A stretch of DNA of 64,000 bases from Candidatus Gastranaerophilales bacterium (GCA_900769355.1 CAAGGG010000068.1:7478-71477); one strand, 5' to 3'; positions 1 through 64,000 are shown, numbered from the stretch's first letter. The notes: generated from the sequence alone by a model not told the origin. A program made the numbers and translations.

Positions 1-2062
1 CGTTATTTACGTAAACTTCATTTCGTTGTAATTCTGTTCCTTGAAAAGCTTCATAAGCAGTTTTGTATTCATCATTCGGTTTGTAGCCTTCTGCAGCATA
101 GCGAGCATTGATTTTTGCAAGAATAACTTTATCTGTAATTCCGGCATTGGCTTGTGACATAAGAGTTTCGTCTGTATCAGGGATAAAGCCCAATGTTTTG
201 TCATTTGCGGCTTTATCTAAATCAGCTTTGATTGCATTTGCAATTTCAGTTGATTTTTTATTTCCATCTACAGAATTTCCATTTTTGTCAAAATAGTAGG
301 TTTCTCCATCAACAGTAACAGATGTTGAACCGTCTTTTAAATATGTTTTTGTTCCATGACCGGCATCGTTAGCGTCACTTGCTTTAACATAATTATTTCT
401 TAAAATTGTTCTGTCGTCAAATTCTCCGGCTTTTTTACCTCCGGATAGTGTATATTGGTTGCCATGCCAATCGCTAACATTGTATCTGCCATGTTTGTCA
501 CCTTTACGTTGCCCTTCAACGTAATATGCTGTCCCGTTTTTTACAATTCTTTTTTTGCCTGCTCTAACATTTGCGATGTCAGCTCCAACATAGTTGAGTT
601 TTAGGTCTACTCCTTTGCCTCCGTTTGCAAACACATGGATTTTACCTTTGCTGTCTTTTACAATTTTTCTGTTGTAAGCAGCATTTCCTACAACTGTATA
701 TTTTTTACCGTCTTTGGTCCAAGTTTTTCCGGCATCTTTACGGTTTTGTAATCCTAATGCTTTAAGTTGCGCATTTTCAGCTTTTCTTCTAGCTTCTGCT
801 TCTGCACGTTTTTGAGCATCTCTTGCATATTCTGCTTTTGCTTCTTCTGATGTTTTTCTGTTTTGAAGAGCTTTGTGATCTGCATCTACTTCTCTTGGGA
901 TTTTAATAGTGTCGCCAACATTGAAGTATTTTTTACCATTTAAAAGCTCTTTATTTGCATTAATAATATCTTCTTTTTTACAGCCGAATTTTTTTGCAAG
1001 AACATCAATGCTTTCACCATTTTGAACAACAACACCAGTTGTGTTACCTTGTCCATCATAAGCAACTTCGTATTGCTTACCGTCTACAACTTTGCCCTGT
1101 GCAAGTCTTTGTCCATTAGTATTATATTTAGTTAAAACTTCTGTTTTGTTATCTGGATTATTGATTGTTTCAATCATTCCATCTTCGGTGTAGACTTGAT
1201 GAGTTGACTTGTTACCTTCTGTAATTGTAATTTCTTGCGGTTTCCCATTTAATAAAACAGTTACAGTTCTTTTATCTGCTTCTTGGGTAGTTTCTGTTAC
1301 ACTTCCGTTTTCGTTGTACACATAAGAAGATTCGGCTTTGCCGCCGTTACCTTTGTCAATAACTTTTTTTGTGATTCTTGGTTTGCCGTCAATATAGTCA
1401 AAAGTTGAAATTGTAGCACCTTCTGTTACTGTAGATGTTGCTTCTTTGCCATCTTTATAATCAATAACAGTTGTTTTTGTTCCATTAGCTAGGGTTATTG
1501 TTTTTTGTTGAGGTTGGTTGTCGGCAAAAGTTGTTACTTCAGAATCTCCATTTTGTTGTGTGATAGATTCTTTGGTCAATGCTTTGTTTTCATCATAGAA
1601 TTTTGTTGTAACAGCTTGAGATTGCGAATCTGTAGTTGCAATTTGAGAAGTTTTGTCTGGATTTATTGTTTCTTGAGAACCATCTTTGTAAGTGATTAGG
1701 ATAGTTTTTTGTCCATTTTCTTCCAAAACTTGCGATTTTTCGATATTTTCACTGCCTTGAACAAGTTGGTTAACGAATTGGAAAACTTCTTTTTTGTCAA
1801 TGTCTTTTAAGTTATTTTGCTTAAGAAAATTTCCAGCTTCGCGTTTTGACAGTTTTTCATTTCCGGCAGCTGTTTCAAGTTGTTGTGAAAATTTTTGCAT
1901 TTCATCTGCATCAAGAACCCCGTTTTTATCTTTGTCAACCATGTCAAAGATAGCTTGCTGTTGTGCGGATTTAAGCTGATCTCGTTTAATACCGCCTTTG
2001 AAACTTGCGGTATTTACTAAGCCTGCGTTATGTCTACCTTTTCCTAGTTGAATTTCTGTCAT
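1..2062 (-). CDS. Large surface/secreted protein, partial (C-terminus lies beyond the window start). It has an N-terminal EF-hand-like Ca-binding loop, a LysM domain and C-terminal YYxxG-type repeats.
   Basis: Hand translation of the minus strand from ATG at 2062 (SD aaaagga upstream) is open to position 1. It is absent from the ORF track, presumably because it is edge-truncated. The EF-hand loop is DKDKNGVLDADE; the LysM-like segment is VVVQNGESIDVLAKKFGCKKEDIINANKELLNGKKYFNVGDTIKIP. Confidence 0.6.
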   Translation of the reverse strand, partial: MTEIQLGKGRHNAGLVNTASFKGGIKRDQLKSAQQQAIFDMVDKDKNGVLDADEMQKFSQQLETAAGNEKLSKREAGNFLKQNNLKDIDKKEVFQFVNQLVQGSENIEKSQVLEENGQKTILITYKDGSQETINPDKTSQIATTDSQSQAVTTKFYDENKALTKESITQQNGDSEVTTFADNQPQQKTITLANGTKTTVIDYKDGKEATSTVTEGATISTFDYIDGKPRITKKVIDKGNGGKAESSYVYNENGSVTETTQEADKRTVTVLLNGKPQEITITEGNKSTHQVYTEDGMIETINNPDNKTEVLTKYNTNGQRLAQGKVVDGKQYEVAYDGQGNTTGVVVQNGESIDVLAKKFGCKKEDIINANKELLNGKKYFNVGDTIKIPREVDADHKALQNRKTSEEAKAEYARDAQKRAEAEARRKAENAQLKALGLQNRKDAGKTWTKDGKKYTVVGNAAYNRKIVKDSKGKIHVFANGGKGVDLKLNYVGADIANVRAGKKRIVKNGTAYYVEGQRKGDKHGRYNVSDWHGNQYTLSGGKKAGEFDDRTILRNNYVKASDANDAGHGTKTYLKDGSTSVTVDGETYYFDKNGNSVDGNKKSTEIANAIKADLDKAANDKTLGFIPDTDETLMSQANAGITDKVILAKINARYAAEGYKPNDEYKTAYEAFQGTELQRNEVYVNN

Positions 2063-2106
2063 GAAAAATTCCTTTTTACTTACTTAAGTAATATAAATAA
2101 CGGCTC

Positions 2107-2115
2107 GGGGGGGGG
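2107..2115. repeat. G9 homopolymeric tract (C9 on the coding strand of the downstream minus gene), followed by CAATC
   Basis: Read directly from the sequence. It lies 45-55 nt upstream of the ATG at 2062, inside a putative TTGCCC-17-TATATT promoter spacer. Confidence 0.8.
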
Positions 2116-2308
2116 CAATCTTTAACTTTTTTATCTTAATATTAAGGAAAAGTTACAAAAATTTTGACAAAAACCATGAAAACATTTTATTAAAGAGGGT
2201 ATGTCAAGGTTTAATAAAGAAAATTTAAGAAATAGGTACTTGATTTTTATTTTTTACGGAGCATAATATAGATGTTGAGTGTATTTGCTCAACGTACAAA
2301 TTAAATAT

Positions 2309-2385
<77 letters not shown>

Positions 2386-2614
2386 AGTAAAAAGCAATAA
2401 GGATAAGGTTTTCACCTTATCCTTATTTTTATATTTGTTTCTTAAAAAATGTGTTTTGGGTGACTTTTGGGTGACACTATGATTTCTTAGAGTTTTTGGG
2501 GAACAAAAGCTAGTATAGAAAAAATTTAGTAAGCTTAACAATACTCTTACCAATAAAAAAAATCAGAAGTAATTTTTTTGAGGTTGTCACCCATTTTTGA
2601 TTTTGGGTGACAAA

Positions 2615-3125
2615 TTATGAGAAAAGACTCGCATTAATTTTTGCAATTTTTGAATTTGCTTTCTTAAACATATGTTGATAAATTGATTGCGTTACACTAG
2701 GGTTTGCATGTCCTAAATAACCACTTATTGAAACTATATCAACTCCGTAATAGTTCAAAATACTTGCCTGTGCGTGTCTAAATGCATGTGGGTTCATTTT
2801 TGGAATTAGTGGTAATTGCTTTTCTGCAGGCAATTTTTTATTCTGTTCTACAATGATTTTGTTATATTTATCTTGGAAATCAGCGCAATAACCGGTAATA
2901 GAATCAGGGTGCAATGCATATCCACATAACGGCAATAATTTGCGCTGGAACGAAAAAGTGTATTTGACTTAAATTGTTTCTATAAGCATAATCTGCAACT
3001 ATTATTGTAGTGTTATCTGCACCTGTTCCTTGGTGAGCTTGTAATGTTACATATTTTCTTTCCAAAAAACTAATTGGTAATACCCCTACTTTATTTGAAC
3101 CAAGTATTCCCCATTGGATAATCAC
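2615..3125 (-). pseudogene. Tyrosine recombinase (phage integrase), truncated and frameshifted
   Basis: The C-terminal catalytic region HAFRHAQASILNYYGVDIVSISGYLGHANPSVTQSIYQH (R..H..R..Y box) is in ORF 2615-2935. The upstream part (2904-3125) is in another frame. Total length is about 0.5 kb against the roughly 1.1 kb expected. Confidence 0.7.
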
Positions 3126-3159
3126 ACCATTAGTAAAAAAAATACGAAAGGAGAAATAT

Positions 3160-3762
3160 ATGAATTTTTATTATGGATTAGTAGATGAGCAAAATCACGC
3201 TTATGGTTTTGTAGAAGAAACTGACAAGCGAGTAAAACCCGGCATGATATATGTTACAGAGGCCGAATGGAGTAATTTACTCAATGAACAGTCTGCCGGT
3301 AAGCAGATTGTTTTTTATGATAACAGAGTCTTTACGGCTGAGCCTGGTTTGTATTTCATTGATACAAATGGAGTATGGCAAAAAAAAGATACTGATAAAT
3401 TTCAGAAAGAAAAACGTTTACAAGAAATTGAAACAGAACTTGCAACGGCATCTTCCGAATACGAAACCTTGCTTGAAACTCCAGTTGTATATCCAGCAAA
3501 CGGCTTTACTTATAAGCCATCATACGCAAAAGATGATTATTCTGTTTTGATTGGAAATTACGATACTTTTTCAGTTGAAACAATGCCAATTGAAGATAGT
3601 ACACACCTTGCGAGCCATACTGTAAATATGACAAAAAACGAATTGCAAGCATTGGCATTATTTTTAGCACAGAAACAAGTTGAGTATCGAACTGTTTATT
3701 CAACAAAACGTGCAACTTTATTAGCAGAAAAAGAACAGTTAGAAAAAGAATTGGAGGCATAA
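3160..3762 (+). CDS. Phage protein, possibly a tail fibre assembly/chaperone-like protein
   Basis: 200-aa ORF in the prophage remnant. The call rests on weak resemblance to Tfa-type proteins and on position relative to the lysis module. Confidence 0.35.
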   Translation: MNFYYGLVDEQNHAYGFVEETDKRVKPGMIYVTEAEWSNLLNEQSAGKQIVFYDNRVFTAEPGLYFIDTNGVWQKKDTDKFQKEKRLQEIETELATASSEYETLLETPVVYPANGFTYKPSYAKDDYSVLIGNYDTFSVETMPIEDSTHLASHTVNMTKNELQALALFLAQKQVEYRTVYSTKRATLLAEKEQLEKELEA

Positions 3763-4004
3763 TGAAAAAATTAGTTTTTATTTTAGGTCTTTTACTTATT
3801 TGCAGTAAAGCTTATTGTGCTGATATTCAGCCAAAACAGCTTATTGAAATCGAAAACTCCGGTGGGATTGCTATTGTTCAAAAACAACCGAATAATGAAT
3901 GCCAAATGCAAGTCATAAAGATTAAAAAGTCCGGAGGGTTTCTGTTGGTGCAAATTAACGGAAAGATTAAGGATTCTGATGCTTCGGTATCAAACACAAA
4001 ATAG
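3762..4004 (+). CDS. Small secreted or lipoprotein-like phage-region protein
   Basis: Has an N-terminal signal peptide (MKKLVFILGLLLICSKAYC) and is translationally coupled to the upstream gene (ATGA overlap). Confidence 0.4.
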   Translation: MKKLVFILGLLLICSKAYCADIQPKQLIEIENSGGIAIVQKQPNNECQMQVIKIKKSGGFLLVQINGKIKDSDASVSNTK

Positions 4005-4042
4005 TGAAGGTTATTTATTTTATTTGAATTGGAGATTGTAAA

Positions 4043-4558
4043 ATGGGTAGATTTTTGACTGCTCCGGCTAGGACAGAGCAATTACCGCAAAAAGGAATGT
4101 ATAAACTGGTAGATAATGAATTATACGAAGATGATGACAGGTCAATATATCTTCATTGGCGAGGTTTTGAGACAGATAATTTTACTTGGATTAATTCAAG
4201 CGATTGGGATATTAGATGTAGCCATGGACACGATATTGGTAGTAAATATCATCAAATACTGAAAGTTTGCATGTCCTATGATGAACTTATCAGTAAAGGA
4301 TATTTATACCAACATAAAGAAAAGTGGGTTTGTAAAGATATTCCTACAAAATATTTAATGGTTGTTGATGTTTCAGGACACGAAATCAACAACCTTTTTT
4401 ATAGAATGCTCAAATCTGCAGATTGTCCTGTAACTCCTAAATTTATTCAATGTTTATATAGAGCTGGGGTAGCATTCAATTTGAATTGGTTTCTAACTGG
4501 TAAAACAAAAATTGAACCTTGCATGATTTATTGTGATGTTTGGAATAAGGGGGAGTAA
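4043..4558 (+). CDS. Hypothetical protein (prophage moron position)
   Basis: 171-aa ORF between the tail and lysis genes with no recognisable motif. Confidence 0.4.
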   Translation: MGRFLTAPARTEQLPQKGMYKLVDNELYEDDDRSIYLHWRGFETDNFTWINSSDWDIRCSHGHDIGSKYHQILKVCMSYDELISKGYLYQHKEKWVCKDIPTKYLMVVDVSGHEINNLFYRMLKSADCPVTPKFIQCLYRAGVAFNLNWFLTGKTKIEPCMIYCDVWNKGE

Positions 4559-4827
4559 TGGACGAGTATTTTAAATATGGACCTCTTATAATAATGCTAC
4601 TTGGTTTTCTTTGGCAATACAGAATCTTTGTTACTCCAGAACAACTTGAAAAAAAACACCGTGAAATTTTGAGAGAGTGCCGAGATGAATTTGTATCTAT
4701 TGAAGTTTTTAAGGAATTTCAATCAGAAACAAAGGAAGATTTTAAAGAGGTAAAACAGGGTATTGCTGATTTATACAGTAATACAAATGATATTAAAGAA
4801 ATTTTGATGCGAGGGGCAAACAAATGA
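4558..4827 (+). CDS. Holin-like small membrane protein
   Basis: 89 aa with a single N-terminal TM segment (GPLIIMLLGFLWQY). It sits immediately upstream of, and overlaps, the lysozyme gene. Confidence 0.45.
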   Translation: MDEYFKYGPLIIMLLGFLWQYRIFVTPEQLEKKHREILRECRDEFVSIEVFKEFQSETKEDFKEVKQGIADLYSNTNDIKEILMRGANK

Positions 4828-5447
4828 AAACTAGTAACAATGGACTTGCTATAATTAAACATTTTGAAGGTTGTAGCTTAAAAGCATATAAACCAATCCC
4901 TGCTGAAAAAGAATACACTATTGGCTGGGGACATAAATCTTCTGACATAAAATCTGGCATGGTAATATCACAAGAATTAGCTGACAATTTGCTGATTCAA
5001 GACGTTTCTGTTGCCGAAAAATGTGTTCATAAGTTTGTTATAGTCCCACTTACGCAAAATCAATTTGATGCACTTGTTAGCTTTTGCTATAACATCGGCA
5101 GTTATGCATTTAGAGCCTCAACACTTGTCGCAATGCTGAATGCAAATAAATATATTGAAGCATCAAATCAGTTTAGCCGTTGGGTTAAAGGTGATAACGG
5201 CAAAATTTTACAAGGTTTAGTCAAAAGACGAAATATGGAAAAGGAATTATTCCTTAAAGATAGTTGTAAAAAAGCTAAAGTTACGGCTACTGTCTTAAAT
5301 ATTAGGACTGGTGCCGGAACAAATTATAAAGTTGTTGGATATTTACCGAAAAATGCAATAGTGAGCCTCACAGATGCTTCAAATGGTTTTGCGAAATTAT
5401 TAGATGGAAGAGGTTGGGTTTCTCAAAAATATTTAACTTACATGTAA
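4824..5447 (+). CDS. Phage endolysin: GH24 (T4-type) lysozyme with a C-terminal SH3b cell-wall-binding domain
   Basis: Catalytic N-terminus LAIIKHFEGCSLKAYKPIPAEKEYTIGWGH plus QFDALVSFCYNIG. The C-terminal segment ATVLNIRTGAGTNYKVVGYLPKNAIV..GWVSQKYL is SH3b-like. Confidence 0.85.
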   Translation: MKTSNNGLAIIKHFEGCSLKAYKPIPAEKEYTIGWGHKSSDIKSGMVISQELADNLLIQDVSVAEKCVHKFVIVPLTQNQFDALVSFCYNIGSYAFRASTLVAMLNANKYIEASNQFSRWVKGDNGKILQGLVKRRNMEKELFLKDSCKKAKVTATVLNIRTGAGTNYKVVGYLPKNAIVSLTDASNGFAKLLDGRGWVSQKYLTYM

Positions 5448-5510
5448 TAAAAATCTTATTATAAAACTATTGTTTTCATAATAAGCTCCTTTCTTATTTC
5501 TATGAAACAC

Positions 5511-5548
5511 AAGGTGGTTGGGTTGCAAAACTCAGCCACCTTTTTTTA
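5511..5548 (+). terminator. Rho-independent terminator after the lysozyme gene
   Basis: AGGTGG..CCACCT stem followed by a T7 run. Confidence 0.6.
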
Positions 5549-5565
5549 TTTATGTTATACTAGGA

Positions 5566-5797
5566 CTAACACAGAGTAAAAGATGCTCTCCGAAACGGAA
5601 CTTACTACATTAATAATGTAAGACTTCGGGTTAGTTCCCGACTAGGAAGGGGGTCGATATGGATAAATTCAATTTAAGTTTATTTTTAATCTTTTTGATT
5701 TTATTTATATTAAAAAACGGCTCTAAATCAAATGATTAAGAACCGTTAGACTTCGTCCAGAGCATCTGGTAGCTTCGGTAACTACCACTCTGTGTTT
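5566..5797 (+). ncRNA. Candidate structured sRNA of about 230 nt, family unrecognised
   Basis: TGnTATACT extended -10 at about 5551-5559. The 5' AACACAGAGT (5571) pairs perfectly with the 3' ACTCTGTGTT (5783) and GATGCTCT pairs with AGAGCATC. There are several internal hairpins with UUCG loops, a T-run after the closing helix and no ORF. Confidence 0.35.
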
Positions 5798-5844
5798 TTA
5801 TTATAAACGATATTTTCAAAATATTCAACCTTAATAGACAAAAA

Positions 5845-6027
5845 TTATAAAGATTTATTTCGATTTCTGAAATCGGTTAAACAATTTTCAAGAAATTCTT
5901 TCTCTTCGGGAGTAACTCTTTTATAAAAGACTACGGTTTCAGGTTTAAGTTTTACCCCTTTTTTACGTCCACCATTCCTCCACCCACCACGGGTGTTTTC
6001 AGAACCTATTATATATTCTTCTGCCAT
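5845..6027 (-). CDS. Small hypothetical protein (60 aa, basic)
   Basis: ATG at 6027 with SD AAAGGA. The product starts MAEEYIIGSENTRGGWRNGGRKKG... and no family was recognised. Confidence 0.35.
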   Translation of the reverse strand: MAEEYIIGSENTRGGWRNGGRKKGVKLKPETVVFYKRVTPEEKEFLENCLTDFRNRNKSL

Positions 6028-6640
6028 AAGTAATCCTTTCAAATTTCTTAATATTGGTAAAAATAGACTTGAAAAATATAAGAAATCGTTTAAAATGTAA
6101 ATAAAGGCAAGGGGTGTCGTTACCACCCCAAGCACCATTCTAAAGAATGGATTTGATGAGATGAACTATTGCTAGTATTAGTAATAGTTCTTTTTCGTTG
6201 ATTTCAATTAGCATTTTGTCCTCCTTTCTTCGCTAACTGAATTTTTGCCTTTATTTAATTTTCAATGTTCCTTACTCTTTAATTATACACTATTTATTGT
6301 TTTAATGCAAGCATTAAAACAATAAATAGAAGGAATTTGTTACAATGCTTAATGTTTATTTGCAAGCATTTTAACATTAAGCGTTAAGTCCTAACTAACA
6401 AAATTTCATGAAAACTATCAGAAAAAAAATATTGTGTTATAATTTTTATGGATAATATAATTAACAATAAAGATGAAAAGGAATATAAAAAAATGGGTGA
6501 CTTTTGGGTGACAATTTTATAAAAAAATACTAAAAATGGCATAATTTTATAAAAAATCACAAAAGGTCAAAAAGTCCGAAATCCTTTTTTTACAAGGTTT
6601 GCAAGAAATTATGAGAAATTACAAAAAGCGAAATTGTGAA

Positions 6641-6685
6641 CTCATAACCCGAAGGTCGTTGGTTCAAATCCAGCTCCCGCAACCA
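6641..6685 (+). repeat. Partial tRNA-fMet 3' half (att site duplicate)
   Basis: Exact 45-bp copy of 2341-2385. Confidence 0.9.
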
Positions 6686-6756
6686 TTTTAAAGGGATTGA
6701 TTTAAGGACTTGTCTATGAATTTATCCCTTTTATTGTTGATTGACTTTGGATATAT

Positions 6757-7659
6757 ATGATTATTTTTATTGATGAAAATGATGAGAACAAAAGATTAGA
6801 TAGCTTTTTGGCGGAAGTTACAATTGATTTGTCACGTTCGAAAATTCAAAGTTTTATAAAATCAGGTAATATTAGTGTTAATGGCGTGCCTAAAAAAGCA
6901 TCATATCTTCTTAAAGAAGATGATAAGGTCGTATTTGAAATTCCACGAACTAGTGAAATCAAGATTGAACCTGAAAATATCCCACTTGAAGTAGTTTACG
7001 ATGATGAAAATATGTTAGTTGTAAACAAACCGTCCGGCATGCTCACTCACCCGACAACTATCGAAAAATCAGGAACTTTGGTCAATGCTCTTTTGTATAA
7101 ATATGGTGAAAATCTTTCTGATATAAACGGCGAATTTCGTCGTGGAATTCTTCATAGGCTTGATAGGAACACGTCCGGACTTTTGATGGTTGCTAAAAAC
7201 AACAAGGCACATGAGTTTTTGGCAAATCAAATTAAAAATCATACGATTACCAAAAAATATCGTGCGATTGCAAAAGGTGTTATAGTCCAAGATGAGTTTG
7301 AAATAAATTCACCAATCGGGAGAAACCCAAATCAGCCACATAAAATGGCCGTTAGAGAAGATGGAAAACCTTCAAGGACGATTGTTAAGGTGTTGGAAAG
7401 GTTCAAAGAGGCAACTTATGTTGAGCTTACGCTCGTGACAGGTCGAACTCATCAAATTAGAGTTCATTTGAAGAGCATTAATCACCCGATATATAACGAT
7501 AGTTTATACGGTGCCGGACAAGGGAAAGTTAAGACCGAAGAGCAAGTTTTGCAATCATTCTTTCTTCGCTTTACAAAACCGTTTGGTGATGAAATAATAG
7601 AGTTGGAAATAGAACCTGATGAAAAAATTCAAAAGGTTTTAAAATATTTAAGGAGCTAA
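6757..7659 (+). CDS. rluD: RluA-family 23S rRNA pseudouridine synthase (RluD/RluC-like) with an N-terminal S4 domain
   Basis: Motifs VVNKPSGMLTHP, HRLDRNTSGLLMVAKN, KKYRAIAKG and GRTHQIRVH. Confidence 0.85.
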   Translation: MIIFIDENDENKRLDSFLAEVTIDLSRSKIQSFIKSGNISVNGVPKKASYLLKEDDKVVFEIPRTSEIKIEPENIPLEVVYDDENMLVVNKPSGMLTHPTTIEKSGTLVNALLYKYGENLSDINGEFRRGILHRLDRNTSGLLMVAKNNKAHEFLANQIKNHTITKKYRAIAKGVIVQDEFEINSPIGRNPNQPHKMAVREDGKPSRTIVKVLERFKEATYVELTLVTGRTHQIRVHLKSINHPIYNDSLYGAGQGKVKTEEQVLQSFFLRFTKPFGDEIIELEIEPDEKIQKVLKYLRS

Positions 7660-7663
7660 TCTT

Positions 7664-8026
7664 ATGCAAATAATATCGATTTTGACAGTTTTGATTTTGT
7701 GTTTTTTAATCTTGATGAATTTTCAAGATACGGCCGGAATAACTCTTTTGAGCAGTAAAATTGGAGCTCTGCTAAGTCTTACGCCACAAACATTTACGAT
7801 GAATATGGCGTTGTATACGTTAATTGTTTTTATTTTGGGGCAGGCTTCAGCAATATTCTTTTTTGTTCCGTTGTATAAGTCTTTGAAAGAAAAATATAAT
7901 GCATACAAAAGAGAGTTGGAAAAAGGTTCGATTTCAAACTCTTCTGCCGAGGCAAAAATTCAGGTTTTGGAAAATAAAATTACAGTGCTTGAAAAAGCTC
8001 TTGATGACGCGTTGAAAAATAATTAA
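7664..8026 (+). CDS. Small membrane protein with a C-terminal coiled coil (LapA/DUF1049-like?)
   Basis: Two TM segments followed by a charged heptad-repeat tail. Confidence 0.4.
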   Translation: MQIISILTVLILCFLILMNFQDTAGITLLSSKIGALLSLTPQTFTMNMALYTLIVFILGQASAIFFFVPLYKSLKEKYNAYKRELEKGSISNSSAEAKIQVLENKITVLEKALDDALKNN

Positions 8027-8147
8027 TTAAAGTTTTAAATTTCCTTTTTCATAAGGACAGAAATTTATTACAATGGTTTACAAAAAAGAACCCTTCAATT
8101 TTGAAGAGTTCTTTTCAATTTTGTTTAATTTTGTCTAAATCTAAATC

Positions 8148-8420
8148 TTAAGCTTCTTGTTGAGCTTCTTTCTGCTGGTTGATAAGGTTTTGAAGTTTTT
8201 CTTTTATTTCGTCACCTTTTCTTTGCATATCAGAAACAACGTCGTCTGCTTTTGATTGAATTTCTTTTACTGTTTCATCTGCACGTCTTACGGCATCTTT
8301 TGCACTATCTGCGATTAGCGCACGAGTTTCTTCACCTGATTTTGGTGCAAGTAAAATCCCTGCAACGGCACCGATTGCACCGCCTACTATAAAACCTGCT
8401 AAAAATTTAGTTGCTGACAT
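8148..8420 (-). CDS. YtxH-domain protein
   Basis: Starts FLAGFIVGGAIGAVAGILLAPKSGEETR followed by a charged helix. It is paralogous to 8858-9175. Confidence 0.7.
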   Translation of the reverse strand: MSATKFLAGFIVGGAIGAVAGILLAPKSGEETRALIADSAKDAVRRADETVKEIQSKADDVVSDMQRKGDEIKEKLQNLINQQKEAQQEA

Positions 8421-8486
8421 AATTTATTACTCCTTTACGTTTTTTATTGTAACAGTCTTTTGGCAATATAAAATCACCGATGACGG

Positions 8487-8843
8487 CTATTTTCGAAACA
8501 TCTTATAAGCCGTCGTAAAGCCTTTGAATAAGCCACCAAGTAGTGTTCCTGATACCATCTTGGTTTTATTCAGAAAGCTTCCTATTGCACTTTTAAAGTC
8601 GCCAACATTTTTATCGGTACTTTTTACAATCTCGTTTATAGAGTTTAATGTTTGGTTTAATTCCTTCAATGTTGGTTTAAGTTCTGTATTAACGATATTT
8701 GAAGTTTCCTTCAAGTTTTTTGCCAAAGCCGAAAGGTCAATCAATAGTTTTACCAAAAAACCTGCAACTACGATTACGATAACTCCCGTAGCCCAAGCAA
8801 GAAAGGTCAAACCGTGATTTAAGGCAATTTGTGACATCTCCAT
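8487..8843 (-). CDS. DUF948-family membrane protein
   Basis: An N-terminal TM segment followed by a coiled region. It has the typical YtxH/DUF948 neighbourhood. Confidence 0.55.
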   Translation of the reverse strand: MEMSQIALNHGLTFLAWATGVIVIVVAGFLVKLLIDLSALAKNLKETSNIVNTELKPTLKELNQTLNSINEIVKSTDKNVGDFKSAIGSFLNKTKMVSGTLLGGLFKGFTTAYKMFRK

Positions 8844-8857
8844 TTAGTTATTTCCTT

Positions 8858-9175
8858 TTAATTCTCGCAATTGTACTCATCGTCCATTTCTTCAAGCTCT
8901 TTAGCTTTAAGAAGTTTCTTTGATTTTACCATATTGTTAAATTTTCTGAATTGTCTTTCTAGCTTATATTTCATCAAATCAATATTTTCTAGTGCTTGTT
9001 TTTTAGCATCTTTAATTGCAGGAGAATTTTTTTCATAAAATTCGCAAGCAGCGTCTTTAAGTTCTTTTCTGGATTCTTCTCCTGATTTTGGAGCATAAAG
9101 CACTCCTGCAACCAAACCGCCTACAACACCGGCAAGCAAGCCCATTGCAAATACAAATGATTTGTTTTTACTCAT
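8858..9175 (-). CDS. YtxH-domain protein
   Basis: Starts MGLLAGVVGGLVAGVLYAPKSGEESR. Confidence 0.7.
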   Translation of the reverse strand: MSKNKSFVFAMGLLAGVVGGLVAGVLYAPKSGEESRKELKDAACEFYEKNSPAIKDAKKQALENIDLMKYKLERQFRKFNNMVKSKKLLKAKELEEMDDEYNCEN

Positions 9176-9284
9176 AACATAACCTCATCTTTCAATTATC
9201 ATTCTAACATATTTTTTAAGAATTTCAACCCTTGTGGTGGATAGAATTATAAAAGGTTGAAATTTGTTTGAAAATAGGGTAAGA

Positions 9285-9738
9285 TGAATATACATGAATA
9301 ATTCAACCGAAACAAACTATGCATCTATGCCTCTTGGCATCTTTGCATCTAAATCATTTTTTCGCAAGACTAATCTTGGCGGGGTAGGTACCCCGCCCTA
9401 CGTTGCTTCCTATAAAATAAGTATAGACAAATGAATAAAAACGGGTATAATAACACATGTGCACAGTAAAAAAGAAGGTGAGCTTTGTTACGAGAAATTT
9501 ATTTAGAAATGCTTTAGGGGGGGGCAAGCGTCTAGGATTTCGTTTAGTAGAGGGGGTTAATGATTTAGTAGCTAGCCGTCTAGCCGCCTTCACTCTCGCT
9601 GAAGTCTTAATTACCCTCGGCATTTCGATTATTGAAATAATATTATCAAAACGCCAAAGAGTTAATTTTACTCCTTGGCATTTTGATTTAAGTTATTTGC
9701 CGCAGGACGTACATTTTGGTTGTACGGGGGCAATGTAA
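9285..9738 (+). pseudogene. Scrambled remnant of a long-leader type IV pilin-like gene
   Basis: A leader fragment MNNSTETNYASMPLGIFASK.. ends in a stop at 9427. The G8-CAAGCGTCTAG motif is at 9516. A..AAFTLAEVLITLG (9585) then degenerates. Confidence 0.6.
9516..9523. repeat. G8 tract followed by CAAGCGTCTAGG
   Basis: Same motif as 14879-14899. Confidence 0.8.
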
Positions 9739-10055
9739 ATATGTTCAATTTGATTTCTGTTGCAATCACAATCGGCAAACGCTTTTTTGCATGTTGGACA
9801 AGGCATTATTTTAGGTTTGGCACATTCATCACATTTGACTTTTTTAACCTTACATTTGTTACAGTTTTTGAAACCTGTAAATGGGTTAAGACTGAAATTT
9901 GTTTTGTTTTCACCTATTCCAACATAAGGTAATGGATTTAAGTAAGAAATGTATGGCATTGGATTAAGTGTTTGCATGCCTTCCCAAGCAAAAGCATCTT
10001 GTGCAGAAAACGCAATTGCGCCAACCAGCGCGAGTGAAATAAATAATCTTTTCAT
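9693..10055 (-). CDS. Small secreted Cys-rich protein
   Basis: Signal peptide MKRLFISLALVGAIAFSAQDAFA, followed by a CxxC-rich tail (CNKCKVKKVKCDEC...CPTCKKAFADCDC). Confidence 0.5.
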   Translation of the reverse strand: MKRLFISLALVGAIAFSAQDAFAWEGMQTLNPMPYISYLNPLPYVGIGENKTNFSLNPFTGFKNCNKCKVKKVKCDECAKPKIMPCPTCKKAFADCDCNRNQIEHIYIAPVQPKCTSCGK

Positions 10056-10276
10056 AGAATTCTCCCTTTTGTTGTAATTTTTTAACTTCCATCTGACTAT
10101 TCCAAATGAGCTAATCAATTTGTATTTATATAATTATTTTAAACTTTATAAATGTTTTTACGATAACCAACAGAGGGATATATAGTATGCTTTTGACTTA
10201 GGAGAAAATATTAAAAAAAAATAAGGTTCATAATTATCTATGAACCTTATTTTAAATTTTGTTTATAAGTCAAATC

Positions 10277-11551
10277 TTATAGAGCTGCATTTGTTTTTGG
10301 AACAGTAGCGTTGTCTAACAAGATAACGTAAACAACTTCGCCTGATTTAGCGTGGTATTGAAGTCCTTTTGTTACCAAACCTGTTGCTAAACCAACAGCA
10401 GCACCAACAGGAGCTCCGATTGCAATACCTGTACCAATTTTAGTTGGATCAGGAATGAATGCAAAACCAACACCTGCACCAGTACCAACTGCAGCTCCAG
10501 AAACTGTGCATAGAGCCAATTTACCGGCAGTCATCCAAGGACCTTCTTTTAAAGAATTATCTTTTGTGAAAGGTTTCGCGTTAAATGCAACTTGTTGACC
10601 GGAAGGCAAAATGATTTGCGTTAGTTGAGGATATACTCTAGCGTTTTTGTTAAACCATTTTGGATCTCTAACTTCGTTCAATTGAGCAACGAACTTAGTA
10701 CCGGCTGGAAGAACAAGTGTTCCTTCTTTAGTATTGATATCTTCTGGAGCAACAAAAGAAACAATGTCACCGGCTTTGTGTTCTTCTGATTTGAATTTGT
10801 CTTCGAATGCAACAGCCAAAACGTTTCCTTCAGAAATTACTCTTTCAACGTTGTTTACTTTAACTTCATTGTTAGGAGCTTTTTTAGTTACTGCTAAATG
10901 TTCAACAGTTGTAGCTCCGATGTATTCTTGTTTAACCAAGTCTAATTTGTCTTTAAGTCTAGCCAATAATACAGCAGCTTCTGCTCTTGACAAATTGTCG
11001 TTTGGTCTTAATTCTCTTGAATCAGGATAGTTTACGTAGATACCGTAGTTAATAGTTTTTGCGTAAACGTTAGTTGCCCATGCAGGAACTTTGTTAGCAT
11101 CTTTGAATTGGTTCAAGATAGATTTATCAGCGTTCATATCTTTTGTGATATGGCTGATTACAGATTGAGCTTCTGATCTCAAAACTGTTCTTGTAGGTTG
11201 GAATGTTCCGTTTGGATATCCATAAACCAATCCAAGTTGTTGTGAACGTAAAATGTTTTCGTAGCTAGGTGTAGCTTCTGTAACGTCTGAAAATTTGTTA
11301 GAAATGTTTACATTCAAATTTTCATTAGACAAAACTTTTAATAGAGCATTAACAAATTCAACTCTTGTCATATTGCCTTCCGGATTGAAACGGTCAGCTT
11401 TTAAAGACATAATGTCATTGTCAACAACGATGTTGATCTCTTTGTTTGCCCAGTAATTTTCTCCTACATCAGCAATATTTGCAGCAAACGAAGGAGCAGA
11501 TGTTAATGATAATAAACCTAAAATCATTAATCCAGAAAAAAATTTGTTCAT
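10277..11551 (-). CDS. SLH-domain protein (2-3 N-terminal S-layer-homology repeats) with a Gly-zipper C-terminus
   Basis: Signal peptide present. The SLH-like segments are DVGENYWANKEINIVVDNDIMS...MTRVEFVNALLKV and LSRAEAAVLLARL. Confidence 0.7.
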   Translation of the reverse strand: MNKFFSGLMILGLLSLTSAPSFAANIADVGENYWANKEINIVVDNDIMSLKADRFNPEGNMTRVEFVNALLKVLSNENLNVNISNKFSDVTEATPSYENILRSQQLGLVYGYPNGTFQPTRTVLRSEAQSVISHITKDMNADKSILNQFKDANKVPAWATNVYAKTINYGIYVNYPDSRELRPNDNLSRAEAAVLLARLKDKLDLVKQEYIGATTVEHLAVTKKAPNNEVKVNNVERVISEGNVLAVAFEDKFKSEEHKAGDIVSFVAPEDINTKEGTLVLPAGTKFVAQLNEVRDPKWFNKNARVYPQLTQIILPSGQQVAFNAKPFTKDNSLKEGPWMTAGKLALCTVSGAAVGTGAGVGFAFIPDPTKIGTGIAIGAPVGAAVGLATGLVTKGLQYHAKSGEVVYVILLDNATVPKTNAAL

Positions 11552-11670
11552 CTTTAATTCCTCATATTTACCAGTAAACCTTTTTCGTGTATAATTATAT
11601 CGTAGATAGAAAAGTTTGTAAACATGTAATTATAAATTTTAATGATTTACCCAATTAAGAAAGGAAAAGT

Positions 11671-13113
11671 ATGGATAATTACACAATGACTAAGATTGTT
11701 GCGACTCTAGGGCCTGCATCATCTACAAAGGAAAAAATCAGAGAACTATTTCATGCCGGAGTAACCATGTTCAGATTGAACTCTTCGCATGGTGATGTTG
11801 AAATGCACAAGCAAAATTTGTCTTACATCAGAGAAATTGAAGAAGAAGAAAAGACTCTAATCCCTGTATTGCTTGACTTGCAAGGACCAAAAATCAGAAT
11901 TGGAAACCTTCCTCAATCAATCGAAATTCACAAAGGTGATATTCTTAAATTCCGCCACCAACCTGAAGTTACAGGTGATATTTTGCCAGTTGACTACAAA
12001 GGCATGGCTGATGACGTTACTCCTGGTGAAAAGATCATGATCGATGACGGTAAAATTCAACTTGAAGTTAAGAAAGTTGAAGATAGAGTTATTTTTGCTG
12101 AAGTTTTGACAGACGGACTTTTGAAACAAAGAAAAGGTATCAATATCCCGGGATCTCAAGGTAGCTTGGACGTTTTGACTGAAAGAGATTTGAAGTTCGT
12201 TGAATTTGCAGCACATGCTGATATCGATTATTTGGGACTTTCTTTTGTTAGAGAAGCTTCTGATATCGTAAAATTGAGAGATTTACTTCATGGACACGGA
12301 AACTACACTGCAAGAATTATTTCTAAAATTGAAAAACCTCAAGCAGTGAATAATATTGATGCAATTATTGAAGTTTCTGACGGTATCATGGTTGCCAGAG
12401 GTGACTTGGGTATTGAAATTTCTAACGAAAAAGTACCTATCGTTCAAAAAACTATCATCAGAAAAGCTAACGCTAAGAGAAAAGTTGTTATTGTTGCAAC
12501 TCAAATGTTAGATAGCATGATTGAAAACCCAATTCCTACTCGTGCTGAAACTTCAGACGTTGCAAACGCAATTCTTGACGGTACTGACGCAATTATGTTG
12601 TCAGGTGAAACAGCTGCAGGTGCTTATCCAGTTGAAGCTGTTGCAATGATGAAGAAAATCGCTGACAATGTTCTTGAATCATCATTCATGAGAAAAAATA
12701 AATTCCCTAGAAAAATGATTGAAGAAGAAAAAGATTCTCAAGCAATGGCAATTGGTATGTCAATCGCTGATATGACAAGAAAAATGCCGGTAAAAGCAGT
12801 TATCGCATTGACAGGTAGCGGATTTACAGCATCTATGCTTGCAGAAGGTAAATTGAGTGTTCCAATTTTTGCTTGCTGTCCAGAAAAGAAAATTTGCCGT
12901 AACATCAAATTGTTCAGAGGCGTATACCCAATTCCTTTGAACTTTGAAGCTTCTATCGACAAAAAATCTTTGATGGCTTTAGATGAATTCTTAATCAACA
13001 AATTAGGTTTGGAAAAAGATGATTTTGTTCTAATCACAGGTTCAGTTCCAGAACTTTTGGTTGGTGGCACAAACTTTATCAAAATTCACAAAATCGGTTT
13101 GTTGAGCAAATAA
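11671..13113 (+). CDS. pyk: Pyruvate kinase
   Basis: MTKIVATLGPAS, FRLNSSHG, the MVARGDLGIEI motif and a C-terminal regulatory domain. SD AAAGGAAAAG upstream. Confidence 0.95.
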   Translation: MDNYTMTKIVATLGPASSTKEKIRELFHAGVTMFRLNSSHGDVEMHKQNLSYIREIEEEEKTLIPVLLDLQGPKIRIGNLPQSIEIHKGDILKFRHQPEVTGDILPVDYKGMADDVTPGEKIMIDDGKIQLEVKKVEDRVIFAEVLTDGLLKQRKGINIPGSQGSLDVLTERDLKFVEFAAHADIDYLGLSFVREASDIVKLRDLLHGHGNYTARIISKIEKPQAVNNIDAIIEVSDGIMVARGDLGIEISNEKVPIVQKTIIRKANAKRKVVIVATQMLDSMIENPIPTRAETSDVANAILDGTDAIMLSGETAAGAYPVEAVAMMKKIADNVLESSFMRKNKFPRKMIEEEKDSQAMAIGMSIADMTRKMPVKAVIALTGSGFTASMLAEGKLSVPIFACCPEKKICRNIKLFRGVYPIPLNFEASIDKKSLMALDEFLINKLGLEKDDFVLITGSVPELLVGGTNFIKIHKIGLLSK

Positions 13114-13132
13114 TTCTTCAAAAAATAAGGAA

Positions 13133-13160
13133 AAGACCGTCTTGCAAGGCGGTCTTTTTT
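13133..13160 (+). terminator. Rho-independent terminator after pyk
   Basis: GACCGTCTTG/CAAGGCGGTC stem plus a T6 run. Confidence 0.7.
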
Positions 13161-13302
13161 ATGCAAATTAAATTACTTTTCTTGGTAAATAATTATTAAT
13201 ATATCTTATTTTCAATTGTATTCTATTTTTGACTGTATATAATAAGTGTATAAGTTTAATTTATTCCAAGAGAGAGTACGAGATTTACATAAAGGGGAAA
13301 GC

Positions 13303-14691
13303 ATGTTGAGATTAGACTACCGTGGCGCAGATGAGATGGTAATCGGGAGTGAAAACGGATTAAATATTAAAGAAAAGTTTGAACAATACAAAGAAACTAT
13401 CGCTAATATTATATCTGATTTGAACAAACGAAAAGATAAACCTGGTCAGTGGTTACAGTGGTTGAATTTAGGCTATAATGAAGAAACTCTTTGGTATGTA
13501 AAAGAATATGCTTCTATGGTGCAGGGGCGATTTGAAAATGTTTTGGTTTTAGGTATCGGCGGTTCTGCACTCGGTGGACTTGCGATGTCCGAAGCACTTT
13601 TGAAACCGTATTGGAATTTCCTTTCAGAAGAGCAACGTAACGGGCTTCCTAGAATTTTCTTCTTGGATAATATTGATCCTGACACAATGGTTGGTTTGCT
13701 TAATACATTGGATTTGAGTAAAACTTTGGTTAATGTTATTACAAAATCAGGTTCGACTGCTGAGACAATGTCGCAATTTATGATTGTGAAAAATATTCTT
13801 GAACAAGAACTTGGCGCAAATTACAGATATAATATTGTTGCAACAACTGATAAAAAGACTGGAATTTTAAGACAAATTGCAGAGCAAGAAGGTTATAAAA
13901 CTTTTGTTGTGCCAGATGATGTTGGCGGGAGATTTTCAGTTTTTTCTGCGGTTGGGCTTGTGCCTCTTGCGTTAGTCGGAATTGATATTGATGAAATTAT
14001 GAACGGTATTAAGGACATGGATTTGGCATTGAAAAACACTGACGTTTTTGAAAATATTGCGGCACAAAATGCTCTAATTCATTATCTGATGGATACTGAA
14101 AAAGGTAAGAATTTGGCTGTTATGATGCCGTATTCAAGCCGTTTGAAATATGTGTCTGACTGGTTCGTGCAACTTTGGGCTGAGTCTTTAGGCAAGAATA
14201 AAGACAAAGGCGGAAATGATGTTCATATTGGTCCAACACCTATCAAAGCTCTTGGTGCGACAGACCAACACTCACAAATTCAGTTGTATAACGAAGGACC
14301 GAATGATAAAGTTATTAATTTTATAAGGGTTGCAGAGTTTGATAATATTTTGGAAATTCCAAATATTTTTGAATATACAGGGATTGGTTACCTTGGCGGA
14401 AAAACAATTAACCAGTTGATAAATGCTGAAGCAGATTCAACAAGAGTTGCATTGGCGGATTACAATAGACCGACTGTAACGATCACGTTGGACAAGGTTG
14501 ACGGATATAATGTTGCCCAATTGTTGTATATGTTGGAAGTTCAGACTGCGATTGCCGGGGAGTTATATAATATTAATACTTTTAATCAACCTGGGGTTGA
14601 ACAAGCAAAAAATTATACTTATGCGTTGATGGGTAGAATGGGTTACGAAGAGTCTGCCCAAATGCTTAAAGAAAAAATGGCGACTGTGTAA
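13303..14691 (+). CDS. pgi: Glucose-6-phosphate isomerase
   Basis: Motifs VLGIGGSALG, GGRFSVFSAVGL and bacterial PGI length. The start is placed at ATG 13303 (SD AAAGGGGA). The track's GTG 13246 lies inside a TTGTAT-16-TATAAT promoter. Confidence 0.9.
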   Translation: MLRLDYRGADEMVIGSENGLNIKEKFEQYKETIANIISDLNKRKDKPGQWLQWLNLGYNEETLWYVKEYASMVQGRFENVLVLGIGGSALGGLAMSEALLKPYWNFLSEEQRNGLPRIFFLDNIDPDTMVGLLNTLDLSKTLVNVITKSGSTAETMSQFMIVKNILEQELGANYRYNIVATTDKKTGILRQIAEQEGYKTFVVPDDVGGRFSVFSAVGLVPLALVGIDIDEIMNGIKDMDLALKNTDVFENIAAQNALIHYLMDTEKGKNLAVMMPYSSRLKYVSDWFVQLWAESLGKNKDKGGNDVHIGPTPIKALGATDQHSQIQLYNEGPNDKVINFIRVAEFDNILEIPNIFEYTGIGYLGGKTINQLINAEADSTRVALADYNRPTVTITLDKVDGYNVAQLLYMLEVQTAIAGELYNINTFNQPGVEQAKNYTYALMGRMGYEESAQMLKEKMATV

Positions 14692-14714
14692 GTATTTCAT
14701 AATACCAGGCTTGA

Positions 14715-14750
14715 AAACGGTTTAAAAATATGTTAAAATGAACTTATAAG
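14715..14750 (+). promoter_or_regulatory. Sigma70-like promoter TTGAAA-17-TAAAAT
   Basis: Read from the sequence. It precedes a strong-SD uORF and the pilin locus. Confidence 0.5.
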
Positions 14751-14803
14751 AATAGAGAAATTAGGTCAGTCATTACCTGATAATCTGGATAAGGAGATTT
14801 TTG

Positions 14804-14899
14804 ATGAAATTTGAGAAGTCGTTGGAGTTGTTAAAAAATGAAAGCAACCTGATTGACGAGTGGAGCGGCACGCTCCTCGGGGGGGGGGCAAGCGTCTAG
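14804..14899 (+). other. 31-codon uORF (MKFEKSLELLKNESNLIDEWSGTLLGGGASV*) reading through a G10 tract and stopping at TAG immediately after it
   Basis: SD AAGGAG lies 7 nt upstream of ATG 14804. The G10 tract at 14879-14888 encodes GGG. The +1 frame (ORF track 14860 onward) is open for 136 codons into the pilin ATG at 15268. Confidence 0.45.
14879..14888. repeat. G10 homopolymeric tract followed by CAAGCGTCTAGA
   Basis: Counted directly from the sequence. Confidence 0.85.
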
Positions 14900-15267
14900 A
14901 ATCCTCGCCCCAACGGGGAGAGGAAGCAATCGTTAGCGAGCGGTTAGCGAGTGTTACGAGTGCAGGTGAGGGGAATTTAGATGTCAAGATATCCAGAGGC
15001 ATAGATGTAAAGTCTGTTACTGGAAAAATAAATTGTCACGCACCTCTCTCCGAGGGAGAGGTGGTTTCATCTATCCAATCGACCCCCTCACCCGAATTTC
15101 TAAATTCACTACCGTTCATTAAGAAATTCTACCCTACTCCCCTTTGGGGTGAGGGTAAGTTTACAAAAGTTTCTCACGACAATAGCTGCAATTCACGTCA
15201 TTCTGAGCGTCAGCGAAAGAATCCAGCTTATTTATTGTATAATACAAGTAAATTGAAAGGAATACAC

Positions 15268-16206
15268 ATGAATAATTTAACCGAAACAGCCCAGCCATCT
15301 ATGCCTCTTGGCATCTTTGCATCTAAATATGATGTCGGCATAGCAATGCCGACCTACTTTGCTGTTTACCCATCTAAATCTTCCCTGACAAGGGAAGACT
15401 TAAGTTTCGGTAAAATTGTGCATTATAATAATTTCAACTTAACAGAAACGGTCCATTCACCATTCACTACTCACAATTCACTTAAAAAATCTGCCTTCAC
15501 ATTGGCGGAGGTTCTCATCACTCTCGGCATAATTGGCGTTGTTGCGGCACTTACTTTGCCATCTGTAATAAACAAATATCGTAGTTTTGTGCTGGAACAA
15601 CAGTTTAAAAAATCCTATTCAAATCTTTCGCAGACTATTATAAATATGAAGCGTGATTCTGGTCTGGAACATTTGAGAGATAATTATGTTCATTATGACA
15701 CAAATTCCGGTTATGATTCTACATTGGTAAAAGCTTTTTATGATAGTTTTGACAGTCACATAGCACCTGTTGATAAGTTGAAAAAGATATATTCAGTTAC
15801 AAATTATAGTGGAACAGGAACATCAGCCACTGATTATGGGTACGATTGGCCACGAGCTCTTTTTGTTTTAGCCGATGGAAGTAGTATTGGACGTCTTGTT
15901 AATAACGGTTGTTTGCTTTTTTGGATTGATACAAATGGGCCTTACAAAAAACCTAATCGTTATGGCTTTGATATTTTTGAACTTAGAGTTTGTGACAGTA
16001 CAGATGCTTTAAAGCCTGTTAAGGCATATAAAAACAATTATACCGATGAGGAGTTGGAAAAAGAACAGTTTCCGTATATTGTAGGTGCTCCTTGCACAAA
16101 AAATTCCAAACAACTGCTAAACGGCATAGGTTGTTCTTGGTATGCGTTGAACAATATTAATCCAGATGATGAGTCGAAAAAATACTGGGATAGTTTACCT
16201 TGGTAA
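15268..16206 (+). CDS. Type IV pilin-like protein (prepilin-type N-terminal cleavage/methylation domain) with an unusually long, roughly 75-aa leader
   Basis: Starts MNNLTETAQPSMPLGIFASK, continues to KKSA|FTLAEVLITLGIIGVVAALTLPS (Glu+5), and has the C-terminal motif IDTNGPYKKPNRYGFDIF. SD AAAGGAA; TGTATAAT extended -10 at about 15229. Confidence 0.75.
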   Translation: MNNLTETAQPSMPLGIFASKYDVGIAMPTYFAVYPSKSSLTREDLSFGKIVHYNNFNLTETVHSPFTTHNSLKKSAFTLAEVLITLGIIGVVAALTLPSVINKYRSFVLEQQFKKSYSNLSQTIINMKRDSGLEHLRDNYVHYDTNSGYDSTLVKAFYDSFDSHIAPVDKLKKIYSVTNYSGTGTSATDYGYDWPRALFVLADGSSIGRLVNNGCLLFWIDTNGPYKKPNRYGFDIFELRVCDSTDALKPVKAYKNNYTDEELEKEQFPYIVGAPCTKNSKQLLNGIGCSWYALNNINPDDESKKYWDSLPW

Positions 16207-16281
16207 ACTCTTAAATAGCCCTTGACTCTCCGGTTTGTTGCGTGTATTTTGGTTATACGAGAGATTTTGGGGAGATAATAT

Positions 16282-17661
16282 ATGGAAGAAAACAATGTTT
16301 TAAAGAAGTTTACAACAGCTCAGTTTTTGAACTTTGCGCTAGGTTTTTTTGGATTACAGTTTGCTTGGCAGATGAGAATTATTTTGTCAGGACCGGTTAC
16401 GGAAGGGCTTGGAGCTTCTCCGTTTATTTACGGGCTAATTTGGCTTGCGGGGCCATTTACAGGAATGGTTGTTCAGCCGCTTGTTGGTGCATTGAGTGAC
16501 AAAACTGTTTCTCCGCTTGGCAGACGTCGTCCTTATTTGTTAGGTGGTGCTTTGTTGGCGTCTTTGGCGTTGTTAATTTTTCCTAATTCCGGTGGAATTG
16601 CTGATGGTTTGGCAAGTTTGACAGGTTTGCATTTGCCGACTGTTACAGGTTTATTGATTGCTGCAATTATGATTTGGGTAATTGATGCGTGTGTAAACGT
16701 TGCACAAGGTCCTTATAGAGCGTTAATTCCTGATGTAGTGCCGGAAGAACAATATTCAATCGCAAATTCTTATATAAGTCTTGCAATCGGCTTAGGTTCT
16801 GTTGTTGCGGCTGGTACAGCTCCGTTTTTGAAATGGGCTTTTGGGTATCAAATGTCAATCCCTGCACAGTTTGTAATGGCTGCTTTGGCGTTTACACTTG
16901 GTATGATTTGGACTTGCATTACTATAAAAGAGTGCAAAAGAGAGCACGAAAATAAACAAGAAGCTGCTCAGAATAATGTTTCTTTCTGGCAGTCTTTGAA
17001 AGAGTTTTTTGCGTTGTCGCCTGAGGTTTCAAAAATATGTACAATGCAGTTCTTCACTTGGATTGGGACAATGTGTATGATGATTTTCTTTACACAGTAT
17101 GCGGTTCATACAATCTATTGTGTGCCTGATTTGACAACTGTTTCTGAGTCTACAAAAGAACTTTATGCACAAGCAACTTTGACTGGAACTAATTTTTCAT
17201 CAATTTGTTTTGCAATATTTAATTTGATTTGTTTTATCGTTGCAATTCCAATCGGATTTTTGTCGGCGAAGTTTTCAAATAAAAAAGTTCATATTATTTC
17301 AATAATAACAATGATTTTGGCTTATTTGGGAATGTTTTTCGCAAAAGATCCAAAAGCCGTTGCAGCTTTGATGGGCTTGTCAGGTATTGGCTGGGCAAGT
17401 ATTTGTGCATTGCCGTTTGCGATGCTTTCTCAATTTATTAAAAAAGGTACGGAAGGTTCTGTAATGGGAATTTTCAATATCTTTATCGCAGGTCCGCAAG
17501 TGTTTGTTTGCACACTTGTTGCATGGATTATTTCAAAATGCTCATTCACAATGGGATCTGACTACATTAACTACCACTGGGAATATGCATTTGTAATCGG
17601 TGCGGTTTGCCTTGCAATTGCGGCTGTAATCGCTTCTATGGTTAAGGAAAAGGTTCAATAA
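16282..17661 (+). CDS. MFS/GPH-family transporter (sucrose/glycoside symporter-like, 12 TM)
   Basis: LGRRRPYLLGG motif after TM2, 12 predicted hydrophobic segments, 459 aa. Confidence 0.7.
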   Translation: MEENNVLKKFTTAQFLNFALGFFGLQFAWQMRIILSGPVTEGLGASPFIYGLIWLAGPFTGMVVQPLVGALSDKTVSPLGRRRPYLLGGALLASLALLIFPNSGGIADGLASLTGLHLPTVTGLLIAAIMIWVIDACVNVAQGPYRALIPDVVPEEQYSIANSYISLAIGLGSVVAAGTAPFLKWAFGYQMSIPAQFVMAALAFTLGMIWTCITIKECKREHENKQEAAQNNVSFWQSLKEFFALSPEVSKICTMQFFTWIGTMCMMIFFTQYAVHTIYCVPDLTTVSESTKELYAQATLTGTNFSSICFAIFNLICFIVAIPIGFLSAKFSNKKVHIISIITMILAYLGMFFAKDPKAVAALMGLSGIGWASICALPFAMLSQFIKKGTEGSVMGIFNIFIAGPQVFVCTLVAWIISKCSFTMGSDYINYHWEYAFVIGAVCLAIAAVIASMVKEKVQ

Positions 17662-19061
17662 TGACTGAAAAAAAACGAATTCTTTTAATATATCCGCCAT
17701 CGCCTGTTATGAATAGAGAGGACAGGTGTCAGCAACCGACAAAGGATTTGATTGTAATTCCGCCTTTGCCACCGACTGACTTGATGTATCTGGCATCTGT
17801 TGCTGAGCAGGTTGGGTTTGAGGTAAAAATCGAAGATTACAGTCAGGGTGGCGATTTGGAATATGATTTACGAGAATTCAGACCTGATTATTTGGTTGTA
17901 AATATTGCAACTCCGACGCTTGAAAACGATTTAGATGCCGTAAAACGAGCAAAAGAGCTTAATCCGCACATCGTGACAATCGCAAAAGGTGCGGCGTTCT
18001 TGACTCTTGGAGAAAAAATCCTGAAAGAACATGATTTTCTCGATTTTGGAATTCTTGGCGAAGCAGAAGATACTTTGAAGGAAATCCTTGAAGGACGTGA
18101 AAAATCAGAAATTCTCGGAATTTATTATTGTGAAAACGGAGAGGTGAAATTTACTGGAAAACGTCCGTTTATTGAAGATTTGGACAGACTTCCATTCCCT
18201 GCTCGTCATCTTGTGGATAACAATATTTATAGACGCCCTGACAACAACAAAGTTCAGGCGACAATTAAGGTTGAGCGCGGTTGCCCGTTCCATTGCTTCT
18301 TCTGCCTTGCAACACCTGTTTCAGGAGCGAAAGTCAGACGCAGAAGTGCAGAAAATATTGTTGCAGAAATTAAAGAATGTGTAGAAAAATATAACATTCG
18401 GAATTTCTTGTTCTGGTCAGATATCTTCAATCTTGATAAAGAGTGGACGATGAACTTGTGCCAAGCAATAATTGAAAGTGGGCTAAAAATTACTTGGTCT
18501 GCAAACACCAGAGCCGACACAGCTGACTTGGAGATGGCAAAATTGATGTACAAATCTGGTTGCCGTCTTGTAAGTATCGGTGTTGAGAGCGGTTCACAAG
18601 AAATGCTTGAAAAAATGGGTAAAAACATTACGCTTGACGATGTTAGGAATACGGTTAAAATCTTTAAGCAAGCAAAGATCAGAATTTACAATTACTTTGT
18701 AATCGGGTTGCCTTGGGAAACAGAAGAGACGGTTGAGGAAACAATTAAATTCGCAATTGAGTTAGATAGCGATTTTATAAGTTTTTATACTGCGACTCCG
18801 CTTCCAGGGTCAAGATTTTATGATTATGCCAAAGAGCATAATTTATTTGATAACGAAACATCTTTTGAAAGTGCATATTTTTATCCGTCAGTAAATACGC
18901 ATTACTTGTCAAAAGACAGAGTTTTTGAATTGCACAAGTCTGCAATAAAGAGGTTTTATTTAAGGCCAAGATATGTTTTGAGAATGCTTAGCCGAATAAG
19001 ATCTTTTGAAGAGGTTAAAAACTACTTCATTGCGGGAATGAATGTATTGTTAAGAAGATAG
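17661..19061 (+). CDS. B12-binding-domain radical SAM enzyme
   Basis: N-terminal B12-binding Rossmann-like region (ILLIYPPSP...). Radical SAM cluster motif GCPFHCFFC. 466 aa. The start overlaps the stop of the MFS gene. Confidence 0.8.
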   Translation: MTEKKRILLIYPPSPVMNREDRCQQPTKDLIVIPPLPPTDLMYLASVAEQVGFEVKIEDYSQGGDLEYDLREFRPDYLVVNIATPTLENDLDAVKRAKELNPHIVTIAKGAAFLTLGEKILKEHDFLDFGILGEAEDTLKEILEGREKSEILGIYYCENGEVKFTGKRPFIEDLDRLPFPARHLVDNNIYRRPDNNKVQATIKVERGCPFHCFFCLATPVSGAKVRRRSAENIVAEIKECVEKYNIRNFLFWSDIFNLDKEWTMNLCQAIIESGLKITWSANTRADTADLEMAKLMYKSGCRLVSIGVESGSQEMLEKMGKNITLDDVRNTVKIFKQAKIRIYNYFVIGLPWETEETVEETIKFAIELDSDFISFYTATPLPGSRFYDYAKEHNLFDNETSFESAYFYPSVNTHYLSKDRVFELHKSAIKRFYLRPRYVLRMLSRIRSFEEVKNYFIAGMNVLLRR

Positions 19062-19083
19062 AAGATGATTTGGAGGATATAAA

Positions 19084-19692
19084 ATGAAAAACGCGTTTAC
19101 ATTGGCAGAAATTCTTATAACAATGGGGATTATTGGCGTTGTTTCGGCAATGACAGTCCCTGCATTAAATCAGAGTTGGCAAAGAGATGCTTATACAACA
19201 CAATTGAGAAAGGTTTATTCTGAAGTTGCTCAGGCAGCAGTTCGTTTAAAAACTGATAAAAACGTTCAATCTTTGGCAGAAGCGAGAATAACTTCAAATA
19301 ATATTAGAGAAGAATTTATACACAAATATTTTGTAGTGTTAAGAGATTGTCCATTAATTACTGGTTGTTTTCCAAATTCATATAAGACGGTAGGCGGTAC
19401 TACAGTAACAACTGATTCAACATCATTTGATACTTGTAGTAGTTCTGTAATTGCAAGTGGTGCTGCATTATGTTATCGAGTTGTTGGCGACCGAATTCGT
19501 ATTATTGTTGATGTTAATGGTACTAAAGATCCTAATATTTTTGGACGTGATGTATTCGCAATGGAGGTTTTACCAAATGGAAAAGTTCAAGATTCTGATA
19601 ATGGATCAGTATTTAATCCAAATGCAACCAGTATTAGGAAGGTTTATGCGTTGGGACGAATAATAAATGATGGTTGGAAGATGACATATTAA
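19084..19692 (+). CDS. Type IV pilin-like protein (short leader)
   Basis: Starts MKNA|FTLAEILITMGIIGVVSAMTVPAL. Motif VDVNGTKDPNIFGRDVF; C-terminal DGWKMTY shared with 50657. Confidence 0.8.
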   Translation: MKNAFTLAEILITMGIIGVVSAMTVPALNQSWQRDAYTTQLRKVYSEVAQAAVRLKTDKNVQSLAEARITSNNIREEFIHKYFVVLRDCPLITGCFPNSYKTVGGTTVTTDSTSFDTCSSSVIASGAALCYRVVGDRIRIIVDVNGTKDPNIFGRDVFAMEVLPNGKVQDSDNGSVFNPNATSIRKVYALGRIINDGWKMTY

Positions 19693-19786
19693 TAAAGTTT
19701 TTACAAAGTATAAAATTTTTATGACTAAAAAAGCTCTCGAATACTCGGGAGCTTTTTGGTGATTATGATTATGATTTAGAGAGTTT

Positions 19787-20419
19787 TTAATTTAGAATAA
19801 ATCCACCTTTATCAGCGTTTTGAAGATTTTCACCTTCTATTTTGGCTCTAAGGTTTTTAATATATTTGTAAACATAATCTCTTGGCAAATCAAGTAATGC
19901 TGCTAAGTCTTTTGCATAAACAATTTTACCTTTGTTTTGTTCAAAATAGTTGAATACACGTTGTTCTCTGTCAGTAAGTGCTTTTTTGAAAACAACTTTA
20001 ACTTCTTCTCTAAGGTTTTCTGCTTTAACAGCCTGTTTTTCTTCATTTTTAGCAACTTTTTTGGCAGAAACTTTAGCTTCTTTTACCTTAGCTTTTTCTG
20101 CTTTTGCTTTTTTTGTTTCTTCGGCTTTTACATCTTCATCAATTTTAATTTTATGAATAGAGAAAGGAGTTGGAGCTATTTCTTGTTCTCTTTCATAAGC
20201 TCTTTCAGCTATAGCACTCAATCTTTCAGCGTGATTTTGTTTCCATTCTGGTTCATTAGAAACAACAGGTTTTCCCTTTAGCACTATATCAATTAAATCG
20301 TTTGTAGGCTTAGCCTCTTCTATCTTTTTCCCTAATCTGGCAGCGAATTCTTCTAATGTAATCTTTTCCAATGAGCTTCTCCATTGTTTAATCTCTTCCT
20401 TGCTCAAGTATTCAGACAT
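19787..20419 (-). CDS. Putative DNA-binding protein with a C-terminal HTH and a KA-rich linker
   Basis: C-terminal LTDREQRVFNYFEQNKGKIVYAKDLAALLDLPRDYVYKYIKNLRAKI is sigma-R4/LuxR-like. A central Lys/Ala/Glu low-complexity segment is present. Confidence 0.5.
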   Translation of the reverse strand: MSEYLSKEEIKQWRSSLEKITLEEFAARLGKKIEEAKPTNDLIDIVLKGKPVVSNEPEWKQNHAERLSAIAERAYEREQEIAPTPFSIHKIKIDEDVKAEETKKAKAEKAKVKEAKVSAKKVAKNEEKQAVKAENLREEVKVVFKKALTDREQRVFNYFEQNKGKIVYAKDLAALLDLPRDYVYKYIKNLRAKIEGENLQNADKGGFILN

Positions 20420-20545
20420 TCACTAATCTCCTATAACTATGTGTCTCTTTCTATTCTTCTAATGTAGCATAAACCATGCTCCATGATTCAAAATGTTTCA
20501 CAACGTAAATTTTTGTTTTTTATTGTAACGTTTTTGTTTTACGAA

Positions 20546-20669
20546 GTCGTTATTCTGAAAGCTTAGAAAAATATTCTAAGCGATTAGCGAAGAATAATTT
20601 TTCTTGCTATTCAGAATCTCTTGCGAAATAGAATAGACTCCGGATCGGAGTCCGGAGTGACAGTTACGG
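20546..20669. repeat. Palindromic repeat unit of the ATTCTGAA...TTCAGAAT + ACTCCGGATCGGAGTCCGGAGTGAC family
   Basis: A second copy lies at 21409-21512, with the shared tail tagactccggatcg(g/t)agtccggagtgac(a/t)gttacg. Confidence 0.7.
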
Positions 20670-20703
20670 TTAGTTGTTTTGCGAAAATTGCAATTATTTT
20701 ATT

Positions 20704-20960
20704 CGTCATTCTTGTATGTGTTAAGTAATTCGTTGACAAAAATTTTAATCAACTACCCACTCTCATTCTCTCCCTAATTGAGGGAGAGAAGCTATACCTT
20801 GCAACTATCTCTGTTTATAATCCTGTATAGCAGCAATTTATGAATTTCAATTTATACAAAACATAAGTCTTCCCTCGGTTAGGGAAGATTTAGATGGGTA
20901 AACAATATTACGAGATAGTCTATTTTGTCAACGAATTACTTAACACATACAAGAATGACG
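20704..20960. mobile_element. 257-bp non-coding MITE-like element with 38-bp perfect terminal inverted repeats
   Basis: Left TIR 20704-20741 (cgtcattcttgtatgtgttaagtaattcgttgacaaaa) is the exact reverse complement of 20923-20960. It contains an internal hairpin repeat (cccactctc..ctctccctaattgagggagagaagct) that is also at 34325-34400. Confidence 0.7.
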
Positions 20961-21040
20961 ACTTCGTAATTATTTTGTAACGCCCCTAGTGCCTTAGTAA
21001 CCTAGTATCTTAATGATTCAGACTTTGCCTCTTCAAAACC

Positions 21041-21274
21041 CTACACTTCAATAAACAATCTTTGACCGACGATGTTTTGTTTTCCGTTGTAATAGCCAGC
21101 AAAGTATCCCCCTCGAACAGGTGCGTTTTTTGCATAAGCATTCAAACTGTGTCCGTTGTAGCTTACAAACGGATTGTTGCTATATGGGTTGCTTGATGCA
21201 CTTCTTGTCGGAGTTACGACCTGTGTTGTTTGCGGAACAAACATTTGTGATAATAAATTTACAATACCTGCCAT
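21041..21274 (-). CDS. Small hypothetical protein (77 aa)
   Basis: ORF sitting between repeat elements with no recognisable motif. Confidence 0.25.
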   Translation of the reverse strand: MAGIVNLLSQMFVPQTTQVVTPTRSASSNPYSNNPFVSYNGHSLNAYAKNAPVRGGYFAGYYNGKQNIVGQRLFIEV

Positions 21275-21408
21275 TTCTACCTCACTTACAATAAAAGATT
21301 AATTATAATTTCATCTTTGTCATTATTATAGCATAAGTTTTAAGAAATTATTAATAAATCTTAATAAAATCAGCTAAATAGAGTAAAGAGGGTGGGTAAA
21401 TATTTATT

Positions 21409-21512
21409 GTCATTCTGAAAAGACTGAAAATCAAGCGTGTAGCGTCGATTTTCGTCTTATTCAGAATCTACTATTAATAGACTCCGGATCGTAGTCCGGA
21501 GTGACTGTTACG
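21409..21512. repeat. Second copy of the palindromic repeat unit (see 20546-20669)
   Basis: gtcattctgaaaagac...gtcttattcagaatc hairpin followed by the actccggatcgtagtccggagtgactgttacg tail. Confidence 0.7.
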
Positions 21513-21588
21513 TTAAAGTAGCAAACCCAAATTACACCAATATTGAATGAAATATCGGAAAACAATCCAATTGAAAAATTTTACATAA

Positions 21589-23777
21589 CTAATTCATCTT
21601 CAAAGTTTGCAAGGCGATTTTTTCTGCATTATTTGCGCGCATCATTGCTGCGTCCGCTGCTGAGGTGTCCGTTTGATTATTTACGACAACGCCTTGTGGA
21701 GATGGAATATATGTTCTAACAGGTTCTGTCGGCTTGTTTGTCGGAGTGTTATTTACTGTGTTTGTTGTTGTTGTAGTCGTTGTTGTGTTTTGTGCACCAT
21801 TTTGAGGTTGATTTTTATATCTGTTCAACAAGTTTGATGGACTCTGTTGACCGGTTATTGTTCGTGTATTTTGACTTGTTTGTGTTGTTGTTTGTTGCGG
21901 AGCTTGCTGTTGAGCCTGTTGCATTTGTTGAAGTTGTTGTGCTTGAAGAGCTTCGGCTTGTTTTTTTGCAGCTTCTTCTTCCTTCCCTTCATCAAGAATA
22001 GATTTTTTCGGTTTGCCGAACAACAAGTGAGATCCTTTTACGGCAATCTTGTTGAACATTGGAAGCAAAATCATCATACCCAAAATAATTCTCATTGGAT
22101 ACCCAGCCATCTGTTTCATTCCGAATTTAGGGTGTCTGAACAGGTCTTTAATTTTGTCGAATACTCCGTTTCTAACAACTGCCTTTTTGTCGTAAGGTCT
22201 AATTTGTTCCAAGCCAACTGTTACAGTACGTCCGATACTTTTTAACAATTTTGTAAATGGATTTTTAATGCCAGCATTACGCAATGTTTTCAAGTTGTTA
22301 CGAGAAGCCTTCCAAGCTGCTTTATCTTTAAATCCACCAGCCATAGCTGTTTCGTTGTGGAGTTTTAAAGCTTTTCTGTATGTATCTAGTTTTTGCTTAT
22401 CCATACCAATGTATTGCAAGCCACCAATGTGGTGCATTAGTTTAAGCGCAAATGGCATACAAACGAAGAATGAAATCATTTCTGTGAAACGTTCCATAAA
22501 TGACTTGAATTTTTCTCCGCCGCCACCTTCTGTTTTAACCGTTTTATAAATTACGTCAGCCAAATATCCGGCTTGCATAATCGCAACAAGTTTTCCACCA
22601 GCAACTCGGTTTGTCGCACCTTCAAGAATCATATTAGAGTATTTCAATAGCCCTTTCCCAAAAGCTGTTTTAGGTAATTTTTTGTCTAATCCAAGTTTTT
22701 TTACAACTTTATGAAGTTCTGGGTTTTCTGCGGGATCATAATTTCCAAGTGATGCCGCAAATTTATTCGCAAATTCTGTTGTGTGTACTTCTCGGCCAAA
22801 TAAGAATTTTTTAATTTTACCAGCCATACTAGAATTAGAACCCCAAATTCTTGCTAACATATTTTTATTAGCATTGTTTGTTGCTTCTAGTATTTCAGGC
22901 AGATATTTGTGGTGTTCTTTTACAATTTTTTCATAAGTTGCAAAATCTTTGAAGCCCCATTCAAAAGCTTTCATGTCTTTTAGTTTTGCGAGTTTAGCTT
23001 CAGGTGTCAAAGCTTTGAAATCCGCAATTTTTTGCGTAATTTGTGCAGGGGTTAAATTCTTTCTTGAATTTTTCAAAATTGTTTCAACCTCTGCATTTTG
23101 AAGAATTTCTGCACGAGCTTCTTTGGTTGTTGCATTAGAAATTGCGTTTTTAAATTTTTTGATTTCATCAGGCGTTGCACCATAACAATCAAGGTCTTCA
23201 ACGTGTTTTAATGCATCAGTAAATTTTTCGCCAGGTTGCCCATAATCTTGCATTAAGATTCCTGACATACTCATATATTGGTCCAGAACTATGCCAAGTT
23301 CTGGACGAGATGGTGTATATGCAAAAGCTTGTAAAATTTTTGATTTCCCAACAATATTATTTTTTATGAATTTTTTTACACTATTATAGCCACTTGCAAT
23401 TGATTGGCCAAAAGATGATTTCGCAAATTTGTTTTGTGTTGTGAAATCTGCAATGTCATCACCAAATTTACCTATTTTGTGAAGGACTGTATCGTTAAAA
23501 TCGCCACGACATTTTTTGTTGTAATAATCCATACCCTGAGAAATCGCGAACCAGGTAGGTACTGCAATTGCGCCTGTAGCAAGCATTCCCTTTGGATCGT
23601 CAGCTGTTTCGGCAACTCTGCCACCAACGTACGAATCTTGAATATTTTGCTTCAACAACTCAGGATTAGCCTGCATGCTCTGCTGGTTTTGGTTTGTAAT
23701 ACCAGCTGCTTGAGCTTGCGACATTGCCTGAAATTGAGGTATTTGTTGTTTTTTAGTCAAATCGTTGTCGAGCATAA
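21589..23777 (-). CDS. Large hypothetical membrane-associated protein with a Gln/Thr-rich low-complexity C-terminus
   Basis: Start placed at MLDNDLTKKQQ (SD AGGATAA). About 730 aa with internal hydrophobic segments and no recognised domain. The track's extra N-terminal extension is rejected. Confidence 0.5.
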
Positions 23778-23944
23778 TTATCCTATTTTTCCCTATACAA
23801 TTATAAAAACAAAAAACGTGGAAATATTGCCTTTTTAAAAGCTTTGTAAAGAAATGTAACAAACTAATGAGTTTGTGAAATTTAAGAAGTTGTATATACT
23901 TTATATATACACAAGCACTTAATAAGAAGAATGAGAGGCATAAA

Positions 23945-24109
23945 ATGGCAGTAGCAAATTTGAAAAAAATTGATGACAAACTTAAAAACATTTATGAAAA
24001 TCAAGTTACAGTCAACAATAATCAGCCATTTGAAGATCGGTCAGAACTTTTATTTGCCCAGATGAATTTCATCGCAATGGCAAACAAACAAGCTTTACAT
24101 TTAATCTAA
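23945..24109 (+). CDS. Possible small ORF (54 aa)
   Basis: ATG preceded by GAGAGG, below the track's length cutoff and with no recognised motifs. Confidence 0.2.
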   Translation: MAVANLKKIDDKLKNIYENQVTVNNNQPFEDRSELLFAQMNFIAMANKQALHLI

Positions 24110-24197
24110 CATTTTAACTCCAATTTATTTTTCCCCTACAAATTTTTACCTGATTTCGCTTTTGAAATCAGGTTTTCTTTATGGAATGTTTTGGATT

Positions 24198-24270
24198 TCG
24201 ACCCCTCTCCCGAATTCGTAATGTTCACTAGCGTTCGCAAACGACTTCGACCTCTTCCCTTGGAGAGGTG
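24198..24270. repeat. Roughly 72-bp GC-rich hairpin repeat (cccctctcccgaattcgtaatg..cttcccttggagaggtg), copy 1
   Basis: Near-identical copy at 24746-24816, a diverged copy at 24890-24958, and inverted partial copies at 24320-24350 and 24860-24888. Confidence 0.75.
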
Positions 24271-24361
24271 TGTTTAACAAGCTATTCTCGCCTAGGGAGA
24301 GAAAGTAGCCGTTTGAGCGGAGCGAATTACGGATACAAGAGAGGGGTTAATAGGTTTTGGG

Positions 24362-24703
24362 TTAAATCATCAACCTTCTTATATATTCTAAAACTCCTTC
24401 TAAATTATTAATATTATCGTTAGTAATTCTTACAACTTTATATCCTTTACTTGCAAGATATTCATCGCGTTCTTTGTCATAATTGCTGTTTTCAAAATGC
24501 TGAGAACCATCTAATTCAATAATCAACTTATTATCTGTACATAAAAAATCTACTATATAATTTTCAATAGGTACTTGTCTTTTGAATTTAAATCCCAAAA
24601 ATCGTTTTGCTCTTAAATTTTGCCATAGTAATAGTTCAAAGTCAGTCATGTTTTGTCTTAAATCTTTGGCATAATTTAGGATTTTTTTGTTTTGCTTTTT
24701 CAT
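24362..24703 (-). CDS. DUF559 / Vsr-like endonuclease-domain protein
   Basis: 113 aa. Motifs LWQ.LR...GFKFKRQ, IVDF.C....LIIELDG..H and YLASKGYKVVRI are typical of DUF559. Confidence 0.65.
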   Translation of the reverse strand: MKKQNKKILNYAKDLRQNMTDFELLLWQNLRAKRFLGFKFKRQVPIENYIVDFLCTDNKLIIELDGSQHFENSNYDKERDEYLASKGYKVVRITNDNINNLEGVLEYIRRLMI

Positions 24704-24745
24704 TGGCTGAATTATAGCATGAAATTGTTTTGTTGTTAATTAGCT

Positions 24746-24816
24746 AACCCCTCTCCCGAATTCGTAATGCTCACTAGCGTTCGCAAACGACTTCGACCTC
24801 TTCCCTTGGAGAGGTA
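24746..24816. repeat. Copy 2 of the roughly 72-bp hairpin repeat flanking DUF559
   Basis: See 24198-24270. Confidence 0.75.
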
Positions 24817-25042
24817 AATTTGTCTAAAATAGTAGCAATGCAAAGGTTCTCTCTCCTAGGGAGAGAGCTAGAGAGAGGGGGGAATTCATTCGACCCCTCT
24901 CCCGCAGTCATAATGATTACAGCAGTTCGCGAAGAACTTCGACCTTTCGAGAGGTGTGTTTTTATATAAAACAAATAGAGACTCAGTGAAAACCGAGTCT
25001 CTATTACATGTTTTTGAATTAGCTTGACTAATTCTATACTTT

Positions 25043-25678
25043 CTATTTGCCGTACAATACAGCTCTTGCTGCTGGAGAGTTAGGTAAAATTGTTTGGTCA
25101 TAGAATTTAACAGGATAAATATCTGTTGGGCTAGACACTTTACATGAATCGCCAGATGTGCTAGAGTCGCAAGCAACGATTTTGTTAGGACCTTTTTGTC
25201 CGTTTACGTCAATGAAACCTTTACAAATGTGTCTAGTTGCACCAGAGTTATCCGGGTCGTCAGTACAAGCAGCTGAAGAATTAGGGAATGTAAATGTAAC
25301 ACCATCATTAAAGAATAATGCAGTGTTTGCTTCATCTTTTGTAGGAGCTCCTGTTCCTGACATTGTGTATGCTGTATCAGCGTTACCAAGAGCAGCTCTA
25401 ACTACGTTCATTCTTGCATTTAAGATGTTTGCAACAGAGTTTGCTGTTGTTGTTGCCCCAGCAGTACCTGCTACTGAGTCTGCAAAGCTAGCGCCGTCAA
25501 GTGCTACGTTCAATGTTACACCTTGAGAAATTGCTGATAAAGCTTTTTTGTAGGCTGCTTTATATTGAGCACCTTGAGTTGAGTTCATCAATGTAGGCAT
25601 TGTCATTGCAGCTACAACACCGATGATACCTAATGTAATCAACACTTCTGCAAGTGTGAAACCGAATCTTTTTGTCAT
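25043..25678 (-). CDS. Type IV pilin-like protein (short leader MTKRFG|FTLAEVLITLG)
   Basis: N-terminal class III signal with Glu+5. Motif IDVNGQKGPNKIV. Confidence 0.8.
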   Translation of the reverse strand: MTKRFGFTLAEVLITLGIIGVVAAMTMPTLMNSTQGAQYKAAYKKALSAISQGVTLNVALDGASFADSVAGTAGATTTANSVANILNARMNVVRAALGNADTAYTMSGTGAPTKDEANTALFFNDGVTFTFPNSSAACTDDPDNSGATRHICKGFIDVNGQKGPNKIVACDSSTSGDSCKVSSPTDIYPVKFYDQTILPNSPAARAVLYGK

Positions 25679-25992
25679 AATCTTTTCACCTTTCTTTTTT
25701 GTAAAACTTTCTGATTTCTCAAAATGTTTTACGCTCTTATCTCTCTTTATATTAATCTCGTCCATTTAAAATCGTGGATATGCATAAAAACTTTTTTCCG
25801 AAATCTTTTTGTACTCTCATTTTATAGTATTTCCCAATTTTTGTCAATACTTTATTACTAATTATTAATTAATTTTAACTAATTCTAAAGAACTACTTTT
25901 TGTTTCCTTGAAAAAAAATATCTGTCATGGTAATATCTTTTTGCGCGGAAATGCGTAGGATAGAGAGATATGTTATTTAAGAAGGGGTAAGC

Positions 25993-27876
25993 ATGACTTG
26001 TACATTAGAACACAAATCAAACGTTTTTACTGATGGAGCTAAAAAAACAATTAGAAAAGCTCTCAAAGTTTTGGGCAAAAAAAATCTTGCATTTATTATG
26101 CATAATGGAAGTTTCCCGTCTGTTGAAGGGCAAAACACCGGTTTTGGCAGTATAAATTCAGATGCCGGTAAGGAATTTATTGAATATGCATCAGGTTTGT
26201 TTGACGCAATTCAGCTCGGACCTGCTGGAAAAACGAAGTCTTGTGATTCTTCACCGTATACAGGTACGATTTTCTCTGATAATCCATTATTTATTAACCT
26301 GAAAGAATTGACCACAAAAACTTGGGGTAAAATTCTCTCAGAAGAAACATATAACGATATTGTAGCTTCTAATCCAAATAAAGATACAAATAAAACAGCT
26401 TATACATATATATATAAAAGACAAAATGAAGCTCTTCAAGAAGCATGGAACAATTTTAAGGCTAAACCTGACAAAAAACTTGTCAAAGAATTTGAGCATT
26501 TCAAAAAAGAAAATGATTTTTGGTTAGATAAAGATAGTTTGTACGAAGCATTGTCTGTTGAGCATGGTAACGATTACTGGCCTATGTGGAAGTCAGAAAC
26601 TGACAAAAACTTGTTCAATCCTCAATCTAACGAAGAAAGAATGCAGTTTGGTGATAGAATTAAAGAAATTGAAACAAAATATGCAGATGTAATTGAAGCT
26701 TACAAGTTCGTTCAATTTGTTATAAGCAAACAAAACGAAGAAACTCGTAAATTCGCCAAAAAACATGATATTAAAATGATTGCAGACAGACAAGTTGCTT
26801 TTTCAGATCGTGATTGCTGGGCGTATCAATCATTATTCTTAAAAGGTTGGTGTTTAGGTTGCCCTCCTGATTATTTCTCAAAAGACGGTCAGGCTTGGGG
26901 ATTTCCTGTAATGGATCCTGATAGAATGTACAATGCTGACGGTTCATTAGATGAAGGCGGACAATTATTAAAGAATTTATACAAAAAAATGTTTAGAGAA
27001 AACCCTGGTGGTGTCCGTATCGACCACATTGTAGGTTTGATTGACCCTTGGGTTTACAAACAAGGCAAAAAGCCGAAAATTGAACAAGGTGCAGGCAGAT
27101 TGTATTCATCTCCTGAGCACCCGGAACTTGCAAAATATGCGATTGCAAAATTGGAAGATTTAGATACTGAATTAACAGCAGACAAAGAAAAACGTGTAAA
27201 AACACTTAGCAAAGACCAAATTAAGGCTTATGGCAGACTAATCGAAAAAATCGTTATTGCCGCTGCAAAAGAAGAAGGTTTGAACAAAGATGCAATTGTT
27301 TGCGAGGACTTGGGAACTTTGACAAATCCTGTTGCTGCGGTTATGAAAGAATTTGGTTTGCAAGGAATGAAACTTACTCAGTTTGTAGAAGCTGACAAGC
27401 CGAAAGATCCTTACAGATGCTGCAATATTGACAATCGTTGTTGGGCAATGGTTGGAACTCATGACAACGAGCCGATTAAAATGTGGGCTAACGAAAATAT
27501 TCACAGTCACGTTGGCTATTTGCATGCTAAAAACCTTGTTGATGACTTGTTTGCAGAAGCAGAAAACAAAGATGATATCATCGTTCGCTTAACAGATGAT
27601 GCAGACTTTTTAGCACAAACTAAATTGGTTGAACTGTTTGCGTCTAAGGCAGAAAATATTCAAATTTTCTTTACTGATTATTTTAATATTTATGACGTAT
27701 ACAACCGTCCTGGAACAGCAGGTGATGCAAACTGGAGCTTGAGATTGCCGAACAACTACAAGGAATTGAATGCGATTAATCTTGCAAATATCTTGAAGTT
27801 GGCAATTGAAGCACGCGGACACGAATTTGCGGAAAAAAATAAAAAGGTGATTGAAAAATTAGAAGAAATTATCTAA
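25993..27876 (+). CDS. malQ: 4-alpha-glucanotransferase (amylomaltase, GH77)
   Basis: Motifs SPYTGTIFSDNPLFINL, GVRIDHIVGLIDPWVY and WGFPVMDPDRM. Confidence 0.8.
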   Translation: MTCTLEHKSNVFTDGAKKTIRKALKVLGKKNLAFIMHNGSFPSVEGQNTGFGSINSDAGKEFIEYASGLFDAIQLGPAGKTKSCDSSPYTGTIFSDNPLFINLKELTTKTWGKILSEETYNDIVASNPNKDTNKTAYTYIYKRQNEALQEAWNNFKAKPDKKLVKEFEHFKKENDFWLDKDSLYEALSVEHGNDYWPMWKSETDKNLFNPQSNEERMQFGDRIKEIETKYADVIEAYKFVQFVISKQNEETRKFAKKHDIKMIADRQVAFSDRDCWAYQSLFLKGWCLGCPPDYFSKDGQAWGFPVMDPDRMYNADGSLDEGGQLLKNLYKKMFRENPGGVRIDHIVGLIDPWVYKQGKKPKIEQGAGRLYSSPEHPELAKYAIAKLEDLDTELTADKEKRVKTLSKDQIKAYGRLIEKIVIAAAKEEGLNKDAIVCEDLGTLTNPVAAVMKEFGLQGMKLTQFVEADKPKDPYRCCNIDNRCWAMVGTHDNEPIKMWANENIHSHVGYLHAKNLVDDLFAEAENKDDIIVRLTDDADFLAQTKLVELFASKAENIQIFFTDYFNIYDVYNRPGTAGDANWSLRLPNNYKELNAINLANILKLAIEARGHEFAEKNKKVIEKLEEII

Positions 27877-27900
27877 TAATTTATAAGTTGAAAAAATAAT

Positions 27901-27937
27901 GCCCTCTCCGTTGAGAGAGGGCATTTATCAAAAATTT
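27901..27937 (+). terminator. Putative intrinsic terminator after malQ
   Basis: GCCCTCTC-cgttga-GAGAGGGC stem followed by an ATTTAT-rich tail. Confidence 0.5.
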
Positions 27938-27952
27938 TAAGGAGGTTCAACA

Positions 27953-28819
27953 GTGAAAATGAAAAAACTGCTAATAACTTTGTTAGTCTTGACAAGTACA
28001 TGCCTCTGCGCATTTGCTGATTTTGACGAGTATTATGAACCTTCGACCGAGGCAAAACTTCAATATAATCAAGGTGTTGACTATTACAAAATCGGGCAAT
28101 ACGACAGGGCAATGGCATCTTTTAGGCAAGCCATCGAGCTTGATCCGAATTATATTGATGCCTATTATAATCTCGGGACAATTTTGGAGTATTTAAAGCA
28201 AGATGATGCAGCACTTGCGGTGTTTAAGCAAATAATTGTACGCAATCCAAATGATTACGAGTCTGTTTACAAAGCAGCTCAACTCAGCAACAAGCTTGGA
28301 CAAACAGCGAAGGCAAAGTCTTATTTGTCACTAATTCCACCTGAAAGTGCGGTTTATACAAAAGCGCAATCCGTTGCAACGTCAATGGGGGCGGATATGC
28401 AAACCATTAAAGCCGAAGAGGCAAAGGTAAATTCTGCAGTTGAGGCTCCAAAAATTCCTGAAACAAACGGAATGTACAATAATATTACAAGTCCGACGGG
28501 AGTTACGACTGATAGTAAGGGAAATCTTTATGTAGCTTGTTTTTCTGACAATATGGTTTACAAAATTACACCTGACGAAAAACGTATTGTTTACGTAAAA
28601 GATTCTCGTATAAATGGACCAATTGCACTTGCCAGTGATGATGTCGGAAATATTTATGTTTCAAATTACAACAGTAACAATGTTGTAAAAATTTCACCGA
28701 CCGGGGTTGTGTCTGTACAGGTTTCAAACATTCAAAAGCCTTACGGTTTGCATGTAAAAGGCGATTTGTTGTTTGTTTCTTCTCAAGGAAGTAATTCTGT
28801 GTTGAGGTATAAGTTGTAG
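27953..28819 (+). CDS. Secreted/lipoprotein with N-terminal TPR repeats and C-terminal NHL (beta-propeller) repeats
   Basis: Signal peptide ending in a Cys lipobox-like (LTSTCLC). TPR segment AIELDPNYIDAYYNLG. NHL-like segments GNLYVACFSDNMVYKI and GNIYVSNYNSNNVVKI. Confidence 0.65.
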   Translation: MKMKKLLITLLVLTSTCLCAFADFDEYYEPSTEAKLQYNQGVDYYKIGQYDRAMASFRQAIELDPNYIDAYYNLGTILEYLKQDDAALAVFKQIIVRNPNDYESVYKAAQLSNKLGQTAKAKSYLSLIPPESAVYTKAQSVATSMGADMQTIKAEEAKVNSAVEAPKIPETNGMYNNITSPTGVTTDSKGNLYVACFSDNMVYKITPDEKRIVYVKDSRINGPIALASDDVGNIYVSNYNSNNVVKISPTGVVSVQVSNIQKPYGLHVKGDLLFVSSQGSNSVLRYKL

Positions 28820-28901
28820 AACCCCAGGTCGTTCAATTATTAACAATTCATGATGGCGGGGTAAGTACCTCGCCATACTTTTACATTATGAATGATGAAA
28901 T

Positions 28902-29792
28902 TTATTTTATCCTGATTTTTTCCAAAATCTGTTCGAAAACTTCTGATTTCAAATTGTTTTTAGCCAAAATTTCATAGCATTTATTGATTAAGTTATTCAA
29001 ATCCTTTTTAGCTTTTTCTAGCCCGTAAAGGCTTGTATAAGTAAGCTTTCCTTCTTCTTTGTCTTTGCCCATGGTTTTTCCCATTTCTTCAAAAGTTGAA
29101 GTTTCATCTAAAATATCATCGGCAATTTGAAAAGCTACTCCTAATATTTGACCGAATTTTGTAATATCTTCAATCTGTTTCTCTGTCGCATCGGCAATGA
29201 TTGCTCCTGTTCTCAAAGCAAGTTTAAACAAGTCTGCAGTCTTGTGGGTGTGGATATAATCCAAAATTTCAGGCAACTGTTCGTCGTCTTTTCCATATTC
29301 AAAAGCTTGCATTAATTTTTCGCTCTCAATATCGACAACTTGACCTGCAATTACACCATAAGCCCCAGCAGCCTGAAAATATTCTTCCATAATTTTAATT
29401 AATTTTTCAGCTCCGAGATTTTTTGAGTTTTTCAAAATTGTTTGTGGAGCAAAAGTCAAAAGAGCGTCCCCGGCAAGTACGGCGTGAGCTTCTCCAAAAA
29501 CCATGTGGTTTGTAAGTTGTCCGCGTCGGTACATGTCGTTATCCATACATGGTAAATCGTCGTGGATAAGTGTTTGTGAGTGTAGCATCTCGATTGCACA
29601 AGCTGTCGGAATTGCATCTTCAATATTTCCGCCAAACATTCTGCAAGTTTCAAGGCACATTACAGGGCGAAGCCTTTTCCCTGGGAGTGTAACAGTGTAT
29701 TTCATTGATTTAAAAATCTTTTGTGGATAACAAATTGGCATGAATTCGTCAATTTTTTTGTTTACAAGGTCTATATATTCGTTCATTTTCAT
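28902..29792 (-). CDS. Polyprenyl diphosphate synthase (GGPP/FPP synthase family)
   Basis: FARM motif LIHDDLPCMDNDMYRRG and SARM motif GVAFQIADDILD. Confidence 0.85.
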   Translation of the reverse strand: MKMNEYIDLVNKKIDEFMPICYPQKIFKSMKYTVTLPGKRLRPVMCLETCRMFGGNIEDAIPTACAIEMLHSQTLIHDDLPCMDNDMYRRGQLTNHMVFGEAHAVLAGDALLTFAPQTILKNSKNLGAEKLIKIMEEYFQAAGAYGVIAGQVVDIESEKLMQAFEYGKDDEQLPEILDYIHTHKTADLFKLALRTGAIIADATEKQIEDITKFGQILGVAFQIADDILDETSTFEEMGKTMGKDKEEGKLTYTSLYGLEKAKKDLNNLINKCYEILAKNNLKSEVFEQILEKIRIK

Positions 29793-29897
29793 TTTGTGTA
29801 CCTTTCTTTTTGGAGAGTAGTGAATAGTGAGTCGTGAGTGGTTCGTTTCAATAAAGTGGTAATTAAAGTATAATGACTACTCAGTATTCTCAATTCA

Positions 29898-30896
29898 CTA
29901 CTCACTAATACTATCAATCTCTTTGTAAATCTGTTGCTTTAGCGTATTTCTAGCACTTTGGCGTTTCTTTTCGCTAATTTTTGCAATTTGACGGTTGTGA
30001 ACAAGTTTTTTGGCGTGTTCTTGTTTTTTACCTTCATATTTGACTCGTTCTTTATATTCTTTCGCTTCGTCGACGAAGGTAAGGTAACTTTCATATCTCG
30101 TCGGGTCGATTTTTTCAATATTGCTCAAAACATTACAGCCGTCTTCGTTTATGTGTAGGCAGTCTGAGTATTTGCACTCATCTCTGAATTTTGCAATATC
30201 AGGGAAAAGTAAATCTACATCAGCAGGTAGTAAAAAGTCAAATCTTGCATTGCTAAATCCCGGTGTATCCACAATTCTGGAAGTATCATTTAGTTTGATG
30301 ATTTCGCAATGACGAGTTGTGTGAGTCCCTCGTTGAGTTTTTTCACTAACTTGTTTTGTGCGAAGGTTAAGATTTGGGTTGATAGCGTTTATAAGACTAG
30401 ATTTCCCAACTCCGGAATTTCCGCATAAAACGCTTGTTTTACCATCTAAAATTTTTTCGAAATTTTTAATTCCGTTATGCTCAGTTGCAGATGTGTAAGC
30501 GATTTTGTAGCCAAGGGGTTCATAGATTTTTTTTATCTTTTCCCTAAGATGTTTATCCCATTTTAAATCGTCTTTGTTAAAACATAAAACAGTTTCAATG
30601 TCGTAATATTTTGCAAGTGCAATATAGCGGTTGAGCTGGTGAAGGTCCAGTTCTGGCTCTTTCAGTGCAGAAACAATAATTATCTGGTCAATATTTGCGA
30701 CGCTAGGGCGTTTGATAAAGTTTTTGCGTTGTAAAATGTTTTTGATAACGCCATTTTCAAATTCTACGAAATCGCCTACAAGAATTCTTTCGCGCTGCTT
30801 TTTTAGAACTTCTCTGATTTTGCATTCGTGGTAAGAATTCCCGTCATCAACGTAGTAAAAATCTGAATGAATTTTATAAATCTGTCCTTCTGCCAT
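29898..30896 (-). CDS. rsgA: Ribosome small-subunit-dependent GTPase A
   Basis: Circularly permuted GTPase motifs (LCGNSGVGKSSLINA, DTPGF) and a C-terminal Zn knuckle CKYSDCLHINEDGC. Confidence 0.9.
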   Translation of the reverse strand: MAEGQIYKIHSDFYYVDDGNSYHECKIREVLKKQRERILVGDFVEFENGVIKNILQRKNFIKRPSVANIDQIIIVSALKEPELDLHQLNRYIALAKYYDIETVLCFNKDDLKWDKHLREKIKKIYEPLGYKIAYTSATEHNGIKNFEKILDGKTSVLCGNSGVGKSSLINAINPNLNLRTKQVSEKTQRGTHTTRHCEIIKLNDTSRIVDTPGFSNARFDFLLPADVDLLFPDIAKFRDECKYSDCLHINEDGCNVLSNIEKIDPTRYESYLTFVDEAKEYKERVKYEGKKQEHAKKLVHNRQIAKISEKKRQSARNTLKQQIYKEIDSISE

Positions 30897-31095
30897 AGAA
30901 GAATTTTAGCACAAAAAGGATAAATTAGTTTATGACTTATTTTCGTTCTTTACTGTTTCAGACGGCAAAATGTATAAGTTACAGCCGACCTGGTATTCGG
31001 TTGATAAAGGAGGCAAAACATCACAACAAATGTTTAGAGATATGTTCAAATAGCCGTGTACGCTTGCGATTGAATGCTCACAAACTCACCTGTTT

Positions 31096-32091
31096 TTATA
31101 CTCTAACCCCTGTTTCTTTGTCGAAATAGTAGATGTCGCTTGGGTTTATGCTTAATTCAAGTGTTTTTTCTAAGTTATAGTCTGCCGGAAGTTTTGCGGA
31201 GCATTTTTTATCGCCAATGTTGAAATATGCAATTTTTTCGCTTCCTAAAAGTTCTGTAATTTCCACATCAACAGTTAATTTTATATCTCCACCGCAAACC
31301 ATTTTTTCAGGACGAATTCCAAGAATTACATTGTCTTTTCCTTGGTTTGGGAAATCCTTGCTATCAATGAAATTCATCTGTGGAGATCCTACAAAACCGG
31401 CTACAAAAGTGTTTGACGGGTTATTATAAATTTCTTCTGGACTTGCACATTGCTGGATTTTACCCTTATCCAAAACAACGACTCTATCTCCCATTGTCAA
31501 AGCTTCTGTTTGATCATGAGTTACGTAAATGAATGTTGTTTGGAGCTTTTCATGTAATTTTTTGATTTCTGAACGCATTTGTACACGCAACTTTGCATCA
31601 AGGTTTGAAAGCGGTTCGTCCATCAAAAAAACTTTTGGATTTCTCACAATAGCACGACCAAGTGCCACGCGTTGTCTTTGTCCGCCTGATAATTGTTTCG
31701 GTTTTCTGTCCAAATATTCTCCTAAATCTAAGATTTCAGCAGCTTCTTGAACTTTTTTTTCAATAGTTGCCTTGTCTACCTTTCGCATTTTTAAACCAAA
31801 AGCAATATTTTCTCGAACTGTCATATGTGGGTATAGTGCATAACTTTGGAAAACAAAAGCGATATCACGATCTTTTGGGTGTACGTCATTTACTTTTTTG
31901 TCGCCGATATAAATTTCTCCGGAAGTAATATCTTCAAGCCCCGCAATCATTCTCAAAAGCGTCGATTTCCCACAGCCCGATGCTCCGACTAAAACGACAA
32001 ATTCTTTGTCATTAATCATCAAATCAATGTTATCTATAACTTTTTTTTTGTCATAAATTTTAGTGACATTTTTTAAAATTACGTTGCTCAT
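31096..32091 (-). CDS. Sugar ABC transporter ATP-binding protein (MalK/MsmX/UgpC family) with a C-terminal TOBE domain
   Basis: Walker A GASGCGKST, signature LSGGQRQRVALGRA, Walker B FLMDEPLSNLD. 331 aa. Confidence 0.85.
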   Translation of the reverse strand: MSNVILKNVTKIYDKKKVIDNIDLMINDKEFVVLVGASGCGKSTLLRMIAGLEDITSGEIYIGDKKVNDVHPKDRDIAFVFQSYALYPHMTVRENIAFGLKMRKVDKATIEKKVQEAAEILDLGEYLDRKPKQLSGGQRQRVALGRAIVRNPKVFLMDEPLSNLDAKLRVQMRSEIKKLHEKLQTTFIYVTHDQTEALTMGDRVVVLDKGKIQQCASPEEIYNNPSNTFVAGFVGSPQMNFIDSKDFPNQGKDNVILGIRPEKMVCGGDIKLTVDVEITELLGSEKIAYFNIGDKKCSAKLPADYNLEKTLELSINPSDIYYFDKETGVRV

Positions 32092-32114
32092 TTTATTCCT
32101 CTGTTTTTCAAAGT

Positions 32115-33233
32115 TTAGTTTGTTTTTTCTATTGGTAAAATTATCTCAAAAGTTGTGCCCTGCATAATGATTGATTGAATATTTATTGCTCCGCCCATTC
32201 GTTTTAGAATTGTGTTGGCTGTGCCAAGTGCGAAAGAGCGCAAAATAGTTTTCTTTCTACCTTGTTCAATTTGTGTGTAAGGTTCAAAAATTCCATTAAG
32301 TTCGCCTTCTGCAAGCCCCATTCCTGTGTCAGAAATAAGAATTCTTGCATAAGACTGTTTTGTTGCGTTTGGCGCAAGTTTTGCACCACTGCGTTCTACA
32401 ATATCAATTTCAGGATTGTCAATTTTTATTGTAATAAATCCTGCATCAGTAAGTTTTATTGAAGTTTCGAGCACATTTTGCAAGATTAATTTGATAACAT
32501 TTTCGTCGTTGTATATTGCCTGTTTGTTGAATTCATCGGCATCAATATTTAAGATCAAATTTTTTGCAGATAAAATATTTTCGTTATTTTTTACAACTGT
32601 TTGAATTGTGTTTAATAAGTCAAAAGGCTTGATTTCGTATTGGAAAAGAGAAGATTCTGCTTGTGAAAATTCCAAAAATTTATCCATAAAATGCAAAAGT
32701 TCAGCTGAATTTTTGTTAATAATTTTGATGTATTTTGTTTGTTTTTCAGAAAATTCACCACCCATGCCGTCCAGTAAAGCTTGTGAAAACCCTAAGATTG
32801 ACTGAATTGGGGATTTAAACTCATTTGAAAGCTTTACAAGCATAACGTTTTTTTCTTTGTTAAGTCGACCTGTTTTTTCAGCGATGGCTAAAACATTTGT
32901 CATGGCGGTAACGTCGCGAACTGTTATGAAATATTGCTCAATGTATCTTTTGGCGTTTAATTCGACGTAAATCTCTTTGCCATCGGCTGTATAGGCTCCT
33001 GTTACGATTGCGGTCTTTTTAGAATACGATTTTTCGGCAGTTGTCACTCCGTTTACTATGAATTCATCAAGATAATGTCCTTTGATATTGTCGATTTTAG
33101 CTTCAAAAATAACAGACGCCTTGTCATTTACCCAGACGGTTCTCCCATCTAAGTCGGTTACGAACACAGCATCAGGAAGATGTTTGATGACTTCTCGAGA
33201 GTTTATATTACTAAAAAAATTAGCAAAATTCAT
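32115..33233 (-). CDS. Sensor histidine kinase (PAS + HisKA + HATPase_c), orphan
   Basis: H-box region EFKSPIQSILGFSQAL; G-box DTGMGL...GTGLGL-like ISDTGMGLAEGE; GTANTILKRMGG. No adjacent response regulator. Confidence 0.75.
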   Translation of the reverse strand: MNFANFFSNINSREVIKHLPDAVFVTDLDGRTVWVNDKASVIFEAKIDNIKGHYLDEFIVNGVTTAEKSYSKKTAIVTGAYTADGKEIYVELNAKRYIEQYFITVRDVTAMTNVLAIAEKTGRLNKEKNVMLVKLSNEFKSPIQSILGFSQALLDGMGGEFSEKQTKYIKIINKNSAELLHFMDKFLEFSQAESSLFQYEIKPFDLLNTIQTVVKNNENILSAKNLILNIDADEFNKQAIYNDENVIKLILQNVLETSIKLTDAGFITIKIDNPEIDIVERSGAKLAPNATKQSYARILISDTGMGLAEGELNGIFEPYTQIEQGRKKTILRSFALGTANTILKRMGGAINIQSIIMQGTTFEIILPIEKTN

Positions 33234-33459
33234 GGTTGCAATACTTTCTTTTATGTTGTATAGTTTATATAAGTTTTATATACTATACCTGTTCCGTACT
33301 TTTAATATAGCATAAATTGGTTTGTTTTAGAAGATTATTAATTTTTGTAATTTTTTTATTTCAAACTAGCAAAAAAATTTTTGTTTGTGTTTTAAAGCAA
33401 CAAACGAGATATAGAGTATGTAAAATTGCACAATCGCAATCCCGAGAAAGAAAGAGGAA

Positions 33460-33810
33460 ATGACTATGAACGAAATTCCTAAAAATACACAAGGTCCTAG
33501 CATTCCACAACAACCTATCAAAGTTGAACAAGTTAAAACAGATGCTGTAGAGGCAAATGCTCAGAGTTCTTCCGATGTACAGCCAAAAGAAATTAAGGAG
33601 ATTCCTGAAAATCCCGCAGATCGTTCAACTATCAAGGTTGATAATTTAGAAAATGATTTGAAAATTTTTGCAGCAAATCCTGAATTGGCTCAAAAAGCCT
33701 TGGAAGTTGCCGAAGTCGCAGAAAAACGTTATGCTGAAGCAGGTATTGAGCAACCGGAATTGAAAGCTCTTGCGGTTGGCAAAGCATTTGTTGATGAGTT
33801 TCAAAAATAG
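33460..33810 (+). CDS. Acidic hypothetical protein (116 aa)
   Basis: ORF with upstream SD GAAAGAGG and no recognised motif. Confidence 0.4.
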   Translation: MTMNEIPKNTQGPSIPQQPIKVEQVKTDAVEANAQSSSDVQPKEIKEIPENPADRSTIKVDNLENDLKIFAANPELAQKALEVAEVAEKRYAEAGIEQPELKALAVGKAFVDEFQK

Positions 33811-34324
33811 AGTTTATTATATATAAATTGTTTGGTGCAGTTTTGTACTCAATTGTAGATTGAGCATACTTGCACAACATTGTAAATGTGCAAGTAAATT
33901 AGGTTTTGAATAGCAAGAAAATTTATTCTTCGCTAAATGCAGATACTTTTTACCAATATATTGTTACTATTTTGCTTACAAGTTATTAGTAAATAGAGCG
34001 TGTGGCTGGTTTTGTGGAACTTTTTCCATAGAAAGTTCCTGCTGTCCGCGCAGGACATTATAATTAATAAAGAATAGAGTTTTTATGTAAACTTATGTAA
34101 CAAAAGTATAATGTTTATGCAATTTTTATATACAGAAATACTTTATATATATGTAAGACATAAATAACAAATTGCAAAAGCAATAATTAATAAATTTCTA
34201 CACTACCTACTACACACTTTCTACCTACCTTTTACACGAGAATCATTAAAGATTTCGGCCTTCTAAATTCATTTAGAAGGTTTTATTTTTGTGTAATGAA
34301 AATATATACAATTTTTTATGCTAT

Positions 34325-34400
34325 TTACCCACTCTCTTTCTCTCCCTAATTGAGGGAGAGAAGCTTTGCCTTGCAACTGGTCCCGTTTATAATTCTGTAA
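34325..34400. repeat. Copy of the hairpin repeat shared with the interior of the 20704-20960 element
   Basis: Sequence ttacccactctctttctctccctaattgagggagagaagctttgccttgcaactggtcccgtttataat, compared with 20754-20830. Confidence 0.7.
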
Positions 34401-34404
34401 ACAT

Positions 34405-35454
34405 TTACTGAATATCCGCTGATAAGCAGTTTTTCTCGTAGTGCAAGCTTTCGGTGAACTTGTTAATTCTTCCCATAACCTCTTTGAACATAGGTAATGG
34501 AAGACTTTGTTTTCCGTCAGACAATGCATTTTCAGGATCATGGTGAATTTCCATCATAACACCATCTGCACCAACAACAAGTCCTGCTTTTGCCATAGGT
34601 TCAATCAAATATCTTTGTCCTGTTCCGTGGCTAGGGTCAACGATTATAGGTAAGTGGGAGTATTTTTTTATAACAGGAATTGACGCAATATCCATAACGT
34701 TACGGGTGAATGCGCTGTCAAAACTTCTAATTCCGCGTTCACACAAGATTACGTTTGGATTTCCGTTGTACAAAATGTGCTCTGCCGCAAGTAAAAATTC
34801 TCTGATAGTGCTTGCTAAGCCTCGTTTCAAAATTACAGGTTTTTTGCATTTGCCAACTGCATGAAGTAATTTAAAGTTTTGAGTGTTTCTGGCACCAATC
34901 TGTAAAACGTCTACGTATTCGCACATCATGTCTAAATCTGCTGCGTCCATAACCTCTGAAACGGTTAACAAACCTGTCTCTTCGCTTGCTCGTTTCAAAT
35001 ATTTCAATGCTTTTTCACCATAACCCTGAAAGTCATAAGGTGAAGTTCTCGGTTTGAAAGCACCGCCACGAAGAAATTCACAACCCATTTCTTTTGCCGC
35101 AAATGCAACTTTTTGTAATCCTTCATAATCTTCTTCAACAGAACAAGGACCAACCATCATAACAGGTTTGTTGTTGCCGCCGATTTTAACGCCGTTCGGA
35201 AACTCAATAACTGTGTCATCGGGTTTTCTGTCTCGAGATGCTAAACGGAAAGGTTCTCTGATAATTTTGACTTCCTTAACTCCGTCAAATGCTGAAACAC
35301 GCCCAGGAGTAACTGTTGTTTTGTCGCCGATTGCATCAATTACAGTGTGAACTTGTCCTTGATTAAATCTTATGTCAAAGCCGTTGTCTTTCAAAAAATC
35401 AATAACTCTTTGGACTTGAACTTTGGTAGCATTGCGCTCCATAATTATAATCAT
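34405..35454 (-). CDS. 3-deoxy-7-phosphoheptulonate (DAHP) synthase, type I-beta with an N-terminal ACT-like regulatory domain
   Basis: KDSA/DAHPS-like core: GPCSVE, KPRTSPY, the GARNTQNF motif and LPIIVDPSH. Confidence 0.8.
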   Translation of the reverse strand: MIIIMERNATKVQVQRVIDFLKDNGFDIRFNQGQVHTVIDAIGDKTTVTPGRVSAFDGVKEVKIIREPFRLASRDRKPDDTVIEFPNGVKIGGNNKPVMMVGPCSVEEDYEGLQKVAFAAKEMGCEFLRGGAFKPRTSPYDFQGYGEKALKYLKRASEETGLLTVSEVMDAADLDMMCEYVDVLQIGARNTQNFKLLHAVGKCKKPVILKRGLASTIREFLLAAEHILYNGNPNVILCERGIRSFDSAFTRNVMDIASIPVIKKYSHLPIIVDPSHGTGQRYLIEPMAKAGLVVGADGVMMEIHHDPENALSDGKQSLPLPMFKEVMGRINKFTESLHYEKNCLSADIQ

Positions 35455-35514
35455 AAAAATTTTCTCCTATTTAAAGTATTTTGTAAAAATAAGTGTATCA
35501 CGAACAATTAAACT

Positions 35515-36123
35515 CTACAAATTATTTTTTATTTCAATTATATTTTTTAATAGATTTTCGGTAGGGTAATATTCGGGTAATATCCGTAAACCGTTCTCCA
35601 AGGCTTTTTGCGCCTCATCAAGTTTGCCTTGGCTAAAATAGATGTAGCCAAGTAAATAGTGAAGTTCCGGATCGTGATAAAAATAACTTTTTGCTCTGTT
35701 CAAGAAGAATAGTCCTTGCTCAACAAGTCCGTTATTGTACAAAACTCGTCCGATAAATTTGTGTACTTCAGGATTAATGGTGTACATATAGTCTGCATAT
35801 CGAATAATTTTTTCGACATAATCGCCCTTGTAGTAGGTTATTAGAATGTTCAAATCAATTTCCAGAAAGTTTCTCAGCTCAAAATATGACGGATATTCTT
35901 GCGCTTCGCCTTCTATTAAAGAAATCATAAAAAGAGCCCAATGCGCACGAATATCATTGTTTTCAATTGCAGAAAACAGTTTTTTAGCCCCTTCTACGTC
36001 TTCACAAAGCAATCTTGCGTATGCTAATTCCAGCATGTTACCGTTTTTGACGAAAAATTGCTGACAGTCGTCAATTTTTCCTGTCAACAATTCTTCTTTT
36101 GCTTTTTGATAATTTAAAACCAT
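35515..36123 (-). CDS. TPR-repeat protein
   Basis: Several 34-aa TPR-like repeats (YLLGYIYFSQGKLDEAQKALENGL). Confidence 0.6.
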   Translation of the reverse strand: MVLNYQKAKEELLTGKIDDCQQFFVKNGNMLELAYARLLCEDVEGAKKLFSAIENNDIRAHWALFMISLIEGEAQEYPSYFELRNFLEIDLNILITYYKGDYVEKIIRYADYMYTINPEVHKFIGRVLYNNGLVEQGLFFLNRAKSYFYHDPELHYLLGYIYFSQGKLDEAQKALENGLRILPEYYPTENLLKNIIEIKNNL

Positions 36124-36131
36124 AAATTCTA

Positions 36132-37124
36132 TTAATAATTATTATTGTTGTTACTATTTGCGAAACTAAAATCTGACATCATTGAATTCATCATAACAGC
36201 TTGCATAAGCCTTGGGTCAACGTTTTCACCTTTCTGAGCCTGTGTCATTAACATCGGTAAAACTGTATTCATCATGTTGTTATTATTGTTATTGTTGCCA
36301 CCCAAAAGCATACTCATTTCAGTCATTCTCGGATCTTGATATTGTGACATTTGCGCATAAGGATTTGAGTTTTCAGTTTGAACAGAAACATTTAGTCCGG
36401 CTTCTTTCAATGTATTAACAGCTTTCAAAACTTCTTCATCAGAAACCTGTGCGATTTTAATTGTTTCTTCTGCTTCTGATTTGCTGTTGTCAAACTTCTT
36501 AATTCTTTGGATATCTTTGTTTTCAAGGTTGTCTTTTTGGTTAATTGTTTCTTTGATATTTGTGAGTTGTTTTTGGCGAATTTCATTATTCAACTCTGGA
36601 GAAAGTCCGTTGCCATAAGGTGCTTTGATGAATTTATCCAAATCATCAAGTTGTTCTTCTTGTTTAGTGGCTTGTGCTTCTGGGTGACAAGCCGGTCCAT
36701 CGGTCAAGCAATCACGTCCTTTTGTTGCATAGTTTACTAAATATTGGTTTGGATTAAGTGCGATAACCTTGTTATAAGCAGCAACTGCTTCCTCTTTTTT
36801 GCCCAAATGAGTGTTTACCAAAGCTAAATAGTAGTAGGCAACAGCGTTAGAAGGTTGTTTTTTTAATAATGAATAAATTTCTTGCATGCAGCCAGAATAG
36901 TTGCCCATCTTGTATTTTGCGGCAATACTTTTTGTTGTAGCGTTCGGGTAATAAGCTCGTTGTGAATTGAAATCGATTGTTTTTGTGGTGGTGGAAGTAG
37001 AACTTGAAGAAGCAGAACTACCAGAACCGTTCAATGGTGGTAAGTTTTCAACACCTGCTGAGAATACGCTCATTGAGCCGAAAGTCAATAATAATCCAAT
37101 TGCTAACAAAACTTTTTTATTCAT
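36132..37124 (-). CDS. TPR-repeat secreted protein with Asn-rich low-complexity ends
   Basis: Signal peptide and TPR-like segments (AYYYLALVNTHLGKKEEAVAAYNKVIALNP). N-terminal and C-terminal poly-N runs. Confidence 0.6.
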   Translation of the reverse strand: MNKKVLLAIGLLLTFGSMSVFSAGVENLPPLNGSGSSASSSSTSTTTKTIDFNSQRAYYPNATTKSIAAKYKMGNYSGCMQEIYSLLKKQPSNAVAYYYLALVNTHLGKKEEAVAAYNKVIALNPNQYLVNYATKGRDCLTDGPACHPEAQATKQEEQLDDLDKFIKAPYGNGLSPELNNEIRQKQLTNIKETINQKDNLENKDIQRIKKFDNSKSEAEETIKIAQVSDEEVLKAVNTLKEAGLNVSVQTENSNPYAQMSQYQDPRMTEMSMLLGGNNNNNNNMMNTVLPMLMTQAQKGENVDPRLMQAVMMNSMMSDFSFANSNNNNNY

Positions 37125-37230
37125 TTTTATATCCTTTTTCTCTTCTTTTAATTATTTTTTTGTTTAAATCAAACTTTTTCACATCTATTATATTATACTT
37201 TCCCAAATATTCATAATATAAACAGATGAT

Positions 37231-37776
37231 TTATCGTAAGCTAAATTTGCAGCCGCAGTAATTTTGTCTGTATAAGCCTAATTCTTTGGAAATTTTGTTT
37301 GTTTTTAAAAATCCGTCTTTCTTTTTAAAATCTATTGCAAGGAATTCCAAATTATTTTCTTGGGCAATTTGTTGACCTATTTCTGAAAGTTTTTGAAAGT
37401 TTTTGTGAGGGCTAATTACAATTGAGGTGGTAAAAGTTTTTATTCCTCGAGATTTTGTAAATTCTGCCGTCTTTTTTAGGCGAAGTTCAAAACATTTGTC
37501 GCATCTTTTTCCACGTTCTGGCTCAAGTTCTAAGCCGTTTGCGACTTTGTAAAACTCTTCGGGATTATATTCCGCTTCAACCAACTCGCAGCCAAAATGA
37601 GCGCATAGTGTGCGTTCTGCATCAAGCCGTTTTTGGTATTCTTCTGCGGGATAAATATTAGGGTTGTAAAAATACACAACAACTTGATATCCTGCATCTA
37701 TCAAGCTAGACACAGGATATCCGGAACAAATTCCGCAACAGGCGTGAAGAACTATTTTATTTTTCTTCTGCTCCAT
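37231..37776 (-). CDS. queH: Epoxyqueuosine reductase QueH (DUF208)
   Basis: Motifs LHACCGICSGY, CDKCFELR and NYCGCKFS. Confidence 0.8.
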   Translation of the reverse strand: MEQKKNKIVLHACCGICSGYPVSSLIDAGYQVVVYFYNPNIYPAEEYQKRLDAERTLCAHFGCELVEAEYNPEEFYKVANGLELEPERGKRCDKCFELRLKKTAEFTKSRGIKTFTTSIVISPHKNFQKLSEIGQQIAQENNLEFLAIDFKKKDGFLKTNKISKELGLYRQNYCGCKFSLR

Positions 37777-38950
37777 ACTTTTTCACCCATTCTTTAAATT
37801 CCTTGTATGTTTTCACTCCAACGTAAGCCTCGTTGTTAATCATAGTTGTTGGAGTTCCGTTTATGCCTTTGTGAGCGGCAAAATCAATATCTGCTTTAAT
37901 TTTTTCAAAAGTTTCAGTACTGTTTGCGTCTTCTTGAAGTTTTTGAGTGTCAAATTTTGCTTTTTTTGCTAATTTTAAAATTGCTTCTTCTGTTTGCGGT
38001 TTGTTTTCAAACAAAATCTCATTCATTTCCCATAGACGTCCTTGTTTTTCTGCAGCAACAGAATATCTCGCATCTACGCAAGAGCCAACGTGGAATGGAG
38101 CTTGTAAGTAAGGATTACATTCTGTATCCAACGGATAATTCCTGTGAACGATTTTGACATTTTTCATTTCTTTTGCAAGTTTATGCATCATAACGTTGTG
38201 CACAGGGCAAATCGGACATTGATAGTCTGAATATACGTTTACAACAACTTTTGCATTCTCATCACCCAAAAGATTTCCCTTTACGGCATATTGATTTTTC
38301 TTATGTCTGAATTCTTTGAATTCCATTTGTCGTTTAACCTGCGGAGCGAACTTAAACGTAACTCTTGTGTATGTTAAAAAACCGACAGCAACTGCCATTA
38401 CAGCGATAAATGCGATTAAATATTTTTTGATTTTGATTGCATCTAAAAAGTCTTGAACACTTTGTTTAATAGAATGAACAAAGCCGCCGTTTTGGAAATC
38501 CGTTGCAACACAACCGATTGCGAGGTTCAAGATGTATGTGAAAGCGCACAAAATACATAGCTTTTTAATGTCAAATAGACTTAAACATAACAAAATCATA
38601 GAAACAATGAATGCAAATAAGCCTAATGATGCGATGTAATCAAGTGGATTTTTGAAAACTTCCATAAACTTAAATAGTTTTATGTTTTTTAATTTGTCAG
38701 CAAAAAGCATTACAAAAACAAATGCATAGTAGAACATTCCCCAATATGCCAGTGGAATTCCTAAAAATTGGGATTCTGTGGTTCTTGCAATCCCGTCACA
38801 GTCAATAAATTCATTTATTGAACAAAAACTCGGGAGCGCAAACTGATCAAAATTCGCGCTATAATAAATTATAGCAAGTTTAATTGTTGTAATTATGCCG
38901 ACAAGTGCTATTGCCGCGATTGAAATCTTTTTCTTCATTGCCTTTTCCAT
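37757..38950 (-). CDS. VKOR (vitamin K epoxide reductase)-family membrane protein fused to a DsbA/thioredoxin-like domain
   Basis: N-terminal multi-TM region with a loop Cys pair (CSINEFIDCDG) and TM CxxC (LCILCAF). C-terminal YSDYQCPICP thioredoxin-fold motif. Confidence 0.7.
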   Translation of the reverse strand: MEKAMKKKISIAAIALVGIITTIKLAIIYYSANFDQFALPSFCSINEFIDCDGIARTTESQFLGIPLAYWGMFYYAFVFVMLFADKLKNIKLFKFMEVFKNPLDYIASLGLFAFIVSMILLCLSLFDIKKLCILCAFTYILNLAIGCVATDFQNGGFVHSIKQSVQDFLDAIKIKKYLIAFIAVMAVAVGFLTYTRVTFKFAPQVKRQMEFKEFRHKKNQYAVKGNLLGDENAKVVVNVYSDYQCPICPVHNVMMHKLAKEMKNVKIVHRNYPLDTECNPYLQAPFHVGSCVDARYSVAAEKQGRLWEMNEILFENKPQTEEAILKLAKKAKFDTQKLQEDANSTETFEKIKADIDFAAHKGINGTPTTMINNEAYVGVKTYKEFKEWVKKYGAEEK

Positions 38951-39127
38951 AAATAAAGTTCTCCTATCAATAACGTTATGATACAATTTTTACAAAAATA
39001 AATCAATACCGCAAGGAAGAATATTTTAATCCTCTATTTGGGTAATTTTTGTGTTTAATTCAGGTACTTGAATAAATATTAATAATATGTTATAATTAGG
39101 ACACGTAGTATTTTTCGAGAGGTTGAT

Positions 39128-39880
39128 TTGAAAAAAAATATTTTTGAGATGTTTCTAAACAGAGTTTTGAATGTCCCATTGTGGATTAAGCAAGTTATGT
39201 ATCTTAAGCTTGCAGAAGAGATGCGGGAAAAATCTTGCGAAGACTTTTTGCGAGAACATAAAGACGATATTTTTTCAACTTTTGTTCCGACGTTGACTTT
39301 CAAAGGAAAAACGGAGTTAGCAGAGCATCGCTATGGACTGGATACAAATATTTATAATTTCCTTCAAGGTTGTGCAAACGGATATTGTATGATTGAAATT
39401 TCTGTCAACACATTCCTTTCTATGGAAGAAGTTGCAAAATATTATGAACTTTGTTTGGAACAAAATTTTGTTAAAAATCCAGAGTCGAAAGAAATTCATG
39501 CAATGGCAGGCTATATTGCCGGAAAATTTAGGATTGGCGAGTATTTTAAACAAAAAGAAGATATCACGGTTGATGATTTGCAACAGGCTATTTTGGCGTA
39601 TCGAAATGCTAAAGATGCAGGTCAAGAGAAGAGTTTTGGGGAAATATTGATTGATTTAAAATTTGTAACCGAAAAACAATTGAAGTCGGTTCTTGCATTG
39701 AAAGAAGAAGCAAAAAAACGTTTTATTCTTGATTATACATCTGTTCCTCAACCGTCAACAACATATTCAAATGATACTCAAAAACTTGAAGATGAAGTTG
39801 CAAAACTAAAAGACGAAAATATTAAATTGAAGAGAAAAATGCTTCAATTACTGGAATTGGTAAAGAAAAATGGTCAATAA
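39128..39880 (+). CDS. Hypothetical protein with a C-terminal coiled coil and a possible T2SSE_N/MshEN-like motif
   Basis: FGEILIDLKFVTEKQLKSVLALKEE resembles the GspE N-terminal repeat. This is weak. Confidence 0.4.
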   Translation: MKKNIFEMFLNRVLNVPLWIKQVMYLKLAEEMREKSCEDFLREHKDDIFSTFVPTLTFKGKTELAEHRYGLDTNIYNFLQGCANGYCMIEISVNTFLSMEEVAKYYELCLEQNFVKNPESKEIHAMAGYIAGKFRIGEYFKQKEDITVDDLQQAILAYRNAKDAGQEKSFGEILIDLKFVTEKQLKSVLALKEEAKKRFILDYTSVPQPSTTYSNDTQKLEDEVAKLKDENIKLKRKMLQLLELVKKNGQ

Positions 39881-40826
39881 TAATACAGAACCAGAATTGC
39901 TTGTAGAATTTGTGAGAGATGGGCTTGTAGAACAGGAACATTATGGCTTTATCGTGCTTGCGGACAAAAACAGAGCCTTTGATTTTACAGGTGATGCAAA
40001 AAGTTATCCGTTCTTTTTAAGATCTTGTGCAAAACCTTTGCAAGCAAGTCTTTTGATAGATTATGGAATGGATAAATTCTATGATATGACAGAGGCGGAA
40101 ATTGCGATTTGTTGCGCATCTCACGCCGGAGAAGAAATTCATGTAAAAACAGCAAAAGCTCTTTTAGATAAAATCGGACTTGAGGAAAGTTTCTTGAAAT
40201 GTGGTTTACATAAACCCTTATCTAAGACAGAGCAAGCAAAAATGCTGTTAAACGGGGCACCTGTCCATGCACTGCAAAACAATTGTTCCGGAAAACATGT
40301 TATGATGCTTGGATTGTGTAAGATGAAGGGCTGGGATTTGGAAACTTATGACAAGTCTGAACACCCGCTTCAACGGGCAATAAAAGAGCAAATCTATAAA
40401 CTTTGTCAAGTGAAAAAGGAGTATCCTGTAACAACTGACGGGTGTGGAGTTCCGATAATGTCTATGCCTTTGACAAATATGCTACATGGGTATTTGAACT
40501 TGTTCTGTAATCCGAAATATGAAAAAATCAAAAATGCATTTTTGAATAATCCTTACATAATCGGTGGTGAGGACAGAAGCGATACAAAGATTATTGAAAA
40601 TTCAAAAAATATTGTTGCAAAAGTTGGAGCCGGTGGGCTTTGTGTTGTTGTAAATGTTGCAACGGAAGAAGCTTTTGTTGTGAAAATTTGCGATTGCAAT
40701 ATGCAAGCGAGAGAACTTGTTGTTGCAAAGGTTTTGGAAAATCTTCATTGGGCAAATATTCCGGAAGATAAAGAAATTAAAACTCTTCACGGTCAAAAAG
40801 TCGGTGAAATTGAAATTTTGGTATAG
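39870..40826 (+). CDS. Asparaginase II-family protein (PF06089-like)
   Basis: Motifs LLVEFVRDGLVEQEHYGFIVLAD...FFLRSCAKPLQA and CSGKH. Confidence 0.7.
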   Translation: MVNNNTEPELLVEFVRDGLVEQEHYGFIVLADKNRAFDFTGDAKSYPFFLRSCAKPLQASLLIDYGMDKFYDMTEAEIAICCASHAGEEIHVKTAKALLDKIGLEESFLKCGLHKPLSKTEQAKMLLNGAPVHALQNNCSGKHVMMLGLCKMKGWDLETYDKSEHPLQRAIKEQIYKLCQVKKEYPVTTDGCGVPIMSMPLTNMLHGYLNLFCNPKYEKIKNAFLNNPYIIGGEDRSDTKIIENSKNIVAKVGAGGLCVVVNVATEEAFVVKICDCNMQARELVVAKVLENLHWANIPEDKEIKTLHGQKVGEIEILV

Positions 40827-40891
40827 ACAGTACAATTTTGCTTAATTTTGTTCGGTAGAGGCAAAAATTCTGTAATAGTCGGTGTTAATGT

Positions 40892-41239
40892 TTATATCAA
40901 AAAGTTAATGCAGGCACCTTTGTCGTATTGTTTGATTATGGGGAGCATAAATCTTTCGTATGCCGGAGATGCCATAATATAGGCTTCTTTGCTCCAAGGA
41001 AAGAAAACGCAGCCAAATTCTTTGTCAAAAAATCCTGATTTAGCACGAATTTTTGCTGCAGCAGCCATTTTATCGGTCATTACATTGTTGCAGTAAATCG
41101 TTTTATGCCCAAGATTTAAAAATCCTGTCTTTTTAAGATGCATTGCGACATTTCGAACGGACTCAAATTTAGGGTTAGAGAGTTTAATTCCGTTGAATGA
41201 TAAATTGTTTGAAGAGTTGTTTTGTATTTGCATATTCAT
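40892..41239 (-). CDS. Hypothetical protein
   Basis: 115-aa ORF with no recognised domain. Confidence 0.35.
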   Translation of the reverse strand: MNMQIQNNSSNNLSFNGIKLSNPKFESVRNVAMHLKKTGFLNLGHKTIYCNNVMTDKMAAAAKIRAKSGFFDKEFGCVFFPWSKEAYIMASPAYERFMLPIIKQYDKGACINFLI

Positions 41240-41268
41240 TCAAAAAACGTGAATAAAAATTTTTGCTA

Positions 41269-41574
41269 TTAATCATTTGATTTTTTGTGGTTTATAAATA
41301 AATCATAAATAGTAGCTAGTCCAATTCCCACAAATGTGCCTGCTAAAGTGTTTTTCCATTTGCCAACAATGTTTGGAGCTTTGGTTTTTGCAAGAACCTG
41401 TTTCCCATCACTTGTGACATGTGAAACGATATCTGCACCATCAATTTCTTTTAGCGGAATTTTGTAGCCGACAAAAGCGGCAACGCCGGAAATTAGAGGA
41501 TATTTGATTGGGTTAGAATTCTTTTTTCTATCGTCACTACCAAAAGAACAGTTCCGTATTGCTTCAATTTTCAT
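41269..41574 (-). CDS. Hypothetical small membrane protein
   Basis: 101-aa ORF with one hydrophobic segment near the C-terminus. Confidence 0.35.
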   Translation of the reverse strand: MKIEAIRNCSFGSDDRKKNSNPIKYPLISGVAAFVGYKIPLKEIDGADIVSHVTSDGKQVLAKTKAPNIVGKWKNTLAGTFVGIGLATIYDLFINHKKSND

Positions 41575-42012
41575 TTAAGTTACCTCTGCTTATATTATAA
41601 AATCAACAAGATTTTTTTGATATTTTTGACCTTCTTTTTTTACACTCTTTACAAAATTTTTATTTATACTATCATAGTTATATGAACAGACAATCACGAC
41701 GAAATGTAAGAGATTTTTAAAGGCTTGTTATAAGACACGCTTACATTCGTTGTAAAAAAGTTTTTTATTTCAAGACCTTTCCCCCCGAAGGGTCATTTTT
41801 TTTTGTTAATAATCGTAAACAAATTCAATTTATTAGGCAAAAATAAACATTGATGTTACTTATAGAAAAAGTGAAAGGTAGAAGAATGCAAGAAAATATC
41901 CGACGAACCTCAATAATAAAGGCGAATGCCCCAATCGTCAAATTAATGAACTTAATTTGGGGTCTATAGTACTTAATTATTGAGTGGTGATTTTCGCCAC
42001 GGGAAGGAAAAA

Positions 42013-43386
42013 ATGATACCCGCAATTACTGCAAGCAGCATATATTCAACATTAGGAAACAGCAACTCCCTTGTCCCTATGGCTATCAAAGACATAGCTA
42101 ACAGTGTCGGACTTACGGCAGGTTCTTATATTACAGGCGACAAGCTTGAAGGCAAAGACAGATTTTTAGATGAATTCGGAACACAAGCTATTTGGCTTTT
42201 TGGAATTCCGGCATATAAAAAATTATTAGATTTAACACTTTACAAAGCATTGAAAATCGATCCGACTTTCGATGTTAGAAATTTTGCTAAAAACAGAGGC
42301 AAAATTCTTGAAAAATCAATAGAATACGCAGATTCTTCTATCAAAGAGAGCTTGAAAAATGCGACAAAGAACCCTAAATTCAGTAAAAATCTTGCTATGG
42401 GAAAATTTGTTGTATCTACTGCATTAACAATCCTTTCATACGCAGGTTTGACTAAATACAGACATAATCAAACCAAAAAAGCGGCTCAAAAAGAGATTAT
42501 GGAAGAAATGAAGCTGATGAACAAAGATAATCAGGACAAATTCTTCTATACAAATCCGTCAGAAAAGAAAGCTTTTGCAGATCTTCACAAAAAACAACAA
42601 TCTAAACAGCCGGCTTTCACAGGAAGTATCCAAGATTTTATGTACAATCCGGTGAAAAACCTAATGATTTTGGACGGTTCTATTACGGCTGAAAGACTCG
42701 GAGAATCGAGAAACAAACAGGAATTTATCGGTTATTCAATCAAAGAAGGTTCTTTCTGGGCGTTTATGTACTTTGCAAGTAAACCTATTCAAAAATTCTT
42801 GGAAAACAGAGTTGAAAAGAATAAACCTGCTTCAATCGATTTGGACGCAAGAGTTATTGAATGTAAAGAGCTTGAAAAAGCATTTAAAGACGGAACTTTG
42901 ACAAAGAGTGCAGATAATATTTTGGGTATGAAAACTTACGAAAATCTACTTGAATTTATCCACAACAATCCTGATGATTTTGTCGTTAAAATGGCTAAAA
43001 AATCTGATATTTTACCTACATTGAAACACGCGACTCAGGCTGATGATGTGGATTACAGAAAATTTATCGATCTTGATGAGTTTCAAGGTGTTGCAGAAAA
43101 ATTGAAAAAATTAGCGGGTAAATTTGAAGAGTTCAAAAATATTCACGGAATAATTATCGAAAAAATCAATGGTGAAAACGTCGATAATACTTTGGGTGCC
43201 TTTTTGAAAAACGTTAAAAAACTGAAAAGAACGTCAATCATTACAAATATCGGTGCATGTATCGGTGCTTTAGGAATTTTGGCTCCGGCATTGATGATTG
43301 CGATGAGAAAATTTGACAAAAATCAAGGGTTCCAAGTTAAGGAAGATTTGAAAAAAGAGATGCTTGCTAAATCTGAACAGAAATAA
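42013..43386 (+). CDS. Hypothetical protein with a C-terminal TM anchor
   Basis: Start placed at MIPAITAS after GGAAGGAAAAA. About 457 aa; hydrophobic segment SIITNIGACIGALGILAPALMIAM. Confidence 0.45.
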   Translation: MIPAITASSIYSTLGNSNSLVPMAIKDIANSVGLTAGSYITGDKLEGKDRFLDEFGTQAIWLFGIPAYKKLLDLTLYKALKIDPTFDVRNFAKNRGKILEKSIEYADSSIKESLKNATKNPKFSKNLAMGKFVVSTALTILSYAGLTKYRHNQTKKAAQKEIMEEMKLMNKDNQDKFFYTNPSEKKAFADLHKKQQSKQPAFTGSIQDFMYNPVKNLMILDGSITAERLGESRNKQEFIGYSIKEGSFWAFMYFASKPIQKFLENRVEKNKPASIDLDARVIECKELEKAFKDGTLTKSADNILGMKTYENLLEFIHNNPDDFVVKMAKKSDILPTLKHATQADDVDYRKFIDLDEFQGVAEKLKKLAGKFEEFKNIHGIIIEKINGENVDNTLGAFLKNVKKLKRTSIITNIGACIGALGILAPALMIAMRKFDKNQGFQVKEDLKKEMLAKSEQK

Positions 43387-44491
43387 TTCCTTGTGCGGCT
43401 AAATAACCGGTAGACCAACAGTTTTGAAGGTTAAAACCGCCACAAAATCCGTCGATATCCATAACTTCTCCACAAAAATAAATGCGTGGAACAAGTTTTG
43501 ATTGCATATCTTTCTGATTAATTTCTTTTAAGTCCACTCCACCGGCTGTAACAACCTCGCCGTCCGGGAAAGTACCTATTACACAGATCTCAAAATTTTG
43601 CAGTTTTGTAAGAATTTTATCTCGGGTTTTGCCGTCAATCATGTGACTCTTTGTATCAGGATTAATTTTTAATTCTGTCAAAACGAACTCTGCAAAGGAC
43701 TTGGGAACGTGTTCTGACAAAAGGTTTTTGATGCTTTTGTGAGGATTTGAGTTTAATTCTGTTTGTAAATCAACTTCCCCAATGAAATCAAAATTCAACT
43801 TGTATGGGAAACTTTCCCTTGCTCGGAGTGATGAAATTTCATAAATCTTTGGTCCTGAAATTCCTTTGTGTGTGAACAAAATGTCATTTATGCAAACTCC
43901 GCTAATTGATGCAAAATTCTCTTTTGTCAAAAGCCCAACAAGAGCTGGTTTCGGCTCAATGATTTTATGACCAAGCATTTTTATCAAGTCATAAGATGCA
44001 TGTCCGCCACTTGAAATTACAACAAAGTCTGCGTTGTACGCTCCCATATTGGTCACAACAGAAAAAATTTCGTCTTGTCGATTAATTCTCAAAGCATTTT
44101 CTTTGATAAATCGAACTTTTTTTAGTGCTTGTAAAAAGTGTTCACGCACATCTTTTGCGTTATTAGACTTTGGAAAAATACGCATATTTTCTTGAGTATA
44201 TGTTTCAACTCCGATTTTTTCAAAAAAATCAATCGTATCAGCTGTAGAAAATTTTGAAAAAACAGAGTACAAAAACTTTTCACCCCGAGGATAATTTTTT
44301 GCGAGTTCTTTAAAATCAAATTCAGCATGGCATAAATTACATCTTCCGCCCCCTGTTGGAAGTATGGTTTTTAATGGTGTATTCTTTTCAATTACGGTAA
44401 CATCAAAATCGTTTTGCAAAAAATACGCGCACATGCACCCCGCAGGACCACCACCGATGATAACGACCTTAGATTTCAACTCTTGTGCCAT
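43367..44491 (-). CDS. HI0933/BaiN-family NAD(FAD)-utilising flavoprotein
   Basis: VVIIGGGPAGCMCA dinucleotide fold and family-typical length. Confidence 0.75.
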   Translation of the reverse strand: MAQELKSKVVIIGGGPAGCMCAYFLQNDFDVTVIEKNTPLKTILPTGGGRCNLCHAEFDFKELAKNYPRGEKFLYSVFSKFSTADTIDFFEKIGVETYTQENMRIFPKSNNAKDVREHFLQALKKVRFIKENALRINRQDEIFSVVTNMGAYNADFVVISSGGHASYDLIKMLGHKIIEPKPALVGLLTKENFASISGVCINDILFTHKGISGPKIYEISSLRARESFPYKLNFDFIGEVDLQTELNSNPHKSIKNLLSEHVPKSFAEFVLTELKINPDTKSHMIDGKTRDKILTKLQNFEICVIGTFPDGEVVTAGGVDLKEINQKDMQSKLVPRIYFCGEVMDIDGFCGGFNLQNCWSTGYLAAQGIISVQI

Positions 44492-44978
44492 ACAAAAATA
44501 CCATTTCGGGGTTTTCTAAATCGTTGTGAAGTTGTGTGATTGTTTTGTGCAAAACAGGGTGTTCAAAATTAGGAATAAGTTCCAATAACGGAACAAGTGT
44601 GAATGCACGCAAATGCACATATTTGTGTGGGATTGTTAAGTTTTCTTCATTTATAATCTCTTTGTTGTAGAATAAAATATCAATATCAATAGTTCTGTCT
44701 TTATAGTCTTTTTCCCCTTCTGTGCGTTTGCGCCCGAGCTGAGTCTCTATTCTTTGGCATTCTGTAAGTAAATTTTGTGGAGAAAGAGTCGTTTTTACTT
44801 CAACAACGGCATTAACAAACCAAGTTTCAGTTTTCATTCCCCAAGGTTCAGATTCATAAAAAGCTGAAGTTCTGATTAGAGAAATTCCATCAGTAGCATT
44901 TAGCAGGCTTGTAGCTTGTTGCACAAAACCAATTCTGTCGCCTTTATTTGAACCTAAACTTAAATACGCTATTGCCAT
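44469..44978 (-). CDS. folK: 2-amino-4-hydroxy-6-hydroxymethyldihydropteridine pyrophosphokinase (HPPK)
   Basis: Motifs YLSLGSNKGDR, SAFYESEPWG and RTIDIDILF. Confidence 0.85.
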   Translation of the reverse strand: MAIAYLSLGSNKGDRIGFVQQATSLLNATDGISLIRTSAFYESEPWGMKTETWFVNAVVEVKTTLSPQNLLTECQRIETQLGRKRTEGEKDYKDRTIDIDILFYNKEIINEENLTIPHKYVHLRAFTLVPLLELIPNFEHPVLHKTITQLHNDLENPEMVFLYGTRVEI

Positions 44979-45097
44979 ACTTGTATTCTAAAGTTTTTTG
45001 CGAGCGTTGTCAACATGAAAATTTAACTCTTTTTAGCTTTATATAAAAAGTCGAATTCAAATATGAATATTGAATTCGACTTCTTAAAAATAAAATT

Positions 45098-46420
45098 TTA
45101 GATTAATTTATCTTTTTGGTTTTTTGTTGAATTATATATTTCAATTTTTTGTTTTAAAGTGTCCGGCATGACTGTGTTTGGAGCAATAAAATCTTTTTGC
45201 AAGCCATTTTTCAGAAATTCAAGTTCGTCGTTGTCTCGTAAAGATTTATCCCCTGCTGTAATATCCCGACCGTAGTGTGAAATTGATAGATTAACCGCAT
45301 TTTCACTAGGCGCACCAAGTTCATTTTGTTTCTCTTGAACTTTATAACTCGGCCAGTCGCTTGAAAGTTTGCTGATTGTTGTAAATTCCCCTTCGCTTTC
45401 AAGACGTTTGTCAACTTGGGTTTTGAGGATTTCTTTTACGTAGTTTTTCTGACTTTTAAATCTGCATGGAATTACTATTTCTGAGCCGATAACTTCTTCC
45501 GGATCTCGTTTTTCATATTTTTTGAATAAGTCTGCCGCGACTTGAAGATGCCCTAATTCAATGTCTAAGAACAATTCCCACGTTTTTTTAATTCTTTCAT
45601 CAACTTCGTCTTCGACGCAAGTGTAGTAGTTGCAGACTTCGGTGAATTCGTGGATAAGTAATTTTTCCCACATAGATTCTGTCGGGTCAATCAAAGATTC
45701 ATACATTGTAACGTGTTCTTCTTCAACGTCTTTGATTTCAGCGTAAGTTTCCCTTAAAACGTGATCTCCATACATAAACCCATGTTCTGCATAATAATTA
45801 TGAGTTTGCTGTTCCCCTGACAAAACTGTCAAAATGTTTACTTTCGTTTGAGGGGTGGCAGTTGTTTTATCATAGTGCTTACGAATTCTCAAACTATTGT
45901 CGTTGTGATGGTGCTGAGTTGGGCGTCCTATAACAACATCAGTTTGTGCTTGTACAATGTCATTTGGTTTAATCCCTTCTCGCATATATGCAAATTGACT
46001 GTACCTGTATAGGTGGTCAAAATCTTCAAGGAGACCAAAATCAAAGGTTTCCTTGACATATTCGTCGGGTTCATTTTGGGCAAGCCATGCTGTTAAATCA
46101 ACAGCTACTTGTTCATAACCTAGTGTTGTTTCTAGTACGGATTGATCTGCCGGTCCAAGCCAATTTGCAGTTGCTTGTTGGAAATCTTCAATCCTGCTTA
46201 TTTCAGCAAGTAGTTGTTTTTCATTATTGTTAGGCATAAATCGGTTAAATTGGTGTTTAAACCCCCAAGCTTCGATTTCAATACCATTCATAAGAATTTG
46301 GCGAGTCCTTGTATAGCAGTCAACATCAGTCTTGTTGTATGGTTTTCCAACAATTTGATGCCAGTTTCTGATTTGTTTTTCAATGTTGATGCCTTTTTCT
46401 TTTAGTGGATTAAAGCTCAT
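45098..46420 (-). CDS. Hypothetical protein with several ExxH motifs (possible ferritin-like/di-metal carboxylate fold)
   Basis: 440 aa. ExxH-type motifs at VEEEHVTMYE and DIELGHLQ, plus a third YYAEHGFMYGDH. No signal peptide. Adjacent to folK. Confidence 0.4.
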   Translation of the reverse strand: MSFNPLKEKGINIEKQIRNWHQIVGKPYNKTDVDCYTRTRQILMNGIEIEAWGFKHQFNRFMPNNNEKQLLAEISRIEDFQQATANWLGPADQSVLETTLGYEQVAVDLTAWLAQNEPDEYVKETFDFGLLEDFDHLYRYSQFAYMREGIKPNDIVQAQTDVVIGRPTQHHHNDNSLRIRKHYDKTTATPQTKVNILTVLSGEQQTHNYYAEHGFMYGDHVLRETYAEIKDVEEEHVTMYESLIDPTESMWEKLLIHEFTEVCNYYTCVEDEVDERIKKTWELFLDIELGHLQVAADLFKKYEKRDPEEVIGSEIVIPCRFKSQKNYVKEILKTQVDKRLESEGEFTTISKLSSDWPSYKVQEKQNELGAPSENAVNLSISHYGRDITAGDKSLRDNDELEFLKNGLQKDFIAPNTVMPDTLKQKIEIYNSTKNQKDKLI

Positions 46421-46575
46421 ATTTATCTCCTATTCTGTGAAATTTTCACATAGTAGAAGATACGATAAAATAAAATGTTTTTTATTATCCAAACAGGTAA
46501 TACAGGGGAATAATATAAACTATATTGTCGTGAGCAATTTTTAAAATAATTTGGTTTTATTATATATATAAAATA

Positions 46576-47679
46576 TTGGAGAAAAATTTTATGGCTGAAA
46601 TTGGGAAAATAATTCAAAAATCTGTCTTACTTTCAAAAACTCTTGGAGTTAAACGAGGGCTTAGTCCTTTTACAGAAGATGTTTTTAAATTCAAAAATAA
46701 GAAAGCAGAAGATTGTATATATACAATATTTAGAGATAAAAAAAATCAAATAGCAAGGACTCAACTGAAAAACACTACTCTAAAAACAGAAAGAAATCAA
46801 TATTTCAGTTATAAGACTTACTCTTACGAAAGCGGAAAAACTGTTCCTTATACTAATATTCGAACAATGGATTCTAATGGTTTAAGAAAAAATGAAATTA
46901 TTTCAACAATCCAAAATGAAGACAAACTTGATATCACGAAAAGTCAACTAACTACTATTCATTCTAAAAATGGGAATATAAATGAAAAAAGTAGCATTTT
47001 AAGATTTTCAAAAAATAAAAAACCGGTTGGAGTGTATTCTATCATAAAAAGAGATACTACAGGTGAAATTTTATCAAAGAAAGTTTATGCTCAAAAAGGA
47101 AATGGAAATAAAGGAAAAGTCATTACAGATCTTTTTTACAATACTCCTGTATATGAACCAATTGATGCATACAACAACATTTTTAAATTATTAGAATCTG
47201 AAATGGGCTTAAAGGGATATGGGATAAAAGTAAAATCTGTTCACAAAGGCTATAATGAAGGAAGTGTAAATAACTATGCGAGTTATAATCATAAATCAAA
47301 AACAATTAGTTTAAATGCCGATAATCCAACTGTCACTCAAAGAGGGAGATTTGCGAGTGAAATTGCCCACGAACTTCTTCATGCCTGGCAATATCGAGAA
47401 GTTGAGCTATTGGAACAAGGTCTTTTAAGTGGAGCAAGAAAAGAGGCTGCGAAAGTTTATAAGCAAGAGTTTTCTAATTATGTCAAAGCGTCTAAAAATT
47501 TCGAAGAATATAAAAAACAAACTGTTGAAAATAAAGCTAAAGAATTTCAAAAATTTGTAAAACAATATTATTCTAGATGTATTAAAAATATTTATAACCA
47601 CTATGTAAAAGGGATAATTCCGCCACAAGTTGGAATTACATATCCTATTCCAGAAGGAGAATTAAAGAAAATTTTATAA
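46576..47679 (+). CDS. Putative zincin-like metallopeptidase (HExxHxxQ motif; DUF4157-like?)
   Basis: FASEIAHELLHAWQYRE. 367 aa, no signal peptide, in a locally very AT-rich patch. Confidence 0.4.
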   Translation: MEKNFMAEIGKIIQKSVLLSKTLGVKRGLSPFTEDVFKFKNKKAEDCIYTIFRDKKNQIARTQLKNTTLKTERNQYFSYKTYSYESGKTVPYTNIRTMDSNGLRKNEIISTIQNEDKLDITKSQLTTIHSKNGNINEKSSILRFSKNKKPVGVYSIIKRDTTGEILSKKVYAQKGNGNKGKVITDLFYNTPVYEPIDAYNNIFKLLESEMGLKGYGIKVKSVHKGYNEGSVNNYASYNHKSKTISLNADNPTVTQRGRFASEIAHELLHAWQYREVELLEQGLLSGARKEAAKVYKQEFSNYVKASKNFEEYKKQTVENKAKEFQKFVKQYYSRCIKNIYNHYVKGIIPPQVGITYPIPEGELKKIL

Positions 47680-47761
47680 TACTTTCACGCTTAAACAATA
47701 GAAATATACAAGTTTTAGTAAGTAAATATTCTCAATTCGAATTCAAGACACTAAAATCTCG

Positions 47762-47790
47762 CAAAAAAAAATGACCTATCGGTCACTTCT
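47762..47790 (-). terminator. Intrinsic terminator downstream of tRNA-Glu
   Basis: Minus-strand TGACC-gata-GGTCA followed by a T9 run. Confidence 0.6.
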
Positions 47791-47806
47791 ATTATCTTAT
47801 TAAAAA

Positions 47807-47879
47807 TACCCCCAAGCGAATTCGAATCGCTGTCTACACCGTGAAAGGGTGTTGTCCTAGGCCTCTAGACGATGGGGGC
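47807..47879 (-). tRNA. tRNA-Glu (anticodon TTC), CCA not encoded
   Basis: Minus-strand sequence gcccccatcgtctagaggcctaggacaacaccctttcacggtgtagacagcgattcgaattcgcttgggggta. Close to E. coli tRNA-Glu, with a good cloverleaf. Confidence 0.9.
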
Positions 47880-48075
47880 TTGGGTCTTTCGACAAGATCA
47901 ATCATACATGAAACATTTTTAAATGTCAACACTTTTATTTAAAAATTTTTATTTTATTTTTTTAACTGACAAAAATATATTTTTACTAACATTTTACTAA
48001 TATATATATAGTATTGAAAGTTTTTTGTTTTTCGTGTAGAATACGAATTATAGAAGAGAGATAGGAGTAAAATTA

Positions 48076-50580
48076 ATGTTCGAACGTTTTACGGAAAAAG
48101 CTATAAAAGTTATTATGCTTGCTCAGGAAGAGGCTCGCAGACTTGGGCATAACTTTGTCGGAACTGAACAGGTCCTTCTTGGACTTATCGGTGAAGGCAC
48201 AGGTGTTGCTGCGAAAACTCTTAAATCTATGGGTGTTACCCTAAAAGATGCCAGAGCAGAAGTTGAAAAAATTATTGGTAGAGGTTCTGGCTTTGTTGCA
48301 GTGGAAATTCCTTTCACCCCTAGAGCTAAAAGAGTCTTGGAACTTTCTTGGGACGAAGCAAGACAACTCGGCCACAACTACATAGGTACAGAACACCTTC
48401 TTCTTGGACTAATCCGAGAAGGCGAAGGAGTTGCTGCAAGAGTTTTGGAAAATCTTGGTGTTGACTTAAATAAAGTTAGAAGTAATGTTGTGAAAATGCT
48501 TGGTGAATCTAAGCCACAAACTGTTTCTTCAGGCGCATCAGGCTCATCATCGTCGTCATCAGGCGGAAAGACAAAAACTCCAAGTTTAGATGAATTTGGT
48601 CGTGACTTAACACTTGCTGCTCAAGAATTAAGACTCGATCCGGTTGTCGGCAGAGAAAAAGAAATTGAACGTGTTATTCAAATTCTTGCTCGTCGTACTA
48701 AAAACAACCCTGTTCTAATCGGAGAACCGGGTGTTGGTAAAACAGCCGTTGCAGAAGGTTTGGCAATTAGGATTGTTAACGCAGAAGTTCCTGATATTTT
48801 AGACGGCAAAAAAGTTATCCAGCTTGATATGGGGCTTTTGGTTGCCGGCACTAAATATCGTGGTGAATTTGAAGAACGTCTTAAAAAAATCATGGACGAA
48901 ATTCGTCAAGCAGGAAACATTATTCTTGTAATTGATGAAATGCATACGCTTATCGGCGCAGGTGCCGCAGAAGGCGCAATTGATGCCGCAAACATCTTAA
49001 AACCGGCATTGTCACGTGGCGAAATTCAGGTTATCGGTGCTACAACTCTTGATGAATACAGAAAATATGTTGAAAAAGACCCTGCTTTGGAACGACGTTT
49101 TCAATCTGTAATCATTGATGAACCGACTGAGGAAGAGTCAATTGAAATTATCAAAGGCTTGAAACCAAAATACGAAGAGCACCATAAATTGATTATTTCT
49201 GATGAAGCAATTGTTGCTGCGGTAAAATTGTCTAACAAATACATCACAGACAGATTTTTGCCGGATAAAGCAATTGACGTAATTGATGAAGCATCTTCAA
49301 AAGTTCGTTTGAAGGTTTCAAACTTGTCACCGGAAGGCAAAGAACTTGAAAAAGAGTTGCGTTCAATTATTAAAGAAAAAGAAAATGCTATCAGAAATCA
49401 GGAATTTGAAAAAGCTTCTCAATTAAGAGATGACGAAGCTGATATGAAAGATAGAATTCGTGAGATGGCTCAAAAATATAGAGAAGAGCACGAAGCAAAC
49501 AAACCGACTGTTACGGCTGAAAATGTTGCGGAAGTAATCGGAACAATGACCGGTATTCCTGTAACTAAGTTGACAGAAGGCGAAAGCGAAAGACTTCTTA
49601 AACTTGAACAAACTCTTCACGAAAGGGTTATCGGTCAAAACGACGCGGTTGTTGCTATTTCTAAGGCAATCAGACGTGCAAGAGTCGGCTTGAAGAGCCC
49701 TAACAGACCTATTGGAAGTTTCATCTTCTGTGGTCCAACCGGTGTTGGTAAGACAGAACTTGCAAAAGCTTTGGCAGAAGCTGTGTTTGGCTCAGAAGAT
49801 AACATGATAAGAGTTGATATGTCAGAATTTATGGAAAAACATTCAACTGCGAAACTTATCGGTTCTCCTCCGGGATACGTTGGTTACGATGACGGCGGAC
49901 ATTTGACAGAACTTGTTCGCAAAAAACCTTACAGCGTAATTCTATTTGACGAAATCGAAAAAGCACACCCAGATGTATTCAACATCATGTTGCAAATTTT
50001 GGACGATGGTCGTTTGACAGATGCGAAAGGTCGTCACGTAAACTTCAAAAACACAATTATCATTATGACATCAAACGTTGGTGCAAGCATGATTACAACA
50101 ACATCTAAGCTTGGTTTCTCAACAAGTGATGATGAATCAAAAGACAAGTACGAAAAACTTAAAGAAACAGTTTCTGAAGAAATGAAGAAAGCATTCAGAC
50201 CTGAATTCTTGAACCGTATTGATGAAACAATCGTATTTGCTCATTTGAAACAAGAAGAAATCAGACAAATCGTTGACTTGATGTTGAAAGATTTGGTTAA
50301 ACGATTGGCTGAAAGAGAATTGTCACTTGAAGTTACAGATGAGGTTAAAGATCATTTGGCGAAAAATGGTTATTCGGAAGCTTATGGTGCAAGACCTTTG
50401 AGAAGGTTAATACAACGTAAGATTGAAGATATGCTTGCAGAAGAAATTTTATCTGGCAAATACTCAGCCGGTGATACAATTGTAATCAAGTTGGTTGATG
50501 ATAAAATCGCTTTTGATAAGAAATCAAAACGAGCTAAAAAAGAACAACCTGCTGAATCAGCAGAAGAAACAGTTCAATAG
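48076..50580 (+). CDS. clpC: ATP-dependent Clp protease ATP-binding subunit ClpC
   Basis: Two Clp_N repeats, a UVR motif, two AAA+ modules ([16 protein letters not shown]) and 834 aa. Confidence 0.95.
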
Positions 50581-50600
50581 AAATGTTTTAACTCACAAAA

Positions 50601-50630
50601 AGACCTCTATAAAAAGAGGTCTTTTTTTTA
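50601..50630 (+). terminator. Rho-independent terminator after clpC
   Basis: AGACCTCT-ataaaa-AGAGGTCT stem plus a T8 run. Confidence 0.8.
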
Positions 50631-50656
50631 TGTGTAAAAGTGGAATGACTTAGATA

Positions 50657-51471
50657 TTACCAAGGATACGTAATTTTCCAGCCATCTTGCATGATTTTTG
50701 CAGCGCAAGCTGTCCCAGAAGAATTACAATTTGAATTTATTTCTGCTGTGGTATTTGAGTATAAATCGGCTCTTACAATGCCGTCTTTAAAGTCAATCCA
50801 AAATCTAAAAAGGTCTTTTCCAAAAACATTTGGAGATTTTATACCATTGATATCAACTACAACTTCTTGTTTGGGGTTAAACATTGGCGTCCAGTGTTCT
50901 CCCCACTTTGTGAGTAAGATAAAATAAGTAACGCCGTCAGGAGTTGAAAAAAAAATTCTTCCGGCTGAATAGTTTGTGTAAATTGAAGTGTCATACGTTC
51001 TTCCGTTTTTATATTTGTATGCTATATTGCTTCCTTGCCAAGGACCACTTGGTGAAGTGTCGACATTTGCGCCATTAAAATATGGTAGCCAGTAAGTGTC
51101 AAAAAATTCTTTAACCGACTTTTGGGTGGCAACTGTTTCTTCAGTAAAATTGACTACGTCGTTGTCTGCAAGTGATTTTTGCGCGATTTGTCCGAGAGCA
51201 GAATACGCTTTTTTGAGCTTGGTTACAGTGACTTGTTTTTGGTAATTCTGGATAATAGTTGGAATAGTCAATGCTGCAACAGCGCCTATGATCCCGAGGG
51301 TGATTAGAACTTCAGCCAATGTAAAAGCGGCTCGATGCAGCTTGTCACAGAGGGCTACGTGCGTAGCACCGCTTCCTAGCTTCCTAGCTGCTTCTACAAC
51401 AGACTTTGCCTCATTTTGTTGTTTTAATGAGCTCTCGGGGGGGGGGCAATCATGGAACTATTATTAATCAT
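50657..51471 (-). CDS. Type IV pilin-like gene with a C10 tract in codons 9-12. It is out of frame as sequenced (putative phase-variable, OFF).
   Basis: Promoter TTGACA-17-AATAAT (plus 51508-51536), SD GAGGAG, then ATG at 51471. The product is MINNSSMIAPPPRAH* with 10 C. With 11 C it would be in frame with ...ESSLKQQNEAKSVVEAARKLGSGATHVALCDKLHRA|AFTLAEVLITLG.. and the rest of the pilin domain (VDINGIKSPNVFGKDLF, C-terminal DGWKITY). There is no canonical internal start. Confidence 0.6.
51437..51446. repeat. G10 (C10 on the coding strand) homopolymeric tract followed by CAATC
   Basis: Counted from the sequence. Same ctc-Gn-caatc context as 2107-2115. Confidence 0.85.
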
Positions 51472-51538
51472 TCTTTTTAACTCCTCTTATTCTTAACGTA
51501 TAAATTTATTATTTACGATATTTTGTGATTTGTCAACT

Positions 51539-52453
51539 TTAATTTTGATACTGTATCTGTTGGATATCCTTTGCAATTTGATTTTTTAGTTCTTCCAGTG
51601 ATGAAAACTTTTTTTCCGGGCGTAGCATTTTTTGAAATTTTATACTCAGATTTTTGCCATAGATATCTTGGTTAAAATTCAAAATATGGACCTCTATCAA
51701 TGTCCCAACACCGTTGACAGTCGGTCGGCAGCCGTAGTTTGCAATCCCTTTGCCGAAATTTGTTTCTACAGCATAAACACCATGCGGAAGTTCGACTAAT
51801 TCTGTCGGATATTTGATGTTTGCGGTTCTAAAACCTATTGTTCGTCCGATTTGTTGGCCTTTTATAACTTCTCCGCTTATTTCAAATTTTCGCCCGAGCA
51901 TTTTGTTGACATGTTCAATTTCGCCTTTTGCTAAATAATTTCTGATACAGGTACTGCTGATTATCTCGTTGTCCAACATTTTGGGTGGAAGTTCAAAGTA
52001 TTTGTAGTTGTATTTTTCTTGATTTTCTTGTAAAAATTCGACATTCCCGGATTTTTTACAGCCAAAACAGTGATTCCAGCCTGTGGAAATAGATTTTGGG
52101 GAAAAATATTTGACAAGAACGTCTTTCAGGTACTCGTCCGCAGTCAAATTTGAAATACTCATAAAATCTAATTCATACAAATAATCAACCCCGAGTGCTT
52201 TTATTGTCTTTTCTCTTTCGGTTTTTGTCAAAATATATTCTGGTTGAATGCCTCTTAAAATGCAACAAGGGTGCTCTGCAAAAGTTATAACTGCAGATTT
52301 ATTTCCGTTTTTTCGGGCATAATTAACCGCACTTTCAATGACTGTTTTATGACCAAGATGCACTCCGTCAAAAAAGCCTAATGCCAGCGATAAATTTGGG
52401 TTATAATTAAGAGTTTTAAATATTTCCATACCATAATTATACATAAAAAACAC
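51539..52453 (-). CDS. ribF: Bifunctional riboflavin kinase / FMN adenylyltransferase
   Basis: Motifs LALGFFDGVHLGH and the C-terminal kinase motif GIANYGCRPTV...EVHILNF. Confidence 0.9.
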   Translation of the reverse strand: MFFMYNYGMEIFKTLNYNPNLSLALGFFDGVHLGHKTVIESAVNYARKNGNKSAVITFAEHPCCILRGIQPEYILTKTEREKTIKALGVDYLYELDFMSISNLTADEYLKDVLVKYFSPKSISTGWNHCFGCKKSGNVEFLQENQEKYNYKYFELPPKMLDNEIISSTCIRNYLAKGEIEHVNKMLGRKFEISGEVIKGQQIGRTIGFRTANIKYPTELVELPHGVYAVETNFGKGIANYGCRPTVNGVGTLIEVHILNFNQDIYGKNLSIKFQKMLRPEKKFSSLEELKNQIAKDIQQIQYQN

Positions 52454-52531
52454 AACAAAAAAGCCCCACCGGAGTAGAGCTTTTTTATAAATGTTTTAGC
52501 GAAATTTTCTTTCGCCACTGCATAAGATTAA

Positions 52532-54319
52532 TTATGCTTTGTGGTGCTGTTGAACAGTGCTTTTCAAGTGAAGTTCTCTCAACTGTTGTAGAGAAGCTTC
52601 GCCAGGAGCATCACTCATAAGGTCTTTTGCACCTGAGTTTTTAGGGAATGCGATTACATCTCTAATACTGTCAGTTCTGCAAAGCAATGCAACAAGTCTG
52701 TCCAAACCGATTGCAAGACCTGCGTGAGGTGGAGTTCCGTATTGCAAAGCGTTTACCATAAAGCCGAATTTTTCTTTTGCTTCGTCTTCTGTCAAACCAA
52801 GGGCCTTGAAGATAGCACTTTGAACTTCTGATGAGTGAATTCTAACAGAGCCGCCGCCCAATTCTGTTCCGTTGTAAACGATATCGTAAGCGATTGATTT
52901 AACATTACCTAAGTCGCCTGATTTCAATTTGTCTAAATCAGCGATACAAGGTGAAGTGAATGGGTGGTGCATTGCCATAAATCTACCTTCTTCGTCAGAC
53001 CATTCAAACATAGGGAAGTCAACAACCCAAAGTAAATTGTGTTTGTTTTCGTCGATTAGGTCTAATCTTTTTCCGAAATACAATCTCAATCTGCCCATAA
53101 TGTCGTATACTAATTTCGGTTTATCTGCAACAAAGAAAATGATATCACCATCTTCTGCACCCGCACGTTCTTTAATAGCTTGTGCTTGTTCTTCTGTAAC
53201 GAATTTCAATACAGGTGATTTTGCAGTGCCGTCCTCGTTGTAAATAATGTTTGCAAGAGCTTTTGCACCGAATGAAACTGCAAGTTTTGTAATATCGTCG
53301 ATATCTTTTCTTGAGAATTTAGAACCGCCCGGAATTCTGATACCACGAACGATACCACCTTTTTCAAGAGTATCTCTAACGATTTTAAATTCTGATTGCA
53401 AAATGATATCGCCGATATCAAATAATTCCAATCCGAAACGAGTATCAGGTTTGTCAGAACCAAATCTGTCCATTGCTTCTTGCCAAGGCATTTGGATAAA
53501 CGGTGGTTTAACCTCAACGCCGGCTGCCTTGAATGTGTCGACTATTAAGCCTTCAACAAGTTTGATAACGTCTTGTTGTTCTACAAATGACATTTCGATA
53601 TCGATTTGAGTGAATTCAGGCTGTCTGTCAGCACGCAAATCTTCATCACGGAAGCATTTTGCGATTTGGTAATATCTTTCAATACCGCCAACCATCAATA
53701 ATTGTTTGAAAATCTGTGGAGATTGAGGCAATGCGTAGAATTTACCTTCTTGAACACGAGATGGAACAAGGTAATCTCTCGCTCCTTCCGGAGTTGTCTT
53801 AATCAAGATAGGAGTTTCAACTTCCAAAAAGTCCTGACTGTTCAAATATCCACGAGCTGCTTGACAGATTTTGTGACGCAAAGTCAAGTTGTGCAACATT
53901 GCTTCACGTCTTATATCAAGGTATCTGTATTTCAAACGAACATCTTCCGAGACATTTTCGTCGTCCAAAACGAATGGTAATGTTTTTGCTTCAGCCAAAA
54001 TTTCAACAGATGTAGGATACATTTCAACCTGACCTGTCGCATATTTTTCATTATATGTTTCTTCAGGTCTGCGAGTAATTTTACCTTTTACTGTAATAAC
54101 ATATTCTGATCTGAGTTTTTCAAAAATTTTGTGAACTTCAGGGTTGATTTGAGGGTTAGCAACCAACTGGAAAAATCCTGTTCTATCTCTCAATTCCACG
54201 AATAAAATGCCACCCAAGTCACGGATAGTAGATGCCCAACCTGAAAGAGTAACTTCCTCGTTCAAATTGCTAAGGTTAAGCTCTCCGCAATTGTGGTCTT
54301 TAAGTCTAGTTTTAATCAT
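52532..54319 (-). CDS. aspS: Aspartate--tRNA ligase
   Basis: Class II aaRS with an OB anticodon-binding N-terminus. Motifs FRDEDLRADRQPEFTQID and GGGSVRIH. 595 aa. Confidence 0.95.
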   Translation of the reverse strand: MIKTRLKDHNCGELNLSNLNEEVTLSGWASTIRDLGGILFVELRDRTGFFQLVANPQINPEVHKIFEKLRSEYVITVKGKITRRPEETYNEKYATGQVEMYPTSVEILAEAKTLPFVLDDENVSEDVRLKYRYLDIRREAMLHNLTLRHKICQAARGYLNSQDFLEVETPILIKTTPEGARDYLVPSRVQEGKFYALPQSPQIFKQLLMVGGIERYYQIAKCFRDEDLRADRQPEFTQIDIEMSFVEQQDVIKLVEGLIVDTFKAAGVEVKPPFIQMPWQEAMDRFGSDKPDTRFGLELFDIGDIILQSEFKIVRDTLEKGGIVRGIRIPGGSKFSRKDIDDITKLAVSFGAKALANIIYNEDGTAKSPVLKFVTEEQAQAIKERAGAEDGDIIFFVADKPKLVYDIMGRLRLYFGKRLDLIDENKHNLLWVVDFPMFEWSDEEGRFMAMHHPFTSPCIADLDKLKSGDLGNVKSIAYDIVYNGTELGGGSVRIHSSEVQSAIFKALGLTEDEAKEKFGFMVNALQYGTPPHAGLAIGLDRLVALLCRTDSIRDVIAFPKNSGAKDLMSDAPGEASLQQLRELHLKSTVQQHHKA

Positions 54320-54411
54320 CTTATCTTCCTTCTTTTGTTTTCAATACAGATTTACAAAAATTCTACCAAAAACATAAAAAAAAAGAAATAAATGTGAAGA
54401 AAATTGTTGAA

Positions 54412-54771
54412 TTAACTTTGATTTCTAACTCTTGAACTAGTTTTTACTGTTTGTTTAAGTTCGTTTTCAAAATCGTCTTCGTATTCAAAGTCCTCAGGCA
54501 AGATTTCAATAATTTGAATTGTCATGATTGATGAGATGTTTACGTGAAGCTGGGGGGTTCTGTCAGGACGAAATGCAATGTTTTTTCTATCTTTTATTTC
54601 ACAATTTTTAAGGGTAATAAATTGAAAACCGCCATTAAGTATATAAAAGAGCATATTGTCAGGGATTGAGTTGCTAAATCTCATGTTTTCCGGCAAGAGT
54701 AACTCGCCCTCAATATATTGGTCGTTTGTTGTAATCAAAACTTGCATTCTTGGTAAATTATTCATCATCAT
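54412..54771 (-). CDS. Hypothetical protein (119 aa)
   Basis: ORF between aspS and the SPFH operon with no recognised motif. Confidence 0.35.
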   Translation of the reverse strand: MMMNNLPRMQVLITTNDQYIEGELLLPENMRFSNSIPDNMLFYILNGGFQFITLKNCEIKDRKNIAFRPDRTPQLHVNISSIMTIQIIEILPEDFEYEDDFENELKQTVKTSSRVRNQS

Positions 54772-54844
54772 TGTCGTTTGTCCTTGGTTATTTTGTTGTA
54801 GAAAATTAGAGGCAGAGTTAATTCTCTGCCCCGAGTTTCATTAA

Positions 54845-55816
54845 TTATTTTTTGTCGAACATTTGTTTGATACCGTCAACAGAAGAAAGAATTCCTGTTG
54901 CTTCATACGGCATGTAAACTACTTTGTTGTTCTCGCCACTTGTGATGGCAGTCATTGTTTCCAAGTATTTCATTGCGATTAAATACTTGTCAGGCTGACC
55001 TTTGTCTGCCAAAGCATTGATAATTCTTGAGATTGCTTCTTTTTCAGCGTCGGCTTCAATTACACGGGCTTGTGCAATACCTTCGGCTCTAAGGATTTCT
55101 GCTTGTTTATCACCTTCTGCAGATCTGATAGCAGCTTCTTTTTCACCTTCGGCTTTTCTGATTGCGGCTTCTTTCAAACCTTCAGCTTCTGTAATTGTAG
55201 CTTTCTTTTCTCTGTCGGCTTTCATCAATTTGTCCATTGATGCTTGAATATCGGCAGGTGGGAAGATATCTTGAATTTCAACACGGTTAACTTTAACGCC
55301 CCATTTGTTTGTCGCATCATCAAGAGTTGTTCTCAATTCGTCGTTGATTTTGCCGCGAGATGTCAATGTTTCTTGCAAATCCATTTGACCTACAAGGTTT
55401 CTGAGTGTTGTTTGTGTCAATTTTTCAATCGCATCAGGAAGGTTTTCGATTTCATAAACCGCATCTTTTGCGTTCACAATTTGGAAGTAAATCAATGCGT
55501 TGATAGTGATTGAAACGTTATCTTTTGTAATTACGTTTTGGCGAGGGAAGTCGTAGATTTGTTCTCTCAAATCAATTCTGTCAACTTGTTTTTGGTAATA
55601 GTAGCTGCGTCCGTCAATGCCTTTTTGGGCAACTTTTTTCAAAATTCCTCGCGGAGCTTCCAAAATCGGAAAAATGAAGTTAGGACCTGCATCAAGAGTT
55701 TTTTCGTAACGCCCCATTCTTTCTATGATAACTTGTTGTTGTTGTTGCACGATAATTATGCCTTTGAAAACATAAATCAATAACGCAACCAATAAAATTA
55801 GTAGTACAATGCTCAT
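54845..55816 (-). CDS. SPFH/band-7 (stomatin/prohibitin-like) membrane protein
   Basis: N-terminal TM, band-7 core, and a C-terminal Ala/Glu repeat coiled coil (AEGEKEAAIRSAEGDKQAEILRAEG). Confidence 0.85.
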   Translation of the reverse strand: MSIVLLILLVALLIYVFKGIIIVQQQQQVIIERMGRYEKTLDAGPNFIFPILEAPRGILKKVAQKGIDGRSYYYQKQVDRIDLREQIYDFPRQNVITKDNVSITINALIYFQIVNAKDAVYEIENLPDAIEKLTQTTLRNLVGQMDLQETLTSRGKINDELRTTLDDATNKWGVKVNRVEIQDIFPPADIQASMDKLMKADREKKATITEAEGLKEAAIRKAEGEKEAAIRSAEGDKQAEILRAEGIAQARVIEADAEKEAISRIINALADKGQPDKYLIAMKYLETMTAITSGENNKVVYMPYEATGILSSVDGIKQMFDKK

Positions 55817-55827
55817 TTAATATTCTC

Positions 55828-56250
55828 CTATATTTTTTCTACGGTTAAAACAAGACTTTCATTCTTGACAATTTTTACTTCGCTTCCGACAGGAATGGTT
55901 TCATCGCTGTCAACACGAGCTTCCCAACGTTCGTCGTATACAGTAATAGCACCGGAAAATTTTGTAATCGGTTCAATAACTTTTACGATTTTGCCGATGT
56001 ATTTGTTTTCCATACCGGTTTGCATTTCTTTGCTCCGTTTATCTTTGATAAGCAAAGGTCGTAAAAACAGTATTGATGCAATAGATAAGACCACGAAAAC
56101 AATAGTCAAAGTAACCCAACTTGTAATCCATACTGCAACGAGTGCTGTGATTACAGCTGCAATTGCAAGGTTCAAAAAGAACATTGACGGAACTAACATT
56201 TCCAAAATAATGAAAACAAGGCCGGCAATTGTAAAAATTTCCCAAAGCAT
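55828..56250 (-). CDS. NfeD-family membrane protein (SPFH partner)
   Basis: Three or four TM segments plus a C-terminal OB-like beta domain. Operon with the SPFH gene. Confidence 0.75.
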   Translation of the reverse strand: MLWEIFTIAGLVFIILEMLVPSMFFLNLAIAAVITALVAVWITSWVTLTIVFVVLSIASILFLRPLLIKDKRSKEMQTGMENKYIGKIVKVIEPITKFSGAITVYDERWEARVDSDETIPVGSEVKIVKNESLVLTVEKI

Positions 56251-56374
56251 AATGTATCTCCTTTATATAAATACTATCTTAACATATTTTTTCAAACTCG
56301 TCAATTGAGTTGAAAAAATTTTTAATAATTGTTATAATAAAGTAGTTGAGATAATTATAGGATATATGTTATAG

Positions 56375-57973
56375 ATGGGAATATTTGACAGGGTTAAAAG
56401 AGCCTACACTCTTGCAGAAATTATTATAGTATTGGTTGTAATTGCAGTTGTTGTTGCTGTGACTATGCGTGTTGCAAAAACAAAATTGGATAATATAACG
56501 ACATATACCTATTATTCTGCGTATGGTGTTTTGAATGACGTGACTGCACAAATGGTAGCCGGATATGACCCGCAACAAGATAGGTATATGGAAGTAGCAA
56601 ATGCTTCGTTAGATACTCTAAGTCGTTTTCAGTCAAGTTATAATGAGTTGTTTGTATTTGGCTCAAAGATTTCAAATTATCATAATTTAAAACAAATACA
56701 AAAAGTATTAAGTTCAGAAGTCTATGCAATAGGTGGAAATCACTGGTTCGAATTTTCTCCGGTAGAGCCTTATGGCGGAGAATGTACTATTGATGTTGAT
56801 GATTTTAATGTAAAGTACGTAAAAGCGAAATACCAAGTGATAAACAGTGAAGGTGATTACGACTGGTCTTGTCTTGGGGTGCTAGAAGCTGCAAACCGTT
56901 TCGGTCCGCCTGAAAGAGTAAAAAATCCGGATACAGGTGAGACGGGGTGGTATTGTAGAACCGCAGTAGATACTTCCAGAAAAGTTAGAATTCCATCGAG
57001 AGATGAACAATATCAAGAATATTGTCAAAATCAAAGAATGTACGAAGCTGAGCCTTTGTGTGGATATCGTACATATGATTTGTGTAAAAATACGAGTGGT
57101 TTAACATGGTCTAAAACGAAGTGTAAATGTGTAAATTCTGATGAGGAACAACCATGTACTCAGGTAAGTGAGGAACAACAAAGAAGGGATTATTGCCACT
57201 TCGGTAAAACGAATTATGATCCAAACACTTGTACTTATCTTACCGAAGGTACAGATTGTGAAAAAGGACAACATTGGAGCACAAGCGAACCTTGCGGTTG
57301 TGTGCCGGATAATGCAACTGTTCCTAGAAAAGGAGCCAATTTCTGTGAAATGTTTGTTTCATTTGTGAATACAAAAACTGGTGAGTCGCTATGTAGTGGC
57401 GGAGCAGTTGCTGCTGATGTTACTGATTTTTCTTCGATTACTCCGGATATTGTTCTTAGAAATGGAATGAGAGTCTTTAATGCTTCCCAAAATCCTGCTA
57501 ACATTAGCGAGTTTACGCTTGCTGATGGAGAACATAAAAATAGCTTTTTTACAAAAGATGATGGTACAAGAATTTATCTTGATGAATTTGGTTATACATT
57601 ATATATAGATATTGATGGTGCTAGAAACGGTAACTCAAAGTTGTGGGAAGATGTATTCCCATTCTATGTAACTCTTTCCGGCAAAGTAATTCCGGCCTAC
57701 AACACAGATGCAATAGCTCAATTTGGAGGTGGTAGCAGGTATTATCTTCAAACGAGTATTCAAGTTGATTCTGTAGATGCACAAGGTGCAACACAATTTT
57801 GGCTGGACGGAGCAAAAAGTATATCGTTTAGACAAGCAGCTTGTATGTCAGGTTATGTTGATGCTGCGGCTCAATATTGTTCGAGAAATCCGTCGATTGC
57901 AAAATCTGCGACTTGTAGTGAGGGAAATAATTCTTGCTCAATAAAAAAGGTAAGCCCGATTAGATGGTTCTAG
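56375..57973 (+). CDS. Large (532 aa) Cys-rich type IV pilin-like protein (possible minor pilin/adhesin)
   Basis: Leader MGIFDRVKRA|YTLAEIIIVLVVIAVVVAVTM (Glu+5). About 27 Cys in CxC/CxxC-rich modules. Late motif YIDIDGARNGNSKLWEDVF. Confidence 0.7.
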   Translation: MGIFDRVKRAYTLAEIIIVLVVIAVVVAVTMRVAKTKLDNITTYTYYSAYGVLNDVTAQMVAGYDPQQDRYMEVANASLDTLSRFQSSYNELFVFGSKISNYHNLKQIQKVLSSEVYAIGGNHWFEFSPVEPYGGECTIDVDDFNVKYVKAKYQVINSEGDYDWSCLGVLEAANRFGPPERVKNPDTGETGWYCRTAVDTSRKVRIPSRDEQYQEYCQNQRMYEAEPLCGYRTYDLCKNTSGLTWSKTKCKCVNSDEEQPCTQVSEEQQRRDYCHFGKTNYDPNTCTYLTEGTDCEKGQHWSTSEPCGCVPDNATVPRKGANFCEMFVSFVNTKTGESLCSGGAVAADVTDFSSITPDIVLRNGMRVFNASQNPANISEFTLADGEHKNSFFTKDDGTRIYLDEFGYTLYIDIDGARNGNSKLWEDVFPFYVTLSGKVIPAYNTDAIAQFGGGSRYYLQTSIQVDSVDAQGATQFWLDGAKSISFRQAACMSGYVDAAAQYCSRNPSIAKSATCSEGNNSCSIKKVSPIRWF

Positions 57974-58071
57974 AGGCAGCTAGGCGTTTAGATGCCAAGA
58001 TGCTTAGAGGCAAAGATGCGAAGCCTGTTTAGTTAAGTTGTTAGGTTACTAAGGCACTAAGGTCATTTAAA

Positions 58072-58168
58072 AATAAGCTGGATTCTTTCGCATTCGCTCA
58101 GAATGACGTGAATATCAGCTATTTTCGTCATTCTGAGGCTCTCCAGAGCCGAAAGAATCCAGCTTATT
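58072..58168. repeat. Roughly 97-bp near-perfect palindromic MITE/REP-like element (AATAAGCTGGATTCTTTCG ... CGTCATTCTGAG ... CGAAAGAATCCAGCTTATT)
   Basis: Outer arms are 19-bp perfect inverted repeats. Inner 12-bp inverted repeat CTCAGAATGACG/CGTCATTCTGAG. Half-copies lie at 15196-15236 and 61822-61866, directly upstream of pilin genes. Confidence 0.75.
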
Positions 58169-58300
58169 GAATAACTCGGTGCGATTTTGTATTTGCCACT
58201 GCTCTTTTGGCGGATTTATTTTCTGCAAATTTCTCTTTTACTATAAATCTGTAGGGCGCAAATTTTTGCCCCAACAAAAAGTGTTTGTAAAGGAGAAATT

Positions 58301-58594
58301 ATGTCTAGAAATATTTTAAAACCTATTAGTAAAATAGTTGAAGAAAGTGGCTCAAATAAGCTCACTGTTTTTACCAATCACTTAAAAATTGATGGTCATA
58401 TTTATTTGCCGGAAGGGCGATGTGATGAATGTCATGATGATTTTATAACTCTGGAAAATGTGACGGTTTGTAGGCTTTCGGATTATTGTACTTGTAATGA
58501 TGATGATTGTGAATGCAATGACTATGTGTGCTTCAGATATGATTGGCTAAATGTCGGAATTGAAAAGATTACGGCATTTAGTGTTGTGAAATGA
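58301..58594 (+). CDS. Small Cys/Asp-rich hypothetical protein
   Basis: 97 aa. Segment CDECHDD...CTCNDDDCECNDYVC. SD AAAGGAGAAA. Confidence 0.4.
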   Translation: MSRNILKPISKIVEESGSNKLTVFTNHLKIDGHIYLPEGRCDECHDDFITLENVTVCRLSDYCTCNDDDCECNDYVCFRYDWLNVGIEKITAFSVVK

Positions 58595-58731
58595 CTTTTG
58601 GCTTGATAGCTCGTAAACAATCAAATTAATCAATACGGCGAGGTCTATTCTTTGTCGTATTAATTTTTGTCAAGCTACGTGTGCGAACGACAGATTTTAT
58701 GATACAATATAGTTACTACAAGGAGAAAAAT

Positions 58732-59076
58732 ATGACTCTAAGAAATGAACGTGTTAGAAAAGAATTAATGAGAGATATTTCTGAAATTTTGAGAAAAGAA
58801 ATCAGAGGTCTTGCTGGTGTTGTGTCGATTTTGGACGTGGAAGTTGCGCACGACAATTCTTTTGCGAAGGTTATTTATAGCGTTTTGGGTTCAGATGAGC
58901 AAATTGTAAAAACAAAAGAAATTATTGAAAAAAGTACTCCAAAAATTCGCTATGAAGTTGGAAAACGTATTCGTCTAAGACTCACTCCTGAATTACGTTT
59001 TGTCTATACTGATTCTTTGGAAAAAGGTTCAAGAGTCAGTGAACTAATCGACAAAATCTCTCGCGGGGAAATATAA
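58732..59076 (+). CDS. rbfA: Ribosome-binding factor A
   Basis: Start at MTLRNERV (SD AAGGAG). KH-like RbfA fold motifs and synteny with truB. Confidence 0.85.
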   Translation: MTLRNERVRKELMRDISEILRKEIRGLAGVVSILDVEVAHDNSFAKVIYSVLGSDEQIVKTKEIIEKSTPKIRYEVGKRIRLRLTPELRFVYTDSLEKGSRVSELIDKISRGEI

Positions 59077-59082
59077 GAGGTA

Positions 59083-59985
59083 ATGTCGGCTTTGGTAAGC
59101 AAGGATTTGAGTCGCGAAAAGAAGCAGTTGTTCGGCTTTTTGAATATTTATAAGCCTGTCGGAATGACATCACATGATGTTGTTGCTGCTTTGCGACGTG
59201 TTACAAAAATTAAACAAATCGGACACACAGGTACGTTGGATCCTTTTGCTGAAGGGGTTTTACCAATTTGTGTCGGAAAAGCTACTCGATTAATCGAATA
59301 TTTGCAAGATGATAAGGAATACCTTGCAACAGTGCAGTTTGGAGCTTCTACAAACACATTTGATTTAGATGGTGAAAAAACATCTGTTTCTGGTAAAAAA
59401 GTAACAAAATCACAGGTGGAAGAAGCATTAAAGGCATTTTCTGGAGAAATTTCTCAGTTGCCACCGATTTTTTCTGCGATAAAGGTGAAGGGTAAAAAGC
59501 TTTATGAGTATGCAAGAAAAGGCGAAGAAGTTGAAATTCACCCGCGGAAAGTTGTAATTGAAAATATTGAACTGAAAGTGTTTGATGAAGAAAATCAACA
59601 AGCTCAAATTCTGATAAAATGCTCAAAAGGAACTTATATTCGCTCTATTGCCAACGATTTAGGACAAAATCTCGGTTGTGGCGGATATTTGGTTAAGTTA
59701 ATTCGGACTCAAGCTGGAAGTTTCAGGGTTGAAGACAGTTTCCAACTTGATACGGTTGAGGTTGAGAAAAATTTTGTTAATCCGTTAGACGTACTGAATT
59801 TGCCAAAAATTGCAGTGAAAGATAAGGATTTAACAAAAATTAAAAATGGCATGCCGATTGAGTTTTCGCCTCGAGAAGACATAAAATTTGGAAATTTTGT
59901 AATTTTGGTATATAATAATGTCGAAATCTGCGCTGTTGGAGTTGCAGATAATGACAAAATAAAATTAAAGAAAGTGTTTTTATAA
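59083..59985 (+). CDS. truB: tRNA pseudouridine(55) synthase
   Basis: Motifs GFLNIYKPVGMTSHDVV, GHTGTLDPFAEGVLPICVG and PPIFSAIKVKGKKLYEYAR. Confidence 0.95.
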   Translation: MSALVSKDLSREKKQLFGFLNIYKPVGMTSHDVVAALRRVTKIKQIGHTGTLDPFAEGVLPICVGKATRLIEYLQDDKEYLATVQFGASTNTFDLDGEKTSVSGKKVTKSQVEEALKAFSGEISQLPPIFSAIKVKGKKLYEYARKGEEVEIHPRKVVIENIELKVFDEENQQAQILIKCSKGTYIRSIANDLGQNLGCGGYLVKLIRTQAGSFRVEDSFQLDTVEVEKNFVNPLDVLNLPKIAVKDKDLTKIKNGMPIEFSPREDIKFGNFVILVYNNVEICAVGVADNDKIKLKKVFL

Positions 59986-60842
59986 TGAAAAAGATTATTT
60001 TAGGATTAGTATTATTGCTTGTTGCTCAGAATGTTCAGGCAAAAGATTGTGAAACATTAAAATGTCCTGCACCTTATGATTTAACGTCAGGTTTTTCTCG
60101 TGGGGTCAGTACTGTGACAGGTCAAAATTTTTTGGCAGAGCGAATTGGAGAAAGTTTAACTAAAAAAGCAATTAAGAAAAATATTACAAGCGGAGATGTG
60201 AAAGTTAAACTGGACTCTTTCAGTACAAGAGATTTGAAGGCCGGAAGGTTTAAGTCGCTTGAAATAATTGGTAAAAATGCTAATGTACAGGGCGTTTATA
60301 TCTCATCTTTTGATGCGAAAACGCTTTGCAATTTTAACTACGTAGCACCTGATAAAAAAGGAAATTACGTTGTAAAAGAAGATATTCCGCTTTCTTTTGA
60401 AGCTGAAATTACAGAAGATGACTTGAACAAAACTATGCAATCTTCTGATTACAAACGTATGATTGATGATTTGAACGGTGTTACGGGCGGATTGAATTTA
60501 TTTGAAATAACTTCTACTCGTGTAAAATTGAGAAATAACAAAATGTATTACGTTATGAATTATGCAATTCCTTTTGTGCGTAAGACAAAACAGCTTGTTA
60601 TCAGTGCTGATTTGAAGGTTGAAAACAACAAAATCTTACTCGCAAATACAACTTTTATGAATAACACAATGTCATTAGATGTTGATAAACTTTCAAGATT
60701 GTTTAATTATATTAACCCACTTGATTTTTCTGCTAAAATATTGGAGAATAAAGAGGCAAAATTTAGCGTAGAAACAGTCAAGATTTCTGACGGAAAAATA
60801 AAAATTGATGGAAAAGCGACAATTCTAAAGGATAAGGAATAG
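59985..60842 (+). CDS. Secreted hypothetical protein (285 aa)
   Basis: Signal peptide MKKIILGLVLLLVAQNVQA and no confident family. Confidence 0.45.
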   Translation: MKKIILGLVLLLVAQNVQAKDCETLKCPAPYDLTSGFSRGVSTVTGQNFLAERIGESLTKKAIKKNITSGDVKVKLDSFSTRDLKAGRFKSLEIIGKNANVQGVYISSFDAKTLCNFNYVAPDKKGNYVVKEDIPLSFEAEITEDDLNKTMQSSDYKRMIDDLNGVTGGLNLFEITSTRVKLRNNKMYYVMNYAIPFVRKTKQLVISADLKVENNKILLANTTFMNNTMSLDVDKLSRLFNYINPLDFSAKILENKEAKFSVETVKISDGKIKIDGKATILKDKE

Positions 60843-60845
60843 ATT

Positions 60846-61457
60846 ATGCGAAAGAATGAACGAGTTTTTTTAGGTGTTACAGCGGTTATAATGGTTGTTG
60901 TTTGCTGTGTTTTAGGTTTGAGAATGCTTTATCATAATGATGAAAATGTGTCAGGACCTTTGACGCCGGTTCCTGAAACTCAAATTCCACAAGAGCAAGA
61001 GGAGCAACCGGAAGTTCAAAAACCTGTGGAAAAAGTTTATGCCAATGTGTTTTTCATTGGACAAGACGGTTCTAAACAAGAAGTTTATAGAGCTGTAAAT
61101 CGTCAATATGACAAAGATGTAGATGGTTCAAAAATTAAGTTTGCAGTTCGTGCTTTGATTGCAGGTCCGACAGCTTATGAAAAATCAAAAGGAGTTTACT
61201 CTGAAATTCCTGCCGGAACTCGTGTTATTTCTATAACAGAAAGTTCTGACAAGGTTGTCATCAATTTGAACTCAGCGTTTGAAAACGGTGGTGGAACAGA
61301 TAGTTTGTACAAAAGGCTTTATCAGTTGATTAAAACTGCTAAACGAAACACAAATAAACCTGTTTACTTATACATTGAGGGACAAAAAGCAGATGTTATA
61401 GGTGGCGAAGGTATTATGATTACTCAGCCGTTGAATGAAAATTCGTTGGACGGTTAG
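60846..61457 (+). CDS. GerMN-domain protein
   Basis: N-terminal TM/signal. Segment VRALIAGPTAYEKSKGVYSEIPAGTRVISI...VVINLNSAF is GerM-like. Confidence 0.65.
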   Translation: MRKNERVFLGVTAVIMVVVCCVLGLRMLYHNDENVSGPLTPVPETQIPQEQEEQPEVQKPVEKVYANVFFIGQDGSKQEVYRAVNRQYDKDVDGSKIKFAVRALIAGPTAYEKSKGVYSEIPAGTRVISITESSDKVVINLNSAFENGGGTDSLYKRLYQLIKTAKRNTNKPVYLYIEGQKADVIGGEGIMITQPLNENSLDG

Positions 61458-61460
61458 CAG

Positions 61461-61730
61461 ATGGGTAACAAAGACTTAGATTACTACCTCGGACTTGATT
61501 GGAGCGTGATAGAGGGCGAAGATACCGATTTTGACGGTAATCCGTACCATTATATTGAGATAAAAGAAATTCCGAGTTTTTTGTTCTGTGCTAAAACTTC
61601 TGAAAGGGCAAGAGAACGATATAAACAGCAGCTTAAATGGACTTTGCAGGTAATGTTGGAAAGCGGAGAACATATTATTGAACCTGGAGAAGAAGACGAT
61701 GAACCTGATTGGGAAAATCTTTGTCCATAA
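61461..61730 (+). CDS. Acidic hypothetical protein (89 aa)
   Basis: ORF with no recognised motifs. Confidence 0.35.
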   Translation: MGNKDLDYYLGLDWSVIEGEDTDFDGNPYHYIEIKEIPSFLFCAKTSERARERYKQQLKWTLQVMLESGEHIIEPGEEDDEPDWENLCP

Positions 61731-61791
61731 GGAAGCTAAAATGTTGAGAAAGGACGAAGTTCTGAAAAAATAAGATATTAGAAGAACCTTC

Positions 61792-61801
61792 GGGGGGGGG
61801 G
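61792..61801. repeat. G10 homopolymeric tract followed by CAACTTCGAAG
   Basis: Counted from the sequence. It sits in the 5' region of pilin gene 61900, flanked by CTTCG/CGAAG. Confidence 0.85.
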
Positions 61802-61899
61802 CAACTTCGAAGACACGTTTAACGCGAATGAGAATTCTTCAGAGCCGAAAGAATCCAGCTTATTTATTGTATAATACAATTAAATTGAAAGGAATACAC

Positions 61900-62727
61900 A
61901 TGAATAATTTAACCGAAACAAACCACGCTTCTAAGTCTCTTGGCATCTTTGCATCTAAAACAGTTTCGTGTCGGCATAGCAATGCCGACCTACAAAAGAA
62001 AGTCGCGTTTACCTTAGCCGAAGTTCTCATTACCCTCGGCATCATCGGCGTTGTTGCGGCATTGACTCTTCCAACTGTCATTAAGTATTACAAGGCAAAG
62101 GTTTTGGAAACAGCATTCAAAAAAAGTGTCACAAACCTTTATCAAGCCTATGATCTCACAAGACAACAACTTGGTACTGATGAAATATACTCATATTATA
62201 CAATATATAGCAGCCAAACAAACTCATATCCAAATATACAAGAATTTCAAACAACCTTTGAAAATAATTTAAAAGTAATTAAAAATTCTACTAATTGGTG
62301 GGACTTTTATCCAATCTATAATTATAATAAGACCAAATTAACAACAGAAAACATTGGAACGGATTACCCTAATGCAACTAAAATTTTAGCAGATGGAAGT
62401 TCTTATAACATGCATGTAAATTTCGACGGAAATCAAATCGCAGTTCATATATATATTGATACAAATGGTCCATATAAAGGTCCAAATCAATATGGACATG
62501 ATATTTTTAAATTTCAAATCAGACATGATAATAAATTATCACCTGTAAAAATGAATAAATTATATACAGAAGAAGAACTTGAAAAAGCAAACTACAAAGA
62601 ATTAGTTGGCTATCCATGTTCTGTCAAAAGTAAACAAGCGACGAATGGTGCAGGGTGTTCTTATTACGCAATGAACAATATAAATCCTGATGATAATTCT
62701 AAAAAATATTGGGAAAGTTTGCCTTAA
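61900..62727 (+). CDS. Type IV pilin-like protein with a long MNNLTET leader (paralogue of 15268-16206)
   Basis: MNNLTETNHASKSLGIFASK...KKVA|FTLAEVLITLGIIGVVAALTLPTV. C-terminal motifs IDTNGPYKGPNQYGHDIF and NNINPDD.SKKYWESLP. The 5' cassette is near-identical to 15196-15345. Confidence 0.75.
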   Translation: MNNLTETNHASKSLGIFASKTVSCRHSNADLQKKVAFTLAEVLITLGIIGVVAALTLPTVIKYYKAKVLETAFKKSVTNLYQAYDLTRQQLGTDEIYSYYTIYSSQTNSYPNIQEFQTTFENNLKVIKNSTNWWDFYPIYNYNKTKLTTENIGTDYPNATKILADGSSYNMHVNFDGNQIAVHIYIDTNGPYKGPNQYGHDIFKFQIRHDNKLSPVKMNKLYTEEELEKANYKELVGYPCSVKSKQATNGAGCSYYAMNNINPDDNSKKYWESLP

Positions 62728-62775
62728 CAAGGATTCATTGTTGCGCTGCGTAAAAAATTATCCTCTTTGGCTATA

Positions 62776-62804
62776 TTGAAAATATAATCACTATATGTTA
62801 TAAT
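62776..62804 (+). promoter_or_regulatory. Strong sigma70-like promoter TTGAAA-17-TATAAT
   Basis: Read directly from the sequence. Confidence 0.55.
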
Positions 62805-62810
62805 GAAATT

Positions 62811-62989
62811 AGCTCTGTACGGGTGCTCATTTTGTTCCTACATTTATTATAAAAGGGAGAATTTGCTCCGATTGAGTGTGAAGTATACCCACCGATTGCA
62901 AAATCGCCAGTGGGAAACGGATAACTCAGGGCGTTCACCCACCTGCGAGACCACGCAGGTAACAAAATCACATTCGTATGGGGCTTTTT
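62811..62989 (+). ncRNA. Candidate roughly 180-nt structured sRNA, 6S (SsrS)-like architecture
   Basis: Consensus promoter upstream. The 5' end (gctctgtacgggtgctcattttgttcc) pairs imperfectly with the 3' end (ggtaacaaaatcacattcgtatggggc). Internal hairpins CCCAC-CGATT-GCAA-AATCG-CCAGTGGG and ACCTGCG..GCAGGT. A T5 run at 62985-89. No ORF. Confidence 0.35.
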
Positions 62990-63006
62990 ATGATGGATAG
63001 TGTGAA

Positions 63007-63639
63007 ATGGATATTGATATAGATAAAATTGTTGAGATTTTAAAAGAGGCAAAACAGCCGAAAAGTGATTTTGTCTTGCTCATGGATAACTTTAAGGATC
63101 CGTTTTTGGTCTTGATTGCGTGTATTTTGAGCCTTAGAACAAACGATAAGACAACATATCCAGCGACTTTAAGAATGTTAGAGCTCGGTAGAACTCCAAC
63201 GGATTTTGCAAAATGCGATGAAAAAGTTTTAGAAAAAGCAATTTATCCTGTCGGATTTTATTCTAATAAGGCTCGACAAATTGTCGAACTATCAAAAAGA
63301 CTTGTTGAAGATTATAATTCTCAAGTCCCTTGCTCTATTGAAGAACTCTGCAAGTTCAACGGTGTAGGACGAAAAACCGCAAATTTGACTCTTTCTCTCG
63401 GGTTCAGTAAACCGGCAATTTGTGTTGATGTTCACGTTCACAGAATTTTTAATCGCTTGGGCTACATTAAAACTAAAAATCCGGAAGAAACAGAATTCGC
63501 TCTGCGAAAAAAACTTCCGCAAAAGTATTGGATTGATATAAACACTTTGCTTGTAACTCACGGGCAAAATGTTTGCAAACCAATTAAACCTAAATGTTAT
63601 GAGTGTCCGATAAAAAATTATTGTGCAAAGTTAATATAA
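63007..63639 (+). CDS. nth: Endonuclease III
   Basis: HhH-GPD motif LCKFNGVGRKTANL and a C-terminal 4Fe-4S cluster CKPIKPKCYECPIKNYC. Confidence 0.9.
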   Translation: MDIDIDKIVEILKEAKQPKSDFVLLMDNFKDPFLVLIACILSLRTNDKTTYPATLRMLELGRTPTDFAKCDEKVLEKAIYPVGFYSNKARQIVELSKRLVEDYNSQVPCSIEELCKFNGVGRKTANLTLSLGFSKPAICVDVHVHRIFNRLGYIKTKNPEETEFALRKKLPQKYWIDINTLLVTHGQNVCKPIKPKCYECPIKNYCAKLI

Positions 63640-63702
63640 TTTAACAAAATAGCAAAAATTTTGTTTATGAAACTTCTAATAAGAAAATAGAAAGGTAAAA
63701 TA

Positions 63703-64000
63703 ATGAGAATTGGCAGAATTATAAACAATTTGCAAGAAAGATTAAGAATAAACAAGTTGGTACAGCATGATAAAAAGATAGACTCTTTTGTCACTATACA
63801 TGATGACGGTTTTAATAAAGTTAATATGAGAAAAGTATATCAGGCAAAAGAGGTTTTGGCGAATTACGCAGAACAAAAAGGTATTCATGTTGATGTGTTT
63901 GATAAGCTTCCGGAAGCTGAGGCATTGAAGCATGAAGGCGAAGCAATCACAAATCACGATGTCTTTTTAAAGGTTACAGATGACATAACAGGAAAAGAAA
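63703..64000 (+). CDS. Hypothetical protein, N-terminal fragment (runs off the window end)
   Basis: Open frame from ATG 63703 (SD AAAGG) to the window end. Not in the ORF track, presumably because it is edge-truncated. Confidence 0.4.
   Translation, partial: MRIGRIINNLQERLRINKLVQHDKKIDSFVTIHDDGFNKVNMRKVYQAKEVLANYAEQKGIHVDVFDKLPEAEALKHEGEAITNHDVFLKVTDDITGKE

Follow-up and report, generated by a model that had tools for sequence, protein, structure and literature searches.

In Neisseria, the genes pilC1 and pilC2 contain a poly-G tract in the region coding for the signal peptide, and poly-C or poly-G runs are located in the promoter spacers of fim2 and fim3 of Bordetella pertussis and of porA and opc of Neisseria meningitidis. 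Little is known about how the human-gut Melainabacteria, which are uncultured, meet their host or phages. Here, we analyzed a window, i.e., the whole stretch of DNA under study, of 64,000 nucleotides from a Candidatus Gastranaerophilales bacterium (GCA_900769355.1 CAAGGG010000068.1:7478-71477), in which a run of ten C's lies early in a type IV pilin-like gene. A sequence-only reading of this window had proposed that the run is a homopolymeric phase-variation switch, and our results support that proposal: alleles with nine, ten, eleven and twelve C's exist, one of them ON, and the design recurs in paralogues and in other genomes. We therefore consider it probable that the run is a slipped-strand ON/OFF contingency switch of the pilin-like gene, and that the window carries its OFF allele.

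The locus shares features with several described systems. Like pilC1 and pilC2, it has a G/C run a few codons past the start, in a pilus-associated leader, by which the frame would be set ON or OFF, and it has paralogous copies. However, PilC is a tip adhesin/assembly factor with a Sec signal peptide, whereas the gene studied here encodes a prepilin-type N-terminus; moreover, pilC, whose host is a proteobacterial pathogen, has neither a long translated linker nor a flank motif found in two orientations. With the neisserial opa genes it has in common the organization as a multigene surface family, in which each member has its own promoter and start, switches independently through a repeat in the leader, and is mostly OFF. 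The opa repeats, on the other hand, are CTCTT pentamers and their products are outer-membrane proteins, whereas here the repeat is a homopolymer and the products are pilin-like. The phasomes of Campylobacter jejuni and Helicobacter pylori offer a third parallel, with many over-represented G/C runs of ~8-12 nt in an AT-rich, gut-associated genome, tracts in the 5' coding part of surface-structure genes, and length polymorphism between strains; unlike those tracts, which belong to diverse genes and are not known to share a flank, the tracts described below belong to one pilin-like family and have the flanks TC-Gn-CAAT. In contrast to the Bordetella fim genes, the C10 tract lies downstream of the ATG and would act on the reading frame rather than on promoter spacing. 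Finally, as in genes rescued by slippage (poly-A runs of endosymbionts, recoding in IS elements), the gene is one nucleotide out of frame and this state is conserved across lineages, but those cases mostly involve A/T runs, and here length variants, including an ON allele, exist at the level of the DNA.

The promoter, the Shine-Dalgarno sequence and the start codon that the sequence-only reading had assigned to the gene, all on the minus strand, were each found where it had placed them. The promoter is of the sigma-70 type (51508..51536; TTGACA at 51536-51531, a spacer of 17 nt, and AATAAT at 51513-51508), scores 11/12, and has no better promoter-like site in the region; it is kept in the related contigs L001-L012, one of which (L011) has TATAAT as its -10 box. 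The Shine-Dalgarno sequence GAGGAG (51481..51486), flagged by our script as AGGAG-type, is located 9 nt 5' of the ATG (51469..51471) that starts the switchable open reading frame (MINNSSMIA...). Eight codons separate this ATG from the C10 homopolymer (51437..51446; G10 on the plus strand), which is the variable tract at its OFF length and occupies codons 9-12, 25 nt past the ATG and 62 nt past the -10 box. The tract is followed by CCG AGA GCT CAT TAA, so that the reading from ATG 51471 gives MINNSSMIAPPPRAH and ends at the TAA at 51424..51426; the claimed stop after 15 codons was thus confirmed by direct reading. In the pilin frame, no stop occurs between 51457 and the stop codon at 50657..50659, and the reading is ...CPPPESSLKQQNEAKSVVEAARKLGSGATHVALCDKLHRAAFTLAEVLITLG... 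This open frame comprises a linker of 108 nt between the tract and AFTLAE (51329..51436), which encodes ESSLKQQNEAKSVVEAARKLGSGATHVALCDKLHRA, and a pilin-like body of 223 codons including the Ala at position -1 (50660..51328; A|FTLAEVLITLGIIGAVAALT...). The linker contains no stop in the pilin frame, and three and four stops in the other frames. A hairpin terminator, to which weak Rfam matches fall, is located at 50597..50626 and is common to the convergent pilin-like gene and clpC.

A related strain confirms that ATG 51471 is the real start of the gene. Contig L001, like L002, has an intact, tract-less version of it, with ATTGCCC-TA-GGTGC at the corresponding place, and the 247-aa orthologue that it encodes (P0001, MINKSTMIALGATHVA...) uses the same promoter, Shine-Dalgarno sequence and ATG; the same ATG also starts the 271-aa product P0128 of contig L010. 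Compared with L001, ~73 nt (seven C's plus the first 66 nt of the linker) replace "TA" in the window.

Two other roles for this region were considered and rejected. As c-di-GMP-type elements are common upstream of pilins, a riboswitch or leader RNA was suspected in the GC-rich linker, but no Rfam family matched at 51320-51460 with E <= 1. Likewise, the tract does not qualify as a -35/-10 spacer at this locus, because the boxes that would flank it, TTGCCC-17-TAAAAC, make a weak promoter, and because it is itself part of the open reading frame, downstream of a strong promoter.

Simulation of different tract lengths showed how the number of C's determines the frame. Lengths of 8 or 11 join the ATG to a downstream frame of 263 codons, which results in an open frame of 275-276 codons from the ATG region, whereas lengths of 9, 10 or 12 lead to a stop within 7-12 codons of the tract. 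It had also been claimed that no alternative canonical start lies between the tract and the pilin domain. At C10 this holds, since no ATG, GTG or TTG was found in the pilin frame from 51457 before the TTG inside FTLAE at 51319; it does not hold at C9 or C12, where the TTG abutting the tract (51449-51447), which has no Shine-Dalgarno sequence, enters the pilin frame.

Natural alleles of these lengths exist. The same syntenic locus, AspRS-RibF-pilin-ClpC, was retrieved from many gut-metagenome assemblies by exact-protein look-ups. With near-identical flanks, the tract is C9 in L011, C11 in L010 and C12 in L012, and C10 in the window and in L003-L007 (six assemblies). As predicted for eleven C's, L010 encodes the intact 271-aa product P0128, given as MINNSSMIAPPPESSLK...AFTLAE and also as MINNSSMIAPPPESSLKPQNEAKS...AFTLAE. 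When strains that are 1.2-2.5% divergent were aligned over ~6.7 kb, the tract was the sole frameshifting indel in ~6 kb of coding DNA, the remaining indels being confined to A/T runs between genes and to the ends of the alignments, and its length differed from that of the window in three of the four lineages.

G/C homopolymers of 10 or more are error-prone, and two contigs (L008 and L009) end in or just 5' of the tract. Both observations would fit a sequencing or assembly miscount, in which case the true length would be 11 and the gene intact. Yet six independent assemblies, made from different samples with different pipelines, agree on 10 while others have 9, 11 or 12; alleles with C11 and C12 would not have survived a systematic undercount, and the same lengths recur across loci and species. 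We therefore regard a miscount as extremely improbable. The contig breaks themselves are only suggestive of length instability at the tract.

The four near-clonal assemblies, which come from other samples and are 0-0.06% divergent from the window, all have C10. Thus, no length change within a clone was seen among these four, although consensus assemblies cannot show minority lengths, and a scan of JGI metagenomes for the locus with a variable gap gave no matches. Since the clonal copies are all C10, we can only infer that switching within a clone is rapid, that is, frequent and reversible. Furthermore, ~30 contigs carry OFF forms of the window allele and 2 carry ON forms. Such a skew is unexpected for free-running switching, and may reflect selection or a mutational bias towards OFF, or another way of reading the tract, such as transcriptional slippage.

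According to the mechanism that we propose, slipped-strand mispairing during replication would add C's to, or remove them from, a hypermutable tract in the leader-coding region, and the number of C's would set whether the Shine-Dalgarno sequence and ATG 51471 are in frame with the pilin body. C11 (or C8) would give a 271-aa precursor, with a leader of 49 residues before the ...HRAA|FTLAE prepilin-type N-terminus, whereas at C9, C10 and C12 ribosomes starting at the ATG would meet a stop after only a few codons (after 15 in the case of C10), and no pilin would be made. The unit, consisting of a promoter, a Shine-Dalgarno sequence with ATG, 4-28 codons, a G/C tract, a translated linker and an FTLAE pilin, would be repeated in a large family; with most units OFF at once, the cells of a population would show different pilin-like subunits. 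Of the five features that characterize SSR contingency loci, four were found: a slippable 5' tract, a switch in the product, natural polymorphism, and over-representation in surface genes.

Another explanation is that the frameshift is the scar of an insertion or rearrangement of ~73 nt in the leader, without a regulatory role, and that the gene is a pseudogene in this strain. Indeed, the nucleotides that L001 and L002 lack begin at the C run and break the frame, the 5' regions of the family are highly mosaic, and a truncated pilin remnant is present at 9589. However, the pilin body is undamaged, with 93-97% identity to alleles that look expressed; of the three frames of the linker, only the pilin frame is open; and the long allele with C11 forms an intact open reading frame in another strain. 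Besides, the orthologous locus of another species has the tract without the insert: it is C10 in L027 and a locked tract of 11 nt in L038. Since these two leaders have the tract but lack the insert, the tract is an ancestral feature of the locus rather than a recent scar, and we consider a dead gene highly improbable.

How firmly the product can be called a pilin was judged from its N-terminus and from profile scores. The N-terminal motif HRAA|FTLAEVLITLGIIGAVAALT is present. For the window gene, the scores for TIGR02532 (15.9, cut-off 16.3) and PF07963 (18.4, cut-off 21.2) are both just under the cut-offs, and for that reason we call it pilin-like rather than a proven pilin; its paralogues at 19084 and 25043 exceed the TIGR02532 cut-off, with 19.9 and 22.3. 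Position -1 holds Ala instead of Gly, a feature that most of the window's paralogues share. The label DUF6613 (PF20318), which precomputed tables give for homologues, was dropped, as the window protein has no match to it at E <= 0.01.

The leader of the ON form, whose peptides include SVVEAAR and LGSGATHVALCDK, ends with DKLHRAA, which is basic as in canonical leaders. Those leaders are short, usually less than ~30 residues, and the ON-form leader has 49; at sister loci, open leaders reach ~230 codons. Leaders of 49 aa, and up to ~230 aa, far exceed known prepilin leaders, which raises the separate question of how such precursors are processed. The long leader would presumably be removed by prepilin peptidase, and the product would presumably be surface-exposed. 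Among the 20 window open reading frames scanned, no prepilin peptidase or pilus machinery was found; a Gastranaerophilales genome from the termite gut is reported to carry pilA, pilB, pilC, pilT and pilD (PMC5877343).

The C10 tract is not the only one in the window. C or G runs of at least 8 nt gave 12 pattern matches at five sites (8-10 nt), as against 0.12 matches expected, and none of 100 shuffles of the window (35% G+C) reached the observed number. All five runs are G on the plus strand and have the common flanks TTG-Cn-GA(G). Four of the sites are located within ~620 nt upstream of pilin FTLAE motifs, and the fifth is upstream of a gene for a large surface-type protein. In total, the window contains seven pilin-like genes or fragments, which are dispersed among housekeeping genes.

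Three sister tracts lie on the plus strand. The G10 tract at 14879..14888 has a Shine-Dalgarno sequence and an ATG (14805) 25 codons upstream, and is followed by an open frame of 442 codons leading into a pilin paralogue, the FTLAE of which is at 15496; its present length of 10 is OFF, whereas n = 8 or 11 would fuse the ATG to this frame. An ATG located 20 codons upstream of the G8 tract (9517..9524) shares its frame with the tract and with a truncated pilin fragment, whose FTLAE is at 9589. The third, G10 at 61792..61801, is separated by 203 nt from the FTLAE of the pilin paralogue that follows it, and its upstream start has been lost. In relatives this start is retained, and L029, which has G7 at this locus, encodes an ON product of 390 aa; its G7 and the G10 of L036 have common flanks and a common frame.

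The design extends beyond the window. The pilin-like gene has >7,000 homologues, and the homologous loci belong to human-gut metagenome-assembled genomes titled Candidatus Gastranaerophilales or Melainabacteria. For comparison we took 15 pilin loci from the GTDB species representatives of Gastranaerophilales/Melainabacteria. A G or C tract of 9-10 nt is located 13-440 nt upstream of FTLAE in 12 of them, and these 12 have a promoter-like TATAAT, an ATG 4-28 codons before the tract and, usually, an AGGAG-type Shine-Dalgarno sequence. When stops were counted in the nine linkers of at least 100 nt between tract and FTLAE (2,663 nt), the pilin frame had none, whereas the other two had 88 and 59. 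This absence of stops, restricted to the pilin frame, shows that selection maintains translation across the linker into the pilin body and that the tract is truly part of a coding sequence. The protein collection contains ON products that differ in the number of tract codons (...PNGGGALSS, ...PNGGGGALSS, MKKKFRIAFGGGGNR... and MINNSFMIAPPPNGATHVA). There are also locked alleles: L038 has CCCCTCCCCCC, an interrupted tract of 11 nt that is in frame, and L035 and L028 have GGTGGGGG. Our full-text literature searches retrieved no description of such a system in Melainabacteria or Gastranaerophilales.

At its assembled length, the tract was in frame at none of the 13 loci that could be assessed (11 species references and 2 in the window). 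A length of 10 requires +1 and a length of 9 requires +2 or -1, and most loci are exactly one nucleotide short; the probability of this occurring by chance would be (2/3)^13, or ~0.005, if the 13 loci were independent, which they are not. As for the excess of OFF contigs, selection or a mutational bias towards OFF could account for it. Because all 13 are out of frame, we keep programmed recoding as the main rival explanation. In this case the tract would have an essentially fixed length, and RNA polymerase slippage (+1 nt) or a -1 ribosomal slip would bring some of the transcripts or ribosomes into the pilin frame, providing a low, set level of expression from the OFF DNA; changes of length in the DNA would be of secondary importance. 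Both the most common length, 10, and the flanking sequences are preserved from species to species and whichever way the tract faces, which resembles a maintained set-point more than a drifting repeat. Moreover, a run of 9-10 nt is about as long as the RNA:DNA hybrid of a transcribing RNA polymerase. Against this, lengths of 9, 10, 11 and 12 occur in the DNA of one and the same locus, one of them being the ON allele, and locked alleles are fixed at an in-frame total length of 11. The G7 and G10 of the sister locus, with the same flanks, keep the frame, as expected if the DNA length is what is read; and transcriptional slippage in bacteria has been documented mainly at A/T runs. On balance, we think recoding quite unlikely as the explanation of the tract, but it should be noted that recoding and DNA-level switching are not mutually exclusive.

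What slippage alone does not explain is the sequence around the tract. We counted 26 distinct contexts that conserve the flanks TC-Gn-CAAT, among them the four loci where the tract faces the opposite way with respect to the gene, and over 23 nt the motif of the window is the exact reverse complement of that of L016. At the 61.8-kb locus, a comparison of 10 strains showed that the left flank is conserved and that the sequence to the right of the tract is caacttcg, aacttcg, cttcg or an unrelated module; alleles of the RibF locus likewise differ in their right flank. Judging from these alignments, the edge of the tract seems to behave as a structural breakpoint as well. In L013 synteny is lost exactly at AFTLAE, and the L039 contig, one contig from a 15-kb pilin look-up, joins two pilin loci. 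The leaders, furthermore, are mosaics of recurring blocks (GATHVAxCDKxRRV, which is palindrome-encoded, EAAKQLGS, and MNNLTET...), and some have duplicated AFTLAE junctions. In the window, the interrupted palindrome GCTAC-GCAC-GTAGC is located in the linker (51354..51367, minus strand), where it covers part of the coding sequence for the recurring GATHVA block; it has a single copy in the window and is also present in pilin leaders of other species, often abutting the tract. Together, these patterns suggest that recombination between paralogues may operate alongside the tract switch.

One could go further and view the tract primarily as a recombination or breakpoint site at which 5' modules and pilin bodies are swapped, its effect on the frame being incidental. 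The variable sequence to the right of the tract at the 61.8-kb and RibF loci, together with L013 and L039, points in that direction, and a recognition site could be the reason why the flanks are conserved in either orientation. However, this view leaves the placed Shine-Dalgarno sequence and ATG, the open linker frame, and the ON and locked alleles unexplained, and neither a recombinase gene nor a local inverted partner of the motif was found near the locus. We thus regard it as very unlikely, whereas module exchange and phase variation can coexist. A local invertible element was also considered and rejected, since a repeat search near the locus gave neither an inverted partner of the motif nor flanking inverted repeats.

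More speculatively, TC-G(9-10)-CAAT might be the working site of a dedicated, lineage-specific system of pilin diversification, serving either for programmed slippage from one nucleotide short or as an anchor for module exchange. This would explain the two orientations, the breakpoints anchored at the tract, the stop-free linkers of up to ~600 nt, and the swaps of 5' units at AFTLAE; we nevertheless hold it to be unlikely. Under the second of these variants, promoter-start modules, translated linker modules and pilin bodies would be exchanged among dozens of paralogues.

If the tract is the contingency switch that we favor, its design is the classic one for contingency loci and mechanistically expected, the additional features being the flank motif in two orientations and the long translated leaders before the prepilin-type N-terminus. 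Our results suggest that gut Melainabacteria possess a considerable number of pilin-like genes, each of which can be switched independently of the others. This would be the same bet-hedging logic as that of Neisseria, Campylobacter and Helicobacter, operating in a commensal sister lineage of the Cyanobacteria. The design is visible from metagenomes alone, and tract lengths measured in gut samples might reveal how surface structures are being selected. The family is, however, systematically mis-annotated, because gene callers truncate or mis-start its members, giving 220-aa "MAEVLITLG" products or long spurious N-termini.

The fifth tract in the window, C9 on the minus strand (2107..2115), differs in its arrangement from the other four. 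It has the same flanks, but is located within the promoter-like sequence TTGCCC-17-TATATT (a consensus match only), upstream of the gene for the large surface-type protein (ATG 2062, minus strand), and it is the only tract that fits the layout of Bordetella fim2/fim3 and meningococcal porA/opc. In a look-up of this tract, 9 of the 10 contigs shown have phage-type genes instead of the left-hand context of the window. The tenth, L042, is the single extra assembly with this tract; it is clonal with the window and has n = 9 too.

The G/C homopolymer tracts share their immediate surroundings. We found that the flanks TC-Gn-CAAT, where n is the tract length in nucleotides, are kept across 26 distinct contexts among the tracts compared, namely the window tracts at 2107, 9517, 14879, 51437 and 61792 and the homologous loci L013-L037 from other assemblies. 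Both orientations relative to the gene occur among these contexts, and within the window the plus strand carries the G run in all five tracts.

Two contigs were compared with pilin loci of the window. Firstly, the same-species reference contig CAKUZO010000048.1 (L013) shares the pilin body and ClpC with window 49918-51329 at 97% identity, and the whole region upstream of AFTLAE, the prepilin-type motif at the start of the pilin body, belongs to another genomic context, which carries a tract in the G orientation. The entire 5' expression unit has been exchanged at the conserved pilin N-terminus. Secondly, comparison of contig k119_63271 of ERZ27229671 (L039) with window 60400-61993 and 15214-17706 showed that the left-hand part of the 61.8-kb locus is fused to the 15-kb pilin together with the right side of the latter, the junction being the common 5' repeat of about 114-144 nt. 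Either the paralogues have truly been rearranged with one another here, or the contig is an assembly chimera.

Strain variation is also found at the 61.8-kb locus itself. When ten strains (L028-L037) were compared with window 61700-62000, the left flank of the tract was kept in all of them, and directly to the right of the tract there were, depending on the strain, deletions of 1-3 nt or unrelated modules. The called product downstream likewise differs by strain, having 275, 351, 377 or 390 aa, being reduced to a 93-aa remnant, or being absent. A pilin remnant is also present within the window, at 9240-9740, where FTLAE at 9589 is followed by just 49 codons; a G8 tract accompanies it, and the 5' repeat of the paralogues is present there in degenerate form.

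In the pilin paralogues at window 14860-16206 and 61792-62727, and in L013, L016, L017 and L007, the translated stretch between the tract and FTLAE (the leader) runs for 100-230 codons without stops. Counted over nine tract-to-FTLAE stretches of 100 nt or more (2,663 nt altogether), stops total 0 in the pilin frame, and 88 and 59 in the other frames. Leaders of this length preceding a prepilin-type N-terminus are unusual, and they span an apparent internal promoter, an apparent Shine-Dalgarno sequence and an apparent second ATG (MNNLTET...). The interrupted palindrome GCTAC-GCAC-GTAGC (window 51354-51367; also L017, L020, L021, L027 and L038), which codes for a recurring GATHVA block, is confined to pilin leaders, often with the tract directly adjacent. 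Some homologues contain AFTLAE-GATHVAxCDKxRRV-AFTLAE duplications, which look like insertion with target duplication.

A C9 tract on the minus strand (window 2090-2118), with the flanks TTG...GAG seen at other tracts, lies inside a promoter-like TTGCCC-17-TATATT; 45 nt separate the tract from a downstream gene for a surface-type protein of >687 aa. This arrangement makes it a candidate promoter-spacer switch; n was also 9 in the sole other assembly found, a clonal one.

A phage-derived element (window 2309-6692) is integrated adjoining tRNA-Met (2309-2385). Our repeat search of the window found the tRNA 3' end twice, at 2341-2392 and 6641-6692, resembling attL/attR. The genes at 3160-5447 have matches in a gene set that occurs on other contigs and has a lysozyme-SH3 gene among its members. 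Several of the contigs with this set additionally have Gp53-like tail-fibre C-terminal cassettes, which occur in both orientations, and a phage integrase is present on two; this looks like a tail-fibre shufflon.

Numerous small GC-rich direct and inverted repeats occupy intergenic positions of this AT-rich genome (window 15040-15170, 20560-21040, 24200-24960 and 33900-34400), among them CCTCTCTCCGAGGGAGAGG-type hairpins, a perfect 39-nt inverted repeat (20703/20923) and 69-nt repeats (24201/24747).
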